From Actinomycetota bacterium (GTDB taxonomy: Bacteria > Actinomycetota > AC-67), in assembly GCA_036397035.1 (NCBI GenBank), contig DASWJS010000014.1, forward strand, positions 36,014 to 100,013: a stretch of 64,000 bases of DNA. Direction: 5' to 3'. How positions within the stretch are numbered: the stretch's first letter is position 1; each line of letters opens with the position of its first letter. The notes under the pieces are model-generated. The model made no database searches. It was not told where the DNA came from and saw only the letters and a program-made list of their open reading frames with translations. This document shows, in pieces, positions 1-64,000 of the stretch. The position numbers and the translations under genes were made by a program.

Positions 1-736
1 AGGTGTCGGGCGCCCAGAAGTGGAACGGGACCGCGGAGACCTTGAACGCGAAGCCGGCGACGATCAGCAAGATGCTCGCCGTGACGAGCGGCGCGTCGCC
101 CTGGGCGCGCAGCGCCTCGGCGATCGCGCTGAGGTTGGTCGACCCGGTGACGCCGTAGATCAGCGACATGCCGAAGAGCATCACGGCCGAGGACAGCACG
201 CCGAACAGGAAGAACTTCACCGCGGCTTCGTTCGAGCGGTCGTCGGCCTTCTTGAAGCCGGCCATCACGAACCCGGGGATGCTCACCAGCTCCAGCGCCA
301 CGAACAGCGCCAGCATGTCGCGCGCGCTTGCCATCGCGACCATGCCCAGCAGACTCGACAGCAGCAGGAAGTAGAACTCGCCCTGGATGCGCTCGGCTCG
401 TTCGGCGAGGTAGGTGACTGAGATCAGGATCGTCAGGCCGCCGACCGCGAGGAACAGGAACTTGAACAGCATCGCGTAGCCGTCGAGGACGAACATGCCG
501 CCGAAGGTCTCGCGCCCGCCGGCGGGCCGGTCCCCCACCAGCGTCGCCAGCGCGATCGCCGCGGCCCCGATTCCCAGCGCCGAGACCACCGCGTTGAGCG
601 GCTTCGCGCGCGAGGGAAGGAACAGGTCGACGACGAGCACGACGACCGCCGCGACGGTCAGCGCGATCTCCGGCGCGATCGCGTGAAGGTCGACGTTCAG
701 CAGCGCGTCGGTGGAGACCTGGGCGAGGACGCTCAT
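1..736 (-). CDS. nuoN: NADH-quinone oxidoreductase subunit N (5' part; gene runs off window start)
   Basis: Hand translation of the minus strand from ATG at 736-734 gives MSVLAQVSTDALLNVDLHAIAPEIALTVAAVVVLVVDLFLP...AGFAFKVSAVPFHFWAPDT. Polytopic membrane protein with the NuoN/ND2-type PFHFW-PD motif. Starts 1 nt after the nuoM stop. Not in the ORF track because it has no in-window stop. Confidence 0.75.
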   Translation of the reverse strand, partial: MSVLAQVSTDALLNVDLHAIAPEIALTVAAVVVLVVDLFLPSRAKPLNAVVSALGIGAAAIALATLVGDRPAGGRETFGGMFVLDGYAMLFKFLFLAVGGLTILISVTYLAERAERIQGEFYFLLLSSLLGMVAMASARDMLALFVALELVSIPGFVMAGFKKADDRSNEAAVKFFLFGVLSSAVMLFGMSLIYGVTGSTNLSAIAEALRAQGDAPLVTASILLIVAGFAFKVSAVPFHFWAPDT

Positions 737-737
737 C

Positions 738-2264
738 TCAGAACAAGCTCGCGAGGGCCGTCACGGCGTCGTTGGTCATGTCCAGCACCGCTCGCGGGAA
801 GACGCCGAGCGCGACGATGCCAACGAGCAGCGGCGCCCACGCGACCCACTCCATCGTCCGCACGTCGTCGATCGAGGCGTCGGCCGCCCACTTCTCGCGC
901 AACTGGCCGAGCCCGAGCCGCCGAATCAGCCAGAGCATGTAGCCCGCGGTCAGGATCGTGCCGACGCCGCCGAGCACCATGTACGAGCGGTAGAGCCCCT
1001 GGTGGAGCCCGTCGGCCGGGCGGAAGGCGGCGAGCAGCGCCAGCACCTCGCCCCAGAAGCCCGCCAGGCCGGGCAGGCCGAGCGAAGCGATCCCGGCGAA
1101 GACGAACACCGCTCCCATCCGCGGGATCTTCGTCAGCAGCCCCGGCCCGATGTCGTCGATGACGCGCGTGTGGTAGCGCTCGTACATCGACCCCGCGAGG
1201 AAGAACAGCATCCCGGTAATGAGGCCGTGGGCCACCATGCCGAAGACGGCCGCGTTGATCCCGACGTCGGTCAGCGTCGATATGCCGAGCATCACGAAGC
1301 CCATGTGACCCACCGAGGAGAACGCGATCAGCCGCTTGATGTCCTTCTGCGCCAGGCAGCACAGCGCGCCGTACAAGATCGAGATCACCGCCAGCGCGCC
1401 GATGTAGGGGGCCCACGTGCGCGCCGCGTCGGGCAGCAGGGGCAGCGCGATGCGGATGAAGGCGTAGGTCCCCATCTTCAGCAGGACGCCGGCAAGCAGG
1501 ACCGAGCCGACCGTCGGCGCGTCGCCGTGCGCGTCGGGGAGCCACGTGTGGAACGGCCACATCGGCACCTTGATCGCGAAGCCGAGGAACAGGCCCAGGA
1601 ACACCAGGTGCTGGAACCCGACCCCGCCGAAGGTCTGGCCCTGCAGCAGGATCATGTCGAAGGTGTGGTTGCCGTCGGGCCCGACCGAGCGGAAGTACAT
1701 CGCCAGAAAGCCCAGCAGCATGAACACCGACCCGAACAGCGTGTAGAGGAAGAACTTGATCGCGGAGTATTCCTTCCGCTCGCTCCCCCAGATGGAGATG
1801 ATGAAGTACATCGGGACGAGCACCATCTCCCAGAAGACGAAGAACAGCACCAGATCCAGCGAGGTGAACGTGCCGGCCATGCCGGTCTCCAGCAGCAGGA
1901 CCAGCGCGAAGAAGCCCTTGAGGCGCCCTTCGGGCTTCGGGGGAACGCGCAACGTGTAGAGCACGCACAGGAAGGTCAGTAGCGCCGTCAGGACGACCAG
2001 CGGCAGCGAGATGCCGTCGATGCCCATGTGGTAGCGGGCGAAGATCGTCTCGATCCAGCTCGTGTCGACCTCGAACTGGAACGCGCCCGTGCGATCGAAG
2101 TCGAACCGCGCGAGCGCGACCAGCGAGAACACGAAGGCCGCGCCGGACGCGACCACCGCGAGCGCCTTCATCGCGACCTCGTTGCCGCGCGGCACCAGCG
2201 CGATCAGCACGCCTCCCACCAGCGGCGTGAACACCACCAGCGAGAGCAACCAGTCGTCGAACAT
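738..2264 (-). CDS. nuoM: NADH-quinone oxidoreductase subunit M
   Basis: 508-aa polytopic protein with ND4/NuoM hallmarks (WLPDAH..APT, MYERYHTRVIDDIGPGL). Lies between nuoL and nuoN. Confidence 0.85.
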   Translation of the reverse strand: MFDDWLLSLVVFTPLVGGVLIALVPRGNEVAMKALAVVASGAAFVFSLVALARFDFDRTGAFQFEVDTSWIETIFARYHMGIDGISLPLVVLTALLTFLCVLYTLRVPPKPEGRLKGFFALVLLLETGMAGTFTSLDLVLFFVFWEMVLVPMYFIISIWGSERKEYSAIKFFLYTLFGSVFMLLGFLAMYFRSVGPDGNHTFDMILLQGQTFGGVGFQHLVFLGLFLGFAIKVPMWPFHTWLPDAHGDAPTVGSVLLAGVLLKMGTYAFIRIALPLLPDAARTWAPYIGALAVISILYGALCCLAQKDIKRLIAFSSVGHMGFVMLGISTLTDVGINAAVFGMVAHGLITGMLFFLAGSMYERYHTRVIDDIGPGLLTKIPRMGAVFVFAGIASLGLPGLAGFWGEVLALLAAFRPADGLHQGLYRSYMVLGGVGTILTAGYMLWLIRRLGLGQLREKWAADASIDDVRTMEWVAWAPLLVGIVALGVFPRAVLDMTNDAVTALASLF

Positions 2265-2273
2265 GCTTTCCCC

Positions 2274-4310
2274 CTACGCGAATCGAATGAAGAGCAGCGC
2301 CAAGACCGCGGTGCCGCCGAACAGCACGGCCGCGTATCGCTGGACATTGCCCGATTGGACGTACCGGAGCAGGCCGCTGGACGTGCGCGCGCCGATGCCC
2401 ACGCCGTTCACCGCTCCGTCGATGACCTTCTGATCGACGACCGAATAGAGCCCGCGCGCGAACCAGGTCGCGGTCGCCGCGGCGCCGTTGACCGCGCCGT
2501 CGAACACGTTCTGGTTGAGCCAGTACATCGCGCCCGAGACCGTGTCCCGGACCGGCAGCACGATCGCGCGCATGTAGAACTCGTCCAGGTAGTACTTGTT
2601 GACGAGCAGCGTGTGGAACCAGCCGAGCCTCGTGACCGGATCGACCGCAGGCGCGGGCGCGTAGAGCCGGCGCCCGAACCAGATCCCGCCGACCGCGACC
2701 GCCAGCGACACGACGATCAGCACGATGTCGGCGCCCGGCACCTCGGTGACGCCCCCGACGGCGGCCCATGCGCCGAACCCGCTCTGGTTGCCCGGCAGCC
2801 CCGCGAAGCCGGCGACCGCGCCCAGGATCGCGAGCACCGTCAGCGGGATCGTCATGGTCTTGGGCGATTCGTGCGGGTGACCGTGCCCGCGGTACTCGCC
2901 CTCGAAGGTCAGGTGGAAGGCGCGCGACATGTAGAACGCGGTCAGGAACGCCGTGAGGATCCCCGAGCCGTACACGATGTAGCCGACGACGTCGGTGCCC
3001 GGCGAGTGCGCCGCGGTGCCCGCGCCCACGTGGAACGCCTCGGTCAGGATCTCGTCCTTCGACCAGAAGCCGGCCAGCGGGAAGATGCCGGCGAGCGCGA
3101 GCGACCCCACGCCGAACGTCCAGTAGGTGGTCGGCATGAACCTTCGCAGGCCCCCCATGTCGCTCATGTTGTTCGAGTGCACCGCATGGATGACCGATCC
3201 GGCTCCCAGGAACAGCAGCGCCTTGAACCACGCGTGCGTGAACAGGTGGAAGATCCCCGCGTTGCCCGCGCCGACCCCGAGCGCCGCCGACATGTACGCG
3301 AGCTGGCTGATCGTCGAATACGCGAGCACCTTCTTGATGTCGTCCTGGACCATCGCCAGCAGCGCCGCCATCAGCATCGTGAACGCGCCGATCAGCGCGA
3401 CGACGTTCAGCGCCGCCTCCGATCCCTCGAAGATCGGGAACGCGCGCGCGACCAGGAAGATCCCGGCGGTCACCATCGTCGCCGCGTGGATGAGCGCGCT
3501 GACCGGCGTCGGGCCCGCCATCGCGTCGGGCAGCCAGACGTGGAGCGGGAACTGCGCGCTCTTACCGATCGCGCCGCCGAACAGCAGGATCGCGCCCGCG
3601 GTCAGCGTCACCGTCCCGATCTCGCCGCCCTCGACCAGGTGCAGGATCTCGCCGATGTTGAACGTGCCGGCCGCGGCGAAGATCACGAAGATGCCGATGA
3701 GGAACGGGATGTCGCCGGTCTTGGTGACCACGAACGCCTTGATGGCCGCGTTGGCGTTCTCGCGCTCTTCCCAGTAGTGCCCGATCAGCAGGTACGAGCA
3801 GACACCGACCAGCTCCCAGCCGATCAAGAGCTGCAGCAGGTTGTTGCTGATCACCAGCAACAGCATCGAGCCGGTGAACAGGTTGAGCGCGGTGAAGTAC
3901 CACGTGAAGCGCGGCTCGCCCTTCATGTACCCGCTCGAATAGAGCTGCACCATCGCCGAGACGCCCGTCACGACCACGAACATCACCGCGGTCAGCCCGT
4001 TGACGAGCATCCCCAGCTCCAGGCTGAGCCCGCCGCCGAACGGGAACCAGTCCAGCGCGCGCTCGACCGTGGGCCCGCCGCCGCCGACGTAGTCGGCCAG
4101 CACCCACAGCGCGAGCACGAGGTCGGCGAGCATGAGCGTGATGCCGATCTCCGCGCCGCCTTTCGGCAGCCGCTTGCCGAACCACCAGATCAGCAGCAGC
4201 GACACGAACGGGATGGCCGGGATCAGCCAGGCGTGCTCGGTCGCCCAGTTGCCCGCGCCGGCGGCCAGCTCCAAGGCCGCCTCTTCCGCGGCGAGCAGCG
4301 CGCCTACCAC
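2274..4310 (-). CDS. nuoL: NADH-quinone oxidoreductase subunit L
   Basis: C-terminal ~650 aa of the 955-aa ORF is a typical NuoL/ND5 (WLPDAMAGPTPVSALIHAATMVTAG, long C-terminal amphipathic region). Probable GTG start at 4310 overlapping the nuoK stop; a TTG at about 4268 is an alternative. Confidence 0.8.
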   Translation of the reverse strand: MVGALLAAEEAALELAAGAGNWATEHAWLIPAIPFVSLLLIWWFGKRLPKGGAEIGITLMLADLVLALWVLADYVGGGGPTVERALDWFPFGGGLSLELGMLVNGLTAVMFVVVTGVSAMVQLYSSGYMKGEPRFTWYFTALNLFTGSMLLLVISNNLLQLLIGWELVGVCSYLLIGHYWEERENANAAIKAFVVTKTGDIPFLIGIFVIFAAAGTFNIGEILHLVEGGEIGTVTLTAGAILLFGGAIGKSAQFPLHVWLPDAMAGPTPVSALIHAATMVTAGIFLVARAFPIFEGSEAALNVVALIGAFTMLMAALLAMVQDDIKKVLAYSTISQLAYMSAALGVGAGNAGIFHLFTHAWFKALLFLGAGSVIHAVHSNNMSDMGGLRRFMPTTYWTFGVGSLALAGIFPLAGFWSKDEILTEAFHVGAGTAAHSPGTDVVGYIVYGSGILTAFLTAFYMSRAFHLTFEGEYRGHGHPHESPKTMTIPLTVLAILGAVAGFAGLPGNQSGFGAWAAVGGVTEVPGADIVLIVVSLAVAVGGIWFGRRLYAPAPAVDPVTRLGWFHTLLVNKYYLDEFYMRAIVLPVRDTVSGAMYWLNQNVFDGAVNGAAATATWFARGLYSVVDQKVIDGAVNGVGIGARTSSGLLRYVQSGNVQRYAAVLFGGTAVLALLFIRFA

Positions 4311-4609
4311 TTCAGCAGATCCACTTCGTCGACGTTGATGCTCTTGCGGTTGCGGAAGATCAGCAGCACGATCGCGAGCCCGACGCCGACCTCGGCGGCG
4401 GCGATCGTGATGACGAACAGGCTGAAGATCTGCCCGATGGCGACCTGGTCCTGGAGGTAGGCGTTGAACGCGACGAGGTTGATGTTGACCGAGTTGAGCA
4501 TCAGCTCGATCGACATCAGGACAAGGACCGCGTTCTTGCGCGCCAGCACACCGTAGACCCCGACGCTGAACAGGAACGCGCCGAGGGTGAGGATCCACGC
4601 GAGGCTCAT
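4304..4609 (-). CDS. nuoK: NADH-quinone oxidoreductase subunit K
   Basis: 101-aa protein with 3 TM helices and the NuoK signature (LMLNSVNINLVAF...AAEVGVGLAIVL). Confidence 0.9.
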   Translation of the reverse strand: MSLAWILTLGAFLFSVGVYGVLARKNAVLVLMSIELMLNSVNINLVAFNAYLQDQVAIGQIFSLFVITIAAAEVGVGLAIVLLIFRNRKSINVDEVDLLKW

Positions 4610-4612
4610 CGT

Positions 4613-5104
4613 CTAATCCCTCTTCGCCAGGACGATCGCGCCCACCAGGGCCGCGAGCAGCAGGACGGACACCAGCTCGAAGGGAAGGATGTAGCGCTCG
4701 AACAGCGACTGGCCGATGTCGTTGGTGCGAACGACCTGGTCGAGCGGGATCTTCTCGTCGCCGAAGGCGTCCCAGATCAGGTAGGTGAAGACCCCGAAGA
4801 TCGCGCCGGACGCCAGCAGCGCGATCCCCCGCTGCTGGTTGTCCAGCGTCGTCCGCCCGATCGGCGCCGCGGTCAGCATGAGCCCGAATAGCAGCAGGAC
4901 GATGATCGCGCCGACGTAGATCAGGATCTGCGTCCAGCCGACGAACTCGGCCCCCATGATCAGGAACAGCACGCCGATGCCGGCGAGCGCCACGACCAGG
5001 TACAGCGCGGCTCGCACGACGTTCTTGCTGACGACGACGGCCACCGCGGCGAGCGCGGTCAGCAGCGAGAAGCCGAGCGCGACGATCGCGGGCCAGGACG
5101 TCAT
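4613..5104 (-). CDS. nuoJ: NADH-quinone oxidoreductase subunit J
   Basis: 163-aa C-terminal part of the 379-aa ORF ([21 protein letters not shown]...). ATG at 5104-5102 overlaps the nuoI stop (ATGA). The upstream part of the track ORF is frame artefact. Confidence 0.85.
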
Positions 5105-5682
5105 TCGGCACCGCCCCCGTAGTCCTTGGCCTGCGCGGCAAGCTCCTTCGGATCCTCCGCGCCGTCGTCCAGCGCCGGGGGCGGCGGGACGAGCTTCATC
5201 CACTCGCCGAGCGTCGGCATCTCGTGGGTCAGCTCGGTGATGTCGTCGGTCGAGTACTCGAAGTGCGGCGACCAGAACAGCGCGTCGAACGGGCAGACCT
5301 CGACGCAGATCCCGCAGTACATGCACAGCGCGTAGTCGATCGCGAAGCGGTCGAGCATGTTCCGCGTCCGCGCGCGAGCGCCCGGCGTCTTCGGCGGCAC
5401 CTTCTCCTTGTGGGAGTCGATGTAGATGCACCAGTCGGGGCACTCGCGCGAGCACAGCATGCAGACCGTGCAGTTCTCTTCCTTCAGCGCGATGATCCCG
5501 CGTGTGCGCGGCGGCAGGTCCGGCTTCACGTGCGGGTACTGCTGCGTCGTCGCGGGCGTGAGCATCGTGCGCAGCGTGACGCTCAGCCCCTTGGCGAGGC
5601 CGTAGACGGCGCCGATCCCCTTCTTCGAGGCGATCGTGCGCTCCAGGGCGCGCAGCTTCTCGAGGCGCTCGGCGCTGATCAT
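5101..5682 (-). CDS. nuoI: NADH-quinone oxidoreductase subunit I (2x[4Fe-4S])
   Basis: Two ferredoxin motifs ([12 protein letters not shown] and [12 protein letters not shown]). Has a ~45-aa acidic/Pro-rich C-terminal extension. Confidence 0.9.
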
Positions 5683-6690
5683 CTAGAAGGCCACCTTGAA
5701 GATCATCGTGAGCAGGATGTTCACCAAAGCGATCGGGATCAGGTACTTCCACGCCATCTTCTGGAGCTGGTCCTCGCGCAGGCGCGGGTAGGTCGCGCGC
5801 AGCCAGATGATGAAGAAGGCGAGCAGACCGACCTTGCCGAGCGTCCAGATCGGCGCCGGGATGAACGGGATCAGCAGCCCGTGCCAGCCGCCGAGGTAGA
5901 GCACCGTCGCCACCGCCGACAGCGCGACGATCCCCGCGTACTCGGCCAGCAGGAACATCGCGAAGCGCACGCCGGTGTACTCGGTCATGTGACCGAAAAT
6001 GATCTCGGAGTCCGCGATCGGCATGTCGAAGGGAGGGCGCGACAGCTCGGCGAGGCTCGCCAGCAAGAAGAGCGCGAAGCCGGCGAACTGCGGGATGACG
6101 AACCAGTAGCTGTCCTGCGCCTCGACGATCCCGACGAGTGAGATCGTGCCCGCCTGCATCGCGACGGCGCTCGCGGCGAGCACCAGCGGCAGCTCGTATG
6201 CGATGAGCTGCGCGGCGCCGCGGATCGCGCCGATGAGCGCGAACTTGTTGGCGCTCGACCAGCCCGCCATCAGCATGCCGATGACGCCGATCGCGCTGAT
6301 CGCCAGCACGAAGAACAGCCCGAGGTCGAAGTTCTCGCCCCAGATGCCGTTGGCGGGGTTGTCTCCGGGTCCGGGCCCGAAGGGCAGCACCAAGAACACC
6401 AGGATCGTGGGAACCAAGGCCACGATGGGTGCGACGGAGAAGACCTTGCGGTCGGCCGCCGCCGGGATGATGTCCTCCTTCTGGATGAACTTCACGCCGT
6501 CGGCGATGAGCTGCGCCCAGCCGTGAAACTTGCCGGCCTCCATCGGCCCGAGCCGCGACTGCATGTGCGCGAGCCCCTTGTGCTCGGCATAGCCCACGAC
6601 CATCGGCGCGGTCAGGAAGACGAGCAGCACCGCGACCACCTTGAAGACGAGCACGATCCAGGGGTTGGCGAACAGCTCGTTGAAGATCAC
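5683..6690 (-). CDS. nuoH: NADH-quinone oxidoreductase subunit H
   Basis: 335-aa polytopic protein with NuoH/ND1 motifs (MQSRLGPMEAG, AGWSSANKFALIGAIRGAAQLIAYE). Only a 22-nt gap to nuoD, with no room for nuoEFG. Confidence 0.9.
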   Translation of the reverse strand: MIFNELFANPWIVLVFKVVAVLLVFLTAPMVVGYAEHKGLAHMQSRLGPMEAGKFHGWAQLIADGVKFIQKEDIIPAAADRKVFSVAPIVALVPTILVFLVLPFGPGPGDNPANGIWGENFDLGLFFVLAISAIGVIGMLMAGWSSANKFALIGAIRGAAQLIAYELPLVLAASAVAMQAGTISLVGIVEAQDSYWFVIPQFAGFALFLLASLAELSRPPFDMPIADSEIIFGHMTEYTGVRFAMFLLAEYAGIVALSAVATVLYLGGWHGLLIPFIPAPIWTLGKVGLLAFFIIWLRATYPRLREDQLQKMAWKYLIPIALVNILLTMIFKVAF

Positions 6691-6712
6691 CGGCGCGCCC
6701 CCCTGCTCGTCC

Positions 6713-7906
6713 TCATCGATCGACGTCCCCGACGACGAAGAACACGCTGCCGAGCACCGCGATCAGGTCCGGCAGCAGGATCCCCTCCAGCAGGTACGGG
6801 ATCATCGAGACGTTGTGGAAGGACGGCGTGCGCATCTTGAGCCGCCACGGCTCCTTCTCACCACGCGAGACGAGGTAGTAACCCAGCTCGCCCAGCGAGT
6901 TCTCGACGCGCGTGTAGGTCCAGCCCTCCGGCGGCTGGATGTACTTCGGCATCTTGCCCGGCAGGATCGCGCCGGCCGGCATCTTGTCGTGCACCTGCTC
7001 GATGATCTTCAGCGACTCCTCGATGCGGCGGTACAGCACGACGAAGCGGTCGTAGCAATCGCCGTTCTCGCCAACCGGCACGTCGAAGTCGACCTCGTCG
7101 TATTTCAGGTAGGGCTCGGTCTTGCGGGCGTCCTCGGCCACCCCGGATGCCTGCAGGATCGGGCCGCTGACGCCGTAAGACTTGGCGACCTCGCCGGGCA
7201 GCACGCCGATGCCGACCGTGCGCTTGCGAAAGATCTCGTTGCCGAGCAGCAACCCGTCGTAGTCCAGCAGCCGGTGCCGGATCTTGCGGACCAGCGCGGC
7301 CGAGTGCTTCAGGAACCCCGCCGGCAGGTCCTCCTTCAGCCCGCCGACGCGGTTGTAGGTGAAGTGCATGCGCGCGCCGGTCGCGGCCTCCAGCAGGTTC
7401 TGGATGTCCTCGCGTTCGCGGAACGCCAGGAACATCGGCGTCATCGCGCCCAGCTCCAGCCCGAAGGAGCCGAGGAACATCAGGTGGTTCAGCACGCGGT
7501 TCCACTCGGCCATCAGCATCCGGATCCACTGCGCGCGCTCCGGCACCTCCATCTCCATCAGCTTCTCGACCGCCAGCACGACGCCAAGCTCGTTACCGAA
7601 GGCGCTCAGCCAGTCGTGGCGGTTGGACAGCGCGATGATCTGCCGGTAGTCGCGCACCTCCGAGAGCTTGTCGAAGGCGCGGTGCATGTAGCCGATGACC
7701 GGCGTGGCCGTGGCGATGCGCTCGCCGTCGAGCGTGAGCACGACGCGAAGCACGCCGTGGGTCGAGGGGTGCTGCGGCCCGATCGACAGCGTCATCTCTT
7801 GCGTGGCGAACTCCGCCTCGGCGCCGGCGATCACGACCTGGACGCCCTCGCCGGGGCCGCCGGGGATCGTTCCCGCCTGCCGCAGCTCGGTGGGCCCCGC
7901 CATCAT
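6713..7906 (-). CDS. nuoD: NADH-quinone oxidoreductase subunit D (49 kDa)
   Basis: 398 aa from MMAGPTEL.. with [18 protein letters not shown] and C-terminal RTPSFHNV motifs. ATG at 7906 is adjacent to the nuoC stop. The upstream 132 codons of the track ORF are frame artefact. Confidence 0.85.
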   Translation of the reverse strand: MMAGPTELRQAGTIPGGPGEGVQVVIAGAEAEFATQEMTLSIGPQHPSTHGVLRVVLTLDGERIATATPVIGYMHRAFDKLSEVRDYRQIIALSNRHDWLSAFGNELGVVLAVEKLMEMEVPERAQWIRMLMAEWNRVLNHLMFLGSFGLELGAMTPMFLAFREREDIQNLLEAATGARMHFTYNRVGGLKEDLPAGFLKHSAALVRKIRHRLLDYDGLLLGNEIFRKRTVGIGVLPGEVAKSYGVSGPILQASGVAEDARKTEPYLKYDEVDFDVPVGENGDCYDRFVVLYRRIEESLKIIEQVHDKMPAGAILPGKMPKYIQPPEGWTYTRVENSLGELGYYLVSRGEKEPWRLKMRTPSFHNVSMIPYLLEGILLPDLIAVLGSVFFVVGDVDR

Positions 7907-8406
7907 TGTGACGGTGACACCTCCTCCGGCTCCTTCTCGCCCGGCCACTCCTTGGCCTCGCGCGTCATCAGCTTGAAGTCCTTGCGCAGCGGATGGCCCT
8001 CGAACTCGACCGGCAGCAGCAGCTTCACCAGGTTCGGGTGCCCGGCGAAGTCGATGCCGAACAGCTCGTTCGTCTCGCGCTCGCACCAGTTGGCGCCGAG
8101 CCACACCTCCGACAGCGTCGGCAGCGACGGGTTCTCGCGCCCGAGCACCGTCTTGACGTTGACGTGGTGCTGGCGGCGGACCGAGTAGACGTGGAGCACG
8201 ACCTCGAAGCCCTCGGCCTCCAGGTCGACCGCGGTCAGGAACGTGCAGAAGTCGAAGTGGCAGTGCCCGCAGTCGCGCAGGTGCGTCGCGACTTCGACCC
8301 ACCGGGCGGGCGCTACCCAGACCGAGACCTCGCCGTGCGCGACCTCGCTGCGCTCGACGGCGCCGGTGGCGTCCGTGAGGTGCTGGACGATCTCGTCGGG
8401 GCTCAT
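7903..8406 (-). CDS. nuoC: NADH-quinone oxidoreductase subunit C (30 kDa)
   Basis: 167 aa from [10 protein letters not shown].. containing ERETNELFGIDFAGHPNL. ATG overlaps the nuoB stop. Confidence 0.85.
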   Translation of the reverse strand: MSPDEIVQHLTDATGAVERSEVAHGEVSVWVAPARWVEVATHLRDCGHCHFDFCTFLTAVDLEAEGFEVVLHVYSVRRQHHVNVKTVLGRENPSLPTLSEVWLGANWCERETNELFGIDFAGHPNLVKLLLPVEFEGHPLRKDFKLMTREAKEWPGEKEPEEVSPSQ

Positions 8407-8951
8407 CACTCGTCGCGGATCGCGGTCTGGTGGATGGGTCCGCCGCCGACCACGATCGGCTCGGTCGCGCGACGCCGCGCGAAGTGGTCCTTCAAGCTCT
8501 CCTGGCCGATGCGCTCCTGCAGCTTGAGGATCCCTTCGAGCAGCGCCTCGGGCCGCGGCGGGCACCCCGGCACGTAGACGTCGACCGGCACGATCTGGTC
8601 CACGCCCTTGGTCACCGAGTAGGAGTCCCAGAAGGGCCCGCCGCAGTTCGAGCACGACCCGAAGGAGATCACGTACTTCGGCTCGGGGATCTGCTCGTAG
8701 ACGCGCTTGAGCGCGGGCGCCATCTTGTCAGTCAGCGTCCCGGCGACGACGAGCATGTCGGCCTGGCGCGGCCCGTGCGCGACCGGGATCACGCCCAGGC
8801 GGATGAAGTCGTGCCGGCTGGTGGAGGCGGCGATCAGCTCGATCGCGCAGCACGCGAGCCCGAAGTTCATCACCCAGAGGCTGTACTTGCGGCCCCAGTT
8901 GAGGATGAACTTGGCGGGCTTCGGGAAGTTGACTTGCTCGACGAGCCCCAT
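8406..8951 (-). CDS. nuoB: NADH-quinone oxidoreductase subunit B (20 kDa, N2 cluster)
   Basis: 181 aa with [19 protein letters not shown] and VPGCPP cysteine motifs. Confidence 0.9.
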
Positions 8952-8972
8952 CAGTCGGTCACACCCACTCCC

Positions 8973-9344
8973 TCACACCCACTCCAGGACCTTCTTCTTC
9001 CATGCGTAGAGCAGGCCGACAGCCAGGATGACCACGAACACGATCATCTCCACCAGGACCAGCCCCGCGTTGGGGAACCGCTCGAAGATCGTGGCGAAGG
9101 GGAAGAGGAACACCGCCTCGACGTCGAAGATCACGAACAGGAAGGCGTAGATGTAGTAGCGGATCTGGGTCTGGCTCCAGCCCTCGCCGACGGGGTCCAC
9201 GCCGCACTCGTAGGTCGTGTACTTCTCGGGCCGGGCGAAGGTCGGCCGCATGATCCGGTTGACCAGAAACCCGACGGCGACAAAGCCCGCGCCGGCCACC
9301 GCGAGCACGCCCAGAGTCCCGTATTGCCAGAAGTAATCCGTCAC
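8973..9344 (-). CDS. nuoA: NADH-quinone oxidoreductase subunit A
   Basis: 123 aa from GTG at 9344 (VTDYFWQYGTLGVLAV...YECGVDP...YIYAFLFVIFDVEAVFLFP). A GGAG Shine-Dalgarno lies 6 nt upstream. The N-terminal 32 codons of the track ORF are probably not translated. Confidence 0.8.
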   Translation of the reverse strand: MTDYFWQYGTLGVLAVAGAGFVAVGFLVNRIMRPTFARPEKYTTYECGVDPVGEGWSQTQIRYYIYAFLFVIFDVEAVFLFPFATIFERFPNAGLVLVEMIVFVVILAVGLLYAWKKKVLEWV

Positions 9345-9466
9345 CTGAACTCCCCGTTCGCGCGCTCGTGCTCGCACCCTTGTGAAGGCGCTCACGAGCG
9401 GCGCGCGGCGCATCGTATCGCAGCCACTCCGACCACCCAAAACGGTGGGAAGCTAGGTGGCGTCGG

Positions 9467-9694
9467 TCAGAGCAACTCGATGAACTCCTGCCTGCTTATC
9501 CCTGCGACACGCAGAATCCCGTGAAGCGTGCCGGTCTTGAGATCGCGGTTGTGCATGGGGACGGACACGGCTTTCTTCAGCGCGGGGTGCACCATGATGT
9601 GGTGGGAACCGCGAACCCGATCCAGGCGCCAGCCCTTCTTCTCCAGCACCCGGACGAGTTCCCTCGGCTTGACCGCCGGCAGCTTCGCGCTCAC
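9467..9694 (-). CDS. hicA: HicA-family toxin (mRNA interferase, YcfA-like)
   Basis: PRELVRVLEKKGWRLDRVRGSHHIM...VPMHNRDLKTGTLHGILRVAGI fits the HicA fold and motif. Probable GTG at 9694 overlapping the hicB stop (GTGA). Confidence 0.7.
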   Translation of the reverse strand: MSAKLPAVKPRELVRVLEKKGWRLDRVRGSHHIMVHPALKKAVSVPMHNRDLKTGTLHGILRVAGISRQEFIELL

Positions 9695-9918
9695 GAAGCG
9701 CGAATCACGACTCGATCCCGCTCGCTCGCGGGCGGGTCCCACCCCTGCCCGCGCATGGCATCGAGGTATCCCTCGATAGCCTCTTTCGCCATCGCCAGAG
9801 CGTCGTCACGACTCTCCCCCTCCGTGACCACATCCGGCAACTCAGGGACGAGAACGGTGAACCCACCCTCGTCTTGGGGAACGAGGATGACCTCGTACTC
9901 GCGCTCCCTAGCCATCAC
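9691..9918 (-). CDS. hicB: HicB-family antitoxin
   Basis: 75-aa acidic protein (EYEVILVPQDEGGFTVLVPELPDVVTEGESRDDALAMAKEAIEGYL) of the UPF0150/HicB-like type. Overlaps hicA. Confidence 0.65.
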   Translation of the reverse strand: MMAREREYEVILVPQDEGGFTVLVPELPDVVTEGESRDDALAMAKEAIEGYLDAMRGQGWDPPASERDRVVIRAS

Positions 9919-9982
9919 TCGATACCTCCTTCTCAGTCATTAGAGTCCGCCATCCGATTGGCTGCTCATCCTTGAGTCGTCC

Positions 9983-10016
9983 GCCCAACAGCCCGTTGCA
10001 CGCGCAAGTTAGACCG
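9983..10016. repeat. intergenic repeat element copy 1 (attC-like: GCCCAAC ... TTGCACGCGCAAGTTAGAC)
   Basis: 20/22-nt identity with 10604-10625. On the gene strand it reads GTCTAAC(TAA stop)-TTGCGCGTGCAAC-GGGCT-GTTGGGC. It lies between the DUF2442 stop and the hicB start. Confidence 0.4.
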
Positions 10017-10260
10017 CACTCGTGGCGCTCGCCCGCTCGTGGAGTGCCTCCGGAGCGATATCAGCGCCATTCGGCCACGTGATCGTGCCTGCTTCCACGA
10101 AGAATCGCTTGAAGAACTCGGGAGATCGCAGCGGTTCGAACATCGGTCCTGAGAGCCAGTCCTCGAAGTCCACGATCGAGTCCAAACCATCGTTGAACAC
10201 AACCCTGATCCGGAATCCGTCCACGTATTCAGCCGCGGTCACGAGCGGGAGCGGTTCCAT
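10009..10260 (-). CDS. DUF2442-family small protein
   Basis: 83 aa ending ..WPNGADIAPEALHE, typical of DUF2442. Immediately downstream of the DUF4160 gene, which is the usual pairing. Confidence 0.55.
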   Translation of the reverse strand: MEPLPLVTAAEYVDGFRIRVVFNDGLDSIVDFEDWLSGPMFEPLRSPEFFKRFFVEAGTITWPNGADIAPEALHERASATSAV

Positions 10261-10269
10261 GGGAGCATT

Positions 10270-10530
10270 CTACTGGAGCGGCTCGATCCGTTCGAGGCGT
10301 TCCCCGCCTCGCGCCCGATCCCAATCGGCGGCCAGTTCCACAGCGTGCGCCCGCGCCCACTCCTCGATGAGTCTCTTGGCGGTCCGAGACCGGAGCTGGC
10401 CAGCCAGCGGCGTTCCGTCGAAGGTGAAGGTCGCCTGTTCGCCCTGATGCTCCGCATGAAAATGGGGTGGAGCGTGGTCTCGGTAATACATGCGGATCAC
10501 GATTCCGAAGAACGTCGAGATGACGGGCAT
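10270..10530 (-). CDS. DUF4160-family small protein
   Basis: 86 aa with MPVISTFFGIVIRMYYRDHAPPHFHAEHQGEQATFTFDGTPL, the DUF4160 signature. Forms a putative TA-like pair with DUF2442. Confidence 0.55.
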   Translation of the reverse strand: MPVISTFFGIVIRMYYRDHAPPHFHAEHQGEQATFTFDGTPLAGQLRSRTAKRLIEEWARAHAVELAADWDRARGGERLERIEPLQ

Positions 10531-10558
10531 GCGGCGATCGTATCTCGCCGCAGGGACG

Positions 10559-10627
10559 GCCTAACGACCCGGCGCGTCAGCGGCCGGATGCCGCAGGCGG
10601 ACGGCCCCTTGCACGCGCGAGTTAGCT
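10559..10627. repeat. intergenic repeat element copy 2 (attC-like, ~69 bp)
   Basis: On the gene strand it reads AGCTAAC(TAA stop)-TCGCGCGTGCAAGGGGCC, then an imperfect hairpin GGCCG..CGGCC, then GTTAGGC. It lies between the Cys-rich gene stop and the DUF4160 start. Confidence 0.4.
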
Positions 10628-10993
10628 GGCAATCTCCGTGCTGATCGCATCGGGTTCCAGGATAAGGGCATGGGGCATCCAGCAGTCCGATTTCTCTGTG
10701 CCCACTGCGTGTCCTTTCCGGCAGAGGACGTTGGGACCGTCCAACCCGTCGAGACCACAGCACCCGTTCAGTCGGGAGGGGTCGTCCGTGCGTCGGATGT
10801 TCCTCGCATCGTGAAGATTCATGATTACTTTGCCCTCGGTTCCCGTGAAGAACGAGCCGTCCGAGAGAACGTAGCGTCCTTCGGGTACATGGGGTGCGTT
10901 ATCTGCATCGGATAGAGCGGTGAGATCGGCAAGCTCTTCGAGATGGCTCGAGAGCTCCGTCTTGCACAGCTGGCAACGAAACATGTGGCTCAT
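10622..10993 (-). CDS. hypothetical Cys/His-rich (probable Zn-binding) protein
   Basis: 123 aa with CQLC..(68)..GCCGLDGLDGPNVLCRKGH..DCWMPH. I do not recognise the family. The TAA stop is embedded in a repeated intergenic element. Confidence 0.4.
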   Translation of the reverse strand: MSHMFRCQLCKTELSSHLEELADLTALSDADNAPHVPEGRYVLSDGSFFTGTEGKVIMNLHDARNIRRTDDPSRLNGCCGLDGLDGPNVLCRKGHAVGTEKSDCWMPHALILEPDAISTEIAS

Positions 10994-11309
10994 CCGATGT
11001 TAGCCGGGTTAACTCCTTCTTGAAAAGACCGGGTTAACACCCGTCTGAGCAGATAACACCTAGTCGACGCGGGTCGAGGAGTCAGCTTGCCATGATTGAC
11101 TTGCAAGAACCCTCGCGCGAAGCCCTTTGGACATTTGTCCAGAGCGAGCTATGCGCTCGCGCCCAGCGGTTCGAGCGGGCGGGCGGGGATCGCCGGGAGC
11201 GGGGACTCGGTGGGCCCCTCGAACGGCGCGCCAGCGACGTGAGAGGGAGGACCGCAGTGAGCGAACTCGGTGACGCGGTCACGCGTCGCCGAGTTCGGGA
11301 ACGGGTCCC

Positions 11310-11332
11310 CGCGGAGGCGAGCCACGCCCGCC
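11310..11332. repeat. 23-bp perfect direct repeat, copy A (CGCGGAGGCGAGCCACGCCCGCC)
   Basis: Identical 23-mer at 14241-14263. Lies ~45 nt 3' of the 408-aa gene in a 380-bp noncoding stretch. Confidence 0.7.
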
Positions 11333-11375
11333 TGCGGACCCTCAGAGGAGAGGCAACCCGGCAGGCTCGCGCAGG

Positions 11376-12602
11376 TCAGGACTCTACGACGACGTCGATC
11401 CGGCTCGCGCGCAAAGGCAGGAAGCCAAGGAACGCGTACGTGCGCCGGATGGCGATCACCGTGGTGTCGTACCGATCTGCGAGCGCGCGCGCGGCGGCGG
11501 CCGGGCTCTTGCCCCGCGCGAGCGCCGGTCCGTCCTCGATCCCGATCAACTCGACTGTGGCGGTGACCGTGGCCTCGATGCGGCCGCGCCGCAGGACGGG
11601 CTCCTCCGGCCGAAGCGACCCCTCGACGATCGCATGCGCCTCAGGCAGCAGCGGCTCGAGCTGCTCGAGCGCCCGGTCTTCGAGCGCGCGAACGCTGAAG
11701 GCCGCCGCTCGCGCGTTGACGCGGGCCGTGACCGACGGCGTCGAGCACGAGTAGCAGTCGACCGCGTTCCATGCCTGCCCGTCCCGGATCGTGACCTCGC
11801 GATCGAGCATGATCGTGCCGTCGAACCCCTTGCGCGCGGCCGCGCGCTCGGTCCGGTCCCGGATCGCCGTCGTCGCCGCCTCGCGCGCGGCACGGCGAGC
11901 GGCTTCGACGTCGGGCACGCGAACCAGCGGTACGCCCGCGTCGCGTCCGCCCGTGATCGACTTCAGGTTCGCCGTGTACACGTTCACGCCGTCGAGCTGC
12001 TTGACCTCGGTGTACTCGACGTAGTGCTCGCCGGCGTGATTCGCGTCGTCGCCCGCCTCCAGCGCGACGATCGGAACCTCGAGCGAGCGCAGATGGCACT
12101 CCTCGGCGACGATGAAGAGCAGGAAGATGGGGAAGCCGCACCGCTCGCGCGTCGGCGAGATGCGCGCCGCCGCGGTGGTTCGGTACAGGACGTCGCCCGC
12201 CTCCAAGCACCGCCGATCGTTGTTCTTCGCATGCTTCGCGCACGACCCGACGATTGTCCCGGCCGGCACCAGGCTCGACGGCGCCTCCTGCTTCCGCTCC
12301 GAACACCCCCCGAACGGCTGGTTGCACGTGCGCGGACAACAGAAGAAGATCACCGACCCCTCCGCCCGAGCCGCCGTCGAGCGCCCCGTCGGCTCGACGG
12401 GGCGGGTCACGCTCGACGCCGCGGTCACCTCCGCCGCCGGCACCGACACGCGCGTCTGCACCTGCGCGGGAGCCGCCAGCACGACCGTCGCCCGCGGCGC
12501 GAGCGCGAACATCCCCGCCAGCGTCAGCACCACCGTGATGGCAGCCGCAAGCCAAAGAATCCGCGACTTCGTCCCCGTCCGAGCGTCCGAGTTCTCTGGC
12601 AT
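11376..12602 (-). CDS. hypothetical membrane-anchored Cys-rich protein
   Basis: 408 aa with an N-terminal TM/signal anchor (ILWLAAAITVVLTLAGMFALA) and a Cys-rich region. Overlapping ORFs in other frames look like Arg/His/Asp-rich frame artefacts. Function unknown; gene model uncertain. Confidence 0.35.
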   Translation of the reverse strand: MPENSDARTGTKSRILWLAAAITVVLTLAGMFALAPRATVVLAAPAQVQTRVSVPAAEVTAASSVTRPVEPTGRSTAARAEGSVIFFCCPRTCNQPFGGCSERKQEAPSSLVPAGTIVGSCAKHAKNNDRRCLEAGDVLYRTTAAARISPTRERCGFPIFLLFIVAEECHLRSLEVPIVALEAGDDANHAGEHYVEYTEVKQLDGVNVYTANLKSITGGRDAGVPLVRVPDVEAARRAAREAATTAIRDRTERAAARKGFDGTIMLDREVTIRDGQAWNAVDCYSCSTPSVTARVNARAAAFSVRALEDRALEQLEPLLPEAHAIVEGSLRPEEPVLRRGRIEATVTATVELIGIEDGPALARGKSPAAAARALADRYDTTVIAIRRTYAFLGFLPLRASRIDVVVES

Positions 12603-12676
12603 CGAGCCGTTACCCGGCGCGCTGTGTGCGGTTGAAGCGGACCGAGATAGACAACGAGCGCAACGGTGCGTTCAAG

Positions 12677-12910
12677 CTACCGCGCCTCGTCGAGTGGCCT
12701 GACGGCGATCACATCGCGTTCTTCGACTGGACGCACGTCATCGATCCTCAGAGTCAGCACGGCCTGCGTTCTTCCCGATCCCGTCACGAACTCGACCTCC
12801 AAGCCGTCGGGTTCGTAACGCTCGACCACAGTGCCAAGGTCACCACGACGGAGCCCGTGCTCCGGGACGTCTCGAGCAAGGACAACGGTCTGAAGCAGTT
12901 CATATCTCAT
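12677..12910 (-). CDS. DUF4926-family small protein
   Basis: 77 aa (MRYELLQTVVLARDVPEHGLRRGDLGTVVERYEPDGLEVEFV..) matching the DUF4926 pattern. 4-nt overlap with the upstream DUF6883 gene. Confidence 0.5.
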   Translation of the reverse strand: MRYELLQTVVLARDVPEHGLRRGDLGTVVERYEPDGLEVEFVTGSGRTQAVLTLRIDDVRPVEERDVIAVRPLDEAR

Positions 12911-13245
12911 GGCCTCGCTCCTGGGAACGCCGTCACGAACCTCGGGGCATCCTCACCCGTAAGGATAATCCAGACCGACACGACCTGAGCCTCCTTTCCG
13001 CCAGGCCCGCGCAACGGTCCGCTAACGGTGTATTTCCGGCCAAACGCCGTCTCTTCCATTGAAGCGATTCCCTCGACAGCGTGCATCCTGAGATCAGCGA
13101 GCAAGGTTCCCCACGCCTCGGGCGTATAGCCGAGAGCTGCGAAGAACTTCGCCTTGAACTGCCCAACTGGATGCGACGAAGACAGAAGGTAATCGCGTAC
13201 CTTGCGAGGCTCAACGACGGCCTCGTTGGCACCTTCGAACGACAT
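12907..13245 (-). CDS. DUF6883-family protein
   Basis: 112 aa with DYLLSSSHPVGQFKAKFFAALGYTPEAW, a DUF6883-like region. This family is commonly paired with DUF4926. Confidence 0.5.
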   Translation of the reverse strand: MSFEGANEAVVEPRKVRDYLLSSSHPVGQFKAKFFAALGYTPEAWGTLLADLRMHAVEGIASMEETAFGRKYTVSGPLRGPGGKEAQVVSVWIILTGEDAPRFVTAFPGARP

Positions 13246-13472
13246 CGCGCGACTCTACAGCGCCGCAGGGACACAACAGACCGACGGATCGGTTCACAGC
13301 ACGTGTCGACAGCGAGGACCAATCACGAGGTGGCTGTTTGGCCGCTTGCGCGCTTCGGTCGGTCGGCGTTCAACCGATCGTGCTCGTCACTACCCACTCC
13401 TTCTCTTCCAACATCTTTGGGACCTCCGTCAACGCGCGGCTGAGCGACGCTTCAATCCCCCCACGCTCAAAG

Positions 13473-13700
13473 CTAGCGAGCGTTTGAGGGCGGGTCACCG
13501 TCGTCCATGTTCTTGCGTACTGGGTTCCAGTAGAGGACGTTTAGCGTGGCGAGCGCGGCGAAGGCAAGCGCCTCCCACTGACGCGTGACGAAGAACCCGA
13601 TCACTCCGAACACCGCAAAGACCGAGCCGAGCACGACCTGCCACGTAGCGTGCCTTCCGACGCGCCGGCGGACCTTTTCGTCCCTCGGTTCCCTGAACAT
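13473..13700 (-). CDS. hypothetical small membrane protein (2 TM)
   Basis: 75 aa with a basic N-terminus and two hydrophobic helices. No recognisable family. Confidence 0.35.
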   Translation of the reverse strand: MFREPRDEKVRRRVGRHATWQVVLGSVFAVFGVIGFFVTRQWEALAFAALATLNVLYWNPVRKNMDDGDPPSNAR

Positions 13701-13806
13701 CAGCCGCTCGTTCCAATCCGCGGTCGCACGGCGTGCTCGCGTGAGCTATCCGTCACCGGAGAACATGCCCACGAGCGGTCGGAGCCCCTCGGGCTGCCTC
13801 ATCGAG

Positions 13807-13953
13807 CTATCGCGCAACGTGGCGCACCTCACCAAGCACTTGCCCGTTGGTCTCGCCGCGGAGCTTGAGGGGCATCAGGATCTGCGTGCCTGCATTTCCC
13901 GGTGCCCTGAAAGCCATCGGTGCGGTTGGGTGCTCGTCAAGCAGTACGCGCAC
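13807..13953 (-). pseudogene. DUF5615-like (Mut7-C/PIN-like) remnant, truncated
   Basis: GTG overlapping the DUF433 stop gives VRVLLDEHPTAP..., the start of the usual DUF5615 partner of DUF433. It stops after about 48 codons (full length is ~110 aa), and the downstream frames are broken. Confidence 0.3.
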
Positions 13954-14165
13954 GCGGAACTGCGCCCTCCAGGGCATCGAGAGCCTCGTTGACCTGCTCA
14001 CGAGTCACGGACGGAAACTGCTTCAGGAACTCCTCGACGCTGTAATCGTCTTCGAGATAGTCGATCAGGTTCCGAAGCGGCACCCGCGTGCCGACGAACA
14101 CCGGAGTCCCGCCGAGGATCTCCGGGTCAGAGTGCACGACCGAACTCAGATCACCCACGCCGTGA
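13937..14165 (-). CDS. DUF433-family protein (antitoxin-like)
   Basis: C-terminal ~75 aa of the track ORF (SDPEILGGTPVFVGTRVPLRNLIDYLEDDYSVEEFLKQFPSVTREQVNEALDAL) is a typical DUF433. Start codon is ambiguous (GTG or TTG around 14150-14190). Confidence 0.55.
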
Positions 14166-14240
14166 TCATACCGCCTCGAGTCGCCCTGCCTACCGCATTC
14201 GCCAGCGTCAGAGCGTATTCCCGCGAGGATCGTCGCAACA

Positions 14241-14263
14241 CGCGGAGGCGAGCCACGCCCGCC
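14241..14263. repeat. 23-bp perfect direct repeat, copy B
   Basis: Identical to 11310-11332. Lies immediately 3' of the GT2 gene stop (14272) at the right-hand edge of the small-gene island. Confidence 0.7.
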
Positions 14264-14271
14264 CGCATGGC

Positions 14272-15126
14272 TCAGATGATGGGCGGACGGCCCGCGCGGG
14301 TCATGCGGGCGACGGTGCTCCAGCGGATGGGTTTGCGCTCGCCCGCCGGCTCGCGAAAGCCGGCGCCGAAGCCGGCGAGGAGCGCGCGCGCGTCGGCGAG
14401 GGAGCGGGCTCGGGCGAGCGTGAGGACCATCCAGACCGCCACGTAGATCGGCGCGAGGAGCCACGGCAGGCGGCGGCGGGCGAGGAAGACGCGGTTCCGA
14501 GCAGTCGTGCGATGGAACCAGGCGTGGCGCTCGGCCGGCTCGGACGGGTGCGCCACCGCGAGGTCGCCCGCGTAGCGAACGGCATAGCCCGCGTCGAGCG
14601 CTCGCCAGGCGAGGTCGGTGCCCTCGTGGCCGAAGTAGAACTCCTCGGGATATCCGCCGACCTCGGCGAACACCGAGGCCCGGATGGCGCACGCGCCTTC
14701 CAGGAACGTCGTCGCATCGCTCGACCGGCGCGGGTCCCCCGCGCGCAGTCGGGGAACGTGACGGCGCTGGCCCGGCCGACCGCTCGGGTCGTCGATGCGA
14801 AACGAGACGATGCCGAGGCGCGGCTCGGCATCGAACCGGGACAGCGCCCGCGCGACGAGGTCGCGATCGGGATAGGACGTGTCGTCGTCCAGGAAGAACA
14901 GGACGTCGGCGCGAACGGCCTCGACGGCTCGGTTGCGCGCCGCGGCCGGGCCGACGTTCTCCGGTAGCGCGAGCACCCGCACGCCCGCGCCTACCGCCGG
15001 CGGCTCGCACCCGTTGCAGACGAGCCAGACCTCGGGCGAGCCCTCTTGCGCGAGCGCCGAATCCAGCGCGCGCGCGACCTCGGCGGGCCGGGACCCAGCC
15101 GTCAGGACGATGCAGGCCGCGTTCAC
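14272..15126 (-). CDS. glycosyltransferase family 2
   Basis: 284 aa from GTG at 15126 (GTGA overlap with the upstream stop). GT-A motifs: CIVLTAGSRP..., FFLDDDTSY (DxD), GGYPEEFYFGHEGTDLAWR. Confidence 0.75.
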   Translation of the reverse strand: MNAACIVLTAGSRPAEVARALDSALAQEGSPEVWLVCNGCEPPAVGAGVRVLALPENVGPAAARNRAVEAVRADVLFFLDDDTSYPDRDLVARALSRFDAEPRLGIVSFRIDDPSGRPGQRRHVPRLRAGDPRRSSDATTFLEGACAIRASVFAEVGGYPEEFYFGHEGTDLAWRALDAGYAVRYAGDLAVAHPSEPAERHAWFHRTTARNRVFLARRRLPWLLAPIYVAVWMVLTLARARSLADARALLAGFGAGFREPAGERKPIRWSTVARMTRAGRPPII

Positions 15127-15896
15127 CGCAGGCGCTTCGAGGCGAGGATCATCACGAAGTGACCGCCCGCGATCAGCGCCGTCAGGAAGAAGTAGAAGGC
15201 GACGAGGGGCAGGGTCACGTCCACGTGCCACCACATCGCGTCGAACACGCGCAGCACGCCGACGATCAGGGAGGCTTCGATCGCGCCGGTCAGTCGATAG
15301 AGGGGGAGCATCCGCGCGAGCCGCCGCGCCGCGCCCAGCCCACCCGAAGGAACCGACACGGCCTCCTCGTCGGCCGCGACCGGCAGGCCCGCCTTCGCGC
15401 GCGCGACGTGCACGAGGTCGGTCTCGACCTTGCCGACGAAGTGGAACAACGCCGCGCCCATGCCCAGCCCGATCCACGACGGGCTCCACACGCGCGCCGC
15501 GTAGATGCCGAGCGCCGCGAAGAACGACCCCTCGACGAGGTAGTGGCCGAGCCGGTCGATGAAGATGCCCGTCGCGCCGGTCGTCTGACGCCAGCGCGCG
15601 ACTTCGCCGTCGGAGCAATCCAGCAGCAAGTAGAGCTGGATCAGGGCCATGCCCTCGATCGGCGCGGTGGGGCCTTGCAGCGCGAACAGCAGCGCGCCGC
15701 ACACGCCGACGACGGCCATCGCGAAGGTGATGACGTTCGCGCTGAGGCCCGTGCGCACGAGCAGCCACGTGACGTAGATGCTCACGCGCCGGCCGTAGAG
15801 GCGGCCGGCCCAGTGCTCGCCGGAGTAGCGCGCGATCAGCCCGGGGGGCTGGCAGACGGCGCGCAGCTCAGCGATCGAAGGATTCGAGGAAGGCAT
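15123..15896 (-). CDS. CDP-alcohol phosphatidyltransferase family protein
   Basis: 257-aa polytopic protein with the family motif D-x2-DG-x2-AR-x8-G-x3-G-x3-D-x3-D (DCSDGEVARWRQTTGATGIFIDRLGHYLVE). Confidence 0.8.
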   Translation of the reverse strand: MPSSNPSIAELRAVCQPPGLIARYSGEHWAGRLYGRRVSIYVTWLLVRTGLSANVITFAMAVVGVCGALLFALQGPTAPIEGMALIQLYLLLDCSDGEVARWRQTTGATGIFIDRLGHYLVEGSFFAALGIYAARVWSPSWIGLGMGAALFHFVGKVETDLVHVARAKAGLPVAADEEAVSVPSGGLGAARRLARMLPLYRLTGAIEASLIVGVLRVFDAMWWHVDVTLPLVAFYFFLTALIAGGHFVMILASKRLR

Positions 15897-16923
15897 CCAC
15901 TCGGCTCCGCACCTCGTCGTGGCCGAGGCCGAGGTGCTCCAGGATCGTGTAGCGGTCTGGCCGGGTCTCGGGCGCCTTGACCACCGCGGAGGTGAAGTCG
16001 TCGGCGCCTAGGCCGAGGTCGCCCGGCAGCCGCGGCACGCCGTAGCGGCGCAGGCACGCGTCGAGGTCCGCGATGCCGGGGTCCGCTCGCAGGAAGCTCG
16101 CGAAGAGCGCCCCGACGGCCACTTGCTCGCCGTGCAGCCCGGTCCCGGGGAACAGCGCGTCGATCGCGTGGGAGATCTCGTGGCACGCGCCGCTGCACGG
16201 CCGGCTGCTGCCGGCGATTCCCATCGACAGGCCGCTCAGGATCAGTGCCTCGGCGAGCGCGGTCAGGAACGTCTCGGAGTCGATCGCGTCGGTCCGGCGC
16301 ACGACCGCCGCCGAAGCCGAGCGCGCGAGCGACACCGCGAGCCCGTCGATCGGCTCGCGCCGCTCGCGCGCGGCAAGCTCCCAGTCGGCGACGGCCGACA
16401 GGTTGGACACCGCGTCGCCGATGCCCGATCGCGTGTGCCGCTCGGGGCTGCGCGTGACGTAGTCCAGGTCCACGACGACCGCGATCGGAAGCTGCACGCC
16501 GTAGGAGCCCTTGCGGTCGCCGGTGCGAAGGACGGCGACCGGCGAGGCGAGCCCGTCGTGCGTGAGCGTCGTGGCGACCGAGACGAACGGCAACCCGACG
16601 GCGCTCGCCGCGTACTTGCCGACGTCGAGCGTGCCGCCGCCGCCGATGCCGACGACCGCGTCGTAGAACGAGCCGCGGAGCTGCTCGGCGAGGCGATGCG
16701 CCGACTCCATGCTGCCGCCTTCGACGGTGATCAGCTCGGCGCTCGGCAGGCTGCCCGCGAGGTGCGCGGCGATCTGCTCGCCCATGCCTTCGCCGACCGC
16801 GATCGCGACGCTGCCGCCCGCGGAGATGCGCCCGTCGGCCAGCAGCCGCGCGAGCCCTTCCACCGCGCCGCGCCGGATGTCCACCGCGATCGGAGCCGGG
16901 ATCGTGCGCGCGAGCAGCGGCAT
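15868..16923 (-). CDS. egsA: glycerol-1-phosphate dehydrogenase [NAD(P)+]-like (G1PDH/EgsA/AraM family, DHQS-like fold)
   Basis: 351 aa. GIGGGGTLDVGKYAASAVGLPFVSVATTLTHDGLASPVAVL matches the G1PDH signature (GGG..DV.KYAA...PFISVPT.ASHDGIASP). Metal-ligand His residues are present near the C-terminus (CHEISHAID, GLHGEQV). Confidence 0.7.
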   Translation of the reverse strand: MPLLARTIPAPIAVDIRRGAVEGLARLLADGRISAGGSVAIAVGEGMGEQIAAHLAGSLPSAELITVEGGSMESAHRLAEQLRGSFYDAVVGIGGGGTLDVGKYAASAVGLPFVSVATTLTHDGLASPVAVLRTGDRKGSYGVQLPIAVVVDLDYVTRSPERHTRSGIGDAVSNLSAVADWELAARERREPIDGLAVSLARSASAAVVRRTDAIDSETFLTALAEALILSGLSMGIAGSSRPCSGACHEISHAIDALFPGTGLHGEQVAVGALFASFLRADPGIADLDACLRRYGVPRLPGDLGLGADDFTSAVVKAPETRPDRYTILEHLGLGHDEVRSRVDAFLESFDR

Positions 16924-17687
16924 CAGCGCGCCTCCCGCGCCGGGGCCGGCGCGGGCGCGATGCCCAGCGTGCGCGCGCGCTCCAAGTCGGCCGGCGTGTC
17001 TACCTCCACCCAGTCGAGCCCTCCCACCGACACGGTACGCACTTCTCCTCCCGCGTCTGCGTAGGCCTGGAACCCGTCCTCGTAGTACAGGGACGGGTCG
17101 GCCCGCCAGGTCCGCTCGAGCGCCTCCGCCAGGTCCGCAGCCGCGGACGGCTCGATCAAGGTGACGCCGATGTACTCGCCGTGCGCGCGGGCGGGCTCCA
17201 TCTCCTTCGTGATGCGCGCGAGCCGCCCGTCCTCCAGCACGACCTTCATCTCCTCCTCGGCCAGCACCTTGACGTCGTCGAGCGCGATCAGCACGCCGGG
17301 CCCGCGCGCGGCGAGCATCCGCTGCTCGACCGCGACCGGATGGACGGTGTCGCCGTTGACGACCATCGCGCCGCGCGCGAAGTGCTCGCGCGCGAGCCAG
17401 AGCGAGTAGGCGTTGTTCCAGTCGAGCGCGCGGTCGTTCGCGACGAGGCCGAGCCGTACGCCGTGCGCGGCCTCCAGGTCGCTCACGCGCCGCTCGATCG
17501 CCTCCGCCGCGTAGCCGACGACGACGAAGACCTCCTCGATCCCCGCGGCGCGAAGGTTCGACAGCGCGACGTCCAGGATCGTCCAGCCGCCACCGATCGG
17601 CGCGAGCGCCTTCGGGATGTCCGCGGTCAGCGGGCGCAGGCGCTTGCCCTCACCGGCCGCGAGCACGATCCCGGCCAGGTCGCTCAC
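16923..17687 (-). CDS. nucleotidyltransferase (NTP_transferase family; putative polyol-phosphate cytidylyltransferase)
   Basis: 254 aa from GTG at 17687 (GTGA overlap with the upstream stop). N-terminus GIVLAAGEGKRLRPLTADIPKAL is the sugar/polyol-phosphate nucleotidyltransferase G-x-G-x-R motif. Size and fold resemble IPCT/MobA-like enzymes. Confidence 0.7.
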   Translation of the reverse strand: MSDLAGIVLAAGEGKRLRPLTADIPKALAPIGGGWTILDVALSNLRAAGIEEVFVVVGYAAEAIERRVSDLEAAHGVRLGLVANDRALDWNNAYSLWLAREHFARGAMVVNGDTVHPVAVEQRMLAARGPGVLIALDDVKVLAEEEMKVVLEDGRLARITKEMEPARAHGEYIGVTLIEPSAAADLAEALERTWRADPSLYYEDGFQAYADAGGEVRTVSVGGLDWVEVDTPADLERARTLGIAPAPAPAREAR

Positions 17688-18517
17688 ACGCCCTCCGCCG
17701 GCCGGCTCTTCAGGATCCGCTTGACCAAACGCCGGGTCGCGCGAGAGGCGAGGAAGAGCTTCGCCACGATCGCGATCTCGAACGCCAGCAGCAGCGCCGC
17801 GGCGGCGAGCGTGACGACGGCCACCTGCCCGGTGGCGGGACCCAGGATGAACACGAACATCTGGAACTCGATGCCGCTGAACAGGTGCGAGCGGATGCGC
17901 CGGCGCCCCAGCGCGTTGCGAACCCGCGACAGCAACGGGAAGCGGCGGGCGACCGCGCGCTGTATGCGGTCCTCCTCGCCGCGTTCGGCCCCGATCCCGC
18001 CGGCTTTGAGGCCGGCCTCGCGTCGCGCGTCGCGCACCTGTTTGCGGAGCCGCGCCTGCAACGACTCGATCTTCAGCGCGTCCACGTACCGCAGCATGTC
18101 CAGGAAGATGACGAGCATCCCGAGGTACAGGTACCGCTCGTCGCCGGCGAGCCGGAACCGTCCGCCCATCAATGCGAGCGTGACCGCGAGCACGCGGATG
18201 CGATCGAAGACGTAGTCGAGCCACTCGCCGAAGTACGACCCCGTTCCCGCCAGGCGCGCGACCTTGCCGTCGACGCAATCCATCGTGAAGCTCGCGTGAT
18301 AGAGCAGCGCCCCCACGATCAGCGCGGTCGCCGAACCGCTCCAGAAGAACCACGCGGACGCGAGGCCCAAGGCGAGCGAGGCGGCTGAGATCTGGTTCGG
18401 CGTGAGCCTGGTGTAGTTCACCGCGACCAGGCTGAGGCGGACGGCGACCGGGTCCACCAGGATCACGGTCCACCACGAGTCGCGGGGCTTGATCGCACGC
18501 GTGCGCGCGTCGGCCAT
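17684..18517 (-). CDS. CDP-alcohol phosphatidyltransferase family protein (second copy)
   Basis: 277-aa membrane protein with DCVDGKVARLAGTGSYFGEWLDYVFDRIRVL (D-x2-DG-x2-AR...G...D-x3-D). Confidence 0.75.
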   Translation of the reverse strand: MADARTRAIKPRDSWWTVILVDPVAVRLSLVAVNYTRLTPNQISAASLALGLASAWFFWSGSATALIVGALLYHASFTMDCVDGKVARLAGTGSYFGEWLDYVFDRIRVLAVTLALMGGRFRLAGDERYLYLGMLVIFLDMLRYVDALKIESLQARLRKQVRDARREAGLKAGGIGAERGEEDRIQRAVARRFPLLSRVRNALGRRRIRSHLFSGIEFQMFVFILGPATGQVAVVTLAAAALLLAFEIAIVAKLFLASRATRRLVKRILKSRPAEGV

Positions 18518-18546
18518 CGTGTAGTGCGCGCGCGAGCGCGTCGTGC

Positions 18547-19359
18547 TCACTCCTCGTCCTCTGCCTCGTCCTGGAAGGCGGTGTAGAGCGGAAGGACCTC
18601 CTCGGTCGGACCGTCGGCTCGGACGACGCCGTTCTGCAGCCAGATCGTCCGCTCGCAGTAACGCGTCAGGTCGCTCTCGCGGTGCGACACCAGCACCAGC
18701 GTGCGTCCCTCCTTGGAGAGCTTGTCCTCCATCACTTTCACCGACTTGCGCTTGAAGCGCCGGTCGCCGACGGCGAACACTTCGTCGAGCAGCATCACGT
18801 CCGACTCCACCTGCGCCACGATGCTGAACCCGAGCCGCCCCTTCATGCCCGACGAGAAGTGCTTGAGCGGCATGTCCATGAACCCCTTCAAGCCGGAGAA
18901 GCGCACGATCTTGCGAAAGCGCGCGTCGATCTCCTTCTCGGTCAGGCCCATGATCATCCCCGACAGGTAGACGTTCTCGCGCGCGGTGAGATCGCCCGAG
19001 AAGCCGGCGCCGAGCTCGATCAGCGGCGCGACGCCGCCGTGTACGAGGACCTCGCCCTCGTCCGGGTAGAGCACGCCGGCGATCAGCTTCAGCAGCGTGC
19101 TCTTGCCGGACCCGTTCGAGCCGATCAGCCCGACCGACTCGCCCTTGCGGATCGTGAAGGTGACGTTGCGCAGGGCCCAGAACCGGTCGGCCTTCTGGAA
19201 CCCCCGGATGAAGTGGTCGCGGATGCGCGTCTTCCGGCGGCGGTTGACGTGGAACCAGATGCCGACGTCCCGGCATTCGATGATGGGCGGCGCGTCGGAC
19301 GGCGGCGCGTCGGGACGCCAGTCCTTCGTCACGGTTCCCGTCTGCTCGGCGTCGCTCAT
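18547..19359 (-). CDS. ABC transporter ATP-binding protein (TagH/Wzt-like exporter ATPase)
   Basis: 270 aa from MSDAEQT... with Walker A GSNGSGKST, ABC signature FSSGMKGRLGFS and Walker B VMLLDEVFAVGD. Overlaps the permease stop. Confidence 0.85.
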   Translation of the reverse strand: MSDAEQTGTVTKDWRPDAPPSDAPPIIECRDVGIWFHVNRRRKTRIRDHFIRGFQKADRFWALRNVTFTIRKGESVGLIGSNGSGKSTLLKLIAGVLYPDEGEVLVHGGVAPLIELGAGFSGDLTARENVYLSGMIMGLTEKEIDARFRKIVRFSGLKGFMDMPLKHFSSGMKGRLGFSIVAQVESDVMLLDEVFAVGDRRFKRKSVKVMEDKLSKEGRTLVLVSHRESDLTRYCERTIWLQNGVVRADGPTEEVLPLYTAFQDEAEDEE

Positions 19360-20264
19360 ATCTCTTTCAACACCCGCGGTTCGAGCCTGGTGAACAGCAG
19401 GTACCCGATCACCAGGATAAGCGCGCACCCGATCGCCGAATAGCCGACCGTCAGCCACGAGTCGAACTGACTCACCGTCGCGACGGCGCCGCCGCCGCGC
19501 GGGCGCATCGTCCATCCCGACCACGCGCTGCGGTGCAGCGTGAGGATTCCCGTCATCGGGTTGAGCCGGTAGAGCGTCTGCGCGAGCGAGGACGCGCGCT
19601 CGTCCACCAGGATCAGCGGGTAGAGCACCGGCGAGAGGTAGAACCACGCGCGAAGCACCGGACGCGAGACGCGCTCGAGATCGCGCAGCAACGTGTTCGC
19701 CGCGCTGAGCCCGAGCGACAGGCCGGTCAGCAGCATCAACTGCAGCACGATCGCCAGCGGCAGGTAGAACATGTACAGCGAGGGCCGCAGCCCGAAGGCG
19801 AATGCGACCGGCACCAGCACCGAGATCGTGATGAGGAACTCGATGCCCTTCGTGAGCACGAGCTGCATCGGGTAGATCTCGCGCGGGAGGTCGCCGATCT
19901 TGCTGATGAGCTTGGAGTTTCCGCGAAGCGTGCGCATCGAGCCGGTGAAGCTGGCGCTCATCCATTGCCAGGCGAGGATGCCCGACAGGATGTAGGGCGG
20001 GAACGGCTGCACGCGGCCGAGCCGTCCGATCAGGCCGAAGACCAGCCAGTACACGCCCGTCATCAGCAGCGGCTCCAGGACCGACCAGAAGTAGCCGAGC
20101 GTGGAGCCCTCGTACTTCACCGACAGGTCGGTTCGGATCATCCGTTGCAGGACGGCTCGGCGCTTGCGGATGCGCTGGATGCGGGTGCCGAGCGTCAGGG
20201 AGGTGGTCACGACGGCACATGATATCGGCGGTGTCGCCGAACCCGAACTTGCCCGTTCGGGCAC
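19356..20264 (-). CDS. ABC-2 type transporter permease (TagG/Wzm-like)
   Basis: 302 aa with 6 predicted TM helices and an N-terminal R/K-rich segment (RIQRIRKRRAVLQRMIRTDLSVKYEGSTLGYFW), typical of polysaccharide/teichoic-acid ABC-2 permeases. Confidence 0.8.
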   Translation of the reverse strand: MPERASSGSATPPISCAVVTTSLTLGTRIQRIRKRRAVLQRMIRTDLSVKYEGSTLGYFWSVLEPLLMTGVYWLVFGLIGRLGRVQPFPPYILSGILAWQWMSASFTGSMRTLRGNSKLISKIGDLPREIYPMQLVLTKGIEFLITISVLVPVAFAFGLRPSLYMFYLPLAIVLQLMLLTGLSLGLSAANTLLRDLERVSRPVLRAWFYLSPVLYPLILVDERASSLAQTLYRLNPMTGILTLHRSAWSGWTMRPRGGGAVATVSQFDSWLTVGYSAIGCALILVIGYLLFTRLEPRVLKEI

Positions 20265-20286
20265 GCCCTGCGCGCCGGGAGCGCGT

Positions 20287-21258
20287 TCATCGCGTCGCGC
20301 GGGCGCGCCCGAACAGGAATCCCGCGCCCCAACCGACGTGCATGACGGGCAGCACGACGGGCAGCAGGAACGCCGCCGGCGCGCGGCGTGCGAGCGCGAG
20401 GCCCGTCGCGCTCAGCAGGAGCACGCCCGCGTAGACGACCGGCAAGGCGAGCGCCGCGCCGCGAAGGGGCGTGAACGCCAGGCCGGCCGAGGCGACCAGG
20501 CCGAGCACGAGCGCGACCGGCGCGGCCTGGCGCGGCCGCAGCGCGCGCCAGCTCTTGCGGAACGTCCGTCGCTTCCACGCGCCCGACCCCCAGTACTGAC
20601 GCCAGAGCGCGCCGAGGGAGGCGCGCGGCCGGTAGGTCACGCGCAAGTCGGGGTGGAAGTAGACGCGGCCGCCGCTGGCCCGGATGCGGTAGTTCAGCTC
20701 CGAGTCCTGGTTGCGCAGCAGGCGCTCGTCGAAGTAACCGACGCGTTCGAGCGCCGCTCGCCGGAACGTCCCGAGGAAGACGGTGTCCACCTCGCCGGGC
20801 GGCCCGCCCGTGCGGAAGCGCGCGTCCCCGACGCCGATCTTGATGCTCATGCCGAGCGCGATCGCGCGCTGCATCGTCGTGGCGCCCTCCGCGGCCTGGA
20901 TGCCGCCCACGTTGTCGGCGCCCGTTTCCATCAGCAGCTCGACCGCGCGGCGGACGTAGCCCTCGGGGAAGCGGACGTGGCCGTCGCACCGCACGATCAC
21001 CTCGCCGGTCGAGCGGCGGATCGCGGCGTTCAGGCCCGAGGGCGTGTGACCGGACGGATTCTCGACGATCGCCACGCGCGGGTCCGCCGCCGCGATGCGC
21101 TCGAGCATCGCGCGCGAGCCGTCGGCGGACGCGCCCTCGGCTGCGATTACCTCGAACGGTCGCGGATAGTCCTGCGCGAGGATGGACCCGAGCGACTCCT
21201 CCAGGGTCGCCTCCTCGTTGCGGACCGGCATCACGATGGACAGCGTCGGCCAGTCCAT
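20287..21258 (-). CDS. glycosyltransferase family 2 with C-terminal TM anchor (polyprenyl-phosphate glycosyltransferase-like)
   Basis: 323 aa from MDWPTLSIVMPVRNEEATL... (GT-A N-terminus, DxD region, C-terminal hydrophobic helices). The N-terminal part of the track ORF is frame artefact. Confidence 0.8.
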   Translation of the reverse strand: MDWPTLSIVMPVRNEEATLEESLGSILAQDYPRPFEVIAAEGASADGSRAMLERIAAADPRVAIVENPSGHTPSGLNAAIRRSTGEVIVRCDGHVRFPEGYVRRAVELLMETGADNVGGIQAAEGATTMQRAIALGMSIKIGVGDARFRTGGPPGEVDTVFLGTFRRAALERVGYFDERLLRNQDSELNYRIRASGGRVYFHPDLRVTYRPRASLGALWRQYWGSGAWKRRTFRKSWRALRPRQAAPVALVLGLVASAGLAFTPLRGAALALPVVYAGVLLLSATGLALARRAPAAFLLPVVLPVMHVGWGAGFLFGRARATR

Positions 21259-22226
21259 CAACCGGTCCGCTCCCCGACGAATCCGGCGAGCGAGCGCAGC
21301 TTGTCGCGAGCAGGGTCCGGCGCAAGCCCGTCCAGCGCCTCCGTCGCGCGGGCCTGCCAGCGCTCGATCTCGATGCGCGCGCGCTCGACCGAGCCGTTCT
21401 CGCGCAGGATCGACAGCGCGCGATCGACCTCGCCCGCGTCGAGCGCGGCGCGCAACTCCCCGGCACCCGGGACCGAGCCCGCGAAGGTCTCCAGCACCGG
21501 AAGCGTGTAGACACCCTCGCGCAGGTCCGTTCCCGGCACCTTGCCGGTGTCGTCCACCGTGCCCGCGACGTCCAGCACGTCGTCGGCAAGCTGGAAGGCG
21601 ACGCCCACCGCCTCGCCGTAGGCGGTAAGGCGTTCCACGGTCTGGTCGTCCGCGCCGGCGACCCACGCGCCGAGGTGGCACGAGCTGGCGAGCAGCGACG
21701 CGGTCTTGCGCTTGACGACGTCCAGGTACGTCTCGATGCTCGGCGTCGCCGATCCGGCCCCGGCCGTCTCGATGATCTCGCCCTCGCACAGGTCGCCGAT
21801 CGTGTTCGCGAGCCGGATGCAGACGTAGGGTCCCAGCTCGGCCGCGAGGGCCGAAGCCCGCGCGAGCAGGAAGTCCCCGGTCAGCACGGCGACGTGGTTG
21901 TCGTAGCGCGCGTTCACCGTTTCCACGCCGCGGCGCACCGTCGTCTCGTCGATGACGTCGTCGTGGTAGAGCGTGGCCAGGTGGGTCAGCTCGATCGCGG
22001 CGGCGCAGCGCACGAGGTCTCCGTGGTCGCCGTCGCCGAACCGTCCCGCGAGCATGGTCAGGATCGGGCGGAGCCGCTTGCCCCCCGCGTCGATGAGGTG
22101 CACCGACGCCTGCGAGACGAGCGGATGGTCCGAGGCGACGGTCGACCGCATCAGAGCGTCGACGTCGTCCAACGACGCCCGCAGGCCCTCGTCCACGATC
22201 GACGGATCGAGCAACGACATCGGCAC
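21258..22226 (-). CDS. polyprenyl diphosphate synthase (trans-isoprenyl diphosphate synthase family)
   Basis: 322 aa with first and second Asp-rich motifs (LYHDDVIDET and FQLADDVLDV). Starts 5 nt after the nuoN stop. Confidence 0.85.
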   Translation of the reverse strand: MPMSLLDPSIVDEGLRASLDDVDALMRSTVASDHPLVSQASVHLIDAGGKRLRPILTMLAGRFGDGDHGDLVRCAAAIELTHLATLYHDDVIDETTVRRGVETVNARYDNHVAVLTGDFLLARASALAAELGPYVCIRLANTIGDLCEGEIIETAGAGSATPSIETYLDVVKRKTASLLASSCHLGAWVAGADDQTVERLTAYGEAVGVAFQLADDVLDVAGTVDDTGKVPGTDLREGVYTLPVLETFAGSVPGAGELRAALDAGEVDRALSILRENGSVERARIEIERWQARATEALDGLAPDPARDKLRSLAGFVGERTG

Positions 22227-22230
22227 GACG

Positions 22231-23693
22231 CTACCCCGTGAAGACGGCCGCCGTGCGCGCGAGGTCCATCAGCGCCTGCGGGTAGACCCCGAGCGCGAGT
22301 GTCGCCAGACCGGTCACGGCCAGCGCGACGCCGGCGGGCATCCCGACCGTCACCGGCTCCATCGAGGGCTCGGGCTCCTGCATCCACATCGCCACGATCA
22401 GGCGCAAGTAGAAGAACGCGGCGATGACGCTCGCGGCGACGCCGGCGAGGACGAGCCAGGTCTCCCCCGCCTCCACCGCGGCCTTGAACACGAAGAACTT
22501 GGCCATGAACCCGGCCGTCGGCGGCAGCCCGGCCATCGAGACAAGGAACAGCGTCATCGCGCCGGCGACGACGGGCGAGCCGCGCCCGAGCCCCGCCCAC
22601 GCGCCGACGTCGAGCCGCTCGCTCCCGCGCGCGAACGTCGCGGCGACGAGCGCGAAGGCGCCGATCGTCATCAGCGCGTAGACGAGGAGATAGAACAGCG
22701 AGCCGGCGAGCCCCTGTCGGTCCGCGGCCACGACGCCGATCAGCACGAAGCCCGCGTGGGCGATCGAGGAGTAGGCGAGCAGCCGCTTCACGTCCGTCTG
22801 CACGATCGCGACGACCGACCCGAGCAGCATCGTCACGATCGCGATCAGCCACAGGGCCGGCCGCCAGTCGAATTGCAGCGAGCCGAACGAGACGAGGAAC
22901 ACGCGCAGCAGCGCCGCGAACGCGGCCGCCTTGGTCGCCGCCGCCATGAACCCGGTCACCGTCGTCGGCGCTCCCTGGTAGACATCCGGCGTCCACATGT
23001 GGAACGGCACCGCGCCGACCTTGAACGCGAAGCCGACCGCGACCAGGGCCACGGCCGGCCAGAGCAGGTCCAGGTCGGCCGTCCCGCCGGCGACGGCGTC
23101 GGCGATCGCGCTGATGCTCGTCTCGCCGGTCGCCCCGTAGGCGAGCGCGATGCCGTAGAGCAGGATCGCGCTGGAGAACGCGCCGAGCAGGAAGTACTTC
23201 ATCGAGGCTTCCTGCGCGCCGCCGTCGGCTCGCGCCAGCCCGACCAGCACGTAGAGCGACAGCGAGAGCACCTCGAGCGCGATGAAGAGCAGGATCAGGT
23301 TCGCGGCCGAGGCCAGCAGCACCATGCCGGCGGTCGCGAGCAGCAGCAGCGGATAGAACTCGAAGCGGTGAATGCGCCGGGCGCTCAGGTAGTCGAAGGA
23401 CGCCAGGACCGTCAGGCCGGCCGCGAGCAGCAGCACGAGGTTGGTGAACAGCGCCACGCCGTCCACCGCCACCATCCCCTGCATGCCGACGATCTCGCGG
23501 TCGGCGCGCGCGAGGTCGAACGTGAGGAACCCGGCGCCGCCGAGCGCCGCCAGCGTCAGGATCGCGAAGCGCTCGCGCCGGATGCGTCGCGCGAACGCTC
23601 CCCACAGCAGGGTCAGCGCCGCCGCGCCCGCGAGCACGAGCACCGGACCGATGCTGCGCCAGACGATCTCCGGGGTGGCCTGGATGGGCACGC

Positions 23694-23697
<4 letters not shown>
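22231..23697 (-). CDS. nuoN: NADH-quinone oxidoreductase subunit N
   Basis: 488 aa from MSVPIQATPE... (FKVGAVPFHMWTPDVYQGAPT). ATG overlaps the nuoM stop (ATGA). The upstream part of the 926-aa track ORF is frame artefact. Confidence 0.9.
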
Positions 23698-27169
<3,472 letters not shown>

Positions 27170-27173
<4 letters not shown>

Positions 27174-27510
27174 CCCTTCAGCGCGCTCACGTCGTCAACG
27201 GACGCAGCGTCGACCGCCGTCGCGCCGGCGGGGACGCGGCCTTTCCGGCGGAAGATAGCGACGATGATGCCGAGCCCCACCACGACCTCCGCCGCGGCGA
27301 CGACCATCACGAAGAAGGCGAGCACCTGGCCGTCCAGCCCGCCGTGGATCTTCGCGAAGGTCACCAGGGTGAGGTTGACCGCGTTCAGCATCAGCTCGAT
27401 GCCCATGAAGATCCGCAGCGCGTTCTTGCGCAGCAGGACCGCCGCGGTTCCCGTCGCGAACAGGATCGCCGCGAGGCCGAGGAAGTGCGAGGGCTGGACC
27501 TGGAAGAAGC

Positions 27511-27514
<4 letters not shown>
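27170..27514 (-). CDS. nuoK: NADH-quinone oxidoreductase subunit K
   Basis: 114 aa with 3 TM helices ([16 protein letters not shown]...[15 protein letters not shown]). Confidence 0.85.
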
Positions 27515-28059
<545 letters not shown>

Positions 28060-28077
28060 GCTCCCCCCTTTCGCTTC

Positions 28078-28629
28078 TCAGTCGTTGCGAGCCGCCGCCT
28101 CGGCCGACGTCAGCGGCGGCGTGACCTGCGGTCCGCCGTAGTAGCTCAGACCGCGCGCCCGCACGTCCTCGTCGGTGTGCGGCAGCGCCGTCACGTCCGC
28201 CGGCAGCGGCGCGAGCAGCATCTCCTTGACGTAGACGAGGTCCTCGCGCGAGGCCTCCGACAGCTCGTACTCCGTGCTCATCGTCAGCGCCCGCGTCGGG
28301 CAGGCCTCGATGCAGAGTCCGCAGAAGATACAGCGCGCGTAGGAGATCTGATAGTCGATCGCGTAGCGCTCGCCCGGCGAGTAGCGGGCGTCCGGCGCGT
28401 TGTCGGCGCCCTGGACGAAGATCGCATCCGCGGGACAGGCCCAGGCGCACAGCTCACACCCGATGCACTTCTCAAGCCCGTCCTCGTACCGGTTCAGGAC
28501 GTGGCGGCCGTGGTAGCGCGGCGACGGGTCCTTGCGCTGCTCGGGATACTGCGCGGTGACCGGACGCCGAAGCATGTGGCGAGCCGTCACGGCGAGCCCC
28601 TTCGCGATCTCCAGCAGCGCCACGCTCAT
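28078..28629 (-). CDS. nuoI: NADH-quinone oxidoreductase subunit I
   Basis: 183 aa from [11 protein letters not shown].. with [12 protein letters not shown] and [16 protein letters not shown] overlap with the nuoH stop. Confidence 0.85.
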
Positions 28630-29798
28630 CCCCTCCGCAGCGGGTTCAGGACCCGCGGGTCGAGCGTGCCGAAGCGGCGGCGCGTGATCACCGTCATCCA
28701 GCCCAGGAACGCGACGCCGAAGGCGATCGCGGTCGCGGCGCCGAGCGTCGCGCGGTCCACCTCCTGCGGCAGCACGACGAGCGCCGAGGTGACCATCATC
28801 CACGCGAGCGAGAACGGCAGCAGCACCTTCCAGCCGAAGCGCATCAGCTTGTCGTAGCGGATGCGCGGGAGCGTCGCGCGCACCCACATGAACACGAAGA
28901 TCATCGCGCCGAGCTTGCCCAGGAACCACACGACCGGCCACAGCGGCCGCAGGAACGGCAGGACGGGGCCGCGCCATCCGCCCAGGAACAGCGTCGTGAC
29001 GATGGCGGACGTCGCGATCACGTGCAGGTACTCGGCGAGGAAGAACATGGCGAACTTGATGCCGGAGTACTCGGTGTGGAAGCCGGCGACCAGCTCGGTC
29101 TCGGCTTCCGGCAGGTCGAAGGGCGCACGGTTCGTCTCGGCGAGCCCGGCGACGAAGAAGATGACGAACGCCGGCAACTGCGACAGGACGAACCAGTGCG
29201 GGACGATCCCGCCGTAGGCGCCCGCTTGCGCATCGACGATCCCGCGCGTGGACAGCGTGCCGGCCTGGATCACGACCGCGACCACCGCCAGGCCCATCGC
29301 CAGCTCGTAGGAGATCATCTGCGCGCTCGACCGCACCCCGCCGAGCAGCGGGTAGACGCTGCCGCTCGACCAGCCGGCGAGGACGACGCCGTAGACCATC
29401 AGGCTGCCCATCGCCAGAAAGAACAAGATGCCGACGTTCAGGTCGGCGAGCTGGAGTCGGATCACGCGCTCGCCGATCGTCCAGGTGTCGCCGAAGGGCA
29501 CGACGGCGAACGAGGCGAACGCGGGGACGAGAGCCGCTAGCGGCGCGATGAAGTACACGCCGCGCTCGGCCGCGAGCGGGTTGATGTCCTCCTTGAAGAA
29601 CAGCTTCACGCCGTCGGCGAGCGCCTGGAGCATGCCCATCGGGCCCACGCGGTTCGGGCCGATGCGCTGCTGCATGATCGCGACGACGCGACGCTCGGCC
29701 CAGATGGTGAACATCACGCTGACGAGCAGGAAGCCGAACACCACGACGACCTTGATGGCGGCGATCAGGATCTCCCAGCCGTCGAAGGGTTGCGTCAT
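28626..29798 (-). CDS. nuoH: NADH-quinone oxidoreductase subunit H
   Basis: 390 aa from MTQPFDGW... ([39 protein letters not shown]). ATG at 29798 overlaps the nuoG stop. Confidence 0.9.
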
Positions 29799-32114
29799 GC
29801 GCCGCTCTCCGGCTCGATCTCGACGACCGGGAACGGGTCGTCGAGCGACAGTAGCGCGCGCACGTCCATGCCCGCCTGGTTCGACGGGACGAGCACGCAG
29901 CCGTCCGCGATCCCCTCGTCGACGACGGCGGGCCCGGCCACCGCGCCCAGGCGCGCGCGCGCGCGGATCCGCGCTCCGTCCGACACGCCGCGCGCGCGCG
30001 CCGACGCCGGACTGAGGCCGATCCGAGGCCCGGGCGCGGTGTGCGCCAGCAGGTCCGACCCGGCCATGAGCGTGCCCTGGTCGATCAGGTCGTCCACGAC
30101 CACCAAGCGCGTGTCCTTGCCCGGGGCGCCCGCCGCCCACGGGTCCAGCGCGACCGCGGGCCCGCGCTCGGCGCGCAGCGCCGCCATCTCGCGCGCCAGC
30201 GTTCGCTCGTCCGGGAAGCCGCGCCCGAACGCTTCGGCGACGTGGCGCAGGATCGTGGCGGTCGTGTCGGCGAGACCGGGCGGCGGGATCGAGCCGCGCA
30301 GGCTCGCGCGCGTTCCCTCCCACGTCGTCACCGTCCCGTCCCGCTCGAACGAGGAGGCCGCCGGCAGGACCACGTCGGCCATCCGCGAGGAAGCGGTGAG
30401 GAACATGTCCAGCGCGACGACGAACCCGGCGCCGTCGATCGCGCGCGAGCCGAGCGACGCGTCCGGCACGGCGGTCACCGGGTCGGCGCCTGCCAGGAAG
30501 AGCACCTCCGGCGACGCGGCCGCCATCGATCGCAGACCGCCGCCGGCGCCGGACGGGAGCGGCCCCCACACGGCCTCGGCGGCGGCCACAGCGGCGGCCA
30601 CAGCGTCCGCCCGGACGCCGCCGGGCAGCAGCGCCGGGTGCAGGCCCGCTTCGATCGCGCCGCGGACGCCGGAGGCGCGCGGGATCCAGCCGAACCGCCC
30701 CTGAAGCTCAATCGCCAGGTTCCACGCGGCCGTCAACGCGCCGGGGGAAGCGGCAAGCCGCTCGCCGGTGAGCACGACCGCCGCGCCGGCCGCGCCGGAC
30801 AGCTCGGCCGCGAGCGCGGACAGCACCGCCGCCTCGCCGCCGGGCGCGCAGGGCAGCCAGGCGCCGGCGAGCCGCGTTCGCCGCGGACCGACCTCGATGA
30901 TGTGCGTGCCGCGTTCGCGGGCGGCCTTCCGCGCCCGCAGGTAGACGATCGGCGCGTCCTGGTGCAGGTCGATGCCCGCCACGATGATCGCGCGCGCGGC
31001 GTCGACGTCCGCGTAGGTCGCCGTCTCGGTCCGAGGGAGCGCTGCGAGGACGGGGGTCTCCTCCTCGCTCGGCGCAGGCCGGAGCGTGTCGACCTCGTTC
31101 GTCCCGAGCACCGTGCGCGCGAAGCGCGACAGCGCGAACGCGTCCTCGTCCGCCAGGTGCCGTCCGGCGAGCACGGCGGTGCGTCCCCCGTTGCCGTTCG
31201 CGGCGCGCAAGCGCTCCGCGATCGCGTCGAGCGCCTCCGTCCAGCTCACCGCGACGAAGTCGTCGCCCTTGCGAACGAGCGGCTCGGTCACGCGATCCGC
31301 GTGAGCCACGAACCCGGTCCCCCAGCGGCCCTTGTCGCAGATCCACGCGTCGTTCACCGCGCGATCCTCGCGCGCCAGCACCCGGACCAGCTCGCCCCGC
31401 CGCGTCTGCACGTCGATCGCGCAGCCGCTCGCGCAGCGCGTGCAGGTGCTCGACGTCGTGACCACGTCGAAGGGCCGCGCGCGGAAGCGATAGTCGGTCG
31501 CGGTCAGCGCGCCGACCGGGCAGATCTGCACGACGTTGCCGCTGAAGATGCTCTCGTAGGGCTCGTCTTCGCTGATCGAGACCTGCTCCAGCGCGCCGCG
31601 CTCGAACAGCTCGATGAACGGGTCGCCGGAGATCTGGTCGGCGAACCGCGTGCAGCGCGCGCACAGCACGCAGCGCTCGCGGTCGAGCTTGATCTGCTCG
31701 GAGATCGGAATCGGCTTGGTGAACCGGCGCTTGGCGTCCACGTAGCGCGAGCCGCCCGGGCCGTACGCGAGCGCTTGGTCCTGCAGCGGGCACTCGCCGC
31801 CCTTGTCGCACATCGGGCAGTCGAGCGGGTGGTTGATCAGCAGCAGCTCCAGCACGCCGCGCTGTCCGTCCTGCGCGATCTCGCTCGTCGCCTGGGTCTT
31901 GACCACCATGCCCTCGGTGCACGTCGTCGTGCAGGACGTGAGCGGCTTGCGCTGGCCCTCGACCTCGACCAGGCACTGCCGGCACGCGCCGAGCGGGTCG
32001 AGCATCGGGTGGTCGCAGAAGCGCGGCACGTAGATGCCGAGCCGCTCGGCCGCTCGTATGACGAGCGTCCCCTCGGGGACCGTGATCTCGCGCCCGTCGA
32101 TCGTGAGCGTGACC

Positions 32115-32125
<11 letters not shown>
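29795..32125 (-). CDS. nuoG: NADH-quinone oxidoreductase subunit G (75 kDa)
   Basis: 776 aa. N-terminal 2Fe-2S and 4Fe-4S Cys motifs ([42 protein letters not shown]) followed by a molybdopterin-like domain. Confidence 0.9.
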
Positions 32126-33391
<1,266 letters not shown>

Positions 33392-33395
<4 letters not shown>

Positions 33396-33993
33396 CGCTC
33401 GTCCCCTTCCACGGCGCCGGCCATCTCGCGGTTGATCGCGCCGAAGTCCAGCGGCGCCGACCCGCGCGCGGCCGGGGGCGGATCCCCGCCCGCCGCCAGG
33501 ACCTCGACGAGCGCGACCGCGTCGTCCACGCTCATCCGCTCGTAGTTGTCGTAGTTGACGCTGAAAACCGGCGCGGCGTCGCACGCACAGAGGCACTCGA
33601 CCTCCTCGACGCTCACGACGTCGCCGTCCAGCCCGCGAACGCGCTCGAACAAGTCGCCGCCGCCGGCCAGGGCGCACGACGGCTGCGTACACACGCTGAC
33701 GAGCCACCGCCCCTGCTTGGTCCGCTTGAACATCGTGTAGAAGGTCGCGACCGCCTGCACCTCCGCGCGCGTCAGTCCGAGCAGCGCGGCGATCGCGTCC
33801 ATCGCCTGCACCGAGACGAACCCGTGCTCGCCCTGGGCCAGGTAGAGCAACGGCAGCAGCGCGCTGCGCGCCCGGCCCTCGGGGTATCGCCCGACGATCG
33901 CGCGCGCGCGCTGGTGGAACGCCTCGGACAGCGGCGCGACCTCATCGGCGGCGTGCGGGCCGCGGCGCTCGGTGTCGAACACGCCGGCGCTCA
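33392..33993 (-). CDS. nuoE: NADH-quinone oxidoreductase subunit E (24 kDa)
   Basis: ~200 aa from GTG overlapping the nuoD stop. Thioredoxin-like 2Fe-2S motifs (CTQPSCALAGG ... ECLCACDAAP). The N-terminal part of the 494-aa track ORF is artefact. Confidence 0.8.
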
Positions 33994-35271
33994 CCGGTCG
34001 ACGCCTCCCATCACCGGGTCGAGGCTCGCGACGGTGGCGATGACGTCGGCGAGCAGCCCGCCGCGCACCATCACCGGCATCGCCTGGAGGTTCACGAAGC
34101 TCGGGTCGCGCGTGTGCACGCGCCACGGCTTGTTCGTCCCCGTCGACACGACGTGGTAGCCCAGCTCGCCCCGCGGGGACTCGACGGGCACGTACACCTC
34201 GCCGGCGGGCACCTTGAACCCCTCGGTGACGAGCTTGAAGTGGTGGATGAGCGCCTCCATCGACTCGCCCATGATCGTGCGGATGTAGCCGGGGTCGTTG
34301 CCGAGGCCGTCGTGCCCGAGCGTGAGCCGCGCCGGCCAGGCGATCTTCGGGTCGTCCACCATGACCGGGCCGCCCGGCAGCCCGTTCGCGACCTGCTCGA
34401 CGATCTTCAGCGACTCGCGCATCTCGGCGATGCGCACGCGGTAGCGCGCGAGGCAGTCGGCCGCGTCGTCGGTCGGCACGTCGAAGTCGTACTGCTCGTA
34501 GCCGCAATACGGCGCCTGCTTGCGCAAGTCGTGCGGCACGCCCGCCGCGCGCAGCAGCGGTCCCGTCACGCCCAAGCCGAGCGCCGTCGACGCGTCCAGG
34601 ATCCCGATGCCCCGGTTGCGCTCGATCCAGGTCGGGTTGTCGGTGAGCAGCGTCTCGTACTCGTCGAGGCGCGCGGGGAACAGCTCGACGAACTCCTTGA
34701 TCTTCTCGATGCTGCCGTCGGGCAGGTCCGTCGACAGGCCGCCGGGCCGGACGTAGGCGTGGTTCATCCGCAAGCCGGTGACGTGCTCGAAGATGTCCAG
34801 GATCAGCTCGCGCTCGCGGAAGCCGTAGAGCATCACGCTGAGCGCGCCCAGCTCCATCCCGCTCGTCGCCAGCCACACCAGGTGCGAGGAGATCCGGTTC
34901 AGCTCGCCGAGCATCACCCGGATCGCCTGCGCGCGCGCCGGCGCCTCGATCCCGAGCAGCCGCTCGACCGCGAGGCAGTAGCCCAGCTCGTTGTGGAACG
35001 GCGCGAGGTAGTCCATGCGCGTGACGAAGGTGACCCCCTGCGTCCAGTTTCGGACCTCGGCGTTCTTCTCAATCCCGGTGTGCAGGTAGCCGACGACCGA
35101 ATGCGCGTTCACGACCGTCTCGCCGTCCAGCTCGAGGACGAGCCGCAGCACCCCGTGTGTGGAGGGGTGCTGCGGCCCCATGTTCACGATCAGCGTGTCG
35201 TCGTCGGTGCGCGCGTGGAGCGTCTCCCAGTCGCGCCCGCCGAGGAAGACCTCGTTCTCGGCGACGCTCAC
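33991..35271 (-). CDS. nuoD: NADH-quinone oxidoreductase subunit D
   Basis: ~426 aa from GTG at 35271 (GTGA overlap with the nuoC stop). [29 protein letters not shown]. Confidence 0.9.
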
Positions 35272-35822
35272 GAGAGCCTCCCCGGGTAGCCCGAGGTCGT
35301 GGAGGGCTGGCCGCGCCGGTCCGGCGGCGGCACGAACGCGCCGCGATAGGCGACGTCGGTCCCGCCGAGCGGGTAGTCCTTGCGCTGCGGATGGCCGTCC
35401 CACTCGTCGGGCATGAAGATGCGCCGAAGGTCCGGGTGGCCGTCGAAGCGGATCCCGAAGAAGTCGAACATCTCGCGTTCGAGCGCGTCGGCGCCCGCCC
35501 ACACGCCGGTCAGCGACGGGCAATGCTCGTCGCCCTGCGGGATGAAGACGCGGACGCGGACGCGCGCCGGGTGGCGCACCGACGCCAGGACCGCGGCGCA
35601 CAGGAAGCGGCGCTCCGGCGGCTCCACGCCCAGGTAGTCCACCGCGCTCCAGTCGGCGAGCAGCTCGAAGGGCCCCTCGTCCCGCAGATAGGCAACGACG
35701 TCGCGCAGGCCGGTGCGCGCGACCTCGATCGAGGTCTCGCCGAACGCCTCCTCGGGCTCGGAGACGACTTCGGGAAAACGTTCACGAACTCCGGCGAGGA
35801 CGTCCAGCAGCGCGGCCGGCAT
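35268..35822 (-). CDS. nuoC: NADH-quinone oxidoreductase subunit C
   Basis: 184 aa with [21 protein letters not shown]. Confidence 0.85.
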
Positions 35823-35825
35823 GGG

Positions 35826-36305
<480 letters not shown>

Positions 36306-36743
36306 CTACGCCCCGATCCTTTCGGCCGCGCGCGCCTGGGCCATCAAACGGTCGCTGACCGCGCGGCGAGCCGACGGCGCTTCCTCTTCCCAGTCGAACG
36401 CCCCGCCGCGCCAGAGGTAGACGTAGGCCACGAGCAGCAGCGCGACGAACACGCCCATCTCCACCAGGCCGAACAGGCGCAGCTCGCGCAGGATCACGGC
36501 GAACGGATAGAAGAAGATCACCTCGACGTCGAAGATGATGAACAGCATCGCGACCAGGTAGAACTTGATCGGGAAGCGCTCCCGCGGGAGCCGCTCGGGC
36601 ACGATCCCGCACTCGTAGGGCTCCAGCTTGGTGGGGTTGGGGTTGTGCGGTCCGACCTTGGAGGCGACCCAGATCGAGGCCGCCCCGAACAACGTGGACA
36701 GCCCCAGCAACAACGCGATCGGCAAGTAGTCCGACAGAGCCAA
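36306..36743 (-). CDS. nuoA: NADH-quinone oxidoreductase subunit A
   Basis: 145 aa (YECGIVPERLPRERFPIKFYLVAMLFIIFDVEVIFFYPFAV) with a ~25-aa C-terminal extension. Confidence 0.85.
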   Translation of the reverse strand: MALSDYLPIALLLGLSTLFGAASIWVASKVGPHNPNPTKLEPYECGIVPERLPRERFPIKFYLVAMLFIIFDVEVIFFYPFAVILRELRLFGLVEMGVFVALLLVAYVYLWRGGAFDWEEEAPSARRAVSDRLMAQARAAERIGA

Positions 36744-36839
36744 CGCACCCTCCAGCGGGACGGCGGAACCTCACGATAGGGAGCGCGAACAAGCCTTTGC
36801 AAACCGCGCGCGCGACGGAGCCTTGTGCGCTCGTGACGG

Positions 36840-37496
36840 CTACAGGACAAACGTTCCCAGCCGCAGCGCGGCGCCCGCCACCGCGCCCCCGAGGGAGGAA
36901 TCGTCCAGCGCCCTGATGGCGTCTGGATCGGGCGGCAGCGCGGGTTCCGCGCGCTCCCAGAGCGCGACGCAGCGCCCGGGCCCCCACGCGGAGGACTGGT
37001 AGGCAAGTCCCGCGAGCTTCGGGTGCGCACGGTAGATCGCGCGAGCCCAATCTCGGGCCCTCGCCCGAGGGCCGGTGGAGATGGCCCGATTCCCCCCGGC
37101 CCGCGTGATCCAGCCGCCGTCCAGGTCGAGCACCGTGACGGCGGCGGCGAGGGTGAACACGGTCATCACCGGCCGGTCCCTCCGCGTCTCGATCGGGCCG
37201 ATCCCTCCGCCGTCGTCCTGGAAGCACTCGGCCAGCGCCGTGACGAACGCCTCAGAGCCGAGTGTGACGTATGCGATCCGTCGTCGCGGGTGGTCACGGC
37301 GCGGGTAGGTGTGGTGATCGAAGCGGCTCTTGGTGGGCCCGACCGAGCGGAACGCGTTCCACGCGGACGGGTGGGGACCCGCGAGCGGATGGACGCGGAC
37401 CAGGCGCGTCCCTCGCCGGAGCGTGATCACCTCGTCGGCGGCTGGAACCGTCGCCCTGATCCTCGCCAGTGGAGGCTTCGGAAGCCCCTGGCTCAC
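36840..37496 (-). CDS. RES-domain toxin (RES-Xre TA system)
   Basis: 218 aa with conserved RES-family Arg/Glu/Ser-containing blocks (GTRLVRVHPL..., RFDHH, YVTLGSEAFVTALAE, AYQSSAWGPGRCVALWE). ATG overlaps the stop of the upstream Xre/DUF2384 gene. Confidence 0.65.
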   Translation of the reverse strand: MSQGLPKPPLARIRATVPAADEVITLRRGTRLVRVHPLAGPHPSAWNAFRSVGPTKSRFDHHTYPRRDHPRRRIAYVTLGSEAFVTALAECFQDDGGGIGPIETRRDRPVMTVFTLAAAVTVLDLDGGWITRAGGNRAISTGPRARARDWARAIYRAHPKLAGLAYQSSAWGPGRCVALWERAEPALPPDPDAIRALDDSSLGGAVAGAALRLGTFVL

Positions 37497-38143
37497 AGGT
37501 CTTCGGCAAGCTCCGCGGCGCGATCCGGCCGACCGCCGGTTGCCAACCAGTCGGCGGGACTCACCGGCTCCTCCTCCACGGCCAGGTCAACGTTCGGCGT
37601 CGTAAACCAGTGATCGACAACGAGCGGGTGCACGTCCTTGGCCATGCGGGCGAACACGACCTTCAGCCCGGGGAGGGGCTTGCCCCCGCGGAACTGCCAC
37701 CGAGGAAAACAACGGCCCTTCGGGCCCTCGAACGCGTAGAGACTTCTTTCGGAGAGCCGCTGGCTGATGCGACTCGGGTCGACCCCCCCGAGCTTCCGGG
37801 CGACCGCGGCGTCGCCCACGATGCTGGAAGCAACGAGATCGGCGAACCGAACGCTCGCACGCGCCTTCGCACGCGGGAGCGCGGATTCGTCATCGAGCGG
37901 CGCGCCGACGGTCGCCCACACGGCTCGCTCATGAGCGGGAAGCGTCCCGGCCGACTCCGCGGCTTCCAGCTCCTCGGCCGCCGCTTCCAGCGCGATCGCG
38001 ACTCGTTCGGCCGCAACGGTATCGCGCTGGGCGATGCCCGCAATACGCTCGAACGCCGCCGCTGCCCGCTTCCGGGTACCCGCGCGAGACACGTCTGCAA
38101 GGAGCGAGGCGGTTGCATCATGTACGCTAATCTCCTGAGTCAT
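37493..38143 (-). CDS. Xre/MbcA-like antitoxin (DUF2384) of RES-Xre pair
   Basis: 216-aa acidic protein immediately upstream of and overlapping the RES gene. The C-terminal region resembles the DUF2384 RES-neutralising domain. Confidence 0.55.
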   Translation of the reverse strand: MTQEISVHDATASLLADVSRAGTRKRAAAAFERIAGIAQRDTVAAERVAIALEAAAEELEAAESAGTLPAHERAVWATVGAPLDDESALPRAKARASVRFADLVASSIVGDAAVARKLGGVDPSRISQRLSERSLYAFEGPKGRCFPRWQFRGGKPLPGLKVVFARMAKDVHPLVVDHWFTTPNVDLAVEEEPVSPADWLATGGRPDRAAELAEDL

Positions 38144-38186
38144 GATGAGAACAGCGTAGCACGGCCGTCCGTCGAGGCCAAGAGAC

Positions 38187-40313
38187 CTACTTCGTCGTCC
38201 AGGGGACCCAGGTCTGGTCGGCGAAGGAGTCGATGTCGCTCTGAAGCAGGCCCACGCCGGACAGGGTGTAGAGGGAGTCGCCGATCACGACTGCGCGCTC
38301 GATCTGGGGCGAGCCGTCGTAGAAGTACTCCGGTCCCTCCGGTCCGCCGAAGGGGTCGGGCCGTTCGAGCGGGTGCTCGATCGATCCGGCCCGCGCGATG
38401 GCGTCGGTCTGCACCCGAAGCCCGACCGCGCCCTGGTAGGACCCGGCGCCGTTCCACGCGCTCAACGGGAAGACCGCGAGACGCTTGGCCTCCCACCACA
38501 GGAAGGCGAGCGGGTTGTTCTGGACCTCGGTGTAGGAGTTGGCCGCAAGCTCCAGCGTCGCGATCCGCCGGGGATCGGAGGGGTCGGTCACGTCGAACAG
38601 GGACGCCTGGACGCCGAGCGACTGACCCTCCTTCGTCGCGTTCTGGCCGACGCCGAGCAGCAGGCCGTCGCCGACCGGGTGCAGGTAGGAGGAGAAGCCT
38701 GGGATCTTCAGCTCGCCGGCGACGCGCGGGTCGGCCGGGTCGGACAGGTCCACGACGTAGAGCGGATCGACCTGCCGGAAGGTGACGACGTAGCCGAGGT
38801 CGCCGATGAACCGGACCGCCTGGACCTGCTCGCCCTTGCCGAGCCCGCCGACGCGCCCGATGCGCTCCAGCAGCGGGCCCTGCTGGCCGAGGACCTCGAC
38901 CCTGGTGACGGAGTCGCCGGTCCACTGGCCGAGCGTCGTCACGACACGCAGGTTGCCTTCGTGCTCGGACATCGACCACTGGTTCAGGAGCACGCCGTTG
39001 ACCTCGCCGCTCGCGACGTAGCGCGCCCGCTCCGGATCGGTGATGTCGAAGCGGTGGATCTGGGTCGTGATCTCGGGCGCCTCGTCCTGCGCGCCATCCC
39101 GCAGCACGACCTGGTCCTGCCAGTTGGTGGAGGTCACGTACAGGCTCGTCGGCGAGGCGTAGACGATCTCGCCGGTGCCGACGACGGTTTCGGTGTTGCG
39201 GGGCTTCGGGTCGGCGGGATCGACGGTCATGACGGTCACCATCTCGACGCCGGAGAACTCCGCCGGATGGCGAACCGTCCCGCACGGCGCAAGCGAGCGG
39301 CCCTCGTCGGCCGGCTCGCCGGCGGCGTCGGTCACGGCGTACCGAGGCAGCCACTGCTCGAGCGTCGAGGTCTTGATGGCCTCGCGGTTCTTCTGCTCGG
39401 CCTCCTTGACGGCGCGCTCGGTACCGTCCGTCGGGAACACCGGCTCGATCGCCGGCCCGGCCGTGCGGATGACCACCCGCACGATGTCGCCCACCATGCG
39501 CGCGGACACGTACGAGCCCTCGACCCACAGGGTCTTCACGATGCTCATCGAGCCCGGATCGCTCACGTCGATCACGTGGAGCGCGGTTCGGTCCCGCCAC
39601 TGCTCGATCGGAGCGTCCGAGACGGGGTCGTCCGCGGATCCCCCGCTCCCGGTGGAGCCCGTGCCGCCCCCCGCTTCCTCGTCGGGGACGGCGACCGACT
39701 CGGCGATGCCCACCCGAGGGCCTCCGCCGTAGGCGATCCCGTACGAGTTCGGGGCGATCACGATCAGGCGGTCGCCGCTCAGCAGCATCTGCGTCGCGTA
39801 GGTCTCCTCGAGCTTGAGCGAACCGGCGATCGCGGGCTTCTCGCCGCTCACGTCGACGGCGAACACGGTGTCGCCGCGGACCGCGAAGATCGCCTGCCCG
39901 TCGGTCTTGATCAAGTCGGGTTCGTCGACCCCCGCCTCCTGGACGTTGGTGATCGAGAAGTCGACGCCGCCCGTGCCGCCCTCGCCGGGGGCGGGAGCGG
40001 CTTGCGGCGCGCCGAGCGCGTCCTCCGCGGCGGCCGCGACGGCGCGCACCATGACGCCCCCGTAGAGCAATCCGTAGGCCCCGACCCGCGACGAGGCTTC
40101 GTCGCGCAGGTAGGTGAGAAGCTCGCCGCAATCGTCGAACGAGCGAAGCGCCACGGCCTGGGCCTCGGGTTGGTTCTGCGGGTCGAATCGGTCGTCGACG
40201 GGTGTGGGAACCGGAGGGGTGATCGTCCCGGTCGGCGAGGTGGCCACGGTGTAGGAGACCGCTACGGTCGCCACCGCGACCAAAAGGATCCCGATTCGCC
40301 CGCCTCTGTTCAT
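38187..40313 (-). CDS. secreted beta-propeller domain protein (PF09826-like)
   Basis: 708 aa with an N-terminal signal/TM (MNRGGRIGILLVAVATVAVS) and repeated ~45-aa units with DxSDP / LYV.D.SDP motifs, typical of beta-propeller repeat proteins. Confidence 0.55.
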   Translation of the reverse strand: MNRGGRIGILLVAVATVAVSYTVATSPTGTITPPVPTPVDDRFDPQNQPEAQAVALRSFDDCGELLTYLRDEASSRVGAYGLLYGGVMVRAVAAAAEDALGAPQAAPAPGEGGTGGVDFSITNVQEAGVDEPDLIKTDGQAIFAVRGDTVFAVDVSGEKPAIAGSLKLEETYATQMLLSGDRLIVIAPNSYGIAYGGGPRVGIAESVAVPDEEAGGGTGSTGSGGSADDPVSDAPIEQWRDRTALHVIDVSDPGSMSIVKTLWVEGSYVSARMVGDIVRVVIRTAGPAIEPVFPTDGTERAVKEAEQKNREAIKTSTLEQWLPRYAVTDAAGEPADEGRSLAPCGTVRHPAEFSGVEMVTVMTVDPADPKPRNTETVVGTGEIVYASPTSLYVTSTNWQDQVVLRDGAQDEAPEITTQIHRFDITDPERARYVASGEVNGVLLNQWSMSEHEGNLRVVTTLGQWTGDSVTRVEVLGQQGPLLERIGRVGGLGKGEQVQAVRFIGDLGYVVTFRQVDPLYVVDLSDPADPRVAGELKIPGFSSYLHPVGDGLLLGVGQNATKEGQSLGVQASLFDVTDPSDPRRIATLELAANSYTEVQNNPLAFLWWEAKRLAVFPLSAWNGAGSYQGAVGLRVQTDAIARAGSIEHPLERPDPFGGPEGPEYFYDGSPQIERAVVIGDSLYTLSGVGLLQSDIDSFADQTWVPWTTK

Positions 40314-40380
40314 GGTCGTCCTCCCGATGATCGCGTCGCTTGGGCTTGGACGCGCGCTGTCGCGATCGAGTTCCCCGTCC

Positions 40381-41631
40381 CTATTGTCCGGCGATCACGT
40401 TCAGAGCCGGCGCAGCCTTGACCAGCGCGTTGATCAAGCGATCGGAGGCGTCTCCGCCCCGCGGCTCGGTCAGGTTGGCCAGCACCTTGAACGCGAAGCG
40501 CATCAGCCATTCGCGCTTCATGCCGTGCTGCGTGAGGAAGCCCATCACGCGCGCGCTGCCGATCAGGCGCACGAAGGTCCGGCCGAGGACGTAGTAGCCC
40601 TCGTACTCCTCGCGCAGGCGCTCCGGATACGCGCGCAAGGCGCGAGGGTCGCCGGTGGCGACCGCGAGATCCCCGATCTCGGCCGCGAACTCCCCCGTCT
40701 CCATCGCATACGCGATCCCCTCGCCGTTGAACGGGTTGACGGCGCCGGCCGCGTCGCCCACCAGCATCAGGCCCGGCCGGGCGAGCGGCATCCGGTTGAA
40801 CGCCATCGGGAGCGACCCGCCCTTGATCTTGCCCACCTGGTTCTCCGGCGTGAATCCCCACTCGGGCGGCAGCGCCGCCGCCCAGTCGCGAAGCAGCTTC
40901 TTGTAATCGACGCTCTGAAAATGGGCGCTGGTGTTCAGCAAGCCGAGCCCGACGTTCACCGTGCCGTCCGGCACGGGGAAGATCCAGCCGTAGCCGGGCA
41001 GCAGGTCCTCGCCGCGCCACAGCTCGAGGTAGGACTCCAAGAAGTCGTCGCTCGATCGCGGGCTGGCGAAGTACGTGCGCACGGCGACGCCCATCGGGCG
41101 GCGCTCGATCCGCTCGATGCCGAGCGGCACGCCGAAGCGGTTGGCGACGCCGTCGCACGCGATCGTCACCGCAGACTCGACGTCCGCGCGGTCCCCGTTC
41201 TGCCCGACGGTCACGCCGGTCACGACGCCGGCGGCGTCGACGAGCGGGCCGGTCACCTCGGTCTCCTCCCACACCGTCGCGCCCGCCTTGCGCGCGGCGT
41301 CGAGCAACAGCGCGTCGAAGTCGAGCCGCGTCTGGACGAGCGCGTAGCCGGGCCAGGCGTTCAGCTCCGGCCACGGCAGCTCCAGCGTGTGGCCGCCGCC
41401 GACGATGCGTAGTCCCTTCGCCCGCGCCCAGCCGGGTCCCTCGGTGTCGATCCCCATGCGGAGCAGCGCCGCCACCGCCCGCGGCGTCAGCCCGTCCCCG
41501 CACACCTTCTCGCGCGGGAAGCGCGCCTTGTCCACGACGAGCACGCTGCGACCGGCGCGCGCGAGGTGGTACGCGGTCGTCGCCCCCGCGGGACCTCCGC
41601 CGACGACGATCGCATCGAACCGCTGGGGCAC
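40381..41631 (-). CDS. geranylgeranyl reductase family FAD-dependent oxidoreductase (MenJ/ChlP-like)
   Basis: Rossmann FAD motif DAIVVGGGPAGATTAYHLARAG and C-terminal GDAAG motif. Probable GTG at 41631, preceded by AGGAGG with 6-nt spacing. Using the track's ATG at 41769 would overlap the divergent sulfotransferase start. Confidence 0.7.
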   Translation of the reverse strand: MPQRFDAIVVGGGPAGATTAYHLARAGRSVLVVDKARFPREKVCGDGLTPRAVAALLRMGIDTEGPGWARAKGLRIVGGGHTLELPWPELNAWPGYALVQTRLDFDALLLDAARKAGATVWEETEVTGPLVDAAGVVTGVTVGQNGDRADVESAVTIACDGVANRFGVPLGIERIERRPMGVAVRTYFASPRSSDDFLESYLELWRGEDLLPGYGWIFPVPDGTVNVGLGLLNTSAHFQSVDYKKLLRDWAAALPPEWGFTPENQVGKIKGGSLPMAFNRMPLARPGLMLVGDAAGAVNPFNGEGIAYAMETGEFAAEIGDLAVATGDPRALRAYPERLREEYEGYYVLGRTFVRLIGSARVMGFLTQHGMKREWLMRFAFKVLANLTEPRGGDASDRLINALVKAAPALNVIAGQ

Positions 41632-41760
41632 CGACGACCTCCGTTCACGCGTGCGTTCCTGGATGAGCGTAAGCGCGGCCCCGAGCAGGAGCAACGCGAC
41701 GGCTGGACACCGTGGACGCGCCGATGCTCGCCACCTGTCGCGCCGATAGGCTCGGGAGCC

Positions 41761-42777
41761 ATGGGCCAACGAGATGAGCCGCCGCGCGCGTTCCCGTTCT
41801 TCATCGGGTGCCAGCGTTCGGGAACGACGTTACTGCGCGTGATCTTTGACCATCACCCGCTGCTCGCCGTCACTCGCGAGTCGTACTTCATCCCGTGGCT
41901 TGCGGCGCGCGCGGGGCGCTACGAGCGCGCGGGCGGCTTCGACGAGCGCGTGTTCGTCGGCGACCTCGCCCGCAACCGGCACGTCGATCGCTGGGGCCTT
42001 CCGATCGACCGCGTCGAGCGCTCGTTCGCAGACCGCCCTGCCGCGTCGCTGGCGGACGCGATCCGGCGGCTGTACGAACTGAAGGCGGCGCGCCGCGGCA
42101 AGGAGCGCTACGGCGACAAGACGCCCGAGTACGCGCTGCACGTGCCGCTGCTCGCTCGGATGTTCCCCGAGTCGCGCTTCGTGCACGTGATTCGCGACGG
42201 GCGCGACGTCGCGCTGTCCCTCACCAGCGTGCCGTGGGGACCGGCGCGGGTGGGGCAAGCGGCGCTGTTCTGGCGGGCGCGCGTCGAAGCGGCGCGCGCG
42301 GCCGGGGCGGCACTCGGCAAGGAACGCTACTTCGAGTACCACCACGAGCAGCTTGCGCGCGAGCCGGATCCGATCGTGGCCGACATCTGCGCGTTCATCG
42401 ACCTGCCGTTCGATGCCGCGATGCTCCGCTACCACGAGACCGCAACGCCGCGGGCGAAGGAACAGGGGCGGCATCTCGCGGAGCCGCCCACGCCCGGACT
42501 CCGCGACTGGCGCGCGCAGATGCCCGTCGCCGGCCAGCGTCTGTTCGAGATCCTCGCCGGCGACCTGCTGGCCGAGCTCGGGTACGACACGGCGACCGAC
42601 ACGGCGACGCTCGGCGCCGCCGGGGAGCGCGCGGCCCGGCGGACGGCCACGCGCGAGCGGATGCGTCACGCGGCGCGTACGTCCGCAGCCGCGCGCGCCG
42701 CGTGGAACGTGGCTGCGCGCACACCCCTCGGCGCGCGCGGCAGCGTGCGCCCCTCGACCGGGACGCCGCGTTCATGA
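41761..42777 (+). CDS. sulfotransferase family protein (Stf0/Sulfotransfer_3-like), paralog 1
   Basis: 338 aa from MGQRDEPPRAFPFFIGCQRSGTTLL (5'-PSB P-loop-like motif), with HVIRDGRDVALSL (3'-PB region). Confidence 0.75.
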   Translation: MGQRDEPPRAFPFFIGCQRSGTTLLRVIFDHHPLLAVTRESYFIPWLAARAGRYERAGGFDERVFVGDLARNRHVDRWGLPIDRVERSFADRPAASLADAIRRLYELKAARRGKERYGDKTPEYALHVPLLARMFPESRFVHVIRDGRDVALSLTSVPWGPARVGQAALFWRARVEAARAAGAALGKERYFEYHHEQLAREPDPIVADICAFIDLPFDAAMLRYHETATPRAKEQGRHLAEPPTPGLRDWRAQMPVAGQRLFEILAGDLLAELGYDTATDTATLGAAGERAARRTATRERMRHAARTSAAARAAWNVAARTPLGARGSVRPSTGTPRS

Positions 42778-44669
42778 CGCCGGAGGTGTCGCCGTTCATC
42801 GTCGGCTGCCACCGATCGGGAACGACCCTCCTGCGGCTGATGCTCTCGGCGCACCCCGCGATCGCGATCCCGGAGGAGTCTCACTTCATCCCCTGGTTCT
42901 TGAGCCGTCGCCGACGGTACGAGCGACCCGCCGGCTTCTCGCGCGAACGATTCATCACGGACCTGTTGAGCCACCCGCGGTTCCGCGCGTGGGACCTTCC
43001 GGGGCAACTGGTTCGTCGAGCGCTCGGCGACGAGACCGACGCGCTCGACCTCATCGACGCGCTGCGGCTGACCTACGCCGCGTACGCCGGGCATCACGGG
43101 AAGGAGGTCGCGGGAGACAAGACTCCTCCGTACGTCACGATGATCCAGGCCCTCGCGGCCACGTTCCCCGGGGCGCGCTTCATCCACCCCATCCGTGACG
43201 GTCGCAACGTGACGCTGTCGCTGCTGGACATGCCCTGGGGGCCGCGCACGGTCGCGACGGCGGCGGTGTTTTGGAACGAACGCGTCCGGGCGGGGCGGAC
43301 CGCGGGCGAGACGCTGGGCCCGGAGCGCTACCTGGAGTACCGGCATGAAGACCTGATCGCCGACCCCGAGGCGACGTTGCGGCGCATCTGCGCGTTCATC
43401 GACCGTCCGTTCGACCCGGCGATGCTCGGCTGGCACGAGGGTCGCGCTCCCACCACGGATCCGACCTTCCAGCACCTCGACCGGCCGCTCACCGGGGGTC
43501 TCCGCGATTTCCGCGCGCAGATGGCTCCCCACGACCTGATGCTGTGCGAGGCGATCGCCCGCGACTCGCTGCGAGCGCTGGGCTACGAGCCGGTGACCGA
43601 ACCCGACGAGAGCGCGCGCGCGGCGGCCGCGATTGCGCTCGCCGCACGCGGCCGCGAGATCGCCGGCGCTGGAGGCGATCTGCGGCACCCGCGCGAGCGG
43701 CAGTCCGCTCGAGGCGGCCCTCGCTTCCCGCCGCGGCGTGCGAGCCGCGAGCCTCCGCCGTTCGTCTTCTTCACCGGCTGCCAGCGATCGGGCACGACCC
43801 TGCTGCGCGCGATCTTCGACGCCAACTCGCAGCTCGCGATCTCGCCGGAGTCGCACTTCATCCCCGACCTCGCGGCGAACCGGGCGCGCTACGAGGGCGA
43901 CGGCTCCTTCGACGTCGCCACTTTCCTGGCCGACCTGCGCGCGCATCCGCGCTTCCATGACTGGACTCGCCGCATCACCGCACGCGACCTCAAGCAATTG
44001 TTCAAGCGACGGCCGCCTGCCGACCTGCCCGACGCCATCCGGTGGATGTATCGGCTGATGGCCTGGCGTCTCGGAAAGACCAGGTATGCGGACAAGACGC
44101 CGCGGTACGCGGGCTCCATCCCGCTTCTCGCCGACCTGTTTCCCGAGTCACGGTTCGTGCACATCATTCGCGACGGGCGGAACGTGGCGCTCTCGGTCAT
44201 GGAGGCGCCGTTCGGTCCGACGGAGCTGGATCGTGCCGCGCTGTATTGGCGCGCGCGCGTCTCTGCCGCGCGGAGCGCCGGGCGTGCGCTGGGTGCCGGC
44301 CGCTACTTCGAATTCCGTTACGAGACGCTGCTGGATGATCCGGAAGCGGTCGCACGGGCCATCTGCACGTTCATCGACGTACCGTTCGAGGAACGGATGC
44401 TCTCGTTCCACGAGCGCCGGCGCGAACCGAGGAGCGCCCACATGGCGAACCTCAACAAGCCGATCACGAAGGGCCTCCGCGACTGGCGCACGCGCCTGGA
44501 TGGCGACGATGTAGCGCTGTTCGAGGCGCTCGCCGGCGATCTGCTCGACGACCTGGGCTACGAGCGCGGCATCGACGCGTTCGCAATCCCGGGCCGCGTG
44601 CGGCTCCGCGCAGTTCGCGCGCGGGTGCGCGACCGCATTTCAAGGAACCCCGTCAGCCGACTCGTCTAG
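42774..44669 (+). CDS. tandem sulfotransferase domains (paralogs 2 and 3) in one 631-codon frame
   Basis: ATG at 42774 overlaps the paralog-1 stop (ATGA). First domain has FIVGCHRSGTTLL..IRDGRNVTLSL. Second domain has FVFFTGCQRSGTTLL..IIRDGRNVALSV. There is no stop codon between them. The first 290 codons of the 924-aa track ORF are alternate-frame artefact. Confidence 0.6.
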   Translation: MTPEVSPFIVGCHRSGTTLLRLMLSAHPAIAIPEESHFIPWFLSRRRRYERPAGFSRERFITDLLSHPRFRAWDLPGQLVRRALGDETDALDLIDALRLTYAAYAGHHGKEVAGDKTPPYVTMIQALAATFPGARFIHPIRDGRNVTLSLLDMPWGPRTVATAAVFWNERVRAGRTAGETLGPERYLEYRHEDLIADPEATLRRICAFIDRPFDPAMLGWHEGRAPTTDPTFQHLDRPLTGGLRDFRAQMAPHDLMLCEAIARDSLRALGYEPVTEPDESARAAAAIALAARGREIAGAGGDLRHPRERQSARGGPRFPPRRASREPPPFVFFTGCQRSGTTLLRAIFDANSQLAISPESHFIPDLAANRARYEGDGSFDVATFLADLRAHPRFHDWTRRITARDLKQLFKRRPPADLPDAIRWMYRLMAWRLGKTRYADKTPRYAGSIPLLADLFPESRFVHIIRDGRNVALSVMEAPFGPTELDRAALYWRARVSAARSAGRALGAGRYFEFRYETLLDDPEAVARAICTFIDVPFEERMLSFHERRREPRSAHMANLNKPITKGLRDWRTRLDGDDVALFEALAGDLLDDLGYERGIDAFAIPGRVRLRAVRARVRDRISRNPVSRLV

Positions 44670-44675
44670 GACGCC

Positions 44676-46403
44676 TCAAGCGATCGCGCCTGCGATAAAG
44701 CCTTCGTGTTCGAGGTGCAGGAGCACCTTCTGCGCCGCCTGCTCGGCCGTCAGTTCCGTCGTGTCGATCACGACTTCGGCGTCGGCCGGCTCCTCGTAGG
44801 GGTCGGAGATCCCGGTGAACTCCTTGATGATGCCGGCGCGCGCCTTGGCGTAGAGGCCCTTGCGGTCGCGCTGCTCGCACACCTCGACCGGCGTCGCGAC
44901 GTGAACCAGGATGAACCCGCCGCCCTCCTCTTCGACCGCGCCGCGCACGTCCTTGCGCACGGCGTCGTAGGGAGCGATGGGGGCGCAGATGGCGATGCCG
45001 CCCGCCTTGGCGATCTCGCTGGCGACGTAGCCGATGCGGCGGATGTTGATGTCGCGGTGCTCCTTGGAGAAGCCCAGCTCGCTCGACAGGTTCTTGCGCA
45101 CGAGGTCCCCGTCGAGCAGCGTCACCGTCCGCCCGCCCATCTCGAGCAGCTTCACGAGCAACACGTTCGCGATCGTCGACTTGCCCGAGCCCGACAGCCC
45201 GGTGAAGAACACGGTGAAGCCGCGCTTGTGGCGCGGCGGCTCGCTCGCCCGCAGCTCCTTGACGACTTCGGGGAAGGAGAACCAATCGGGGATCTCGCGC
45301 CCGTCGGCCAGGCGCGCACGCAGTTCCGTGCCCGAGATGTTGAGCGTCTTCTGCCCCTCGGCCACCTCGTCGACGGGGATGTAGCGGTCCTCGTCGGGCA
45401 GGTAGACCATCAACTGGAAGGGCACCATCGTCACGCCCAGCTCCTGCTCGTGCTCGCGCAGCAGCTCTTGCGCGTCGTAGGGACCGTAGAACGGCGTCCC
45501 GGACGAGTCGCTGCCGGGCCCGGCGTGGTCACGGCCGACGATCAGGTGCGTGCACCCGTGGTTCTTGCGGATGATCGCGTGCCAGATCGCCTCGCGCGGA
45601 CCGCCCATGCGCATCGCGAGCGGCAACAGCGACAGCTTGACCGTCTGCGCGGGGTACCGATCCAGGATCGCGCGGTAGCACCGCACGCGCGTGTAGTGAT
45701 CGACGTCGCCGGGCTTGGTCATGCCGACGACCGGATGGATGAGCAGGTTCGCCTCCAAGTCCTTCGCGGCGCGCAGCGTCAGCTCGTAGTGGGCGCGGTG
45801 CATCGGGTTGCGCGTCTGGAAGGCGACGACGGTCGTCCAGCCGGACCGCGCGAACTCCTCCCGCAGGTGCGCGGGCGTCAGCCGGAGGTCGTGGTAGTCG
45901 TAGTGCGACGGCGGCGCGAGCCCTTCCAGCGTGCCTCCGACGTAGACGGGGTTCGAGCGCCGCTGGAGGTAGGCGACGGCCGGGTGCTCGGGATTGTCGG
46001 TCCCGTAGACCTGCACGGCCTCGTCGGTGCGATCGGGCGTCCAGACGTCGGTCACGGTGAGCGCCGCGAGCATCACGCCCTCGGCGTCGCGCAGCGCGAT
46101 CGAGCCGCCGGGCGCGATCCCGGACGCGAACTCCTCGGTCACGTCCAGCGTGACCGGGATCGGCCAGAGCGTGCCGTCGTCCAGGCGCATCTTCTGGCAC
46201 ACGCCGGTGTAGTCGGCCTGGCCCATGAACCCGGTCAGCGGCGAGAACGCGCCGTTCAGGATCATCTCGAGGTCGCAGAGCTGCCGATCGGTCAGGTCCC
46301 AGGACGGCCAGTCGCGCGAGGCCTCCTGGATCTCGGCCGCGCGCTCGGGTCCGGCGAAGCGGTCGATCAGCGTGCCTCCGTGGGGGGCGATGAGGTTGTC
46401 CAT
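44676..46403 (-). CDS. sat/cysC: bifunctional sulfate adenylyltransferase / adenylylsulfate kinase (PAPS synthase)
   Basis: 575 aa. N-terminal ATP-sulfurylase motifs (QTRNPMHRAHYEL, GRDHAGPG) and a C-terminal APS kinase P-loop (FFTGLSGSGKSTIA). Confidence 0.85.
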   Translation of the reverse strand: MDNLIAPHGGTLIDRFAGPERAAEIQEASRDWPSWDLTDRQLCDLEMILNGAFSPLTGFMGQADYTGVCQKMRLDDGTLWPIPVTLDVTEEFASGIAPGGSIALRDAEGVMLAALTVTDVWTPDRTDEAVQVYGTDNPEHPAVAYLQRRSNPVYVGGTLEGLAPPSHYDYHDLRLTPAHLREEFARSGWTTVVAFQTRNPMHRAHYELTLRAAKDLEANLLIHPVVGMTKPGDVDHYTRVRCYRAILDRYPAQTVKLSLLPLAMRMGGPREAIWHAIIRKNHGCTHLIVGRDHAGPGSDSSGTPFYGPYDAQELLREHEQELGVTMVPFQLMVYLPDEDRYIPVDEVAEGQKTLNISGTELRARLADGREIPDWFSFPEVVKELRASEPPRHKRGFTVFFTGLSGSGKSTIANVLLVKLLEMGGRTVTLLDGDLVRKNLSSELGFSKEHRDINIRRIGYVASEIAKAGGIAICAPIAPYDAVRKDVRGAVEEEGGGFILVHVATPVEVCEQRDRKGLYAKARAGIIKEFTGISDPYEEPADAEVVIDTTELTAEQAAQKVLLHLEHEGFIAGAIA

Positions 46404-46443
46404 TGCGTGGCGTCCTTTCGTAGCGCGGCGGCCGGCGAAACCG

Positions 46444-48228
46444 TCAGGGCCGAAGCGGCCAGCCGAGCGGGATCAAGATGGTTGCGCCGATGAGCATAAC
46501 GACCGTCAGGACGCCGCCCAACCTGACGAAGTCGCCCCATCGATAGCCGCCCATGCCGTAGACCATCGTGTTGGTCTGGTAGCCGATCGGCGTGACGAAG
46601 TCGACCGAGGCGGCGACGGTCACCGCGACGGCGAGCGGGCGCACGTCGATCCCGGTGCCGGCCGCCGTGGCCAGCGCGATCGGGAACATCAGCACGGCTG
46701 CGGCGTTGTTCGTCACCGTCGAGGTGAGCGCCATCGTCGCCACGAGCAGCCCGATCAGCACGCCCGTGTCCCCGAACGGGCTGAACGCGTCGACGATCCC
46801 CTCGGCGAACGTCGCCGCGAGCCCCGTGGACGCCAGCGCCGAGCCGATTCCGAACGAGGCGCCGATCGCGACGACCACCTCCAGGTCGACCGCGTCGCGC
46901 GCCTGCGTGCGCGTGATCACCCGGAGCGCGACGAGCGACAGCGCCGCGACGAGCGCGGCCGTGAGGATGTCCAGCAGCTCGGTCCCGGCCGCGATCAGCA
47001 TGAGGCCCATGACGACCGCCACGATGCGCGCCTTCCCTTTGCGCAACGGCGGTCCTTCGCCGAGCGATCCCACGACGAGGAAGTCGTGATGGTCGCGCCA
47101 GCGCCGGCCCCACCCGCCGTCGGCCACGAGGATCAAGACGTCGCCGGCATGGATCGTCACCTCGCCGAGCTTGCCGGGGATCTGTTCGCCCGCGCGATGG
47201 ATCGCCACGACCGCGGCTCCGTACCGCGCGCGGAACCCTGCCTCCTTCAACGTCGATCCGGCGACCGGCGACGCCGCCGAGACGACGATCTCGTAGAAGC
47301 GGTTGCCGTGGTCGGCCTGGAAGTCGGCGAAGTGGTGGCCTTCCGCCGGGCTCAGCCCGGGCGTTCGCTGCAAGTCCAAGATCCGGTCCACGTTTCCCGC
47401 GAACACCAGGCGGTCGCCGCCGCGTAGCACGTTCTCGGGCTGCACCGGCGCGCGCTGGATGCCGTCCCGGTCGATCGCGACCAGGAACACGCCCTGGAGG
47501 CTTCGCAGTCCGGCGTCGGCCACCGACTTCCCCTCTAGCGCTCCGCCCGCGTCGACTTGCATCTCGACGGTGAACTCGCGCGCGCGCGTGGAGAGCTGCT
47601 CGCCCGGCGCCCGGCGCAACGGCAGCACGACCGGAGCCATCAGGGCGATGATCGGCAGGGCGACGACGGCGAGCGGCAGCCCGACCCTGGTGATCTCGAA
47701 CAGTCCCAGCGGCTCGATTCCCTCCTCGCGCATCAGCCCGGCGACCACGAGGTTGGTCGAGGTGCCGATCAGGGTGAGGATCCCGCCGAAGAGCGCGGCG
47801 AACGAGATCGGCATCAGGAACCGGCTCACCGGGCGGCCGGCGCGGCGGGCCCACGCGGCGACGGCCGGCGCCATGACGCCGACCACCGGCGTGTTGTTCA
47901 TGAACGCCGACAGCACCGTCGTCGGGATCAAGACGCGCGCGAGCGCGACGCGGTCGCTGCGCTGCGTGCCGCCGCCCAGCATGCGCGAGACGATGTACTC
48001 CACCGCGCCGGTCCGCTCGACCGCGCGCGCGATGACGTACAGCGCGGCGACGGTCAGCGGCGCGGGGTTTGAGAAGCCGGCAAAGGCTTCCTCCGGTTCG
48101 AGCACGCCGGTCACGAGCAGGACCGTGAGCCCGCCCAAGAGCGCGTGCGGAAGCGGCGCCCGCTCGGTCGCCACCGTCCCGATCACCAGTGCGACCACCG
48201 CCAGCGTCAGCCAGGCTTCCCAGCTCAT
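46444..48228 (-). CDS. SLC13/DASS-family anion permease with two central TrkA-C domains (putative sulfate transporter)
   Basis: ~595 aa from MSWEAWLTLAVV... Two permease halves with SAFMNNTPVV / TSTVTNNAAAVLM hairpin motifs, separated by two TrkA-C-like soluble domains. Confidence 0.7.
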   Translation of the reverse strand: MSWEAWLTLAVVALVIGTVATERAPLPHALLGGLTVLLVTGVLEPEEAFAGFSNPAPLTVAALYVIARAVERTGAVEYIVSRMLGGGTQRSDRVALARVLIPTTVLSAFMNNTPVVGVMAPAVAAWARRAGRPVSRFLMPISFAALFGGILTLIGTSTNLVVAGLMREEGIEPLGLFEITRVGLPLAVVALPIIALMAPVVLPLRRAPGEQLSTRAREFTVEMQVDAGGALEGKSVADAGLRSLQGVFLVAIDRDGIQRAPVQPENVLRGGDRLVFAGNVDRILDLQRTPGLSPAEGHHFADFQADHGNRFYEIVVSAASPVAGSTLKEAGFRARYGAAVVAIHRAGEQIPGKLGEVTIHAGDVLILVADGGWGRRWRDHHDFLVVGSLGEGPPLRKGKARIVAVVMGLMLIAAGTELLDILTAALVAALSLVALRVITRTQARDAVDLEVVVAIGASFGIGSALASTGLAATFAEGIVDAFSPFGDTGVLIGLLVATMALTSTVTNNAAAVLMFPIALATAAGTGIDVRPLAVAVTVAASVDFVTPIGYQTNTMVYGMGGYRWGDFVRLGGVLTVVMLIGATILIPLGWPLRP

Positions 48229-48235
48229 CGCGCTC

Positions 48236-49261
48236 TCACCGGAAGGCCGGCAGGACCTCGGACGCGAACGCGTCGATGGCCGCGGCAACCGCGTCGCGGG
48301 GCATGCCCGGCAGCCCGAGTCCCGCGCTGAAGAAGACCTCCGAGAAGCCCAGCCCTTCCACGTCCTCGGCCATGCGTTCGAGCCGCGCGACGATGTCTTT
48401 CGGGGAGCCGACGAGCGTGCTCGCCCTGATCTGCTCCTCGAACGGCGCCACCGCGTCGCGCGCGCCGGACACGTCGCGCTCCCCCTGCGCCCAGAGCATG
48501 TACGAGCCGCGCACGTGCATCACGCCGTCGCGGATCGAGGCCCACCCCTCGTCGGCGTCCCGTCCGATGCCGACCGGCACGAACGTGCCGAAGCGAAACG
48601 GCCCCGTCGCGCCCGCGCGCGCGCGCGCCGCGACGACCGCCTCCGCGCGCTCGGCCACGCCGTCGACGCCGTGCGTCGACGGCGGGAAGTAACCGTCGCC
48701 GTAGCGCGCCGCACGATCGAGCGCCGCGTCGACCGTGCCCCCGAGCCACAGGCGAGGCGTGCGCGCCGGCTTCGGCATCACGGCCACGTCCCGGTAGTCG
48801 TAGAACTCGCCGCCGAACGTGAACCGCTCCTGCGTCCAGGCCGCGCGCAGCACCTGCGCGAACTCCGCCAGCCGCCGTCCGCGCCCCTTCGACGGCGCCT
48901 GGAACATCCGGTACTCCTCGGGCGCCCACCCCAAGCCGAGCCCGAGGTTCAGGCGCCCGCCGCTGATGTTGTCCACGACCGCCGCGTCCTCGGCCACGCG
49001 CAGCGGGTCGTGGAAGGGCGCCAGCAACACCGCGCTCCCCAGCTCGATGCGCCTCGTGCGCGCCGCGAACGCGGCGAGCATCGGGAGCACCGACGGGTTG
49101 TAGCCGTCCGTCGCCGCGTGGTGTTCGGCGAGCCACACCGAATCGAACCCGGCTTCGTCGGCGCGCGCGACGAGGTCGAGCGTGTCGGCGTACAGCGCCG
49201 CGTGGTCGCGGTCGTCCCACGGTGGGATTTGCAGCGTGAACTGGCCGAGCCCGAGCTTCAT
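48236..49261 (-). CDS. LLM-class flavin-dependent oxidoreductase (luciferase-like monooxygenase family)
   Basis: 341 aa with TIM-barrel LLM motifs (FDSVWLAEHH, GGRLNLGLGLGW). Confidence 0.7.
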   Translation of the reverse strand: MKLGLGQFTLQIPPWDDRDHAALYADTLDLVARADEAGFDSVWLAEHHAATDGYNPSVLPMLAAFAARTRRIELGSAVLLAPFHDPLRVAEDAAVVDNISGGRLNLGLGLGWAPEEYRMFQAPSKGRGRRLAEFAQVLRAAWTQERFTFGGEFYDYRDVAVMPKPARTPRLWLGGTVDAALDRAARYGDGYFPPSTHGVDGVAERAEAVVAARARAGATGPFRFGTFVPVGIGRDADEGWASIRDGVMHVRGSYMLWAQGERDVSGARDAVAPFEEQIRASTLVGSPKDIVARLERMAEDVEGLGFSEVFFSAGLGLPGMPRDAVAAAIDAFASEVLPAFR

Positions 49262-49274
49262 CGACCGGCGTCGT

Positions 49275-50231
49275 TCATCGCTGGTAGCTGTGCAGCCCCG
49301 CGATCCAGAGGTTCACCGCGAAGTAGGTGAAGAGCACGCTGACGAACCCGGCGACGGAGATGACCGCGGCGCGCGTGCCGCGCCAGCCGGCCGTCGCCCG
49401 CGCGTGCAGGTAGCCGGCGTAGATCACCCAGGTGACGAAGGCGAACGTCTCCTTCGGGTCCCAGCCCCAGTACCGGCCCCAGGCCTCGTGGGCCCAGATC
49501 GCGCCGGCGATGACCGCGAACGTCCAGACGGGAAACGCGATCTGGATCGTGCGAAAGGCGAGCGTGTCGAAGCGCGCGGCGCTCGGGATGCGCGACATCG
49601 CGCGGCGCTCGGCGAGGGCGGGCTCCTCGTTGTCGAAGTCGACGGGGAGTCCTTCGCGACGCTCCGCGGGCGCCTCCGGCTCGGTCCCGACGTAGGCGGC
49701 GCCGACGGTGCTCCCGGTAAACGCGGGCGAGCGGCGCTCGATCCGCGACTTGACCAGAGACAGCACCGTGAAGATGAACGACAGGCCGAACAGCGTCGAG
49801 GCGACGATCGCGGCGAGCACGTGGACCCGCAGCCACCACGACTGCAACGCGGGGACGAGCGGACCGGCCGGCGCGTACACGCCGCGCGCGCCGGCCAGGG
49901 CGAGCACCGCCGCCCCCATCGCGAAGCCGCCGAGCTGGCGCAGCCCGAGCCGCCGGTCGAGGACGAGCAGGTACACCGCGACGAGCAGCAGCCCGATCAT
50001 GTTGGAGTACTCGAACATGTTGCCCCACGGCACCCGCCCGACCGACAGCGCCCGCGTCGCGATCGAGGTCGCATGGACGAGGAGCCCGCCCCACGCGATC
50101 ACCGTGGCCGCCGCCCCGATCCGCGCGCCGCGGTACAGCGCGGCGAAGAAGGCGCCCATCGCCACGGCGTAGACGGCCATGGCCACCCAGAACAGCGTGT
50201 CGGAGAGTTGCGCCAGTTGTGCGTCAACCAT
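49275..50231 (-). CDS. ccsB: cytochrome c-type biogenesis protein CcsB/ResC (haem handling)
   Basis: Polytopic protein with a Trp-rich WWD-type motif (WGRYWGWDPKETFAFVTW) and conserved His residues. Probable start MVDAQLAQL. Confidence 0.8.
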   Translation of the reverse strand: MVDAQLAQLSDTLFWVAMAVYAVAMGAFFAALYRGARIGAAATVIAWGGLLVHATSIATRALSVGRVPWGNMFEYSNMIGLLLVAVYLLVLDRRLGLRQLGGFAMGAAVLALAGARGVYAPAGPLVPALQSWWLRVHVLAAIVASTLFGLSFIFTVLSLVKSRIERRSPAFTGSTVGAAYVGTEPEAPAERREGLPVDFDNEEPALAERRAMSRIPSAARFDTLAFRTIQIAFPVWTFAVIAGAIWAHEAWGRYWGWDPKETFAFVTWVIYAGYLHARATAGWRGTRAAVISVAGFVSVLFTYFAVNLWIAGLHSYQR

Positions 50232-51786
50232 CGGGTCCTCCGATCTGAGCGCCGATTCTCCGCCCGTCCGGCGCGGAGTCGGCACTCATTCGGGCGTGGA
50301 GATCGCGGTCGAGGTCCCGCACCAGCTCCGTGAACTCCTCCTCGAACGCGGCCTTGCGCTGCGCCGCGTTGCCGGCGATCTCGACGCGCGCGGCGTCGCC
50401 GTGCAGCGTCGCGCGCACCCAGACGCGCCGGCGCGAACTATACAGCGCGGGAATCAGGCCGACCAACAGCAGAATCGCGGCGACGAGCAAGACCGGCGCG
50501 CCGGGGTTCGACGCGACGTGGAACACCGCGTACTGCTTGAGCCCGGTGAACGAGACCTCGATGCCGTCGCCCAGGCCCTCTGTCCGGCCGAGGCGCAGCG
50601 CGCCGACCGCGCCGGGCGCCAGCTCGCGCGGGTCGAGCGCATACACCGACTGCGGCTCCTCCAGGCGCAAGTCCCCGAGGTATTGCTGGTAGACGACGAG
50701 CGGGTTCTCCGGCCGGGGGCCGCCGTTGACCGGCGTGCCGTCGTCGCCGAGCACGGCGTCGGGAACGAAGAACATCTCCAGGCCCATCTCCAGCGGCTCG
50801 GCGCCCGGCGTCTTCACCACGCCGCGCCACGAACCGTCGTCGGACAGGAAGACCGTCGGCCCGTCGTAGAGCACCGCGCCGTTCTGCCTCACCCTGATCT
50901 CCGGCGCCCAGCCCCAGGACAGCAAGTACAGCCGCACGCCGTCGTAGGTCAGCGGCGAGTTCACGTACACGTCGTACGGGCGCACGAAGGTCCCCTCCTG
51001 ATCGAGGATGCTCGTGCGAGCGACGAACGTGCTCGGGACGCCGTTGGGGTACCAATCGACGTCGAACGCTTCGAGCGTCACGCCGAACCCCTTGTGGCCG
51101 GGGAAGAACCGGCCTGCGCTGAGCGAGTCGTACTCGATGCGGGTGTCGCGGAAGGTCTCGCCTTCGATCACGGCGACCTGACCGCTGTGCCCGAACAGCT
51201 TGCCGGCCGCCATGCCGATCAGCAGCGCGAGCAGCGCCGTGTGGAAGACCAGGCTCCCGCCCTCGCGCCAGTGCCCCTTCTCCGCCGCGACCGTGCCGTC
51301 CTCGCGCGCGAGCCGGAAGCGGCGGTCGCGCAACAACCGCTCGGCGCCATGGAGCGCCGCTTCGGGCGCGAGCGCCATCTCCCCCGTCCGGTAGTGCGGC
51401 TGGACCTCCAGCGCCGCGGCCGCCCTCGGCCGTGCGCGAACCGCGCGGAAGAACGCGCGGTAGCGCGGCAGGAGACACCCGACCAGGCTCACCAGGAGCA
51501 GCACGGAGATGGCCATGAACCACCACGACCCGTACACGTCGAGCAGCCCGAAGAACTCCGCGATACGCGCCCACGAACGGTGGTCCTCGACCCACGCGTT
51601 CGCCGTCAGGGGCGAGACCGGACGCTGCGGGAAGAACGCGCCGACGGCGGCGCCCGCCGCCAGGATCAGCAACAGGATGATCGCCGTGCGCATCCGGCGC
51701 AGGGTCCGCCAGGCGGCGCTGAGCACCGCGACGGGAGGTGGCTGCTGCCGGCTCATCGTGGGGAAGCGCCTTGGCGCTGGGGACAA
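50224..51786 (-). CDS. resB: cytochrome c biogenesis protein ResB/Ccs1
   Basis: 520 aa with N-terminal TM helices, a large extracytoplasmic domain and a C-terminal TM. Sits upstream of ccsB in the canonical ResB-ResC order. Confidence 0.75.
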   Translation of the reverse strand: MSPAPRRFPTMSRQQPPPVAVLSAAWRTLRRMRTAIILLLILAAGAAVGAFFPQRPVSPLTANAWVEDHRSWARIAEFFGLLDVYGSWWFMAISVLLLVSLVGCLLPRYRAFFRAVRARPRAAAALEVQPHYRTGEMALAPEAALHGAERLLRDRRFRLAREDGTVAAEKGHWREGGSLVFHTALLALLIGMAAGKLFGHSGQVAVIEGETFRDTRIEYDSLSAGRFFPGHKGFGVTLEAFDVDWYPNGVPSTFVARTSILDQEGTFVRPYDVYVNSPLTYDGVRLYLLSWGWAPEIRVRQNGAVLYDGPTVFLSDDGSWRGVVKTPGAEPLEMGLEMFFVPDAVLGDDGTPVNGGPRPENPLVVYQQYLGDLRLEEPQSVYALDPRELAPGAVGALRLGRTEGLGDGIEVSFTGLKQYAVFHVASNPGAPVLLVAAILLLVGLIPALYSSRRRVWVRATLHGDAARVEIAGNAAQRKAAFEEEFTELVRDLDRDLHARMSADSAPDGRRIGAQIGGPDG

Positions 51787-51832
51787 AGGGTACGGCCCCC
51801 AACCGGCGAGCGCGACACGGGGCCGGGGCGGC

Positions 51833-52705
51833 CTACACGGGCGGGATGAACAGGCTGTTCAGCCACGACTGGACCGGGCCCATGACCCGCGCCCACTGGT
51901 CGGTGACGAGCAGCACGCCGATCGCGATCATGAACACGCCGCCGACGGCCTGGATGAGCCGCGTGCGCCTGCGCAGCCACGCCGCCGCCTGCAGCGCTCG
52001 CTTGGTCCCGATCCCGGCCAGCAGGAACCAGATGCCGAAGCCGAGCGAGAAGAAGAACGTGAGCAGCGCGCCCTTCAGGACCGTTCCCTCCACGACGCCG
52101 AGCGTGAGGATGATGCCGAGCCCCGGTCCCACGCACGGCACCCAGCCCATCCCGAAGGCGAGCCCCAGCGGGAACGCGCCGGCGAGCCCCGGACGCACGC
52201 GCTCCATGAAGGGACGTCGCTCGACCTCGAGGAAGCGCAGGAACGGGGGGGCGAAGAACGCCAGGCCCATCAGGATCACGATCACGCCCGCGATGCGAAA
52301 GAGCAGCGACAGGTTCTCGTTCAACGCGCCGCCGATGCCGCTGGCGACCGCGCCGAGCGCGGTGAAGATCACGGCGAACCCGAGCACGAACAGCCCCGTC
52401 CCGGCCAGGACGCGGTGGCGCGAACGCTCCGAGGCCAGTTCCTCGCCGCTGATGCCCGAGACGAACGTCAGGTACCCGGGGAGCAGCGGCAGCACGCACG
52501 GCGAGAAGAAGCTCACCATGCCCACGACGAACGCGACCACGAACCCGGTCGGACCGAGCAGCGCCCCCTGGATCTGCTCGTCCGGCAGCGCCCAGGCGAC
52601 GACCGCGATGAACGCGGCGACGCCGGCCGCGACGCCGGCCACCCAGGCCGGCACGAGCCACCAGCGCGCTCGCGCCGCGGTTCGCGGCGTCTCCACCTGC
52701 GTCAC
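51833..52705 (-). CDS. ccdA: cytochrome c biogenesis thiol-disulfide transporter CcdA (DsbD core)
   Basis: 290 aa with 6 TM helices and two conserved Cys-containing helices (FFSPCVLPLLP and GWVPCVGP). Confidence 0.8.
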   Translation of the reverse strand: MTQVETPRTAARARWWLVPAWVAGVAAGVAAFIAVVAWALPDEQIQGALLGPTGFVVAFVVGMVSFFSPCVLPLLPGYLTFVSGISGEELASERSRHRVLAGTGLFVLGFAVIFTALGAVASGIGGALNENLSLLFRIAGVIVILMGLAFFAPPFLRFLEVERRPFMERVRPGLAGAFPLGLAFGMGWVPCVGPGLGIILTLGVVEGTVLKGALLTFFFSLGFGIWFLLAGIGTKRALQAAAWLRRRTRLIQAVGGVFMIAIGVLLVTDQWARVMGPVQSWLNSLFIPPV

Positions 52706-53250
52706 GCCAGCTCCGCGTCAAGGATCCGGGCCATGTCGTCCTCATCTTGCAACGCGCCGATCACGTATGCCGCGATGCGGCCCTCGGCGTCGATCACGTA
52801 GGTCGCCGGCATGAACCGCACACCGAAGGCGAAGGCGAGCGCGGAGTCGGGGTCGTAGATCGACGGGTAGGTCACGTCGAACTCGTCAAGGAACGCAAGC
52901 GCCGCCGCGCGCTGGTCCCTGCGCGTGTCGATGCCGACGAACCGCACGCCACGCGACTCGTACCGCCGCCACAGCGCCTCGAGCCGCGGCTGCTCCTCGC
53001 GGCAGGGCCCGCACCACGACCCCCAGAAGTTGACGACGGCGACAACGCCGTCCAGCTCGCCGGGCTCCACCCGCGGCGGTCCCTCGGTGAGCCGCTCGCC
53101 CTCGACGACCGGCGCCGCCGTGCGCTCGGCGACCGGGACGGCCACCACGTTGCCCGGGCCGGCGGCGACCTGGATGCCCCCCCCGCCCCCGCCCGGCGCG
53201 CACGAAACGGCGAGCAAGACGACGGCGACGACGGCGCGCGCGAGGAGCAT
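52702..53250 (-). CDS. resA: thioredoxin-like thiol:disulfide oxidoreductase ResA/TlpA
   Basis: 182 aa from MLLARAVV (signal anchor) with WCGPC active site. Start/stop overlap with ccdA. Confidence 0.8.
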   Translation of the reverse strand: MLLARAVVAVVLLAVSCAPGGGGGGIQVAAGPGNVVAVPVAERTAAPVVEGERLTEGPPRVEPGELDGVVAVVNFWGSWCGPCREEQPRLEALWRRYESRGVRFVGIDTRRDQRAAALAFLDEFDVTYPSIYDPDSALAFAFGVRFMPATYVIDAEGRIAAYVIGALQDEDDMARILDAELA

Positions 53251-53319
53251 CGCACCGACTGTAGCGCCGCGGGCGAGCCGCCGGAGCGCGCCCCCGGAAC
53301 GGTGTGTCAGGATGACGGC

Positions 53320-53868
53320 GTGCGCGCGCTCGCCGTTGTCGTCGCATTCGCCGTCGCCGGGACGGCGTGCTCGCCCAACCCGCCGGAGGCGTTGCCGCCG
53401 TGCACGGCGGACTCGCTGATCAGCCTGGGTCAGAAGATCCCGGACTGCTCGTTCGAAGGAATCGGCGGGCGGCCGGATGTGCGGCTCTCGGCCTACGCGG
53501 GAAGGCCGCTCGTGCTCAACTTCTGGGCGTCCTGGTGCGCCGCGTGCATCAAGGAGATGCCCGATATCGACGCCGTCGCGACGGAGCTCGAGGGAAGGGT
53601 CGCCTTCGTCGGCATGAACATGCTCAGCGTGCAGGGCGAGACGCGCGTCGCGGCGGAGCGGTTCGCCGATCGCACCGGCGTCGCCTACGACCTCGCGTTC
53701 GACGAGGAAGGGCGGCTGTACGCGCATTTCGGGAACGTGCTGCGACCGCTGCTGCCGACGACCGTGTTCGTCGACGCCGAGCAGCGGGTGGCACGCTACA
53801 AGTTCGGCGAGTTCGCCTCCGCCGCGGAGGTGCGCGCGGCCGTCGAGGACGCCTTCGGCGTCCGGTAG
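53320..53868 (+). CDS. TlpA-like thioredoxin-fold lipoprotein (second paralog)
   Basis: 182 aa from GTG at 53320 (AGGA 8 nt upstream). Signal with AVAGTAC lipobox-like end and WCAAC active site. Divergent from resA across a ~70-bp intergenic region. Confidence 0.65.
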   Translation: MRALAVVVAFAVAGTACSPNPPEALPPCTADSLISLGQKIPDCSFEGIGGRPDVRLSAYAGRPLVLNFWASWCAACIKEMPDIDAVATELEGRVAFVGMNMLSVQGETRVAAERFADRTGVAYDLAFDEEGRLYAHFGNVLRPLLPTTVFVDAEQRVARYKFGEFASAAEVRAAVEDAFGVR

Positions 53869-53956
53869 CGCACGAGTTCACGTTCCCCGTTTTGCACGGT
53901 GGCGACCGGCGGTCGATAATCGGATGAGGCAGGCAGGCCTTTGTTTTGGGACTGCC

Positions 53957-53974
53957 TTGTGAACAAGATCACAA
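53957..53974. promoter_or_regulatory. perfect CRP/GlxR-type palindrome TTGTGA-N6-TCACAA
   Basis: Sequence ttgtgaACAAGAtcacaa is a perfect 6-6-6 inverted repeat matching the CRP-family consensus TGTGA-N6-TCACA. A TATAAT hexamer lies at 54022-54027, about 85 nt before the GTG of the first gene of the Rieske/cytochrome b operon. Confidence 0.5.
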
Positions 53975-54058
53975 GCCCGGAGGGGCACCCGGTGCTTGAT
54001 ATGGCTTCGACAGGGCACACGTATAATCGCCCGCGTTGGAGGGGGAGGCCGCAGGTTC

Positions 54059-54466
54059 GTGAACTTCACGATCGATCCGCTCAGCCCGGCTCTGCTCATC
54101 GTTTCCGAGGCCATCTACCTCGGAATCGCGGGCGCGATGCTGGTCGGAAGCATGAAGATCAAGAACGAGTGGGTGAAGGCATCGGTCGCCGGGCTCGGGA
54201 TCTCGATCATCGGCTGGCACCTCCTGGCGATCCTGCCGAGCTGGTGGCTCTACTTCGCCGAGGGCGAGCTGGGCATGGGCGGCCAGGGGTGCGTGAAGCT
54301 CGACCTCTCGTGCTTGAAGCAGACCGTGAAGGACAGCGTGGTCGTGGTCGAGAACGCGGTCGTGCTGGGCCTGTTCGTCGTGGCGTTCGTCATCTACCAG
54401 AAGAAGAACCCGCGGCAGCTCGCATCCGGCGAGACCAAGCCCGAAGCCACGGGAGGCTACAAGTGA
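54059..54466 (+). CDS. hypothetical small membrane protein (first gene of qcr-like operon)
   Basis: 135 aa from GTG at 54059 (GGAGG 10 nt upstream) with 3-4 predicted TM helices. No family recognised. Confidence 0.45.
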   Translation: MNFTIDPLSPALLIVSEAIYLGIAGAMLVGSMKIKNEWVKASVAGLGISIIGWHLLAILPSWWLYFAEGELGMGGQGCVKLDLSCLKQTVKDSVVVVENAVVLGLFVVAFVIYQKKNPRQLASGETKPEATGGYK

Positions 54467-54491
54467 CGCGGCCGAAGGCGGGCGGTGAGCG

Positions 54492-54839
54492 ATGAGCGCC
54501 ATCAGCAACAAGCCGCAGTTTTACGACGAGTACGACCTCAAGATCGTCGATCCGAACTGGCTCCAGCAGCGCGTCAAGCCGAAGCGGCACATCGGCCTGG
54601 AAGCGGACCTGTGCATCCTGTGCCGCGCGTGCGAGGACGTCTGCCCGTGGGACTGCATCTACATGCTCTCCGGTGAGATCGTCGCCGACGCGGACAGCGC
54701 GGCGATCCGCGACCAGTCGGGGAACGCCGCGGCCGTGTTCGTCATCGACGACACCGAGTGCACGCGGTGCGGCATCTGCGTGGACCGGTGTCCGTCGGAC
54801 GCGCTGTTCTACATGACCGTCGGGGACCGAGCGAAGTAA
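54492..54839 (+). CDS. 2[4Fe-4S] dicluster ferredoxin
   Basis: 115 aa with two C-x2-C-x2-C-x3-CP motifs ([12 protein letters not shown] and [12 protein letters not shown]). Confidence 0.8.
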
Positions 54840-54850
54840 GGCGGGGGGAC

Positions 54851-55636
54851 GTGGCCAAGGACCAGAAACCACTCGTAACCGAGCGCCTGGAGCTTCTGAA
54901 GGAGAAGACCCAGGACTCGCAGGTGTGGAAGTCGATCTTCCGGCCCGGTTCGTACCTGCGCAAGGGCTACCGCGACACGTCGCGCGACCGCGCGCTGGCC
55001 ACGATGAACAACGTGCTCTACCACCTGCACCCGGTGAAGGTGAAGCGGCACGGGCTGAAGCTCACCTACACGTTCTGCCTGGGCGGCCTGTCGTTCTTCC
55101 TGTTCACGATCCTGACCATCACCGGCATCTACTTGATGTTCTACTACCGGCCGGCCGTGGACCTGCAGTCCGCCGCGGTCTACGCCGACATGCAGGACCT
55201 GTCCCAGGCGATCACGTTCGGGCAGCTCGTTCGCAACATGCACCGCTGGGCGGCGCACCTGATGGTGTTCACGGTGTTCCTGCACATGGCGCGCGTCTTC
55301 TACCACGGCGCCTACAAGCCCCCGCGGGAGTTCAACTGGGTGATCGGCGTGAACCTGCTGCAGATCACGCTGCTGCTTTCCTTCACCGGCTACCTGCTGC
55401 CGTGGGACCAGCTCGCGATCTGGGCCGTCACGGTCGGGACGAACATGATGGGCTACACGCCGGTGTTCGGTCGCCAGGTGAAGTTCGTGCTCGTGGGCGG
55501 CTTGGAGGTGGGGCCGCCGACGCTCATCCGCTGGTACGTGCTCCACGTCCTTGCGCTGCCGTTCATCGCCGTGCTGCTGATGGCCGTCCACTTCTGGCGC
55601 ATCCGCAAGGACGGCGGGATCAGCGGTCCGCTGTAA
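54851..55636 (+). CDS. petB/qcrB: cytochrome b6-type (N-terminal cytochrome b domain, split cytochrome b)
   Basis: 261 aa from GTG at 54851 (GGGGGG Shine-Dalgarno). 4 TM helices with bis-His pairs ([23 protein letters not shown] and [16 protein letters not shown]) and a PWDQ motif. Stops after helix D, like b6. Confidence 0.8.
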
Positions 55637-55645
55637 GAGGAAGCC

Positions 55646-56488
55646 ATGGCCGACGAAGAGATAGGGATAGTCCAGGAGGTCTTCGACAAGGCCCTCGCCG
55701 AGGGCAAGTCGGAGCGGGAAGCGCGCGCGCTCGCGAAGTCGGCATGGGTGCGCAAGACCCGCGGCAAGGCCGGCCCCGGCGAGAAGAAGGCGGCCGCGGC
55801 GGAAGCGGCGGCGCCTGAAGCCGCTCCCGCGGAAACGGCGCCGGCCGGAGCGGCACCCGCGGCGGCGAGCGGGGCGCCCACGGCAACCGCCGTCCAGGAA
55901 CGTCTGACGCCCGAGCAGCGCGCGGCGCGGGTCGCCGCGGCCACGGGACGGACCGCAACCACCAACGGCGGCGGGGGGCGCGGCACCGGCGCGGGCGAGA
56001 CCCACCGGCTGCTCGCGGTCGTCCCGCCCGAGGGCATCCAGCGCACGGTCAAGCGGCAGGACGACAAGGTCAACGTCTGGCCGCACCTGCTGGCGGCCGA
56101 GCTGCTCTCGCTGCTCGTGTGCATGGTGTTCCTGCTGGTCTTCTCCACCTTCAAGGACGCGCCCTTCCGCGAGCTGGCGAACCCGAGCCTCACGCCGAAC
56201 CCGTCCAAGGCGCCGTGGTACTTCCTGGGGTTGCAGGAGCTGCTCCGCTACTTCCACCCGATGGTCGCCGGCGTGACCATCCCCGGGCTCGGGCTGTTCG
56301 CGCTCATGGCGCTGCCCTACGCGGACAAGAACCCGAGCATGAAGCCCGAGCGACGCAAGCTCGCGGTCATCATCTTCACGATCTTCATGATGTTCTGGTG
56401 CGTGCTGGTCATCCTCGGCGTGCTGTTCCGTGGACCCGGCTACAACTTCATCTGGCCCTGGAACTCCGGCGTGTTCTTCGATCTATAG
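55646..56488 (+). CDS. petD/qcrC: cytochrome b C-terminal domain (subunit IV-like) with long Ala/Pro-rich N-terminal extension
   Basis: 280 aa. C-terminal 3 TM helices carry the PEWY-region equivalent (NPSKAPWYFLGLQELLRY). The first ~140 aa are low-complexity Ala/Pro/Glu-rich. Confidence 0.7.
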   Translation: MADEEIGIVQEVFDKALAEGKSEREARALAKSAWVRKTRGKAGPGEKKAAAAEAAAPEAAPAETAPAGAAPAAASGAPTATAVQERLTPEQRAARVAAATGRTATTNGGGGRGTGAGETHRLLAVVPPEGIQRTVKRQDDKVNVWPHLLAAELLSLLVCMVFLLVFSTFKDAPFRELANPSLTPNPSKAPWYFLGLQELLRYFHPMVAGVTIPGLGLFALMALPYADKNPSMKPERRKLAVIIFTIFMMFWCVLVILGVLFRGPGYNFIWPWNSGVFFDL

Positions 56489-56491
56489 GGA

Positions 56492-57235
56492 ATGGTGAGG
56501 ACGATGCTGGCGGTAAGCACCACGACGTGGGTCCTGATAGGAATCTTCGTTCCCTTCATCCTTGCCGGCCTCGGGCTCGCGGCGATCAACGTCGCCTCGA
56601 TCGTCCGTCCGCGGCACGCGGGCGAGTCGGGACCGCCCCAGCCCCTGATCGGCCCGCCGTCGCAGATGACGCGGCGCGGCTTCTTCCGCAAGGTCATGGG
56701 CGCGGGCTTCGGGCTCGCGGCGCTGGAGGGCTTCGGGCTGGGAAGCCTGGCGTTCCTGTGGCCCGACCTGTCCGGCGGCTTCGGCGGGGAGATCACCCTC
56801 GGGACCTCGGCCGCGGACATCAAGTCGGAGATCCGCGCGACGAAGAAGCCCTTCTACTACGCGCCGGGCCGGTTCTACCTGGTCGAGTACGACGCGGCGA
56901 GCAACGACGGCACGTACGAAGAGGGCCTGATCGCCGAGGGGCTGATGGCGCTGTACCAGCGCTGCGTGCACCTCGGCTGCCGGGTCCCGTTCTGCGAGGC
57001 GTCCCAGTGGTTCGAGTGCCCGTGCCACGGCTCGAAGTACAACCGCGCGGGGGAGTACCGGCTGGGTCCCGCGCCGCGCGGGCTCGACCGCTTCCCCATC
57101 GCCTCCGAGGACGGGCGGCTCGTGGTGAACACCGGGATCATCATCACCGGGCCGGTTCGGGGCACGAACACGACCGGGCAGCAGCCCGAGGGGCCGTTCT
57201 GCGTGGACCCGGCGATCATCGCGGAAGAGGCCTGA
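56492..57235 (+). CDS. qcrA/petC: Rieske [2Fe-2S] iron-sulfur subunit (Tat signal)
   Basis: 247 aa with a twin-arginine motif ([20 protein letters not shown]) and Rieske boxes (CVHLGCRV and CPCHGSKY). Confidence 0.85.
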
Positions 57236-57239
57236 CGGG

Positions 57240-58166
57240 ATGCTCAGGGGGGACGTGTTGATTCCACTCGCTGTCGACCAGCGCGTGACGACCGCGCTCG
57301 TCGTCGCGGGCGGCATCGCCCTGTTCGTGCTGCTGCTGGTCATGTCGGCCTCGGGCGAGCTGCGCGGCCGGCGCACGGCGAAAGTTCCGCCGTCTATGCG
57401 CCCCGGGCCCTCCGACGAGGCGCTCGAGAAGCGCGTCATCACCAACTATCTGGCCTGGGGCGGCGCGGCGACGATGCTCATGGCCCTGTGGCTGCCCGCG
57501 TACTGGCTCCGCGAGCCGACGCGGCTCGCCGACGCGGAGAGCCGTTTCGTCGAGCGCGAAGTGACCGAAGGCGCGCACCTCTACGAGGAGTTCCAGTGCG
57601 TCACCTGCCACGGCAAGGCCGGCAGCGGCGGGGTACAGCCGCTCGTGATCAACGGCGTGTCGCGCAACATGGCCGAGCCGCCGCTGCGCTACATCTACTC
57701 GCGGTACACCGCTTCCGGGCGGACCGAGGAAGAGATCACGCAGCTCATCTACGACGCGATCAACCGGGGACGGCCGGGCACGCCGATGCCGACGTGGTCG
57801 CTCGCCTTCGGCGGGCCGCTCAACTCGGCGCAGATCGACAACCTGGTCGTGTACCTGCAGGACATCCAGGAGGACTTCCCCGCGGCCGACCCCGACGCGA
57901 AGGGCAGAGAGCTGTTCGAGGCGAACTGCGCCATCTGTCACAACGGGCTCGACGACGAGGGCAAGGCGACGATCACAGGCGCGGGCGGCGTGGGTCCGAA
58001 CCTCACGGTGGCGTTCGAGCGGCTGAGCCGCGCGGAGGTTGAGGCGGTCATCCGCAAGGGGCGCCTGAACACCAACCGGCCCTCGATGCCCTCGTGGGAA
58101 GCGCTCGGCGACGACGCGATCGAGGCCCTGGTCCGCTTCATCCAGAGCATTCAGAGGAGTTCGTGA
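57240..58166 (+). CDS. qcrC: dihaem cytochrome c subunit
   Basis: 308 aa with an N-terminal TM anchor and two CxxCH motifs (CVTCHG and CAICHN). Confidence 0.8.
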   Translation: MLRGDVLIPLAVDQRVTTALVVAGGIALFVLLLVMSASGELRGRRTAKVPPSMRPGPSDEALEKRVITNYLAWGGAATMLMALWLPAYWLREPTRLADAESRFVEREVTEGAHLYEEFQCVTCHGKAGSGGVQPLVINGVSRNMAEPPLRYIYSRYTASGRTEEEITQLIYDAINRGRPGTPMPTWSLAFGGPLNSAQIDNLVVYLQDIQEDFPAADPDAKGRELFEANCAICHNGLDDEGKATITGAGGVGPNLTVAFERLSRAEVEAVIRKGRLNTNRPSMPSWEALGDDAIEALVRFIQSIQRSS

Positions 58167-58954
58167 TGACCGCCTTCGCCGAACTGGTCCCGCTCGCCTG
58201 CGACGGCTGCTTCAAGGGTTACCCGGCCGTCATCTCGCTCGTCATCATCGTGCTCGCCTTGATCGGCGGCATCTACATGCTCCTGGCGTCGAACTTCGGC
58301 GCGCGCCAGGGCTACCTGATCACGATGGTGTCGCTGTCGGCGCTCATGCTGATCATGTCGCTGATCTGGCTTCTCGGCGCGCCCGGCACGACGCCGGCGA
58401 CCGGCCCGCGCGGTCGCGAGCCCGCCTGGGTCCCCTTCCTGCCCGATAGCGACCAAGCGGCCGGCTTCGCGGCCGAGCTCGACGCCTTCCCGGCGGGGTG
58501 GGACGCGCCCGGAACGATCTATCCCGGCATGATCGACTCGACCGGCGAGGTCCAGACCGTCCGCACCGCGATCAGGGCGGCGATGGCGAACCTGCACACC
58601 GTCAACGAGCTGGACGCCGTCGAGCCGGCGGACTGGGAGTTCAGGCTGCCGGGCGCGCCGGCCGTGAGCGACGCCGACCGCGAGAAGCCGGTCGCGGAGG
58701 CTCGCTACGTCCAGACCGGCAACACGTTGCTGTTCGGCGTGACCATCCCCGCCACCGACAAGCACGGCGAGGTCACCGTCTTCGCCTACCGCGACAAGGG
58801 GCTGGTCTTCCTCTACGCGCTCTACTTCTTCCTCGTCAGCCTGATCGGCTTCGTCGTGCACCTGTGGCTGCTCGCACGGTTCGAGAAGAAGCAGAAGGCG
58901 CGCGACGCCCAGATGGAGAGCCGCACCCAGGTCCAGGCGCCCGCGCCGGTCTGA
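58166..58954 (+). CDS. hypothetical membrane protein (last gene of qcr-like operon)
   Basis: 262 aa from ATG at 58166 overlapping the cytochrome c stop (GTGATGA). 3 TM helices (two N-terminal, one C-terminal) around a soluble middle domain. Confidence 0.5.
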   Translation: MTAFAELVPLACDGCFKGYPAVISLVIIVLALIGGIYMLLASNFGARQGYLITMVSLSALMLIMSLIWLLGAPGTTPATGPRGREPAWVPFLPDSDQAAGFAAELDAFPAGWDAPGTIYPGMIDSTGEVQTVRTAIRAAMANLHTVNELDAVEPADWEFRLPGAPAVSDADREKPVAEARYVQTGNTLLFGVTIPATDKHGEVTVFAYRDKGLVFLYALYFFLVSLIGFVVHLWLLARFEKKQKARDAQMESRTQVQAPAPV

Positions 58955-58963
58955 GCCCGCGCC

Positions 58964-59578
58964 TCACGCCGGCGCGTGCTGTCTGATCCACTCGTGCATG
59001 GCGATGCCGCTCGCCACGCCCGCGTTGATCGATCGCGTCGAGCCGAACTGGCGAATCGAAAGAACCAGGTCGCACGCGGCCGCGGCGGCCTCGCTCAGCC
59101 CCGGGCCCTCCTGGCCGAACAGGAACACGCACGCGCGCGGAAGGCTCGTCCGGTCGATCGCCGCCGACCCGGGCAGGTTGTCGACGCCGAGCACGGGCAG
59201 GCCGGCCCGCCGAGCCCATTCGACGAAAGCGTCGATCGTGTCGTGGTGCTCGACGTGCTGGTAGCGGTCGGTGACCATCGCGCCGCGCCGGTTCCACTTC
59301 CTGCGCCCGACCACGTGTACGGCGCTCGCGAGGAACGCGTTGGCGTTGCGCACGACCGTGCCGATGTTGAGGTCGTGCTTCCAGTTCTCGATCGCGACGT
59401 GAAAGGGATGCCGGCGCTCGTCGAGATCGGCGACGATCACCTCGGTGCGCCAGTAGCGATAGCCGTCGACGACGTTGCGCGCGTCGCCGCGGGCGAGCAG
59501 ATCGGGGTCGAGCCGCTCGTCCTCGGGCCACGGACGCGGGTGCGGCCCGACCCCGACCTCCCGCTCGCCGGTCACGGC
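58964..59578 (-). CDS. SpoU/TrmH-family RNA 2'-O-methyltransferase
   Basis: C-terminal ~200 aa of the track ORF (SPOUT fold). Probable GTG start overlapping the hemL stop. The rest of the 432-aa track ORF is artefact. Confidence 0.6.
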   Translation of the reverse strand, partial: AVTGEREVGVGPHPRPWPEDERLDPDLLARGDARNVVDGYRYWRTEVIVADLDERRHPFHVAIENWKHDLNIGTVVRNANAFLASAVHVVGRRKWNRRGAMVTDRYQHVEHHDTIDAFVEWARRAGLPVLGVDNLPGSAAIDRTSLPRACVFLFGQEGPGLSEAAAAACDLVLSIRQFGSTRSINAGVASGIAMHEWIRQHAPA

Positions 59579-60852
59579 CCCGCTGCCGCGCGCATCGCCG
59601 GCTCGATCGCATCGGCGGTTCGCGCGACGTCGTCGTCGCCGTGCGCGGCCGACAGGAACCACGCCTCGAAGGCGCTCGGCGGGAGCAGAACGCCGCGATC
59701 GAGCATCGCGTGGAAGAACCGCGCGAACGCCTCTGCGTCCTGGGCGCGCGCGCCGGCCGCGTCCGTCACCGGTCCCGCGGTGAAGAAGGCCGAGAAGAGC
59801 GAGCCCTCGCGGTTCACGCGCAGCGCGACGCCCGCGCGCGCGGCCGAGTCCTCGAGGGCCCGGCACAGCGTCCGCGCGCGCTCCTCCATCGCTTCCCACG
59901 GCGGGCTCGCCGAGAGCGCGTCGAGCACGGCGAGCCCCGCCGCGACCGCGACCGGGTTCCCGCTCAGCGTCCCCGCCTGATAGACCGGCCCGTCCGGCGC
60001 CAGGAGCTCCATGATCGAGGCTCGCCCGCCGACGGCGGCCAGCGGCAGTCCGCCGCCCACGACCTTCCCGAGGCACGTCAGGTCGGGCATCACGCCGAAT
60101 CGTTCTTGCGCGCCGCCGCGCCCGAGCCGGAAGCCGGTGATCACCTCGTCGAAGACCAGGAGCGTGCGGTGCTCGTCGCAGAGCGAACGCAGGCCCGCGA
60201 GGAAGCCATGAGCGGGCGGCACGACGCCCATGTTCGCCGCGGCCGGCTCGATGATCACGCACGCGACCTCGTAGGCGGCGAGGACCGTTCCCACGGCCTC
60301 GAGGTCGTTGTAGGGAAGCACGAACGTGTCGCGGGCGCTCCCCTCCGTCACGCCCGGCGAGCCGCCGATGCCCAGCGTCGCCACGCCCGAGCCCGCGCCC
60401 GCGAGCATCGCGTCGGCGTGCCCGTGGTAGCAGCCGTCGAAGCGCACGAGCGCCGCGCGTCCGGTCGCCGCCCGCGCCAGTCGCACGGCGGTCATCGCCG
60501 CTTCCGTCCCGCTGCTCACCAGGCGCACGCGCTCCAGCGAGGGCACCGCGCCGATCAGACGCTCGGCCAGCAGCAGCTCCGCCTCGTGTGGCGCGCCGAA
60601 GGTCGTCCCGCGGCGCGCGGCGGCCTCGACGGCGCGCACGACCGACGGCGCCGCGTGACCCAGGATGATCGCGCCCCAGGACATCACGTAGTCGATCAGC
60701 TCGGCGCCGTCGGCGTCGGTCACGCGCGAGCCCGACGCCGAGGCGATCCAGCGCGGCGTGCCGCCCACGGCGCGGTAGGCGCGCACCGGCGAGTTGACGC
60801 CGCCGGGCATCACGTCGCGCGCGCGCTTGAACAGCTCGTCCGACCGGCTCAT
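59572..60852 (-). CDS. hemL: glutamate-1-semialdehyde 2,1-aminomutase
   Basis: 427 aa from MSRSDELFKRARDVMPGGVNSPVRAY..., with the PLP-lysine region VFDEVITGFRLG...TCLGKVVGGG. Confidence 0.85.
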   Translation of the reverse strand: MSRSDELFKRARDVMPGGVNSPVRAYRAVGGTPRWIASASGSRVTDADGAELIDYVMSWGAIILGHAAPSVVRAVEAAARRGTTFGAPHEAELLLAERLIGAVPSLERVRLVSSGTEAAMTAVRLARAATGRAALVRFDGCYHGHADAMLAGAGSGVATLGIGGSPGVTEGSARDTFVLPYNDLEAVGTVLAAYEVACVIIEPAAANMGVVPPAHGFLAGLRSLCDEHRTLLVFDEVITGFRLGRGGAQERFGVMPDLTCLGKVVGGGLPLAAVGGRASIMELLAPDGPVYQAGTLSGNPVAVAAGLAVLDALSASPPWEAMEERARTLCRALEDSAARAGVALRVNREGSLFSAFFTAGPVTDAAGARAQDAEAFARFFHAMLDRGVLLPPSAFEAWFLSAAHGDDDVARTADAIEPAMRAAAGP

Positions 60853-60952
60853 CGGTCTCCAGCCTACGCGCGGAGGGGCTCGGCCAAGGCCTCGGGCCGG
60901 CGGCGTCTCAGCCCGGCCGTCCACGACTGTGGCGCCTCGCCCGGGTGGTGCC

Positions 60953-61942
60953 TCAGCCCGCGCGCAGCGCTTCCGCCGCCTCGCGGGCGAAGTAGGTCAG
61001 GACGATCCCGGCGCCCGCCCGCTTGATCGCGGTGAGGGACTCCAGCATCACGCTCCGCTCGTCGATCCAGCCGTTCGCCGCCGCGGCCTTCACCATCGCG
61101 TACTCGCCGCTCACCTGGTAGGCGGCGACCGGAACCTCGACCGCTTCGGCGACGGCTCGCACCACGTCGAGCGCGCTTCCCGCCGGTTTCACCATGACGA
61201 CGTCGGCTCCTTCGCCGGCGTCGAGCTGCGCCTCGCGCACGGCCTCGACCGCGTTCGCGACGTCCATCTGGTAGGAGGCGCGATCGCCGAACTGCGGGGC
61301 GCACTCGGCGGCGTCGCGGAACGGTCCGTAGAGCGCGCTGGCGAACTTCGCCGCGTAGGCCATGACCGCCGTCCGCTCGAAGCCCGCCTCGTCGAGCGCC
61401 GCGCGGATCTCCCCGACCTGGCCGTCCATCATCCCGCTCGGCGCGACCATGTGCGCGCCGGCGCGCGCCTGCGCGACCGCGATCGCGGCGTAGCGTTCGA
61501 GCGTCGCGTCGTTGTCCACGCGACCTTCCGCGTCGAGCACGCCGCAGTGTCCGTGATCGGTGTACTCGTCAAGGCAAAGGTCCGCGATGAGGACGACGTC
61601 GTCGCCGACCTCGGCCCGCGCCTCGCGCAGCGCGCGCTGCACGATCCCGTCCTCGGCGTCCGCTTGCGACCCGGCGGCGTCCTTGCGATCGGGAATGCCG
61701 AACAGGACCACGCCGGGGATCCCGGCCCCGGCCGCGGCCGCCAGCTCCTTGCGCAGCGAGTCGAGCGTGTGCTGCACCTGGCCGGGCATGGACGAGATCG
61801 GATGCGGCTCGGCGATGCCCTCCTTCACGAACAGCGGCAGCACGAGGTCGTCGATGCCGAGCGCCGTCTCGCGCGCGAGGCGTCGCATCGCCTCGGTCGC
61901 GCGAAGCCGCCGGGGCCTGGACGCGGGGAAGGAAGCCATCAT
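60953..61942 (-). CDS. hemB: delta-aminolevulinic acid dehydratase (porphobilinogen synthase)
   Basis: 329 aa from MMASFPASRPRRLR.. with active-site lysines (GADVVMVKP) and the Cys-rich metal site region (DLCLDEYTDHGHCG). Confidence 0.85.
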   Translation of the reverse strand: MMASFPASRPRRLRATEAMRRLARETALGIDDLVLPLFVKEGIAEPHPISSMPGQVQHTLDSLRKELAAAAGAGIPGVVLFGIPDRKDAAGSQADAEDGIVQRALREARAEVGDDVVLIADLCLDEYTDHGHCGVLDAEGRVDNDATLERYAAIAVAQARAGAHMVAPSGMMDGQVGEIRAALDEAGFERTAVMAYAAKFASALYGPFRDAAECAPQFGDRASYQMDVANAVEAVREAQLDAGEGADVVMVKPAGSALDVVRAVAEAVEVPVAAYQVSGEYAMVKAAAANGWIDERSVMLESLTAIKRAGAGIVLTYFAREAAEALRAG

Positions 61943-61950
61943 CGCCCAGC

Positions 61951-63483
61951 CTATCGGCGCCGGGCCGGGCGCGGCCCCACGAGGCCGACCACCGCGGCCG
62001 CGAGCGCGGGGATCGTGTGCGGGTCCGCGACCGCGTGTACCCGCAAGCCCGCCGCACGCGCGGCGCGCGCCGTCTCCGGCCCGATGCAGGCGATCTTCGA
62101 GCCGCGCCCCGGCTTCCCGCGCAGCGCGGCCATGAACGCGCGCACCGTGCCGCTGGAGGCGAACGTCAGCACGTCGATCTCGCCCGCCTGCACCGCGCGG
62201 CGCACCGCGGCCGGCATCGATCGAGCGCCGCGAATCCGGTAGGCGCTCGCGCGCGCGACGGTCCAGCCCTTCGCGCGCAACGCGTCGTCGAGCGCGCGCG
62301 GCGCTCCCGTCACGCGGACGAGGATCGCTCGGCCGGGTCCCTTCGGGAACGCGGCCGCGAGCGCCGCGGTCGTGAAGCTGGGCGGCACGAGGTCGGCCTT
62401 GACCCCGCACCGGGCAAGCTCCGACGCAGTGCCCGGTCCGACGGCCGCCACTCGCGCGCCCGCGAGCGAGCGCGCGTCGAGGCCTGCGGCCGCGAGCCGG
62501 CGCCAGAACGACCGCACGCCGTTGGCGCTGGTGAAGACCGCCCAGTCCGCCCGGCCGCCCGCGACGGCGACGATCCCCCGGTCGAGCGACGACCACGAAG
62601 CCGGCGCAAGCACCTCCAGCGCCGGCGCTTCCACGACCTCCGCGCCGAGCTCCAGGAGCGTTCCCGACAGCTCGGAGGCCTGCTCGCGGGACCGAGTCAC
62701 CAGCACCCGCCGCCCGGACAGAGGCCGGGTGTCCCAGCCCCCGATCACCGCCCGGAGGCCGGCGACGCGACCCACGACGATGACGGCGGGCGAGCGCAAT
62801 CCCGCGCGCGCGGCTCGATGCGCGATCGCCGACAGCGGGCCGGTCACCGTGCGCTGAGTCGGCAGCGTCGCGTCCTGCACGACCGCAACGGGCCGCGCGC
62901 GCGGCACGCCCGCGGCCATCAGCGAGGCGGCGACGTCGGTCAGCCGTTCGAGGCCCATCAGCACGACTGCGGTGTCCGCGGCCGCGATCGCGTCCCAATC
63001 GACCTCGCCGCGCGCGCCCGTGGCCGTCGCGACGACGACCGAAGACGCAAGCCCGCGATGCGTCACCGGGATCCCGGCCGCCGCGGGACCGGCGAATGCC
63101 GACGACACGCCGGGCACGACTTCGAACGGGATCCCGGCCCGCGCGAGCGCCTCGGCCTCCTCGCCGCCGCGCCCGAACACGAACGGGTCGCCGCCCTTGA
63201 GGCGCACGACCGTCCTGCCGGCGCGCGCGTGACGAATCAGCGCTCGCGCGATCGCGGCTTGCGCGCGGGCCGGCGCTCCCGGGCGCTTGCCGGCGTCGAT
63301 CACGAGCGCATCGGGACGAGCGGCCGCCAGGATCGATCCCGGGACCAGCCGGTCGTGGACGACGACGTCGGCGGCTCGAAGGAGCGCGTGTCCGCGAACG
63401 GTGATGAGCCCGCGGTCCCCCGGGCCCGCCCCCACCAGCGCGACCGACCCGGCCGCCGCCCCGCGCGCGCGACGGGTGTCCAT
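61951..63483 (-). CDS. cobA-hemD: uroporphyrinogen-III C-methyltransferase / uroporphyrinogen-III synthase fusion
   Basis: ~510 aa from MDTRRARG... The N-terminal SUMT domain has [18 protein letters not shown] and [18 protein letters not shown]. The C-terminal half is HemD-like. The N-terminal 106 codons of the track ORF are probably not translated. Confidence 0.8.
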
Positions 63484-63491
63484 GCCCGCGC

Positions 63492-64000
63492 TCACGCCTT
63501 GATCTCGGCGATGATCTCCTCGGCTCCCAGGGCGCGAAACCGCTCGGCAAGCTCGAGGCCGACCTTTTCCGGGTCGTCGCCCTCGATCTGGTCGCGCAGG
63601 ATCCGCTTGCCGTCCAGCGAGCCGATCAGCCCGCGCAGACGGATGCGCTCGCCGTCGGCCTCCGCGAGCGCGCCGAGCGGCAGCGAGCAGTCGCCGCCGA
63701 GCGCGACGCTGAACGATCGCTCGGCCTCGAACGCGGCGCGCGAGTCTGGGTCCTCCAGCTCGGCGAGCGCCGGCCGGAGCAGCTTGTCGCTCGCGCGGCA
63801 CTCGACCGCGAGCGCTCCCTGACCCGGCGCCGGCAGCATCACGTTGATCGGCAGGATCTCGCTGACGCGGTCGTCCTTGCCCAGCCTGCGCAGCCCCGCG
63901 AGCGCCACGACGATCGCGTGGACCTCCCCCGCCGAGAGCCGCCGCAGGCGCGTGTCGACGTTCCCGCGCAGCGGGGTGGGAACCAGCCCGCGCTCCAGCG
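63492..64000 (-). CDS. hemC: porphobilinogen deaminase (3' part; gene continues beyond window end)
   Basis: C-terminal region ..LPAPGQGALAVECRASD...ERSFSVALGGDCSLPLGALA.. is typical of HemC. The N-terminus lies outside the window. Confidence 0.75.
   Translation of the reverse strand, partial: LERGLVPTPLRGNVDTRLRRLSAGEVHAIVVALAGLRRLGKDDRVSEILPINVMLPAPGQGALAVECRASDKLLRPALAELEDPDSRAAFEAERSFSVALGGDCSLPLGALAEADGERIRLRGLIGSLDGKRILRDQIEGDDPEKVGLELAERFRALGAEEIIAEIKA

What the first reader, a model, noticed from the sequence alone, without database searches (positions are those of the whole stretch)
14272..22226. Bacterial G1PDH (archaeal-type glycerol-1-phosphate dehydrogenase family) in an operon with a cytidylyltransferase, two CDP-alcohol phosphatidyltransferases, two GT2s, an ABC-2 exporter and a polyprenyl synthase, transcriptionally coupled to nuoA-N
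Nine genes are packed with ATGA/GTGA start/stop overlaps, and the first begins 5 nt after the nuoN stop. The composition suggests a pathway that makes glycerol-1-phosphate (EgsA/AraM-type signature GGG.LDV.KYAA...PFVSVATTLTHDGLASP), activates it with CTP (NTP_transferase with G-x-G-x-R motif, IPCT-like size), and transfers the polyol-phosphate with CDP-alcohol phosphotransferase-family enzymes. Two copies both carry the D-x2-DG-x2-AR...G-x3-D-x3-D motif. Two GT2 enzymes could then glycosylate a polyprenyl-phosphate-linked intermediate (one GT2 has a GtrB-like C-terminal membrane anchor; a polyprenyl diphosphate synthase is adjacent). A TagGH/Wzm-Wzt-type ABC-2 transporter would export the product. 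Classical wall teichoic acid uses sn-glycerol-3-phosphate and TagF-type transferases. Archaeal ether lipids use G1P but need GGGPS, DGGGPS and CarS, none of which are here. So this combination does not match a textbook pathway. It may specify a G1P-containing phosphoglycan, phosphoglycolipid or compatible-solute-derived envelope polymer.
Basis: partly seen in the sequence, partly recalled or inferred. Interest (0 to 1): 0.7.

Follow-up and report, generated by a model that had tools for sequence, protein, structure and literature searches.

The report
Actinobacterial glycerol-1-phosphate envelope-polymer gene cluster
Eight tightly packed genes appear to make the "archaeal" mirror-image glycerol phosphate, activate it with CTP and attach it to an exported cell-envelope glycoconjugate; the cluster is widespread in Actinomycetota, has no published function that I could find, and its position next to the respiratory nuo genes is a local accident.

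Summary
The nine co-directional, overlapping genes are real. Eight of them form a cluster that recurs across Actinomycetota: GT2, ABC-2 permease, ABC ATPase, CDP-alcohol phosphotransferase (CPT1), nucleotidyltransferase (NTP), G1PDH-like dehydrogenase, a second phosphotransferase (CPT2) and GT2.

In 81 related loci, NTP directly precedes the dehydrogenase in 75, and a CDP-alcohol phosphotransferase directly follows it in 66. A 29%-GC metagenomic organism encodes NTP and the dehydrogenase as one fused protein, followed by a CPT2-type gene.

The dehydrogenase groups with archaeal G1PDH, not with glycerol dehydrogenase or DHQS. Both phosphotransferases are closest to Af2299, which uses CDP-glycerol as donor. 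Neighbours in other genomes include LCP ligases, glycerophosphodiesterases, TagF-like enzymes and TagGH-like exporters.

Best reading: DHAP → sn-glycerol-1-P → CDP-glycerol → glycerophosphate transfer onto a glycoconjugate that an ABC transporter exports. This is inferred, not shown.

- CPT2 lacks the family's fourth Asp. It has an invariant His instead.
- The polyprenyl synthase is a trans-type, menaquinone-like enzyme that goes with nuo.
- The nuo linkage occurs only in this lineage.
- The cluster is common, not rare.

I found no published functional study. It is a candidate for the unexplained LtaS-independent teichoic acid synthesis of actinomycetes.

The parts
20287..21258 (-). GT2a: family-2 glycosyltransferase, 323 aa, with 2-3 predicted C-terminal TM helices (residues 245-315)
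   Evidence: Pfam Glycos_transf_2 1.6e-23. The best PDB sequence hit is 6yv7, deposited as 'Glycosyl transferase, family 2' (1.6e-12); from memory, a membrane mannosyltransferase of Pyrobaculum calidifontis. TM prediction. Homologues lie within 10 kb of the G1PDH gene in 12 of 51 non-Micromonosporaceae loci. In Nocardiopsis L089 it occupies the same relative position.
19356..20264 (-). ABC-2 type permease (TagG/Wzm-like). The start is uncertain: 20264, or 20210 as in the public gene call.
   Evidence: Pfam ABC2_membrane 9.4e-11. NCBIfam galactan-export Wzm 43.5 bits, below its cutoff. Near the G1PDH gene in 32 of 51 non-Micromonosporaceae loci.
18547..19359 (-). ABC ATPase (TagH/Wzt-like), 270 aa, with no C-terminal carbohydrate-binding domain
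   Evidence: Pfam ABC_tran 8.9e-22. NCBIfam teichoic-acid export ATPase models 194 and 176 bits, and Wzt 166 bits, all below their equivalog cutoffs. ATGA overlap with the permease.
17684..18550 (-). CPT1: CDP-alcohol phosphotransferase with the canonical signature DCVDGKVAR-x8-GEWLDYVFD. This is the short form, 288 aa.
   Evidence: Pfam CDP-OH_P_transf 1.6e-11. Best PDB hit Af2299, 4o6m, 1.7e-9. Motif. In most other lineages this position holds a protein of about 600 aa followed by DUF5941. In Nocardiopsaceae it holds a degenerate remnant. Short-form homologues occur in Nonomuraea, Streptomyces and Thermoactinomycetaceae. In S. atratus one sits next to a GT2-GT2-TagF-like protein of 1517 aa.
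16923..17687 (-). NTP: nucleotidyltransferase, 254 aa. Inferred to be a CTP:sn-glycerol-1-phosphate cytidylyltransferase.
   Evidence: Pfam NTP_transferase 4.9e-14. Best PDB hits: LicC CTP:phosphocholine cytidylyltransferase (1.8e-14) and A. fulgidus IPCT. It matches the N-terminal half of the bifunctional IPCT/DIPPS model (67.7 bits). It directly precedes the G1PDH gene in 75 of 81 loci. It aligns end to end (30% identity, 4e-36) with the N-terminal domain of the natural NTP-G1PDH fusion P0413.
15868..16923 (-). G1PDH-like NAD(P)-dependent dehydrogenase (Fe-ADH_2), 351 aa. Inferred reaction: DHAP to sn-glycerol-1-phosphate.
   Evidence: NCBIfam NF002022 (G1PDH) 246 bits, E 5e-73 (cutoff 413), against GldA 62 bits and DHQS 32 bits. 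PDB: 3ce9 8e-45, M. jannaschii G1PDH 4e-43, P. calidifontis G1PDH 3e-36, B. subtilis AraM 2e-22, GldA about 1e-13. AF2 model pLDDT 92; Foldseek TM 0.81-0.86 to 4rgq. The motifs GGGG, HDGLASP, GIGDAVSN, SSRPCSGACHEISHAID and LHGEQ are shared with M. jannaschii G1PDH. H248, H252 and H264 are invariant and D170 is at least 90% conserved in 41 homologues.
15123..15896 (-). CPT2: a variant CDP-alcohol phosphotransferase, 257 aa, with signature DCSDGEVAR-x8-GIFIDRLGH. The fourth Asp of the family signature is replaced by His118.
   Evidence: Pfam CDP-OH_P_transf 7.5e-7. His at this position in 39 of 39 orthologues in the loci and 40 of 40 aligned homologues. AF2 model pLDDT 89; the best Foldseek hits are Af2299 with CDP or CDP-glycerol bound, then IPCT-DIPPS, then PIP synthases. 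It directly follows the G1PDH gene with a conserved 29-nt overlap. More than 2000 homologues of uniform length, about 255-275 aa.
14272..15126 (-). GT2b: family-2 glycosyltransferase, 284 aa, with one predicted C-terminal TM helix. Last gene of the cluster.
   Evidence: Pfam Glycos_transf_2 2e-13. No PDB sequence hit. GTGA overlap with CPT2. It follows CPT2 in 24 of 51 non-Micromonosporaceae loci.
21258..22226 (-). Trans-type long-chain polyprenyl diphosphate synthase (IspB/HepT/GrcC1-like). It is physically joined to the cluster, but most likely belongs to nuo and menaquinone rather than to the pathway.
   Evidence: Pfam polyprenyl_synt 2.4e-59. Best NCBIfam models: mycobacterial nonaprenyl-PP synthase 277 bits and HepT 245 bits, both below cutoff. 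The residues before the DDVID motif are small (A, T), as in long-chain enzymes (read from the sequence; the rule is general knowledge). No homologue lies within 10 kb of the G1PDH gene in 82 of 83 other loci. A MenJ-like geranylgeranyl reductase lies upstream of nuo operon 1.

Best explanation
Genes 14272-21258 form a self-contained module for a glycerophosphate-containing envelope glycoconjugate. It resembles teichoic acid synthesis but uses different enzymes.

Proposed steps:
1. The G1PDH-like enzyme reduces DHAP to sn-glycerol-1-phosphate. This rests on family membership and conserved metal ligands; the activity is not shown.
2. The LicC/IPCT-like nucleotidyltransferase condenses that product with CTP to give CDP-glycerol in the sn-1 configuration. 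This rests on gene fusion, gene adjacency and the need of CDP-alcohol phosphotransferases for a CDP-alcohol donor.
3. CPT2 is the invariant partner of the first two genes. It is an Af2299-like membrane phosphotransferase that uses His instead of Asp as its presumed base. I propose that it transfers glycerophosphate from CDP-glycerol to the first membrane-bound acceptor. The acceptor is unknown; a polyprenyl phosphate or a glycolipid is possible.
4. GT2b, which overlaps CPT2, and the membrane-embedded GT2a add sugars. CPT1, which is canonical but varies between lineages, adds one or more further glycerophosphates. These roles rest on domain families only.
5. The TagGH/Wzm-Wzt-like ABC-2 transporter moves the finished lipid-linked product across the membrane. 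Ligases encoded elsewhere then attach it to the wall or a lipid; LCP and Wzy_C-type genes lie next to the cluster in other genomes.

The polyprenyl synthase and the two flanking nuo operons are neighbours, not components.
For: Family placement of the dehydrogenase.

Coupling of dehydrogenase, NTP and CDP-AP:
- NTP directly precedes G1PDH in 75 of 81 loci, and a CDP-AP directly follows it in 66 of 81.
- The loci span Nitriliruptoria, Thermoleophilia, Acidimicrobiia and many orders of Actinomycetes.
- In Micromonosporaceae the triad NTP-G1PDH-CDP-AP stands alone.
- P0413 is a natural NTP_transferase::G1PDH fusion in a 29%-GC organism. It is followed by a CPT2-type gene ('LDCSDGEVAR') inside a glycan cluster with GT4, GT2, a Wzx-like flippase and a PMT_2 protein.

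Donor type:
- CPT1 and CPT2 are closest by sequence, and CPT2 also by predicted fold, to Af2299 and then to IPCT-DIPPS. These two CDP-APs are the ones shown to take the soluble donors CDP-glycerol and CDP-inositol (PMC4634129).
- NTP and the CPTs match the two halves of the bifunctional IPCT/DIPPS model.
- NTP is closest to cytidylyltransferases for small phospho-alcohols, LicC and IPCT.

Glycerophosphate and wall-polymer context in other genomes:
- GDPD in 11 loci, LCP ligase in 10, and TagF-like CDP-glycerol glycerophosphotransferase in 4. In three of those four the TagF-like gene lies divergently next to NTP-G1PDH; in L010 it lies beside a second NTP paralogue.
- Also Bac_transf, Wzy_C, GT4 and UDP-Glc dehydrogenase genes.
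- The ABC-2 pair is present in 32 of 51 non-Micromonosporaceae loci.
- Nocardiopsis L089 has the same eight functions in the same order as the window.

CPT2 is probably active. The CDP-binding and metal-binding residues D93, D96, G97, A100, R101, G110, D114 and T57 of the P(D/N)xxT motif are invariant. In Nocardiopsaceae it is the only CDP-AP with an intact motif left in the cluster.
Against: - No step has biochemical support, either here or in any paper I could find.
- The dehydrogenase scores below NCBI's equivalog cutoff for G1PDH (246 against 413 bits). G1PDH paralogues with other substrates exist, such as the haloarchaeal glycolaldehyde reductase model that appears.
- The NTP transferase scores about equally on sugar-1-phosphate nucleotidyltransferase models (archaeal GlmU, AglF and RmlA). 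It could therefore feed the GT2 enzymes instead.
- D4 is regarded as the catalytic base, and a D4N change kills M. tuberculosis PIP synthase (PMC4634129). CPT2, with His here and Gly in L090, could be inactive or could do different chemistry.
- No priming enzyme, LCP ligase, GDPD or TagF-like gene is present in this 64-kb window.
- The Micromonospora triad has no exporter, which fits a small lipid or solute product equally well.
Confidence: 0.5

Rival explanations
1. Membrane phospholipid pathway. CDP-glycerol made from G1P is transferred by the CDP-APs to diacylglycerol or another lipid. That would be a Kennedy-type route to phosphatidylglycerol, whose head group is sn-glycerol-1-phosphate, or to a glycerophospho-glycolipid. 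The GT2s would make the glycolipid and the ABC transporter would flip it.
For: - The CDP-AP family is above all a phospholipid head-group family (weak matches to PIP, AIP, PgsA and ClsA models).
- The Micromonosporaceae triad NTP-G1PDH-CDP-AP has no exporter.
- Both CPTs are integral membrane proteins.
Against: - The CPTs resemble the soluble-donor enzymes Af2299 and DIPPS more than PgsA or PIPS.
- CDP-APs with lipid acceptors usually carry 3-4 extra C-terminal TM helices (PMC4634129). These proteins are only 257 and 288 aa long.
- The transporter is of the TagGH/Wzt glycopolymer type.
- LCP, TagF-like, Wzy_C and GDPD genes as neighbours point to a polymer.
Confidence: 0.17
2. The dehydrogenase and the nucleotidyltransferase handle a substrate other than G1P, for example another small polyol phosphate or keto-phosphate. 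The cluster would then install a different phospho-alcohol on a glycan.
For: - The dehydrogenase is below the equivalog cutoff (246 against 413 bits).
- Its closest solved structure, 3ce9, is an uncharacterised structural-genomics protein.
- The NTP transferase family is promiscuous in annotation.
- IspD-like (CDP-ribitol or MEP type) cytidylyltransferases co-occur with the cluster in Nocardiopsaceae and Streptosporangiales.
Against: - The window protein scores higher against archaeal EgsA (151 bits) than against B. subtilis AraM (83 bits). Both are G1PDHs by their PDB titles.
- The G1PDH-specific motifs around the metal site are retained.
- GDPD and TagF-like neighbours indicate glycerophosphate chemistry.
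Confidence: 0.15
3. Compatible-solute synthesis, for example diglycerol phosphate or a glycerophospho-inositol-type solute. This would be analogous to IPCT/DIPPS and the glycerol phosphodiester pathways of Archaeoglobus.
For: - NTP and the CPTs match the two halves of IPCT/DIPPS.
- The closest structures are A. fulgidus Af2299 and IPCT-DIPPS.
Against: - The module is always embedded among glycosyltransferases and glycopolymer exporters, and often among LCP ligases.
- It is present in thousands of mesophilic soil actinomycetes.
- No phosphatase gene for the final step is conserved in the cluster.
Confidence: 0.05
4. A functional unit with complex I. The operon would be a respiratory or menaquinone-related accessory pathway, for example a modification of menaquinone or of a complex-I lipid, which would explain why it is fused to nuoA-N and the polyprenyl synthase.
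For: - The spacer after nuoN is 4 nt and no terminator was found.
- The cluster is sandwiched between two nuo operons both here and in L084.
Against: - Neither nuoN nor the polyprenyl synthase lies within 10 kb of the G1PDH gene in 82 of 83 other loci.
- In those loci the neighbours are glycan-assembly genes.
Confidence: 0.03

Closest known systems
IPCT/DIPPS (CTP:inositol-1-phosphate cytidylyltransferase plus CDP-inositol:inositol-1-phosphate transferase; di-myo-inositol phosphate synthesis in hyperthermophiles)
   Same: A small phospho-alcohol is activated by an NTP_transferase-fold cytidylyltransferase and then transferred by a 6-TM class-I CDP-alcohol phosphotransferase that takes a soluble CDP-alcohol donor. 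The window's NTP and CPT genes match the two halves of the bifunctional model and of structure 4mnd.
   Different: - The partner enzyme is a G1PDH, not an inositol-1-phosphate synthase.
- The scores are far below the family cutoff (68, 40 and 33 bits against 580).
- There are two CDP-APs, one without D4.
- The module sits among glycosyltransferases and a glycopolymer ABC exporter, so the product is unlikely to be a free solute.
Af2299 of Archaeoglobus fulgidus (a CDP-alcohol phosphotransferase crystallised with CDP-glycerol)
   Same: It is the closest solved relative of both CPT1 and CPT2 by sequence, and of CPT2 by predicted fold. Its donor pocket accommodates the glycerol of CDP-glycerol (PMC4634129).
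   Different: - Af2299 has an N-terminal cytidylyltransferase-like domain and the canonical D4.
- CPT1 and CPT2 lack that domain, and CPT2 has His at D4.
- Identity is only about 18-25%.
- The literature I read does not state the physiological acceptor of Af2299.
Wall teichoic acid pathway of Firmicutes (TagD/TarD, TagB/TagF, TagGH, LCP)
   Same: Poly- or oligo-(glycerophosphate) chemistry starting from CDP-glycerol on the cytoplasmic face, export by a TagGH-type ABC-2 transporter, and, in other genomes, LCP ligases, GDPD and even TagF-like genes beside the module.
   Different: - Glycerol phosphate would come from a G1PDH (sn-1), not from G3P.
- The cytidylyltransferase has the NTP_transferase fold, not the TagD (CTP_transf_like) fold.
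- The transferases in the cluster are CDP-AP membrane enzymes, not TagF-type ones.
- No TagO, TagA, TagB, TagD or TagF gene is in the window cluster.
Archaeal EgsA and the Bacillus subtilis AraM-PcrB route (G1P for ether lipids)
   Same: The same dehydrogenase family, and therefore presumably the same reaction, DHAP to sn-G1P. Actinobacterial G1PDH homologues have been noted in evolutionary studies (PMC5059525, PMC6431249).
   Different: - No GGGPS/PcrB, DGGGPS or CarS gene is in the cluster.
- The conserved partners are a cytidylyltransferase and CDP-APs.
- G1P is therefore predicted to be a head-group or polymer unit, not a lipid backbone.
LtaS/GacH-type glycerophosphate transferases (extracellular transfer of sn-Gro-1-P from phosphatidylglycerol to LTA or rhamnopolysaccharide)
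   Same: They would yield the same stereochemical unit, sn-glycerol-1-phosphate, on an envelope polymer (general knowledge; abstracts of PMC7086022 and bioRxiv 10.1101/337519, listed).
   Different: - The enzymology and topology are completely different: a cytoplasmic nucleotide-activated donor instead of an extracellular lipid donor.
- Actinobacteria are reported to lack clear LtaS orthologues (PMC3196553).

Membership tests
sn-glycerol-1-phosphate dehydrogenase (EgsA/AraM; Pfam Fe-ADH_2) | The best-scoring family model is G1PDH, clearly above glycerol dehydrogenase and DHQS | tested here: met
   NF002022 246 bits, against GldA 62 and AroB 32 bits. PDB: 4rgq 151 bits, against GldA 55 bits or less. 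Foldseek: 4rgq 1e-22, against GldA 7e-19 or weaker.
sn-glycerol-1-phosphate dehydrogenase (EgsA/AraM; Pfam Fe-ADH_2) | Reaches NCBI's curated equivalog cutoff | tested here: not met
   246 bits against a cutoff of 413. The actinobacterial clade is a distinct subfamily.
sn-glycerol-1-phosphate dehydrogenase (EgsA/AraM; Pfam Fe-ADH_2) | Asp/His/His metal ligands and a glycine-rich NAD(P)H loop. The identity of the ligands is recalled by analogy with GldA and G1PDH structures. | tested here: met
   GGGG(93-96), D170 in GIGDAVSN, H248/H252 in CHEISHAID and H264 in LHGEQ align with the same motifs of M. jannaschii G1PDH. They are invariant or at least 90% conserved in 41 homologues.
sn-glycerol-1-phosphate dehydrogenase (EgsA/AraM; Pfam Fe-ADH_2) | Stereospecific reduction of DHAP to sn-G1P | not testable with these tools
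   Needs an enzyme assay with chiral analysis.
Class-I CDP-alcohol phosphotransferases (CDP-AP, PF01066) | Signature D1xxD2GxxAR...GxxxD3xxxD4, described as 'eight absolutely conserved residues' (PMC4634129) | tested here: met
   For CPT1: DCVDGKVAR-x8-GEWLDYVFD. Canonical in 20 of 22 related CPT1 hits.
Class-I CDP-alcohol phosphotransferases (CDP-AP, PF01066) | The same signature, in CPT2 | tested here: not met
   For CPT2: D1, D2, G, A, R, G and D3 are present, but D4 is His118. His occurs in 39 of 39 orthologues and 40 of 40 aligned homologues, and Gly in the L090 homologue. CPT2 is therefore a divergent subfamily, not a canonical member.
Class-I CDP-alcohol phosphotransferases (CDP-AP, PF01066) | The all-helical transmembrane fold of solved CDP-APs | tested here: met
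   CPT2 AF2 model, pLDDT 89. The top 19 Foldseek PDB hits are all CDP-APs; Af2299 TMq 0.57-0.60. CPT1 was not modelled.
CTP:phospho-alcohol cytidylyltransferases of the NTP_transferase fold (LicC, IPCT) | NTP_transferase domain with a GxGxR loop, and closest relatives that are CTP-dependent enzymes for small phospho-alcohols | tested here: inconclusive
   The domain and motif are present. The best PDB hits are LicC and IPCT. NCBIfam scores for sugar-1-phosphate NTases are similar. Nucleotide and substrate specificity cannot be read from the sequence.
TagGH / Wzm-Wzt ABC-2 glycopolymer exporters | An ABC2_membrane permease with an adjacent ABC ATPase whose best matches are TagH and Wzt | tested here: met
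   All equivalog cutoffs are missed, so this is family-level membership only.
Classical wall teichoic acid pathway | TagD-type cytidylyltransferase, TagB/TagF glycerophosphotransferase, TagO/TagA linkage-unit enzymes and an LCP ligase | tested here: not met
   None of the nine gene products has these domains. tblastn with TagF-like, LCP, GDPD and Bac_transf proteins from related loci finds nothing in the 64-kb window. TagD, TagO and TagA were not searched separately outside the cluster.
Archaeal-type ether lipid pathway | GGGPS/PcrB, DGGGPS (UbiA) and CarS together with G1PDH | tested here: not met
   These are absent from the cluster and from the conserved neighbourhood in 83 loci. The rest of the genome was not available.
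IPCT/DIPPS | Reaches the family score, and is associated with inositol-1-phosphate synthase | tested here: not met
   68, 40 and 33 bits against a cutoff of 580. The conserved partner is G1PDH, not MIPS.

The most novel reading that the evidence does not exclude
The cluster is the missing LtaS-independent route to actinobacterial (lipo)teichoic-acid-type polymers. sn-Glycerol-1-phosphate would be made by a G1PDH and activated as a previously undescribed CDP-sn-1-glycerol. It would then be installed or polymerised on the cytoplasmic face by CDP-alcohol phosphotransferases. CPT2 would be a new His-type subfamily that primes a lipid carrier. The product would then be exported by a TagGH-like transporter. 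That would give bacteria a third, enzymatically unrelated way to build glycerophosphate polymers, beside TagF and LtaS, and would give bacterial G1PDH a physiological role.
Probability: 0.2. Interest if true: 0.8.

Novelty: new variant of a known kind. Interest (0 to 1): 0.6.

Why it matters
- Lipoteichoic acids with poly(glycerophosphate) chains have been isolated from actinomycetes, including Streptomyces, Thermobifida and Agromyces. Yet these genomes lack clear orthologues of LtaS, so the pathway is an acknowledged open question (PMC3196553).
- Separately, G1PDH homologues in Actinobacteria have been used in arguments about the origin of the archaeal/bacterial 'lipid divide' without any known function (PMC5059525, PMC6431249). 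A 2026 paper still names AraM as the only known bacterial source of G1P (PMC13400652).
- A conserved triad of G1PDH, cytidylyltransferase and CDP-AP inside glycopolymer export clusters gives both questions a concrete hypothesis that can be tested genetically.
- It predicts a new nucleotide-activated donor, CDP-glycerol of sn-1 configuration.
- It predicts a CDP-AP subfamily that works without the 'absolutely conserved' catalytic Asp.
- If instead the enzymes make ordinary products, the finding is simply a very common, poorly annotated cell-wall cluster.

Tried and rejected
1. Literature. The terms included G1PDH with cytidylyltransferase and CDP-alcohol, DUF5941, 'CDP-1-glycerol' and 'glycerol-1-phosphate cytidylyltransferase' (no papers), and AF2299. 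None found a functional study of this cluster. The only mention is a one-paragraph synteny note for Streptomyces (PMC13118837). The Carbone 2015 G1PDH structure paper, the Sciara 2014 Af2299 paper and the Rahman 2009 T. fusca LTA paper are not held. The substrate-contact residues of G1PDH could therefore not be checked against the primary source.

2. nuo coupling as a conserved feature: rejected.

3. The polyprenyl synthase as supplier of carrier lipid: rejected on enzyme class and lack of conservation.

4. GT2a as specifically GtrB-like: not supported. Its best matches are MftF, PgaC and the membrane GT2 6yv7. ArnC reaches only 27 bits.

5. More distant G1PDH homologues (39-42% identity) in WOR-3 and one other bacterial contig do not carry the triad. 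The triad is therefore specific to the actinobacterial clade and the fusion lineage, and is not a property of all bacterial G1PDHs.

6. Rfam scan of the window: no hits.

7. A first naive ORF caller failed on this high-GC DNA. It was replaced by a GC3-based caller that reproduces the public gene calls.

Full report

The window has about 70% GC. Searches give nine minus-strand ORFs between 14272 and 22226. A GC3-based gene caller that I wrote and the public gene calls on the same metagenomic contig give the same models.

The junctions are 1-nt (TGATG), 4-nt (ATGA or GTGA) or 29-nt overlaps, with one gap of 22-76 nt before the permease. The polyprenyl synthase starts 4 nt after the nuoN stop codon. 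No terminator-like site lies between the genes.

One detail in the finding is wrong. Only CPT1 (17684-18550) has the full CDP-alcohol phosphotransferase signature. CPT2 (15123-15896) reads DCSDGEVAR-x8-GIFIDRLGH, with His where the fourth Asp should be.

**2. What organism, and how common is the cluster?**

The dehydrogenase is 100% identical to a protein of an 'Actinomycetota bacterium' MAG. More than 5000 homologues were scored. The best 120 are 61-75% identical and come from several classes of the phylum.

A scan of one genome per species returned at least 573 confirmed loci. I kept 80 of them. They come from Nitriliruptoria, Thermoleophilia (Solirubrobacteraceae, Gaiellaceae), Acidimicrobiia and many orders of Actinomycetes, including Micromonospora, Nocardiopsis, Kineosporia, Frankiaceae and MAGs labelled Mycobacteriales.

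**3. Which genes belong together?**

I used tblastn with the window proteins, and de novo gene calling followed by clustering on 83 independent loci. The results:

- The nucleotidyltransferase directly precedes the dehydrogenase in 75 of 81 loci.
- A CDP-alcohol phosphotransferase directly follows the dehydrogenase in 66 of 81.
- Outside Micromonosporaceae the usual order is [GT4] - long CPT1 (about 600 aa) - DUF5941 - NTP - G1PDH - CPT2 - (GT2b) - ABC-2 permease - ATPase.
- The ABC-2 permease is present in 32 of 51 such loci. Many of these contigs are truncated, so the counts are lower bounds.
- Nocardiopsis (L089) has the same eight functions in the same order as the window.
- In Micromonosporaceae only the triad NTP - G1PDH - CDP-AP is kept.
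- nuoN and the polyprenyl synthase never occur within 10 kb of the dehydrogenase, except in one 70%-identical relative (L084).

In that relative and in the window, the cluster lies between a 14-subunit nuo operon and a second, 11-subunit nuo operon without nuoE, F and G. The nuo linkage is therefore a peculiarity of this lineage.

The polyprenyl synthase is a trans-type enzyme. Its best models are the mycobacterial nonaprenyl-PP synthase and HepT. The residues before its DDVID motif are small, and a MenJ-like reductase lies upstream of nuo operon 1. This fits menaquinone, the acceptor of NDH-1. Carrier lipids for glycan assembly are made by cis-prenyltransferases (general knowledge).

**4. The dehydrogenase**

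That test comes out in favour of G1PDH:

- NCBIfam: G1PDH model 246 bits (E 5e-73), GldA 62 bits, AroB 32 bits.
- PDB by sequence: 3ce9 (8e-45), M. jannaschii G1PDH (4e-43), P. calidifontis G1PDH (3e-36), B. subtilis AraM (2e-22), glycerol dehydrogenases about 1e-13.
- A confident AF2 model (pLDDT 92) gives the same order by Foldseek.
- The motifs around the metal site are shared with M. jannaschii G1PDH and are conserved in 41 homologues.

Two caveats apply. The score is below NCBI's equivalog cutoff of 413 bits. The closest structure, 3ce9, is an uncharacterised protein.

Actinobacterial G1PDH homologues are known from evolutionary studies (PMC5059525, PMC6431249), but no function has been assigned to them.

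**5. Is the dehydrogenase coupled to the nucleotidyltransferase and the CDP-AP?**

Beyond adjacency, an exhaustive search of 1.84 billion representative proteins found P0413. This 579-aa protein has an N-terminal NTP_transferase domain and a C-terminal G1PDH-like domain.

- The window's NTP protein aligns end to end with the N-terminal domain (30% identity, 4e-36).
- The window's dehydrogenase is 40% identical to the C-terminal domain.
- On its 29%-GC contig, the fusion gene is followed at once by a 238-aa CDP-AP with the CPT2-type 'LDCSDGEVAR' motif. This protein is closer to CPT2 than to CPT1.
- The surrounding genes are GT4, GT2, a Wzx-like flippase, a PMT_2 protein and UDP-Glc dehydrogenase.

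This is independent Rosetta-stone evidence that the dehydrogenase product is what gets nucleotide-activated, and that a CPT2-type enzyme uses it, in a glycan context.

More distant G1PDH homologues in WOR-3 and one other bacterium lack the triad.

**6. What do the other enzymes resemble?**

- NTP is closest to LicC (CTP:phosphocholine cytidylyltransferase) and to A. fulgidus IPCT.
- Both CPTs are closest to Af2299. The CPT2 model (pLDDT 89) matches Af2299 with CDP or CDP-glycerol bound, then IPCT-DIPPS, then PIP synthases.
- According to PMC4634129, Af2299 and DIPPS are the CDP-APs that take the soluble donors CDP-glycerol and CDP-inositol. The same paper says the family signature has eight absolutely conserved residues, that D4 is the likely catalytic base, and that a D4N change abolishes activity.
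- CPT2 keeps every other signature residue and T57 of the P(D/N)xxT nucleotide motif, but has an invariant His at D4 (39 of 39 and 40 of 40). The homologue next to the fusion gene has Gly there.
- In Nocardiopsaceae the CPT1 position holds a remnant without DxxDG, so CPT2 is the only intact CDP-AP left in that cluster.

I conclude that CPT2 is the core transferase of the system and a divergent catalytic subfamily, and that CPT1 is an accessory, lineage-variable transferase.

- GT2a resembles a membrane-embedded family-2 glycosyltransferase (6yv7).
- GT2b has no solved relative by sequence.
- The ATPase is closest to TagH and Wzt models.

**7. What do the neighbourhoods say about the product?**

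Families that recur beside the module in other genomes:

| Family | Loci |
|---|---|
| Glycerophosphodiester phosphodiesterase (GDPD) | 11 |
| LytR-CpsA-Psr (LCP) ligase | 10 |
| TagF-like CDP-glycerol glycerophosphotransferase | 4 |
| Wzy_C / O-antigen-ligase-like | 6 |

- In three of the four TagF-like loci the gene lies divergently next to NTP-G1PDH. In L010 it lies beside a second NTP paralogue.
- IspD-like cytidylyltransferase, Bac_transf, GT4, UDP-Glc dehydrogenase and sulfotransferase genes also recur.
- A Streptomyces atratus homologue of the short CPT1 overlaps a 1517-aa GT2-GT2-TagF-like protein, with an LCP gene nearby.

These are the hallmarks of wall-glycopolymer or teichoic-acid loci, and they point specifically to glycerophosphodiester chemistry. 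None of these accessory genes is present in the 64-kb window itself.

**8. Mechanism proposed**

1. DHAP is reduced to sn-G1P by the G1PDH-like enzyme.
2. G1P is converted to CDP-glycerol of sn-1 configuration by NTP.
3. CPT2 transfers glycerophosphate to a membrane acceptor.
4. GT2b and GT2a add sugars, and CPT1 adds further glycerophosphate.
5. The TagGH-like transporter exports the product.
6. Enzymes encoded elsewhere ligate it to the wall or a lipid.

Steps 1 and 2 rest on family membership, the gene fusion and synteny. Step 3 rests on homology to Af2299 and on gene order. Steps 4 to 6 rest on domain families and neighbourhoods only. Nothing is shown biochemically. My confidence in the whole scheme is about 0.5.

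The rivals are a phospholipid head-group route (0.17), a different phospho-alcohol substrate (0.15), a compatible solute (0.05) and a respiratory accessory function (0.03).

**9. Comparison with known systems, and novelty**

The system works like a hybrid of IPCT/DIPPS (activation and transfer of a small phospho-alcohol) and wall-teichoic-acid assembly (cytoplasmic synthesis and TagGH export). It is not a member of either:

- It misses the IPCT/DIPPS score and its MIPS partner.
- It has no TagD, TagB, TagF or TagO.
- It is not an ether-lipid pathway, because there is no GGGPS, DGGGPS or CarS.

I found no paper that assigns it a function. Searches for a G1P cytidylyltransferase or for CDP-1-glycerol returned nothing. 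The only mention is a synteny note (PMC13118837).

Actinomycete LTA synthesis without LtaS is an acknowledged open problem (PMC3196553). The cluster is a plausible candidate, but I could not test its co-occurrence with LTA-positive species.

I rate it a new variant of a known kind, with interest 0.6. The instance in this window is one of thousands, and its distinctive nuo context is incidental. The system as a whole is conserved, uncharacterised and experimentally tractable.

Noticed in passing
window 5-9344 (-): A second nuo-like operon with 11 genes, nuoA, B, C, D, H, I, J, K, L, M and N, and no nuoE, F or G (Pfam). It lies downstream of the cluster, while the full 14-gene nuoA-N operon lies upstream at 22231-36743. 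In the 70%-identical relative L084 the second operon starts 124 nt after GT2b.
   Followed up: partly
window 9467-14200: A patch of small toxin-antitoxin-like genes (HicA/HicB, DUF4160/DUF2442, DUF433) and a 385-aa ORF with no Pfam match (11376-12533). It is inserted between the cluster and the second nuo operon and is absent at this position in relative L084.
   Followed up: no
window 41839-48228: A sulfation gene set: two Sulfotransfer_3 genes (one multi-domain), a bifunctional ATP-sulfurylase/APS-kinase and a CitMHS/sulfate-symporter-type transporter. Sulfotransferases 30-36% identical to these lie within 10 kb of the G1PDH gene in 9 other Actinomycetota loci, for example L002, L011, L017 and L029. 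The product of the cluster may therefore be sulfated.
   Followed up: partly
window 40381-41694 (-) and 38187-40283 (-): A geranylgeranyl-reductase-like flavoprotein (MenJ-like) and a 698-aa Beta_propel protein lie upstream of nuoA of the first nuo operon. The reductase fits a menaquinone context for the polyprenyl synthase at 21258-22226.
   Followed up: no
L036, L040, L062, L064, L089 (Nocardiopsaceae), gene just upstream of DUF5941: The position of CPT1 holds a protein of 234-318 aa that is homologous to the C-terminal part of the long CPT1 but has lost the DxxDG...D motif. It appears to be a pseudoenzyme retained in the cluster.
   Followed up: partly
L090:10001-12553 (29% GC metagenome contig): A natural fusion of NTP_transferase and a G1PDH-like dehydrogenase (P0413, 579 aa) is followed by a CPT2-type CDP-AP whose D4 position is Gly. 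It sits inside a glycan cluster that also has radical-SAM genes. The organism was not identified.
   Followed up: partly
L001, L085 and 20+ other loci, genes upstream of NTP: The long CPT1 form has an N-terminal region of about 350 aa with no Pfam match. It is always followed by a DUF5941 protein of about 205 aa. Neither has a known function, and neither is present in the window.
   Followed up: no

Follow-up and report, generated by a model that had tools for sequence, protein, structure and literature searches.

A Rieske/cytochrome b operon of the APWY type with its own ferredoxin gene in early-branching actinobacteria

The closest described complexes

Rieske/cytochrome b complexes that combine a split, four-helix cytochrome b carrying a CxGG haem-cn motif with a subunit IV that reads APWY form a named clade, in which the deep-branching actinobacterium Ilumatobacter has already been placed (Kao & Hunte 2014, PMC4122944). 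We equate this clade with 'subfamily G' of Dibrova et al. (2013/2017). None of its members has been biochemically characterised (PMC4122944). A large FeS/NAD(P) oxidoreductase subunit is known from the Rieske/cytochrome b complexes of anammox organisms (PMC5600118, PMC12954380).

The operon described here lies in a 64-kb stretch of DNA (the window) from an uncultured actinobacterium close to Nitriliruptoria, and operons of its type are found in early-branching actinobacteria. Since it has the core features of the APWY clade, its split b6/subunit IV with APWY and CxGG is not new. Also common to both are the N-terminal W.S.FR...LHLHP segment and a cytochrome b6 score above the cut-off of the NCBIfam ExtP model (297 bits, cut-off 290; PRK03735 cytochrome b6, 198 bits). 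The name 'ExtP' given by NCBIfam comes from the Geobacter extHIJKLMNOPQS cluster. The outer-membrane, multihaem, rhodanese and selenoprotein ext genes are absent here, and the 'selenite/tellurite reduction' name therefore does not apply. Further differences are the haem-cn motif, typically WCMGG in the clade and CLGG in the window, the low score of the ExtQ model (52 bits, cut-off 150), and the addition of a ferredoxin, a dihaem cytochrome c and two membrane proteins, which we call memA and memB.

Cytochrome b6f and the Firmicute/heliobacterial b6c complexes share with the window the split into b6 and subunit IV and the 14-residue spacing of the helix D histidines, and CLGG is the core of the cyanobacterial YCLGG. 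However, their Qo motif is PEWY or PDWY. Neither cytochrome f nor the PetG/L/M/N genes of b6f occur in the window, nor does the subunit IV-cytochrome c fusion of Bacillus QcrC, whereas b6 has about 40 extra conserved N-terminal residues, subunit IV has about 120 extra residues at its N-terminus, and a cytoplasmic FeS subunit is encoded in addition. With the QcrCAB complexes of Mycobacterium and Corynebacterium, the operon shares the phylum, a membrane-anchored dihaem cytochrome c as exit, and a Rieske protein with additional N-terminal TM helices before the Tat motif. In contrast, its cytochrome b is split and distant from QcrB (115 bits against a cut-off of 500): the best-matching solved chains are cyanobacterial and plant b6 at about 149 bits, versus 88 bits for the mycobacterial/corynebacterial QcrB chains. 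The QcrA and QcrC models likewise score far below their cut-offs on the window proteins (28 against 275 and 38 against 200), and gene order and neighbourhood are unlike those of QcrCAB.

Layout, motifs and conservation of the operon

Seven tightly packed ORFs span positions 54059-58954, in the order memA, ferredoxin, cytochrome b6, subunit IV, Tat-Rieske, dihaem cytochrome c and memB (Table 1). All seven lie on the + strand, at the positions given in a preliminary description of this DNA. Their coding-frame GC3 is 0.87-0.95. The gene calls made independently for the source contig (JGI 3300030620, Ga0302046_10000141; 135/115/261/280/243/308/262 aa) agree with them except for the Rieske start, which is placed four codons downstream (243 aa vs 247 aa). 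Of the start/stop overlaps previously suggested, only the one at the cytochrome c/memB junction exists (TGA/ATG, one base, 58166); at the remaining junctions, 3-25 nt separate the genes, which are closely spaced, not generally overlapping. The sigma-70-like sequence upstream of memA is the sole promoter-like match in 53700-59300 (mean of 0.3 in shuffled sequence) and is a match to the consensus, with no functional evidence implied.

Table 1. Features of the operon and its upstream region (positions in the window).
Feature	Position	Strand	Evidence or context
Sigma-70-like promoter match, TTTGCA-18-GATAAT	53891..53920	+	190-bp intergenic region upstream of memA
memA, 135 aa, three predicted TM helices, first gene	54059..54466	+	ORF and JGI call
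2[4Fe-4S] ferredoxin-like protein, 115 aa	54492..54839	+	Pfam Fer4 families; NuoI-like best NCBIfam match
Cytochrome b6-like, 261 aa, four-helix type	54851..55636	+	PF00033, 142 bits; GTG start, same on JGI contig
Subunit IV homologue, 280 aa, three TM helices	55646..56488	+	PF00032
Rieske [2Fe-2S] protein, 247 aa	56492..57235	+	PF00355
Membrane-anchored dihaem class I cytochrome c, 308 aa, N-terminal TM helix	57240..58166	+	PF13442/PF00034, matched twice
memB, 262 aa membrane protein	58166..58954	+	ORF; ATG shares a base with the cytochrome c stop

Cytochrome b is split, with PF00033 and PF00032 matched on adjacent ORFs. The b6 part carries the haem-cn cysteine (Cys76) in CLGG and the b-haem ligands His131/145 and His232/247; CLGG and all four histidines are present in 80/80 orthologues. 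Its conserved basic N-terminal segment of about 70 residues (pI 10.3 for the first 72) holds an HLHP motif (His58) that is clade-wide and invariant in 13 diverse members. Subunit IV aligns in the PDB to PetD and the C-terminal halves of cytochrome b, and its Qo motif is replaced as first reported, reading APWY instead of PEWY at residues 189-192 (KAPWYFL). A normal PEWY elsewhere in the protein is contradicted by the orthologous subunit IV proteins, in which APWY is invariant (71/71). Glu152 is conserved as well. The long N-terminal extension of subunit IV also proved real, with 28 Ala, 12 Gly, 10 Thr, 7 Pro and 7 Glu in residues 41-120; the conservation profile resolves it into a short conserved helix followed by about 100 variable Ala/Gly/Thr/Pro/Glu-rich linker residues.

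The Rieske protein features a Tat-like RRGFF-61 and the boxes CVHLGC-158 and CPCHGSKY-176. The boxes and the RR motif occur in nearly all orthologues, and Ser181 and Tyr183, both hydrogen-bonding residues, are conserved. Boxes of the CPCHGSKY type (Ser and Tyr) go with potentials above 200 mV (PMC12954380, PMC4122944). An extra N-terminal TM helix lies ahead of the RR motif, which is followed by the signal-anchor helix; GC3 is 0.88 over the first 58 codons, and such a helix is found in many orthologues, with unconserved sequence. The cytochrome c has the two haem motifs originally assigned to it (CVTCH-120 and CAICH-230), and its orthologues carry two haems in Nitriliruptoria and in loci of the Acidimicrobiia type and a single haem in a further subclade of actinobacteria. 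As described before, memA and memB are uncharacterised membrane proteins, neither having a match in Pfam or NCBIfam. Three hydrophobic segments are present in memA, and memB is predicted to comprise two N-terminal TM helices, a loop domain of about 140 aa and one C-terminal TM helix (its AF2 single-sequence model, at pLDDT 53, is unusable). Both are absent from the Chloroflexota operons compared below, and we propose that they are clade-specific supernumerary subunits or assembly factors.

The gene order is identical across 80 related Actinomycetota loci, is shared by Nitriliruptoria, Acidimicrobiia (Microthrix and Ilumatobacteraceae MAGs) and other Actinomycetota, and extends over all seven genes in the isolate Salsipaludibacter albus. 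Between these classes, cytochrome b6 sequences share 67-93% identity, indicating strong constraint. The ferredoxin gene lies directly upstream of cytochrome b6 in 79/80 loci, and a memA orthologue (iterated HMM) directly upstream of the ferredoxin gene in 78/80. Of the 67 loci with cytochrome c detected and downstream sequence present, 63 have a memB orthologue as the next gene after cytochrome c. Thus, the ferredoxin and the flanking membrane proteins are kept with the complex in relatives, and their association with it is not incidental, as the preliminary description had allowed it might be. Its suggestion that this is a separate Rieske/cytochrome b variant equipped with an additional iron-sulfur subunit is supported by these counts and by the uniform APWY, although the APWY/CxGG core was already known and the FeS subunit has a precedent. 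Around the module lie genes for cytochrome c maturation (ccdA, resB, ccsA, resA) and for haem biosynthesis, and the window also holds complex I operons and menaquinone-type prenyl genes.

The ferredoxin and the oxidoreductase arm

A Fer4 match and two CxxCxxCxxxCP motifs (at residues 41 and 90) substantiate the 2[4Fe-4S] ferredoxin gene noted ahead of cytochrome b inside the operon. Both motifs are found in 78/79 orthologues, and all eight cysteines and an N-terminal segment of about 35 residues are conserved across classes. The protein is acidic (pI 4.5) and, having no signal peptide or TM helix, is predicted to be cytoplasmic; its AF2 model (pLDDT 47) is unusable. Metagenomic ferredoxin-cytochrome b6 fusions look like frameshift artefacts.

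We compared the operon with complexes of the NAD(P)-oxidoreductase type, namely Kuenenia Kuste4569-4574 and Kustd1480-1485 and the Chloroflexota loci L081, L082, L083, L085 and L088. The order arm, b6, subunit IV, Rieske, cytochrome c is shared, except that in L085 the Rieske gene lies between the oxidoreductase gene and cytochrome b. The Chloroflexota arm is a GltD-like FeS/FAD/NAD(P) oxidoreductase of 621-661 aa (Fer4_20 + Pyr_redox_2 + Fer4_7) encoded upstream of the Rieske/cytochrome b genes, immediately before cytochrome b in 4/5 loci; in L081, L083 and L088 the two genes overlap by 4 bp at the cytochrome b start. In the actinobacterial clade, a 115-aa ferredoxin stands alone at this position: the Fer4_20, FAD and NAD(P) parts of the large oxidoreductase (about 520 residues) were found neither anywhere in the window nor in any of the 80 loci. 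A cytoplasmic arm is altogether missing from L086, a member of the wider clade. The window's subunit IV has three TM helices versus five described for anammox models, and the actinobacterial complexes use a simple cytochrome c with one or two haems as high-potential partner, versus multihaem or HAO-like proteins in the NAD(P)-oxidoreductase-type complexes. The measured anammox Rieske proteins and that of the window both have the high-potential-type box (PMC12954380).

The ferredoxin aligns with the C-terminal domain of the oxidoreductase, gap-free between the two cluster motifs. A profile built from 80 orthologues scores this domain at 53-62 bits in the sister clade and at 51 and 35 bits in more distant Chloroflexi, compared with 25-32 bits for the two NuoI proteins encoded in the window itself. 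By BLAST with a single sequence, the oxidoreductase domain (54-55 bits) and the window's second NuoI-like protein (52 bits) are indistinguishable. Because only the profile comparison tells the origins apart, independent recruitment of a NuoI-type ferredoxin is possible. Neighbour-joining of cytochrome b6 unites the actinobacteria that have the ferredoxin (bootstrap 95) and places them as sister (94) to a Chloroflexota clade that has the large oxidoreductase; other lineages with that oxidoreductase branch outside the pair. Most likely, the ferredoxin is a remnant of an FeS/FAD/NAD(P) oxidoreductase arm that lost its flavin/NAD(P) module. Judged by sequence, the extra FeS subunit has a precedent, as it occupies the position of the large oxidoreductase subunit and resembles its C-terminal domain. 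We found no description of a ferredoxin-only arm of actinobacterial complexes in the literature. A complex with such a minimal FeS arm is a simple system for probing what these arms do.

Probable electron path and alternative readings

We consider it probable that the operon encodes a b6c-type menaquinol:cytochrome c oxidoreductase of the APWY/'subfamily G' type, presumably the main complex III, with a cytoplasmic FeS electron-transfer subunit derived from the arm. Menaquinol oxidation would take place at a Qo site where APWY replaces PEWY. The Rieske cluster, exported by Tat, would accept one electron and hand it on to the membrane-anchored dihaem cytochrome c and presumably a terminal oxidase, and the other would cross the membrane through the two b haems to the covalent haem cn (Cys76) at the cytoplasmic quinone site. 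The ferredoxin most likely docks on cytochrome b6 and subunit IV at their basic N-terminal segments. There, as a real electron-transfer subunit, it would link the low-potential chain, at its haem bn/cn end, to the cytoplasm and trade electrons with a dissociable cytoplasmic partner. Gene adjacency, the sole link, suggests its physical association with the complex, and the charge complementarity between ferredoxin and cytochrome b6 N-terminus (pI 4.5 vs 10.3) is in favour. We lean slightly towards an output of low-potential electrons through the ferredoxin, given a Rieske box of the high-potential type in an organism that presumably uses menaquinone. Retained cysteine ligands are no proof of electron transfer, as off-pathway clusters are known in other systems. 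The suggestion that APWY complexes may run in reverse also counts against this explanation (Kao & Hunte 2014, PMC4122944).

An ordinary complex III with a normal Q cycle is a possible but less probable alternative, in which the ferredoxin would be a structural remnant that caps the cytoplasmic face or aids assembly and carries no physiological electron flux. It would fit the loss of the catalytic flavin/NAD(P) module from the ancestral arm, the armless L086, and the retention of all Q-cycle elements, including Cys76 and subunit IV Glu152, with which a working Qn site would need no extra acceptor. However, the eight cysteines and the ferredoxin N-terminus are conserved beyond the need of a mere cap, an argument that is not decisive, and CPCHGSKY implies a potential type (>200 mV) unexpectedly high for a menaquinol Q cycle.

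Quinol-driven electron bifurcation appears unlikely. Here, the high-potential branch of Rieske protein, cytochrome c and oxidase would draw quinol oxidation so hard that the b-haem branch could reduce the 2[4Fe-4S] subunit, which would then reduce a soluble partner (an FNR-type reductase or an enzyme that depends on ferredoxin). Such a mechanism would be a pared-down form of the scheme by which anammox Rieske/cytochrome b complexes have been proposed to make NAD(P)H. The homology and positional equivalence of the ferredoxin to the anammox/Chloroflexota FeS arm and the conserved Ser181 and Tyr183 are in line with it. Anammox Rieske homologues measured at +303 and +335 mV allow haem bp to fall to about -475 mV, and His58 is a candidate match for the histidine predicted to bind an interfacial haem bridging to the FeS arm (PMC12954380). 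In contrast, no gene for a partner enzyme was found nearby in the window or the related loci, the quinone type and all potentials are inferred, and the retained haem-cn/Qn site argues that low-potential electrons normally reach quinone. Even in the anammox case, the scheme is a proposal that awaits proof.

It is improbable that the FeS subunit instead takes electrons from a cytoplasmic donor (reduced ferredoxin or a flavoprotein) and passes them via haem cn to the quinone pool, or that the complex operates in reverse. For cyclic flow in b6f, entry of electrons from ferredoxin at haem cn is a long-standing proposal (discussed in PMC5600118), and Kao & Hunte tie APWY to reversed operation through the Geobacter p-cresol cluster (PMC4122944). 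However, the NAD(P)H-to-quinone direction is judged wasteful and unlikely in anammox (PMC12954380), one or two full complex I operons are already present for NADH oxidation, and the module lies amid housekeeping cytochrome c and haem biogenesis genes, not beside a substrate-specific dehydrogenase.

Similarly doubtful is a soluble ferredoxin outside the complex, co-transcribed for another purpose such as FeS or haem cofactor delivery in assembly: although it has no TM segment, generic NuoI-like ferredoxin folds serve many contexts, and memA and memB could equally be assembly factors, it keeps its slot between memA and cytochrome b6 across classes, in 79/80 loci, sister lineages hold the arm there, the arm co-migrates with anammox complexes (PMC12954380), and the N-terminal segment of the ferredoxin is strongly conserved.

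Organization and conservation of the operon

The module is formed by seven consecutive ORFs that encode a membrane protein (memA), a ferredoxin, cytochrome b6, subunit IV, a Rieske protein, a cytochrome c, and a second membrane protein (memB) (see table). All seven show a GC3 of 0.87–0.95 in the coding frame, typical of the window (67–72% GC). A 76.5-kb JGI metagenome contig (3300030620, Ga0302046_10000141) contains the window, and its independent gene calls (135, 115, 261, 280, 243, 308, and 262 aa) agree with the genes listed in the preliminary description except at the Rieske start, which differs by four codons. The cytochrome b is indeed split, as had been proposed, into separate ORFs. Of the suggested start/stop overlaps, only the one between cytochrome c and memB, which share a single base, is real; the other junctions are gaps of 3–25 nt.

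Coordinates and sequence features of the operon and of its surroundings in the window
Feature	Position	Strand	Description
Operon	54059–58954	+	seven ORFs
Sigma-70-like match			single match, in the 190-bp gap upstream of memA
memA			135 aa; no Pfam or NCBIfam family match
Ferredoxin			115 aa; Fer4 families (Pfam), NuoI-like as top NCBIfam match; CxxCxxCxxxCP at residues 41 and 90
Cytochrome b6			261 aa; PF00033, 142 bits; Cys76 in CLGG; haem-ligand His131/145 and His232/247
Subunit IV			280 aa; PF00032; three hydrophobic segments in core; APWY at 189–192, context KAPWYFL
Subunit IV residues 1 to ~140	55646–56060	+	N-terminal extension
Rieske			PF00355; RRGFF at 61 (Tat-like), CVHLGC at 158, CPCHGSKY at 176
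Rieske residues 1–58	56492–56665	+	additional N-terminal TM helix
Cytochrome c			PF13442/PF00034, two class I cytochrome c domains; CVTCH at 120, CAICH at 230
Cytochrome c/memB shared base	58166	+
memB			262 aa; no Pfam or NCBIfam family match
Neighbours shared with S. albus	49275–53868, 58964–63908
TlpA/ResA-like thioredoxin gene	52702–53250	−
TlpA/ResA-like thioredoxin gene	53320–53868	+
nuoA-N-like operon	22200–36743	−	complete
NuoA	36306–36743	−
NuoB	35826–36305	−
NuoD	33991–35601	−
NuoF	32115–33707	−
NuoG	29795–32125	−
NuoL	25206–27173	−
NuoM	23694–25205	−
Second nuo cluster	738–9440	−	partial
NuoH-like	5683–6690	−	partial nuo cluster
NuoI-like	5104–5682	−	partial nuo cluster; divergent, 193 aa
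NuoM/N-like	738–2264	−	partial nuo cluster
Polyprenyl synthase	21258–22226	−
Geranylgeranyl-reductase-like flavoprotein	40381–41769	−	FAD_binding_3/GGR_cat, MenJ-like
Sulfate activation/sulfation cluster	41566–48288
Sulfotransferase	41566–42777	+
ATP sulfurylase/APS kinase	44676–46403	−	fused
CitMHS/TrkA-C anion transporter	46444–48288	−
Beta-propeller-domain protein	38187–40313		708 aa; PF09826

Scanning species-representative genomes with cytochrome b6 yielded at least 597 related stretches, and the best 80 were examined. All 80 are from Actinomycetota, including Nitriliruptoraceae, Egibacteraceae, Microthrix, Ilumatobacteraceae, other Acidimicrobiia, and many unclassified MAGs, and tblastn with the window proteins revealed an identical gene order throughout. 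The ferredoxin, which had been noted inside the operon ahead of cytochrome b, lies directly upstream of cytochrome b6 in 79 of these loci, the exception being cut at a contig end, and subunit IV, Rieske, and cytochrome c come next wherever the locus sequence goes on. Both membrane proteins diverge fast; iterated HMMs nevertheless place memA immediately upstream of the ferredoxin in 78 of the 80 loci and memB next to the 3' side of cytochrome c in 63 of the 67 in which a cytochrome c was detected, in agreement with their proposed membership of the module. The same seven genes occur in Salsipaludibacter albus, a cultured Nitriliruptoria isolate. Given the same order in related loci and in an isolate, the incidental association that the preliminary description had named beforehand as its own refutation therefore fails, and the conservation of the ferredoxin with the complex supports its interpretation of the operon as a distinct Rieske/cytochrome b variant with an extra iron–sulfur subunit.

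The key residues are equally well preserved. CLGG and the four b-haem histidines of cytochrome b6 are found in all 80 orthologues, both cysteine motifs of the ferredoxin in 78 of 79, and the Rieske boxes together with the Tat-like RR motif in about 66 of 69. Motif alignment also bore out the suspected replacement of the Qo glutamate, as all 71 subunit IV orthologues carry APWY in place of PEWY. The cytochrome c is more variable: among loci L002–L080, it is dihaem in 33 (Nitriliruptoria and Acidimicrobiia-type) and has a single CxxCH and about 240 aa in 32, which form a large subclade of unclassified Actinomycetota MAGs. Thus, the electron exit differs within the clade.

Several proteins of the module carry additional segments. 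In the Rieske protein, an extra N-terminal TM helix precedes the Tat RR motif; many orthologues have such a helix, with an unconserved sequence, and it makes the protein similar to the multi-TM Rieske proteins that other actinobacteria insert by Sec plus Tat. The Ala/Pro/Glu-rich N-terminal extension described for subunit IV is real and is not of low complexity throughout: a short helix motif at its N-terminus is conserved across classes (GKSEREARALAKSAWVR in the window, EIPEHLLKRAQAAREKA in Acidimicrobiia) and hangs on a linker rich in Ala, Pro, Glu, and Thr. The linker differs greatly in length, and the position of APWY ranges from residue ~157 to ~279 among full-length orthologues. Glu152 of subunit IV is possibly equivalent to the haem-cn-facing position of PetD (Phe40/Val43), for which manual alignment and HMMER were ambiguous. 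An N-terminal CxxC (CDGC) in memB was dropped as a lead because it is unconserved, and memA as a CCB1-like haem-cn attachment factor found no Pfam match at E ≤ 0.01. The quality of the AF2 models was insufficient for fold searches, both for the ferredoxin (pLDDT 47, from a 28-sequence alignment) and for memB (pLDDT 53, from a single sequence).

Affiliation of the cytochrome b core with the APWY clade

The module has the features of the Rieske/cytochrome b superfamily, namely two histidine pairs on helices B and D as ligands of haems bp and bn, and a Rieske protein with CxHxGC and CxCH boxes encoded alongside. Similar to b6f-type split complexes, it combines a four-helix cytochrome b with a separate three-helix subunit IV, shares the 14-residue spacing of the helix D histidines with b6-type proteins, and features the CxGG haem-cn motif (here C76-L-G-G), with a covalent haem predicted. 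In contrast to b6f-type complexes, it carries APWY instead of PEWY/PDWY, and it differs from b6f proper in having a class I dihaem cytochrome, no cytochrome f, and no PetG/L/M/N genes in the operon. It also differs from actinobacterial QcrCAB, in which QcrB is an unsplit eight-helix protein, and the operon proteins score far below the cut-offs of the corresponding NCBIfam models (QcrB 115 versus 500 bits, QcrA 28 versus 275, and QcrC 38 versus 200). Among solved chains, cyanobacterial and plant cytochromes b6 come closest (about 149 bits), with mycobacterial and corynebacterial QcrB at about 88 bits; none of the solved chains searched belongs to the APWY clade.

The combination of an APWY Qo motif with a short, CxGG-bearing cytochrome b matches the definition of this clade, which Kao & Hunte introduced for split cytochromes b with a CxGG motif that occur in delta-Proteobacteria, Chloroflexi, Nitrospirales, Planctomycetes, Symbiobacterium/Thermaerobacter, and Actinobacteria (PMC4122944). 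These authors explicitly placed Ilumatobacter coccineum in the clade and stated that no member had been characterized (PMC4122944). Dibrova et al described the co-occurrence of the short cytochromes b of their "subfamily G" with large NAD(P)-binding iron–sulfur proteins (PMC5600118). Based on APWY, CxGG, and the co-occurrence with FeS/NAD(P) proteins, we take the two groups to be the same. The split actinobacterial cytochrome b, the lost Qo glutamate, and the probable haem cn are thus known features of a named, unstudied clade.

Cytochrome b6 also exceeds the cut-off of the NCBIfam ExtP model (297.2 versus 290 bits; the cytochrome b6 model scores 198), and PGAP accordingly names such proteins "selenite/tellurite reduction operon cytochrome ExtP". 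This name is misleading here, because the model for the membrane partner ExtQ reaches only 52 bits against a cut-off of 150 and no ext-type genes accompany the module: the Geobacter ext cluster encodes the porin ExtI, the multihaem cytochromes ExtKLMN, and the rhodanese ExtH (PMC5877670), none of which we found in the operon or its flanks. The name now propagates to these proteins, and seven cytochrome b representatives from Actinobacteria and Chloroflexota (P0021, P0029, P0049, P0099, P0445, P0470, and P0493) are PGAP-named ExtP in operons without the Geobacter ext genes. The ExtP equivalog model therefore appears too broad.

NAD(P)-linked arms in sister complexes and the probable origin of the ferredoxin

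Contexts outside Actinomycetota were obtained after an exhaustive HMMER search, from which representatives were taken, and a profile search with 13 non-actinobacterial members. Upstream of their Rieske/cytochrome b genes, five Chloroflexota-type loci (L081 and L088 from Candidatus Limnocylindria, L083 from Dehalococcoidales, L082, and L085) encode a 621–661-aa protein that combines Fer4_20, Pyr_redox_2 (FAD/NAD(P)), and Fer4_7 domains; a single locus (L086) is without any arm. In four of the five, the large oxidoreductase immediately precedes cytochrome b, with a 4-bp start overlap in L081, L083, and L088; subunit IV, Rieske, and cytochrome c come after, in the same order as in the window. In L085, it precedes the Rieske gene, which is followed by a fused cytochrome b. 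A frameshift splits the oxidoreductase gene of L082 (4182–5559), which matches its L081 counterpart in two frames and whose C-terminal ferredoxin domain is out of frame as well. Either a pseudogene or an error in sequencing could explain this observation, which bears on how the arm could be lost.

Like the NAD(P)-linked complexes of anammox bacteria and Chloroflexota, the window encodes a 2[4Fe-4S] domain immediately upstream of cytochrome b; unlike them, the actinobacterial cytochrome b is not encoded with a cytoplasmic subunit that has a GltD-like Fer4_20 and an FAD/NAD(P)-binding Pyr_redox_2 domain. A tblastn search with the flavoprotein part (the first 520 residues of the L081 protein) found no counterpart in the 64-kb window or in the 80 actinobacterial loci, and counterparts of memA and memB were undetectable in the Chloroflexota operons.

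From end to end, the ferredoxin aligns with the last ~110 residues of the large oxidoreductases, and it is 37–38% identical to the Limnocylindria domain over 71–73 residues, with the unusually long inter-cluster insert ungapped. In single-sequence BLAST, however, this domain scores 54–55 bits and the window's own NuoI-like protein, used as a control, 52 bits. Since pairwise similarity fails to discriminate between them, we used a family profile built from 80 ferredoxin orthologues, which scores the C-terminal domain of the Limnocylindria oxidoreductases at 53–62 bits, the L085 oxidoreductase at 51, the Dehalococcoidales oxidoreductase at 35, and the two NuoI proteins of the window at 25–32. 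This gradient parallels the cytochrome b6 tree (neighbor joining, 223 columns, 100 bootstraps, cyanobacterial b6 as outgroup), in which the ferredoxin-bearing actinobacterial proteins are monophyletic (95) and sister (94) to the Limnocylindria-type clade, with the other oxidoreductase-bearing lineages further out. That a NuoI-type ferredoxin was instead recruited independently to this position, with which the near-equal BLAST scores would agree, is less likely. Most parsimoniously, the Fer4_20/FAD/NAD(P) module would have disappeared in the actinobacterial lineage, where the membrane-proximal 2[4Fe-4S] domain would live on as a separate 115-aa protein and memA and memB would be gains.

Two apparent ferredoxin–cytochrome b6 fusions among 150 representatives of the 50%-identity cluster library (P0292, 401 aa; P0246, 255 aa) were rejected as interaction evidence, as they look like frameshift or chimera artefacts in which the second FeS motif is garbled, truncated, or missing. 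The other N-terminal extensions of cytochrome b6 in this set are Rieske fusions. Our literature search returned no description of the ferredoxin-containing module beyond the mention of Ilumatobacter by Kao & Hunte, and an earlier mention in Dibrova et al (2013; PMC3839093) is possible. What appears novel is the ferredoxin-only arm, together with memA and memB; it is shared by early-branching Actinomycetota and probably derives from the NAD(P)-linked arm of the sister complexes.

Possible role of the ferredoxin and respiratory setting

Because all parts of a Q cycle are present and conserved, quinol:cytochrome c oxidoreduction is the default function, and the complex would by default oxidize quinol in a bifurcated Q cycle. 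The ferredoxin, an acidic protein (pI 4.5), lacks both a signal peptide and a TM helix. Cytochrome b6 starts with 72 conserved residues that are strongly basic (pI 10.3), and the conserved N-terminal helix of subunit IV lies, on its long linker, on the same side as the cytochrome b6 N-terminus. On these grounds, we place the ferredoxin on the cytoplasmic face, where it would sit near haems bn and cn. The N-terminal extension of cytochrome b6 was considered as a feature specific to ferredoxin-bearing complexes; it is not diagnostic, because it occurs clade-wide, including in members with the large oxidoreductase or without an arm.

To our knowledge, a mechanistic precedent exists only in the anammox homologues. 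There, the FeS-flavoprotein arm and the complex migrate together, and in AF3 models a chain of clusters connects the cytochrome b dimer with FAD. The chain passes an additional predicted b haem, for which each cytochrome b provides an N-terminal histidine as ligand (PMC12954380). The potentials of the anammox Rieske proteins (+303 and +335 mV) are unusually high for menaquinol and would allow a very low-potential b branch (PMC12954380). Similar to these complexes, the window Rieske protein carries both potential-raising residues in CPCHGSKY, which are conserved in orthologues, and cytochrome b6 has a histidine (His58, in HLHP) that is invariant across 13 diverse clade members, along with a conserved C-terminal WRIRKDGG motif. 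By analogy, His58 may be equivalent to the haem-ligand histidine of the anammox proteins.

Taken together, we rank first that the ferredoxin is a real electron-transfer subunit, which may work in either direction, with a slight preference for output. A strong rival, as the flavin module is gone, is that it is a vestigial or structural subunit. If electrons do pass through it, the ferredoxin could possibly hand low-potential electrons over to a dissociable partner, and an input from a cytoplasmic donor is likewise possible. A far-reaching form of the output role, which we regard as unlikely, is that in aerobic, menaquinone-using Actinomycetota (Acidimicrobiia, Nitriliruptoria, and relatives) the complex is a quinol-based electron-bifurcating machine and a source of ferredoxin-level reductant. 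Menaquinol would then be oxidized via a high-potential Rieske/cytochrome c/oxidase branch, driving the second electron through unusually low-potential b haems, possibly including an extra interfacial haem on His58, and this electron would load the bound 2[4Fe-4S] module as a respiration-coupled source of such reductant. If true, this would be the minimal natural form of a mechanism that has been proposed, and never demonstrated, for NAD(P)H generation in anammox bacteria.

APWY/subfamily G complexes are widespread and none has been characterized biochemically. The cytoplasmic FeS-flavoprotein arm is central to the proposal that a Q-cycle enzyme could push electrons uphill to NAD(P)+ or ferredoxin, and the actinobacterial module, with just two [4Fe-4S] clusters on the cytoplasmic side, is the simplest such complex. 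Its cytochrome b6 has relatives in more than 590 matched stretches among species-representative genomes, and the carriers include the environmentally abundant Microthrix, Ilumatobacteraceae, and Nitriliruptoria. With S. albus as at least one aerobic isolate and I. coccineum reported in the literature, the module can therefore be approached without anammox cultures, and its ferredoxin-only form makes an open question of bioenergetics tractable.

The operon is flanked by genes for System II cytochrome c maturation and haem biosynthesis, which supports a housekeeping respiratory role; conservation and context together suggest that the module is the main complex III. If canonical qcrCAB is absent from these genomes, it would fill the "complex III" slot of early-branching actinobacteria. 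The window also encodes a complete nuo operon and a second, partial one. Because a polyprenyl synthase and a MenJ-like reductase flank the complete operon, the respiratory quinone is consistent with a partly saturated menaquinone, and menaquinone use is likewise expected from general knowledge of these classes.

In S. albus (L084, 1–16759), a single strand carries hemD, hemB, hemL, and a thioredoxin gene upstream of the module, the module itself, and resA-ccdA-resB-ccsA downstream of it. The window has the same neighbours with the module inverted relative to them, and two divergently oriented thioredoxin genes flank it. The window also carries a sulfate activation/sulfation cluster and a beta-propeller-domain protein.
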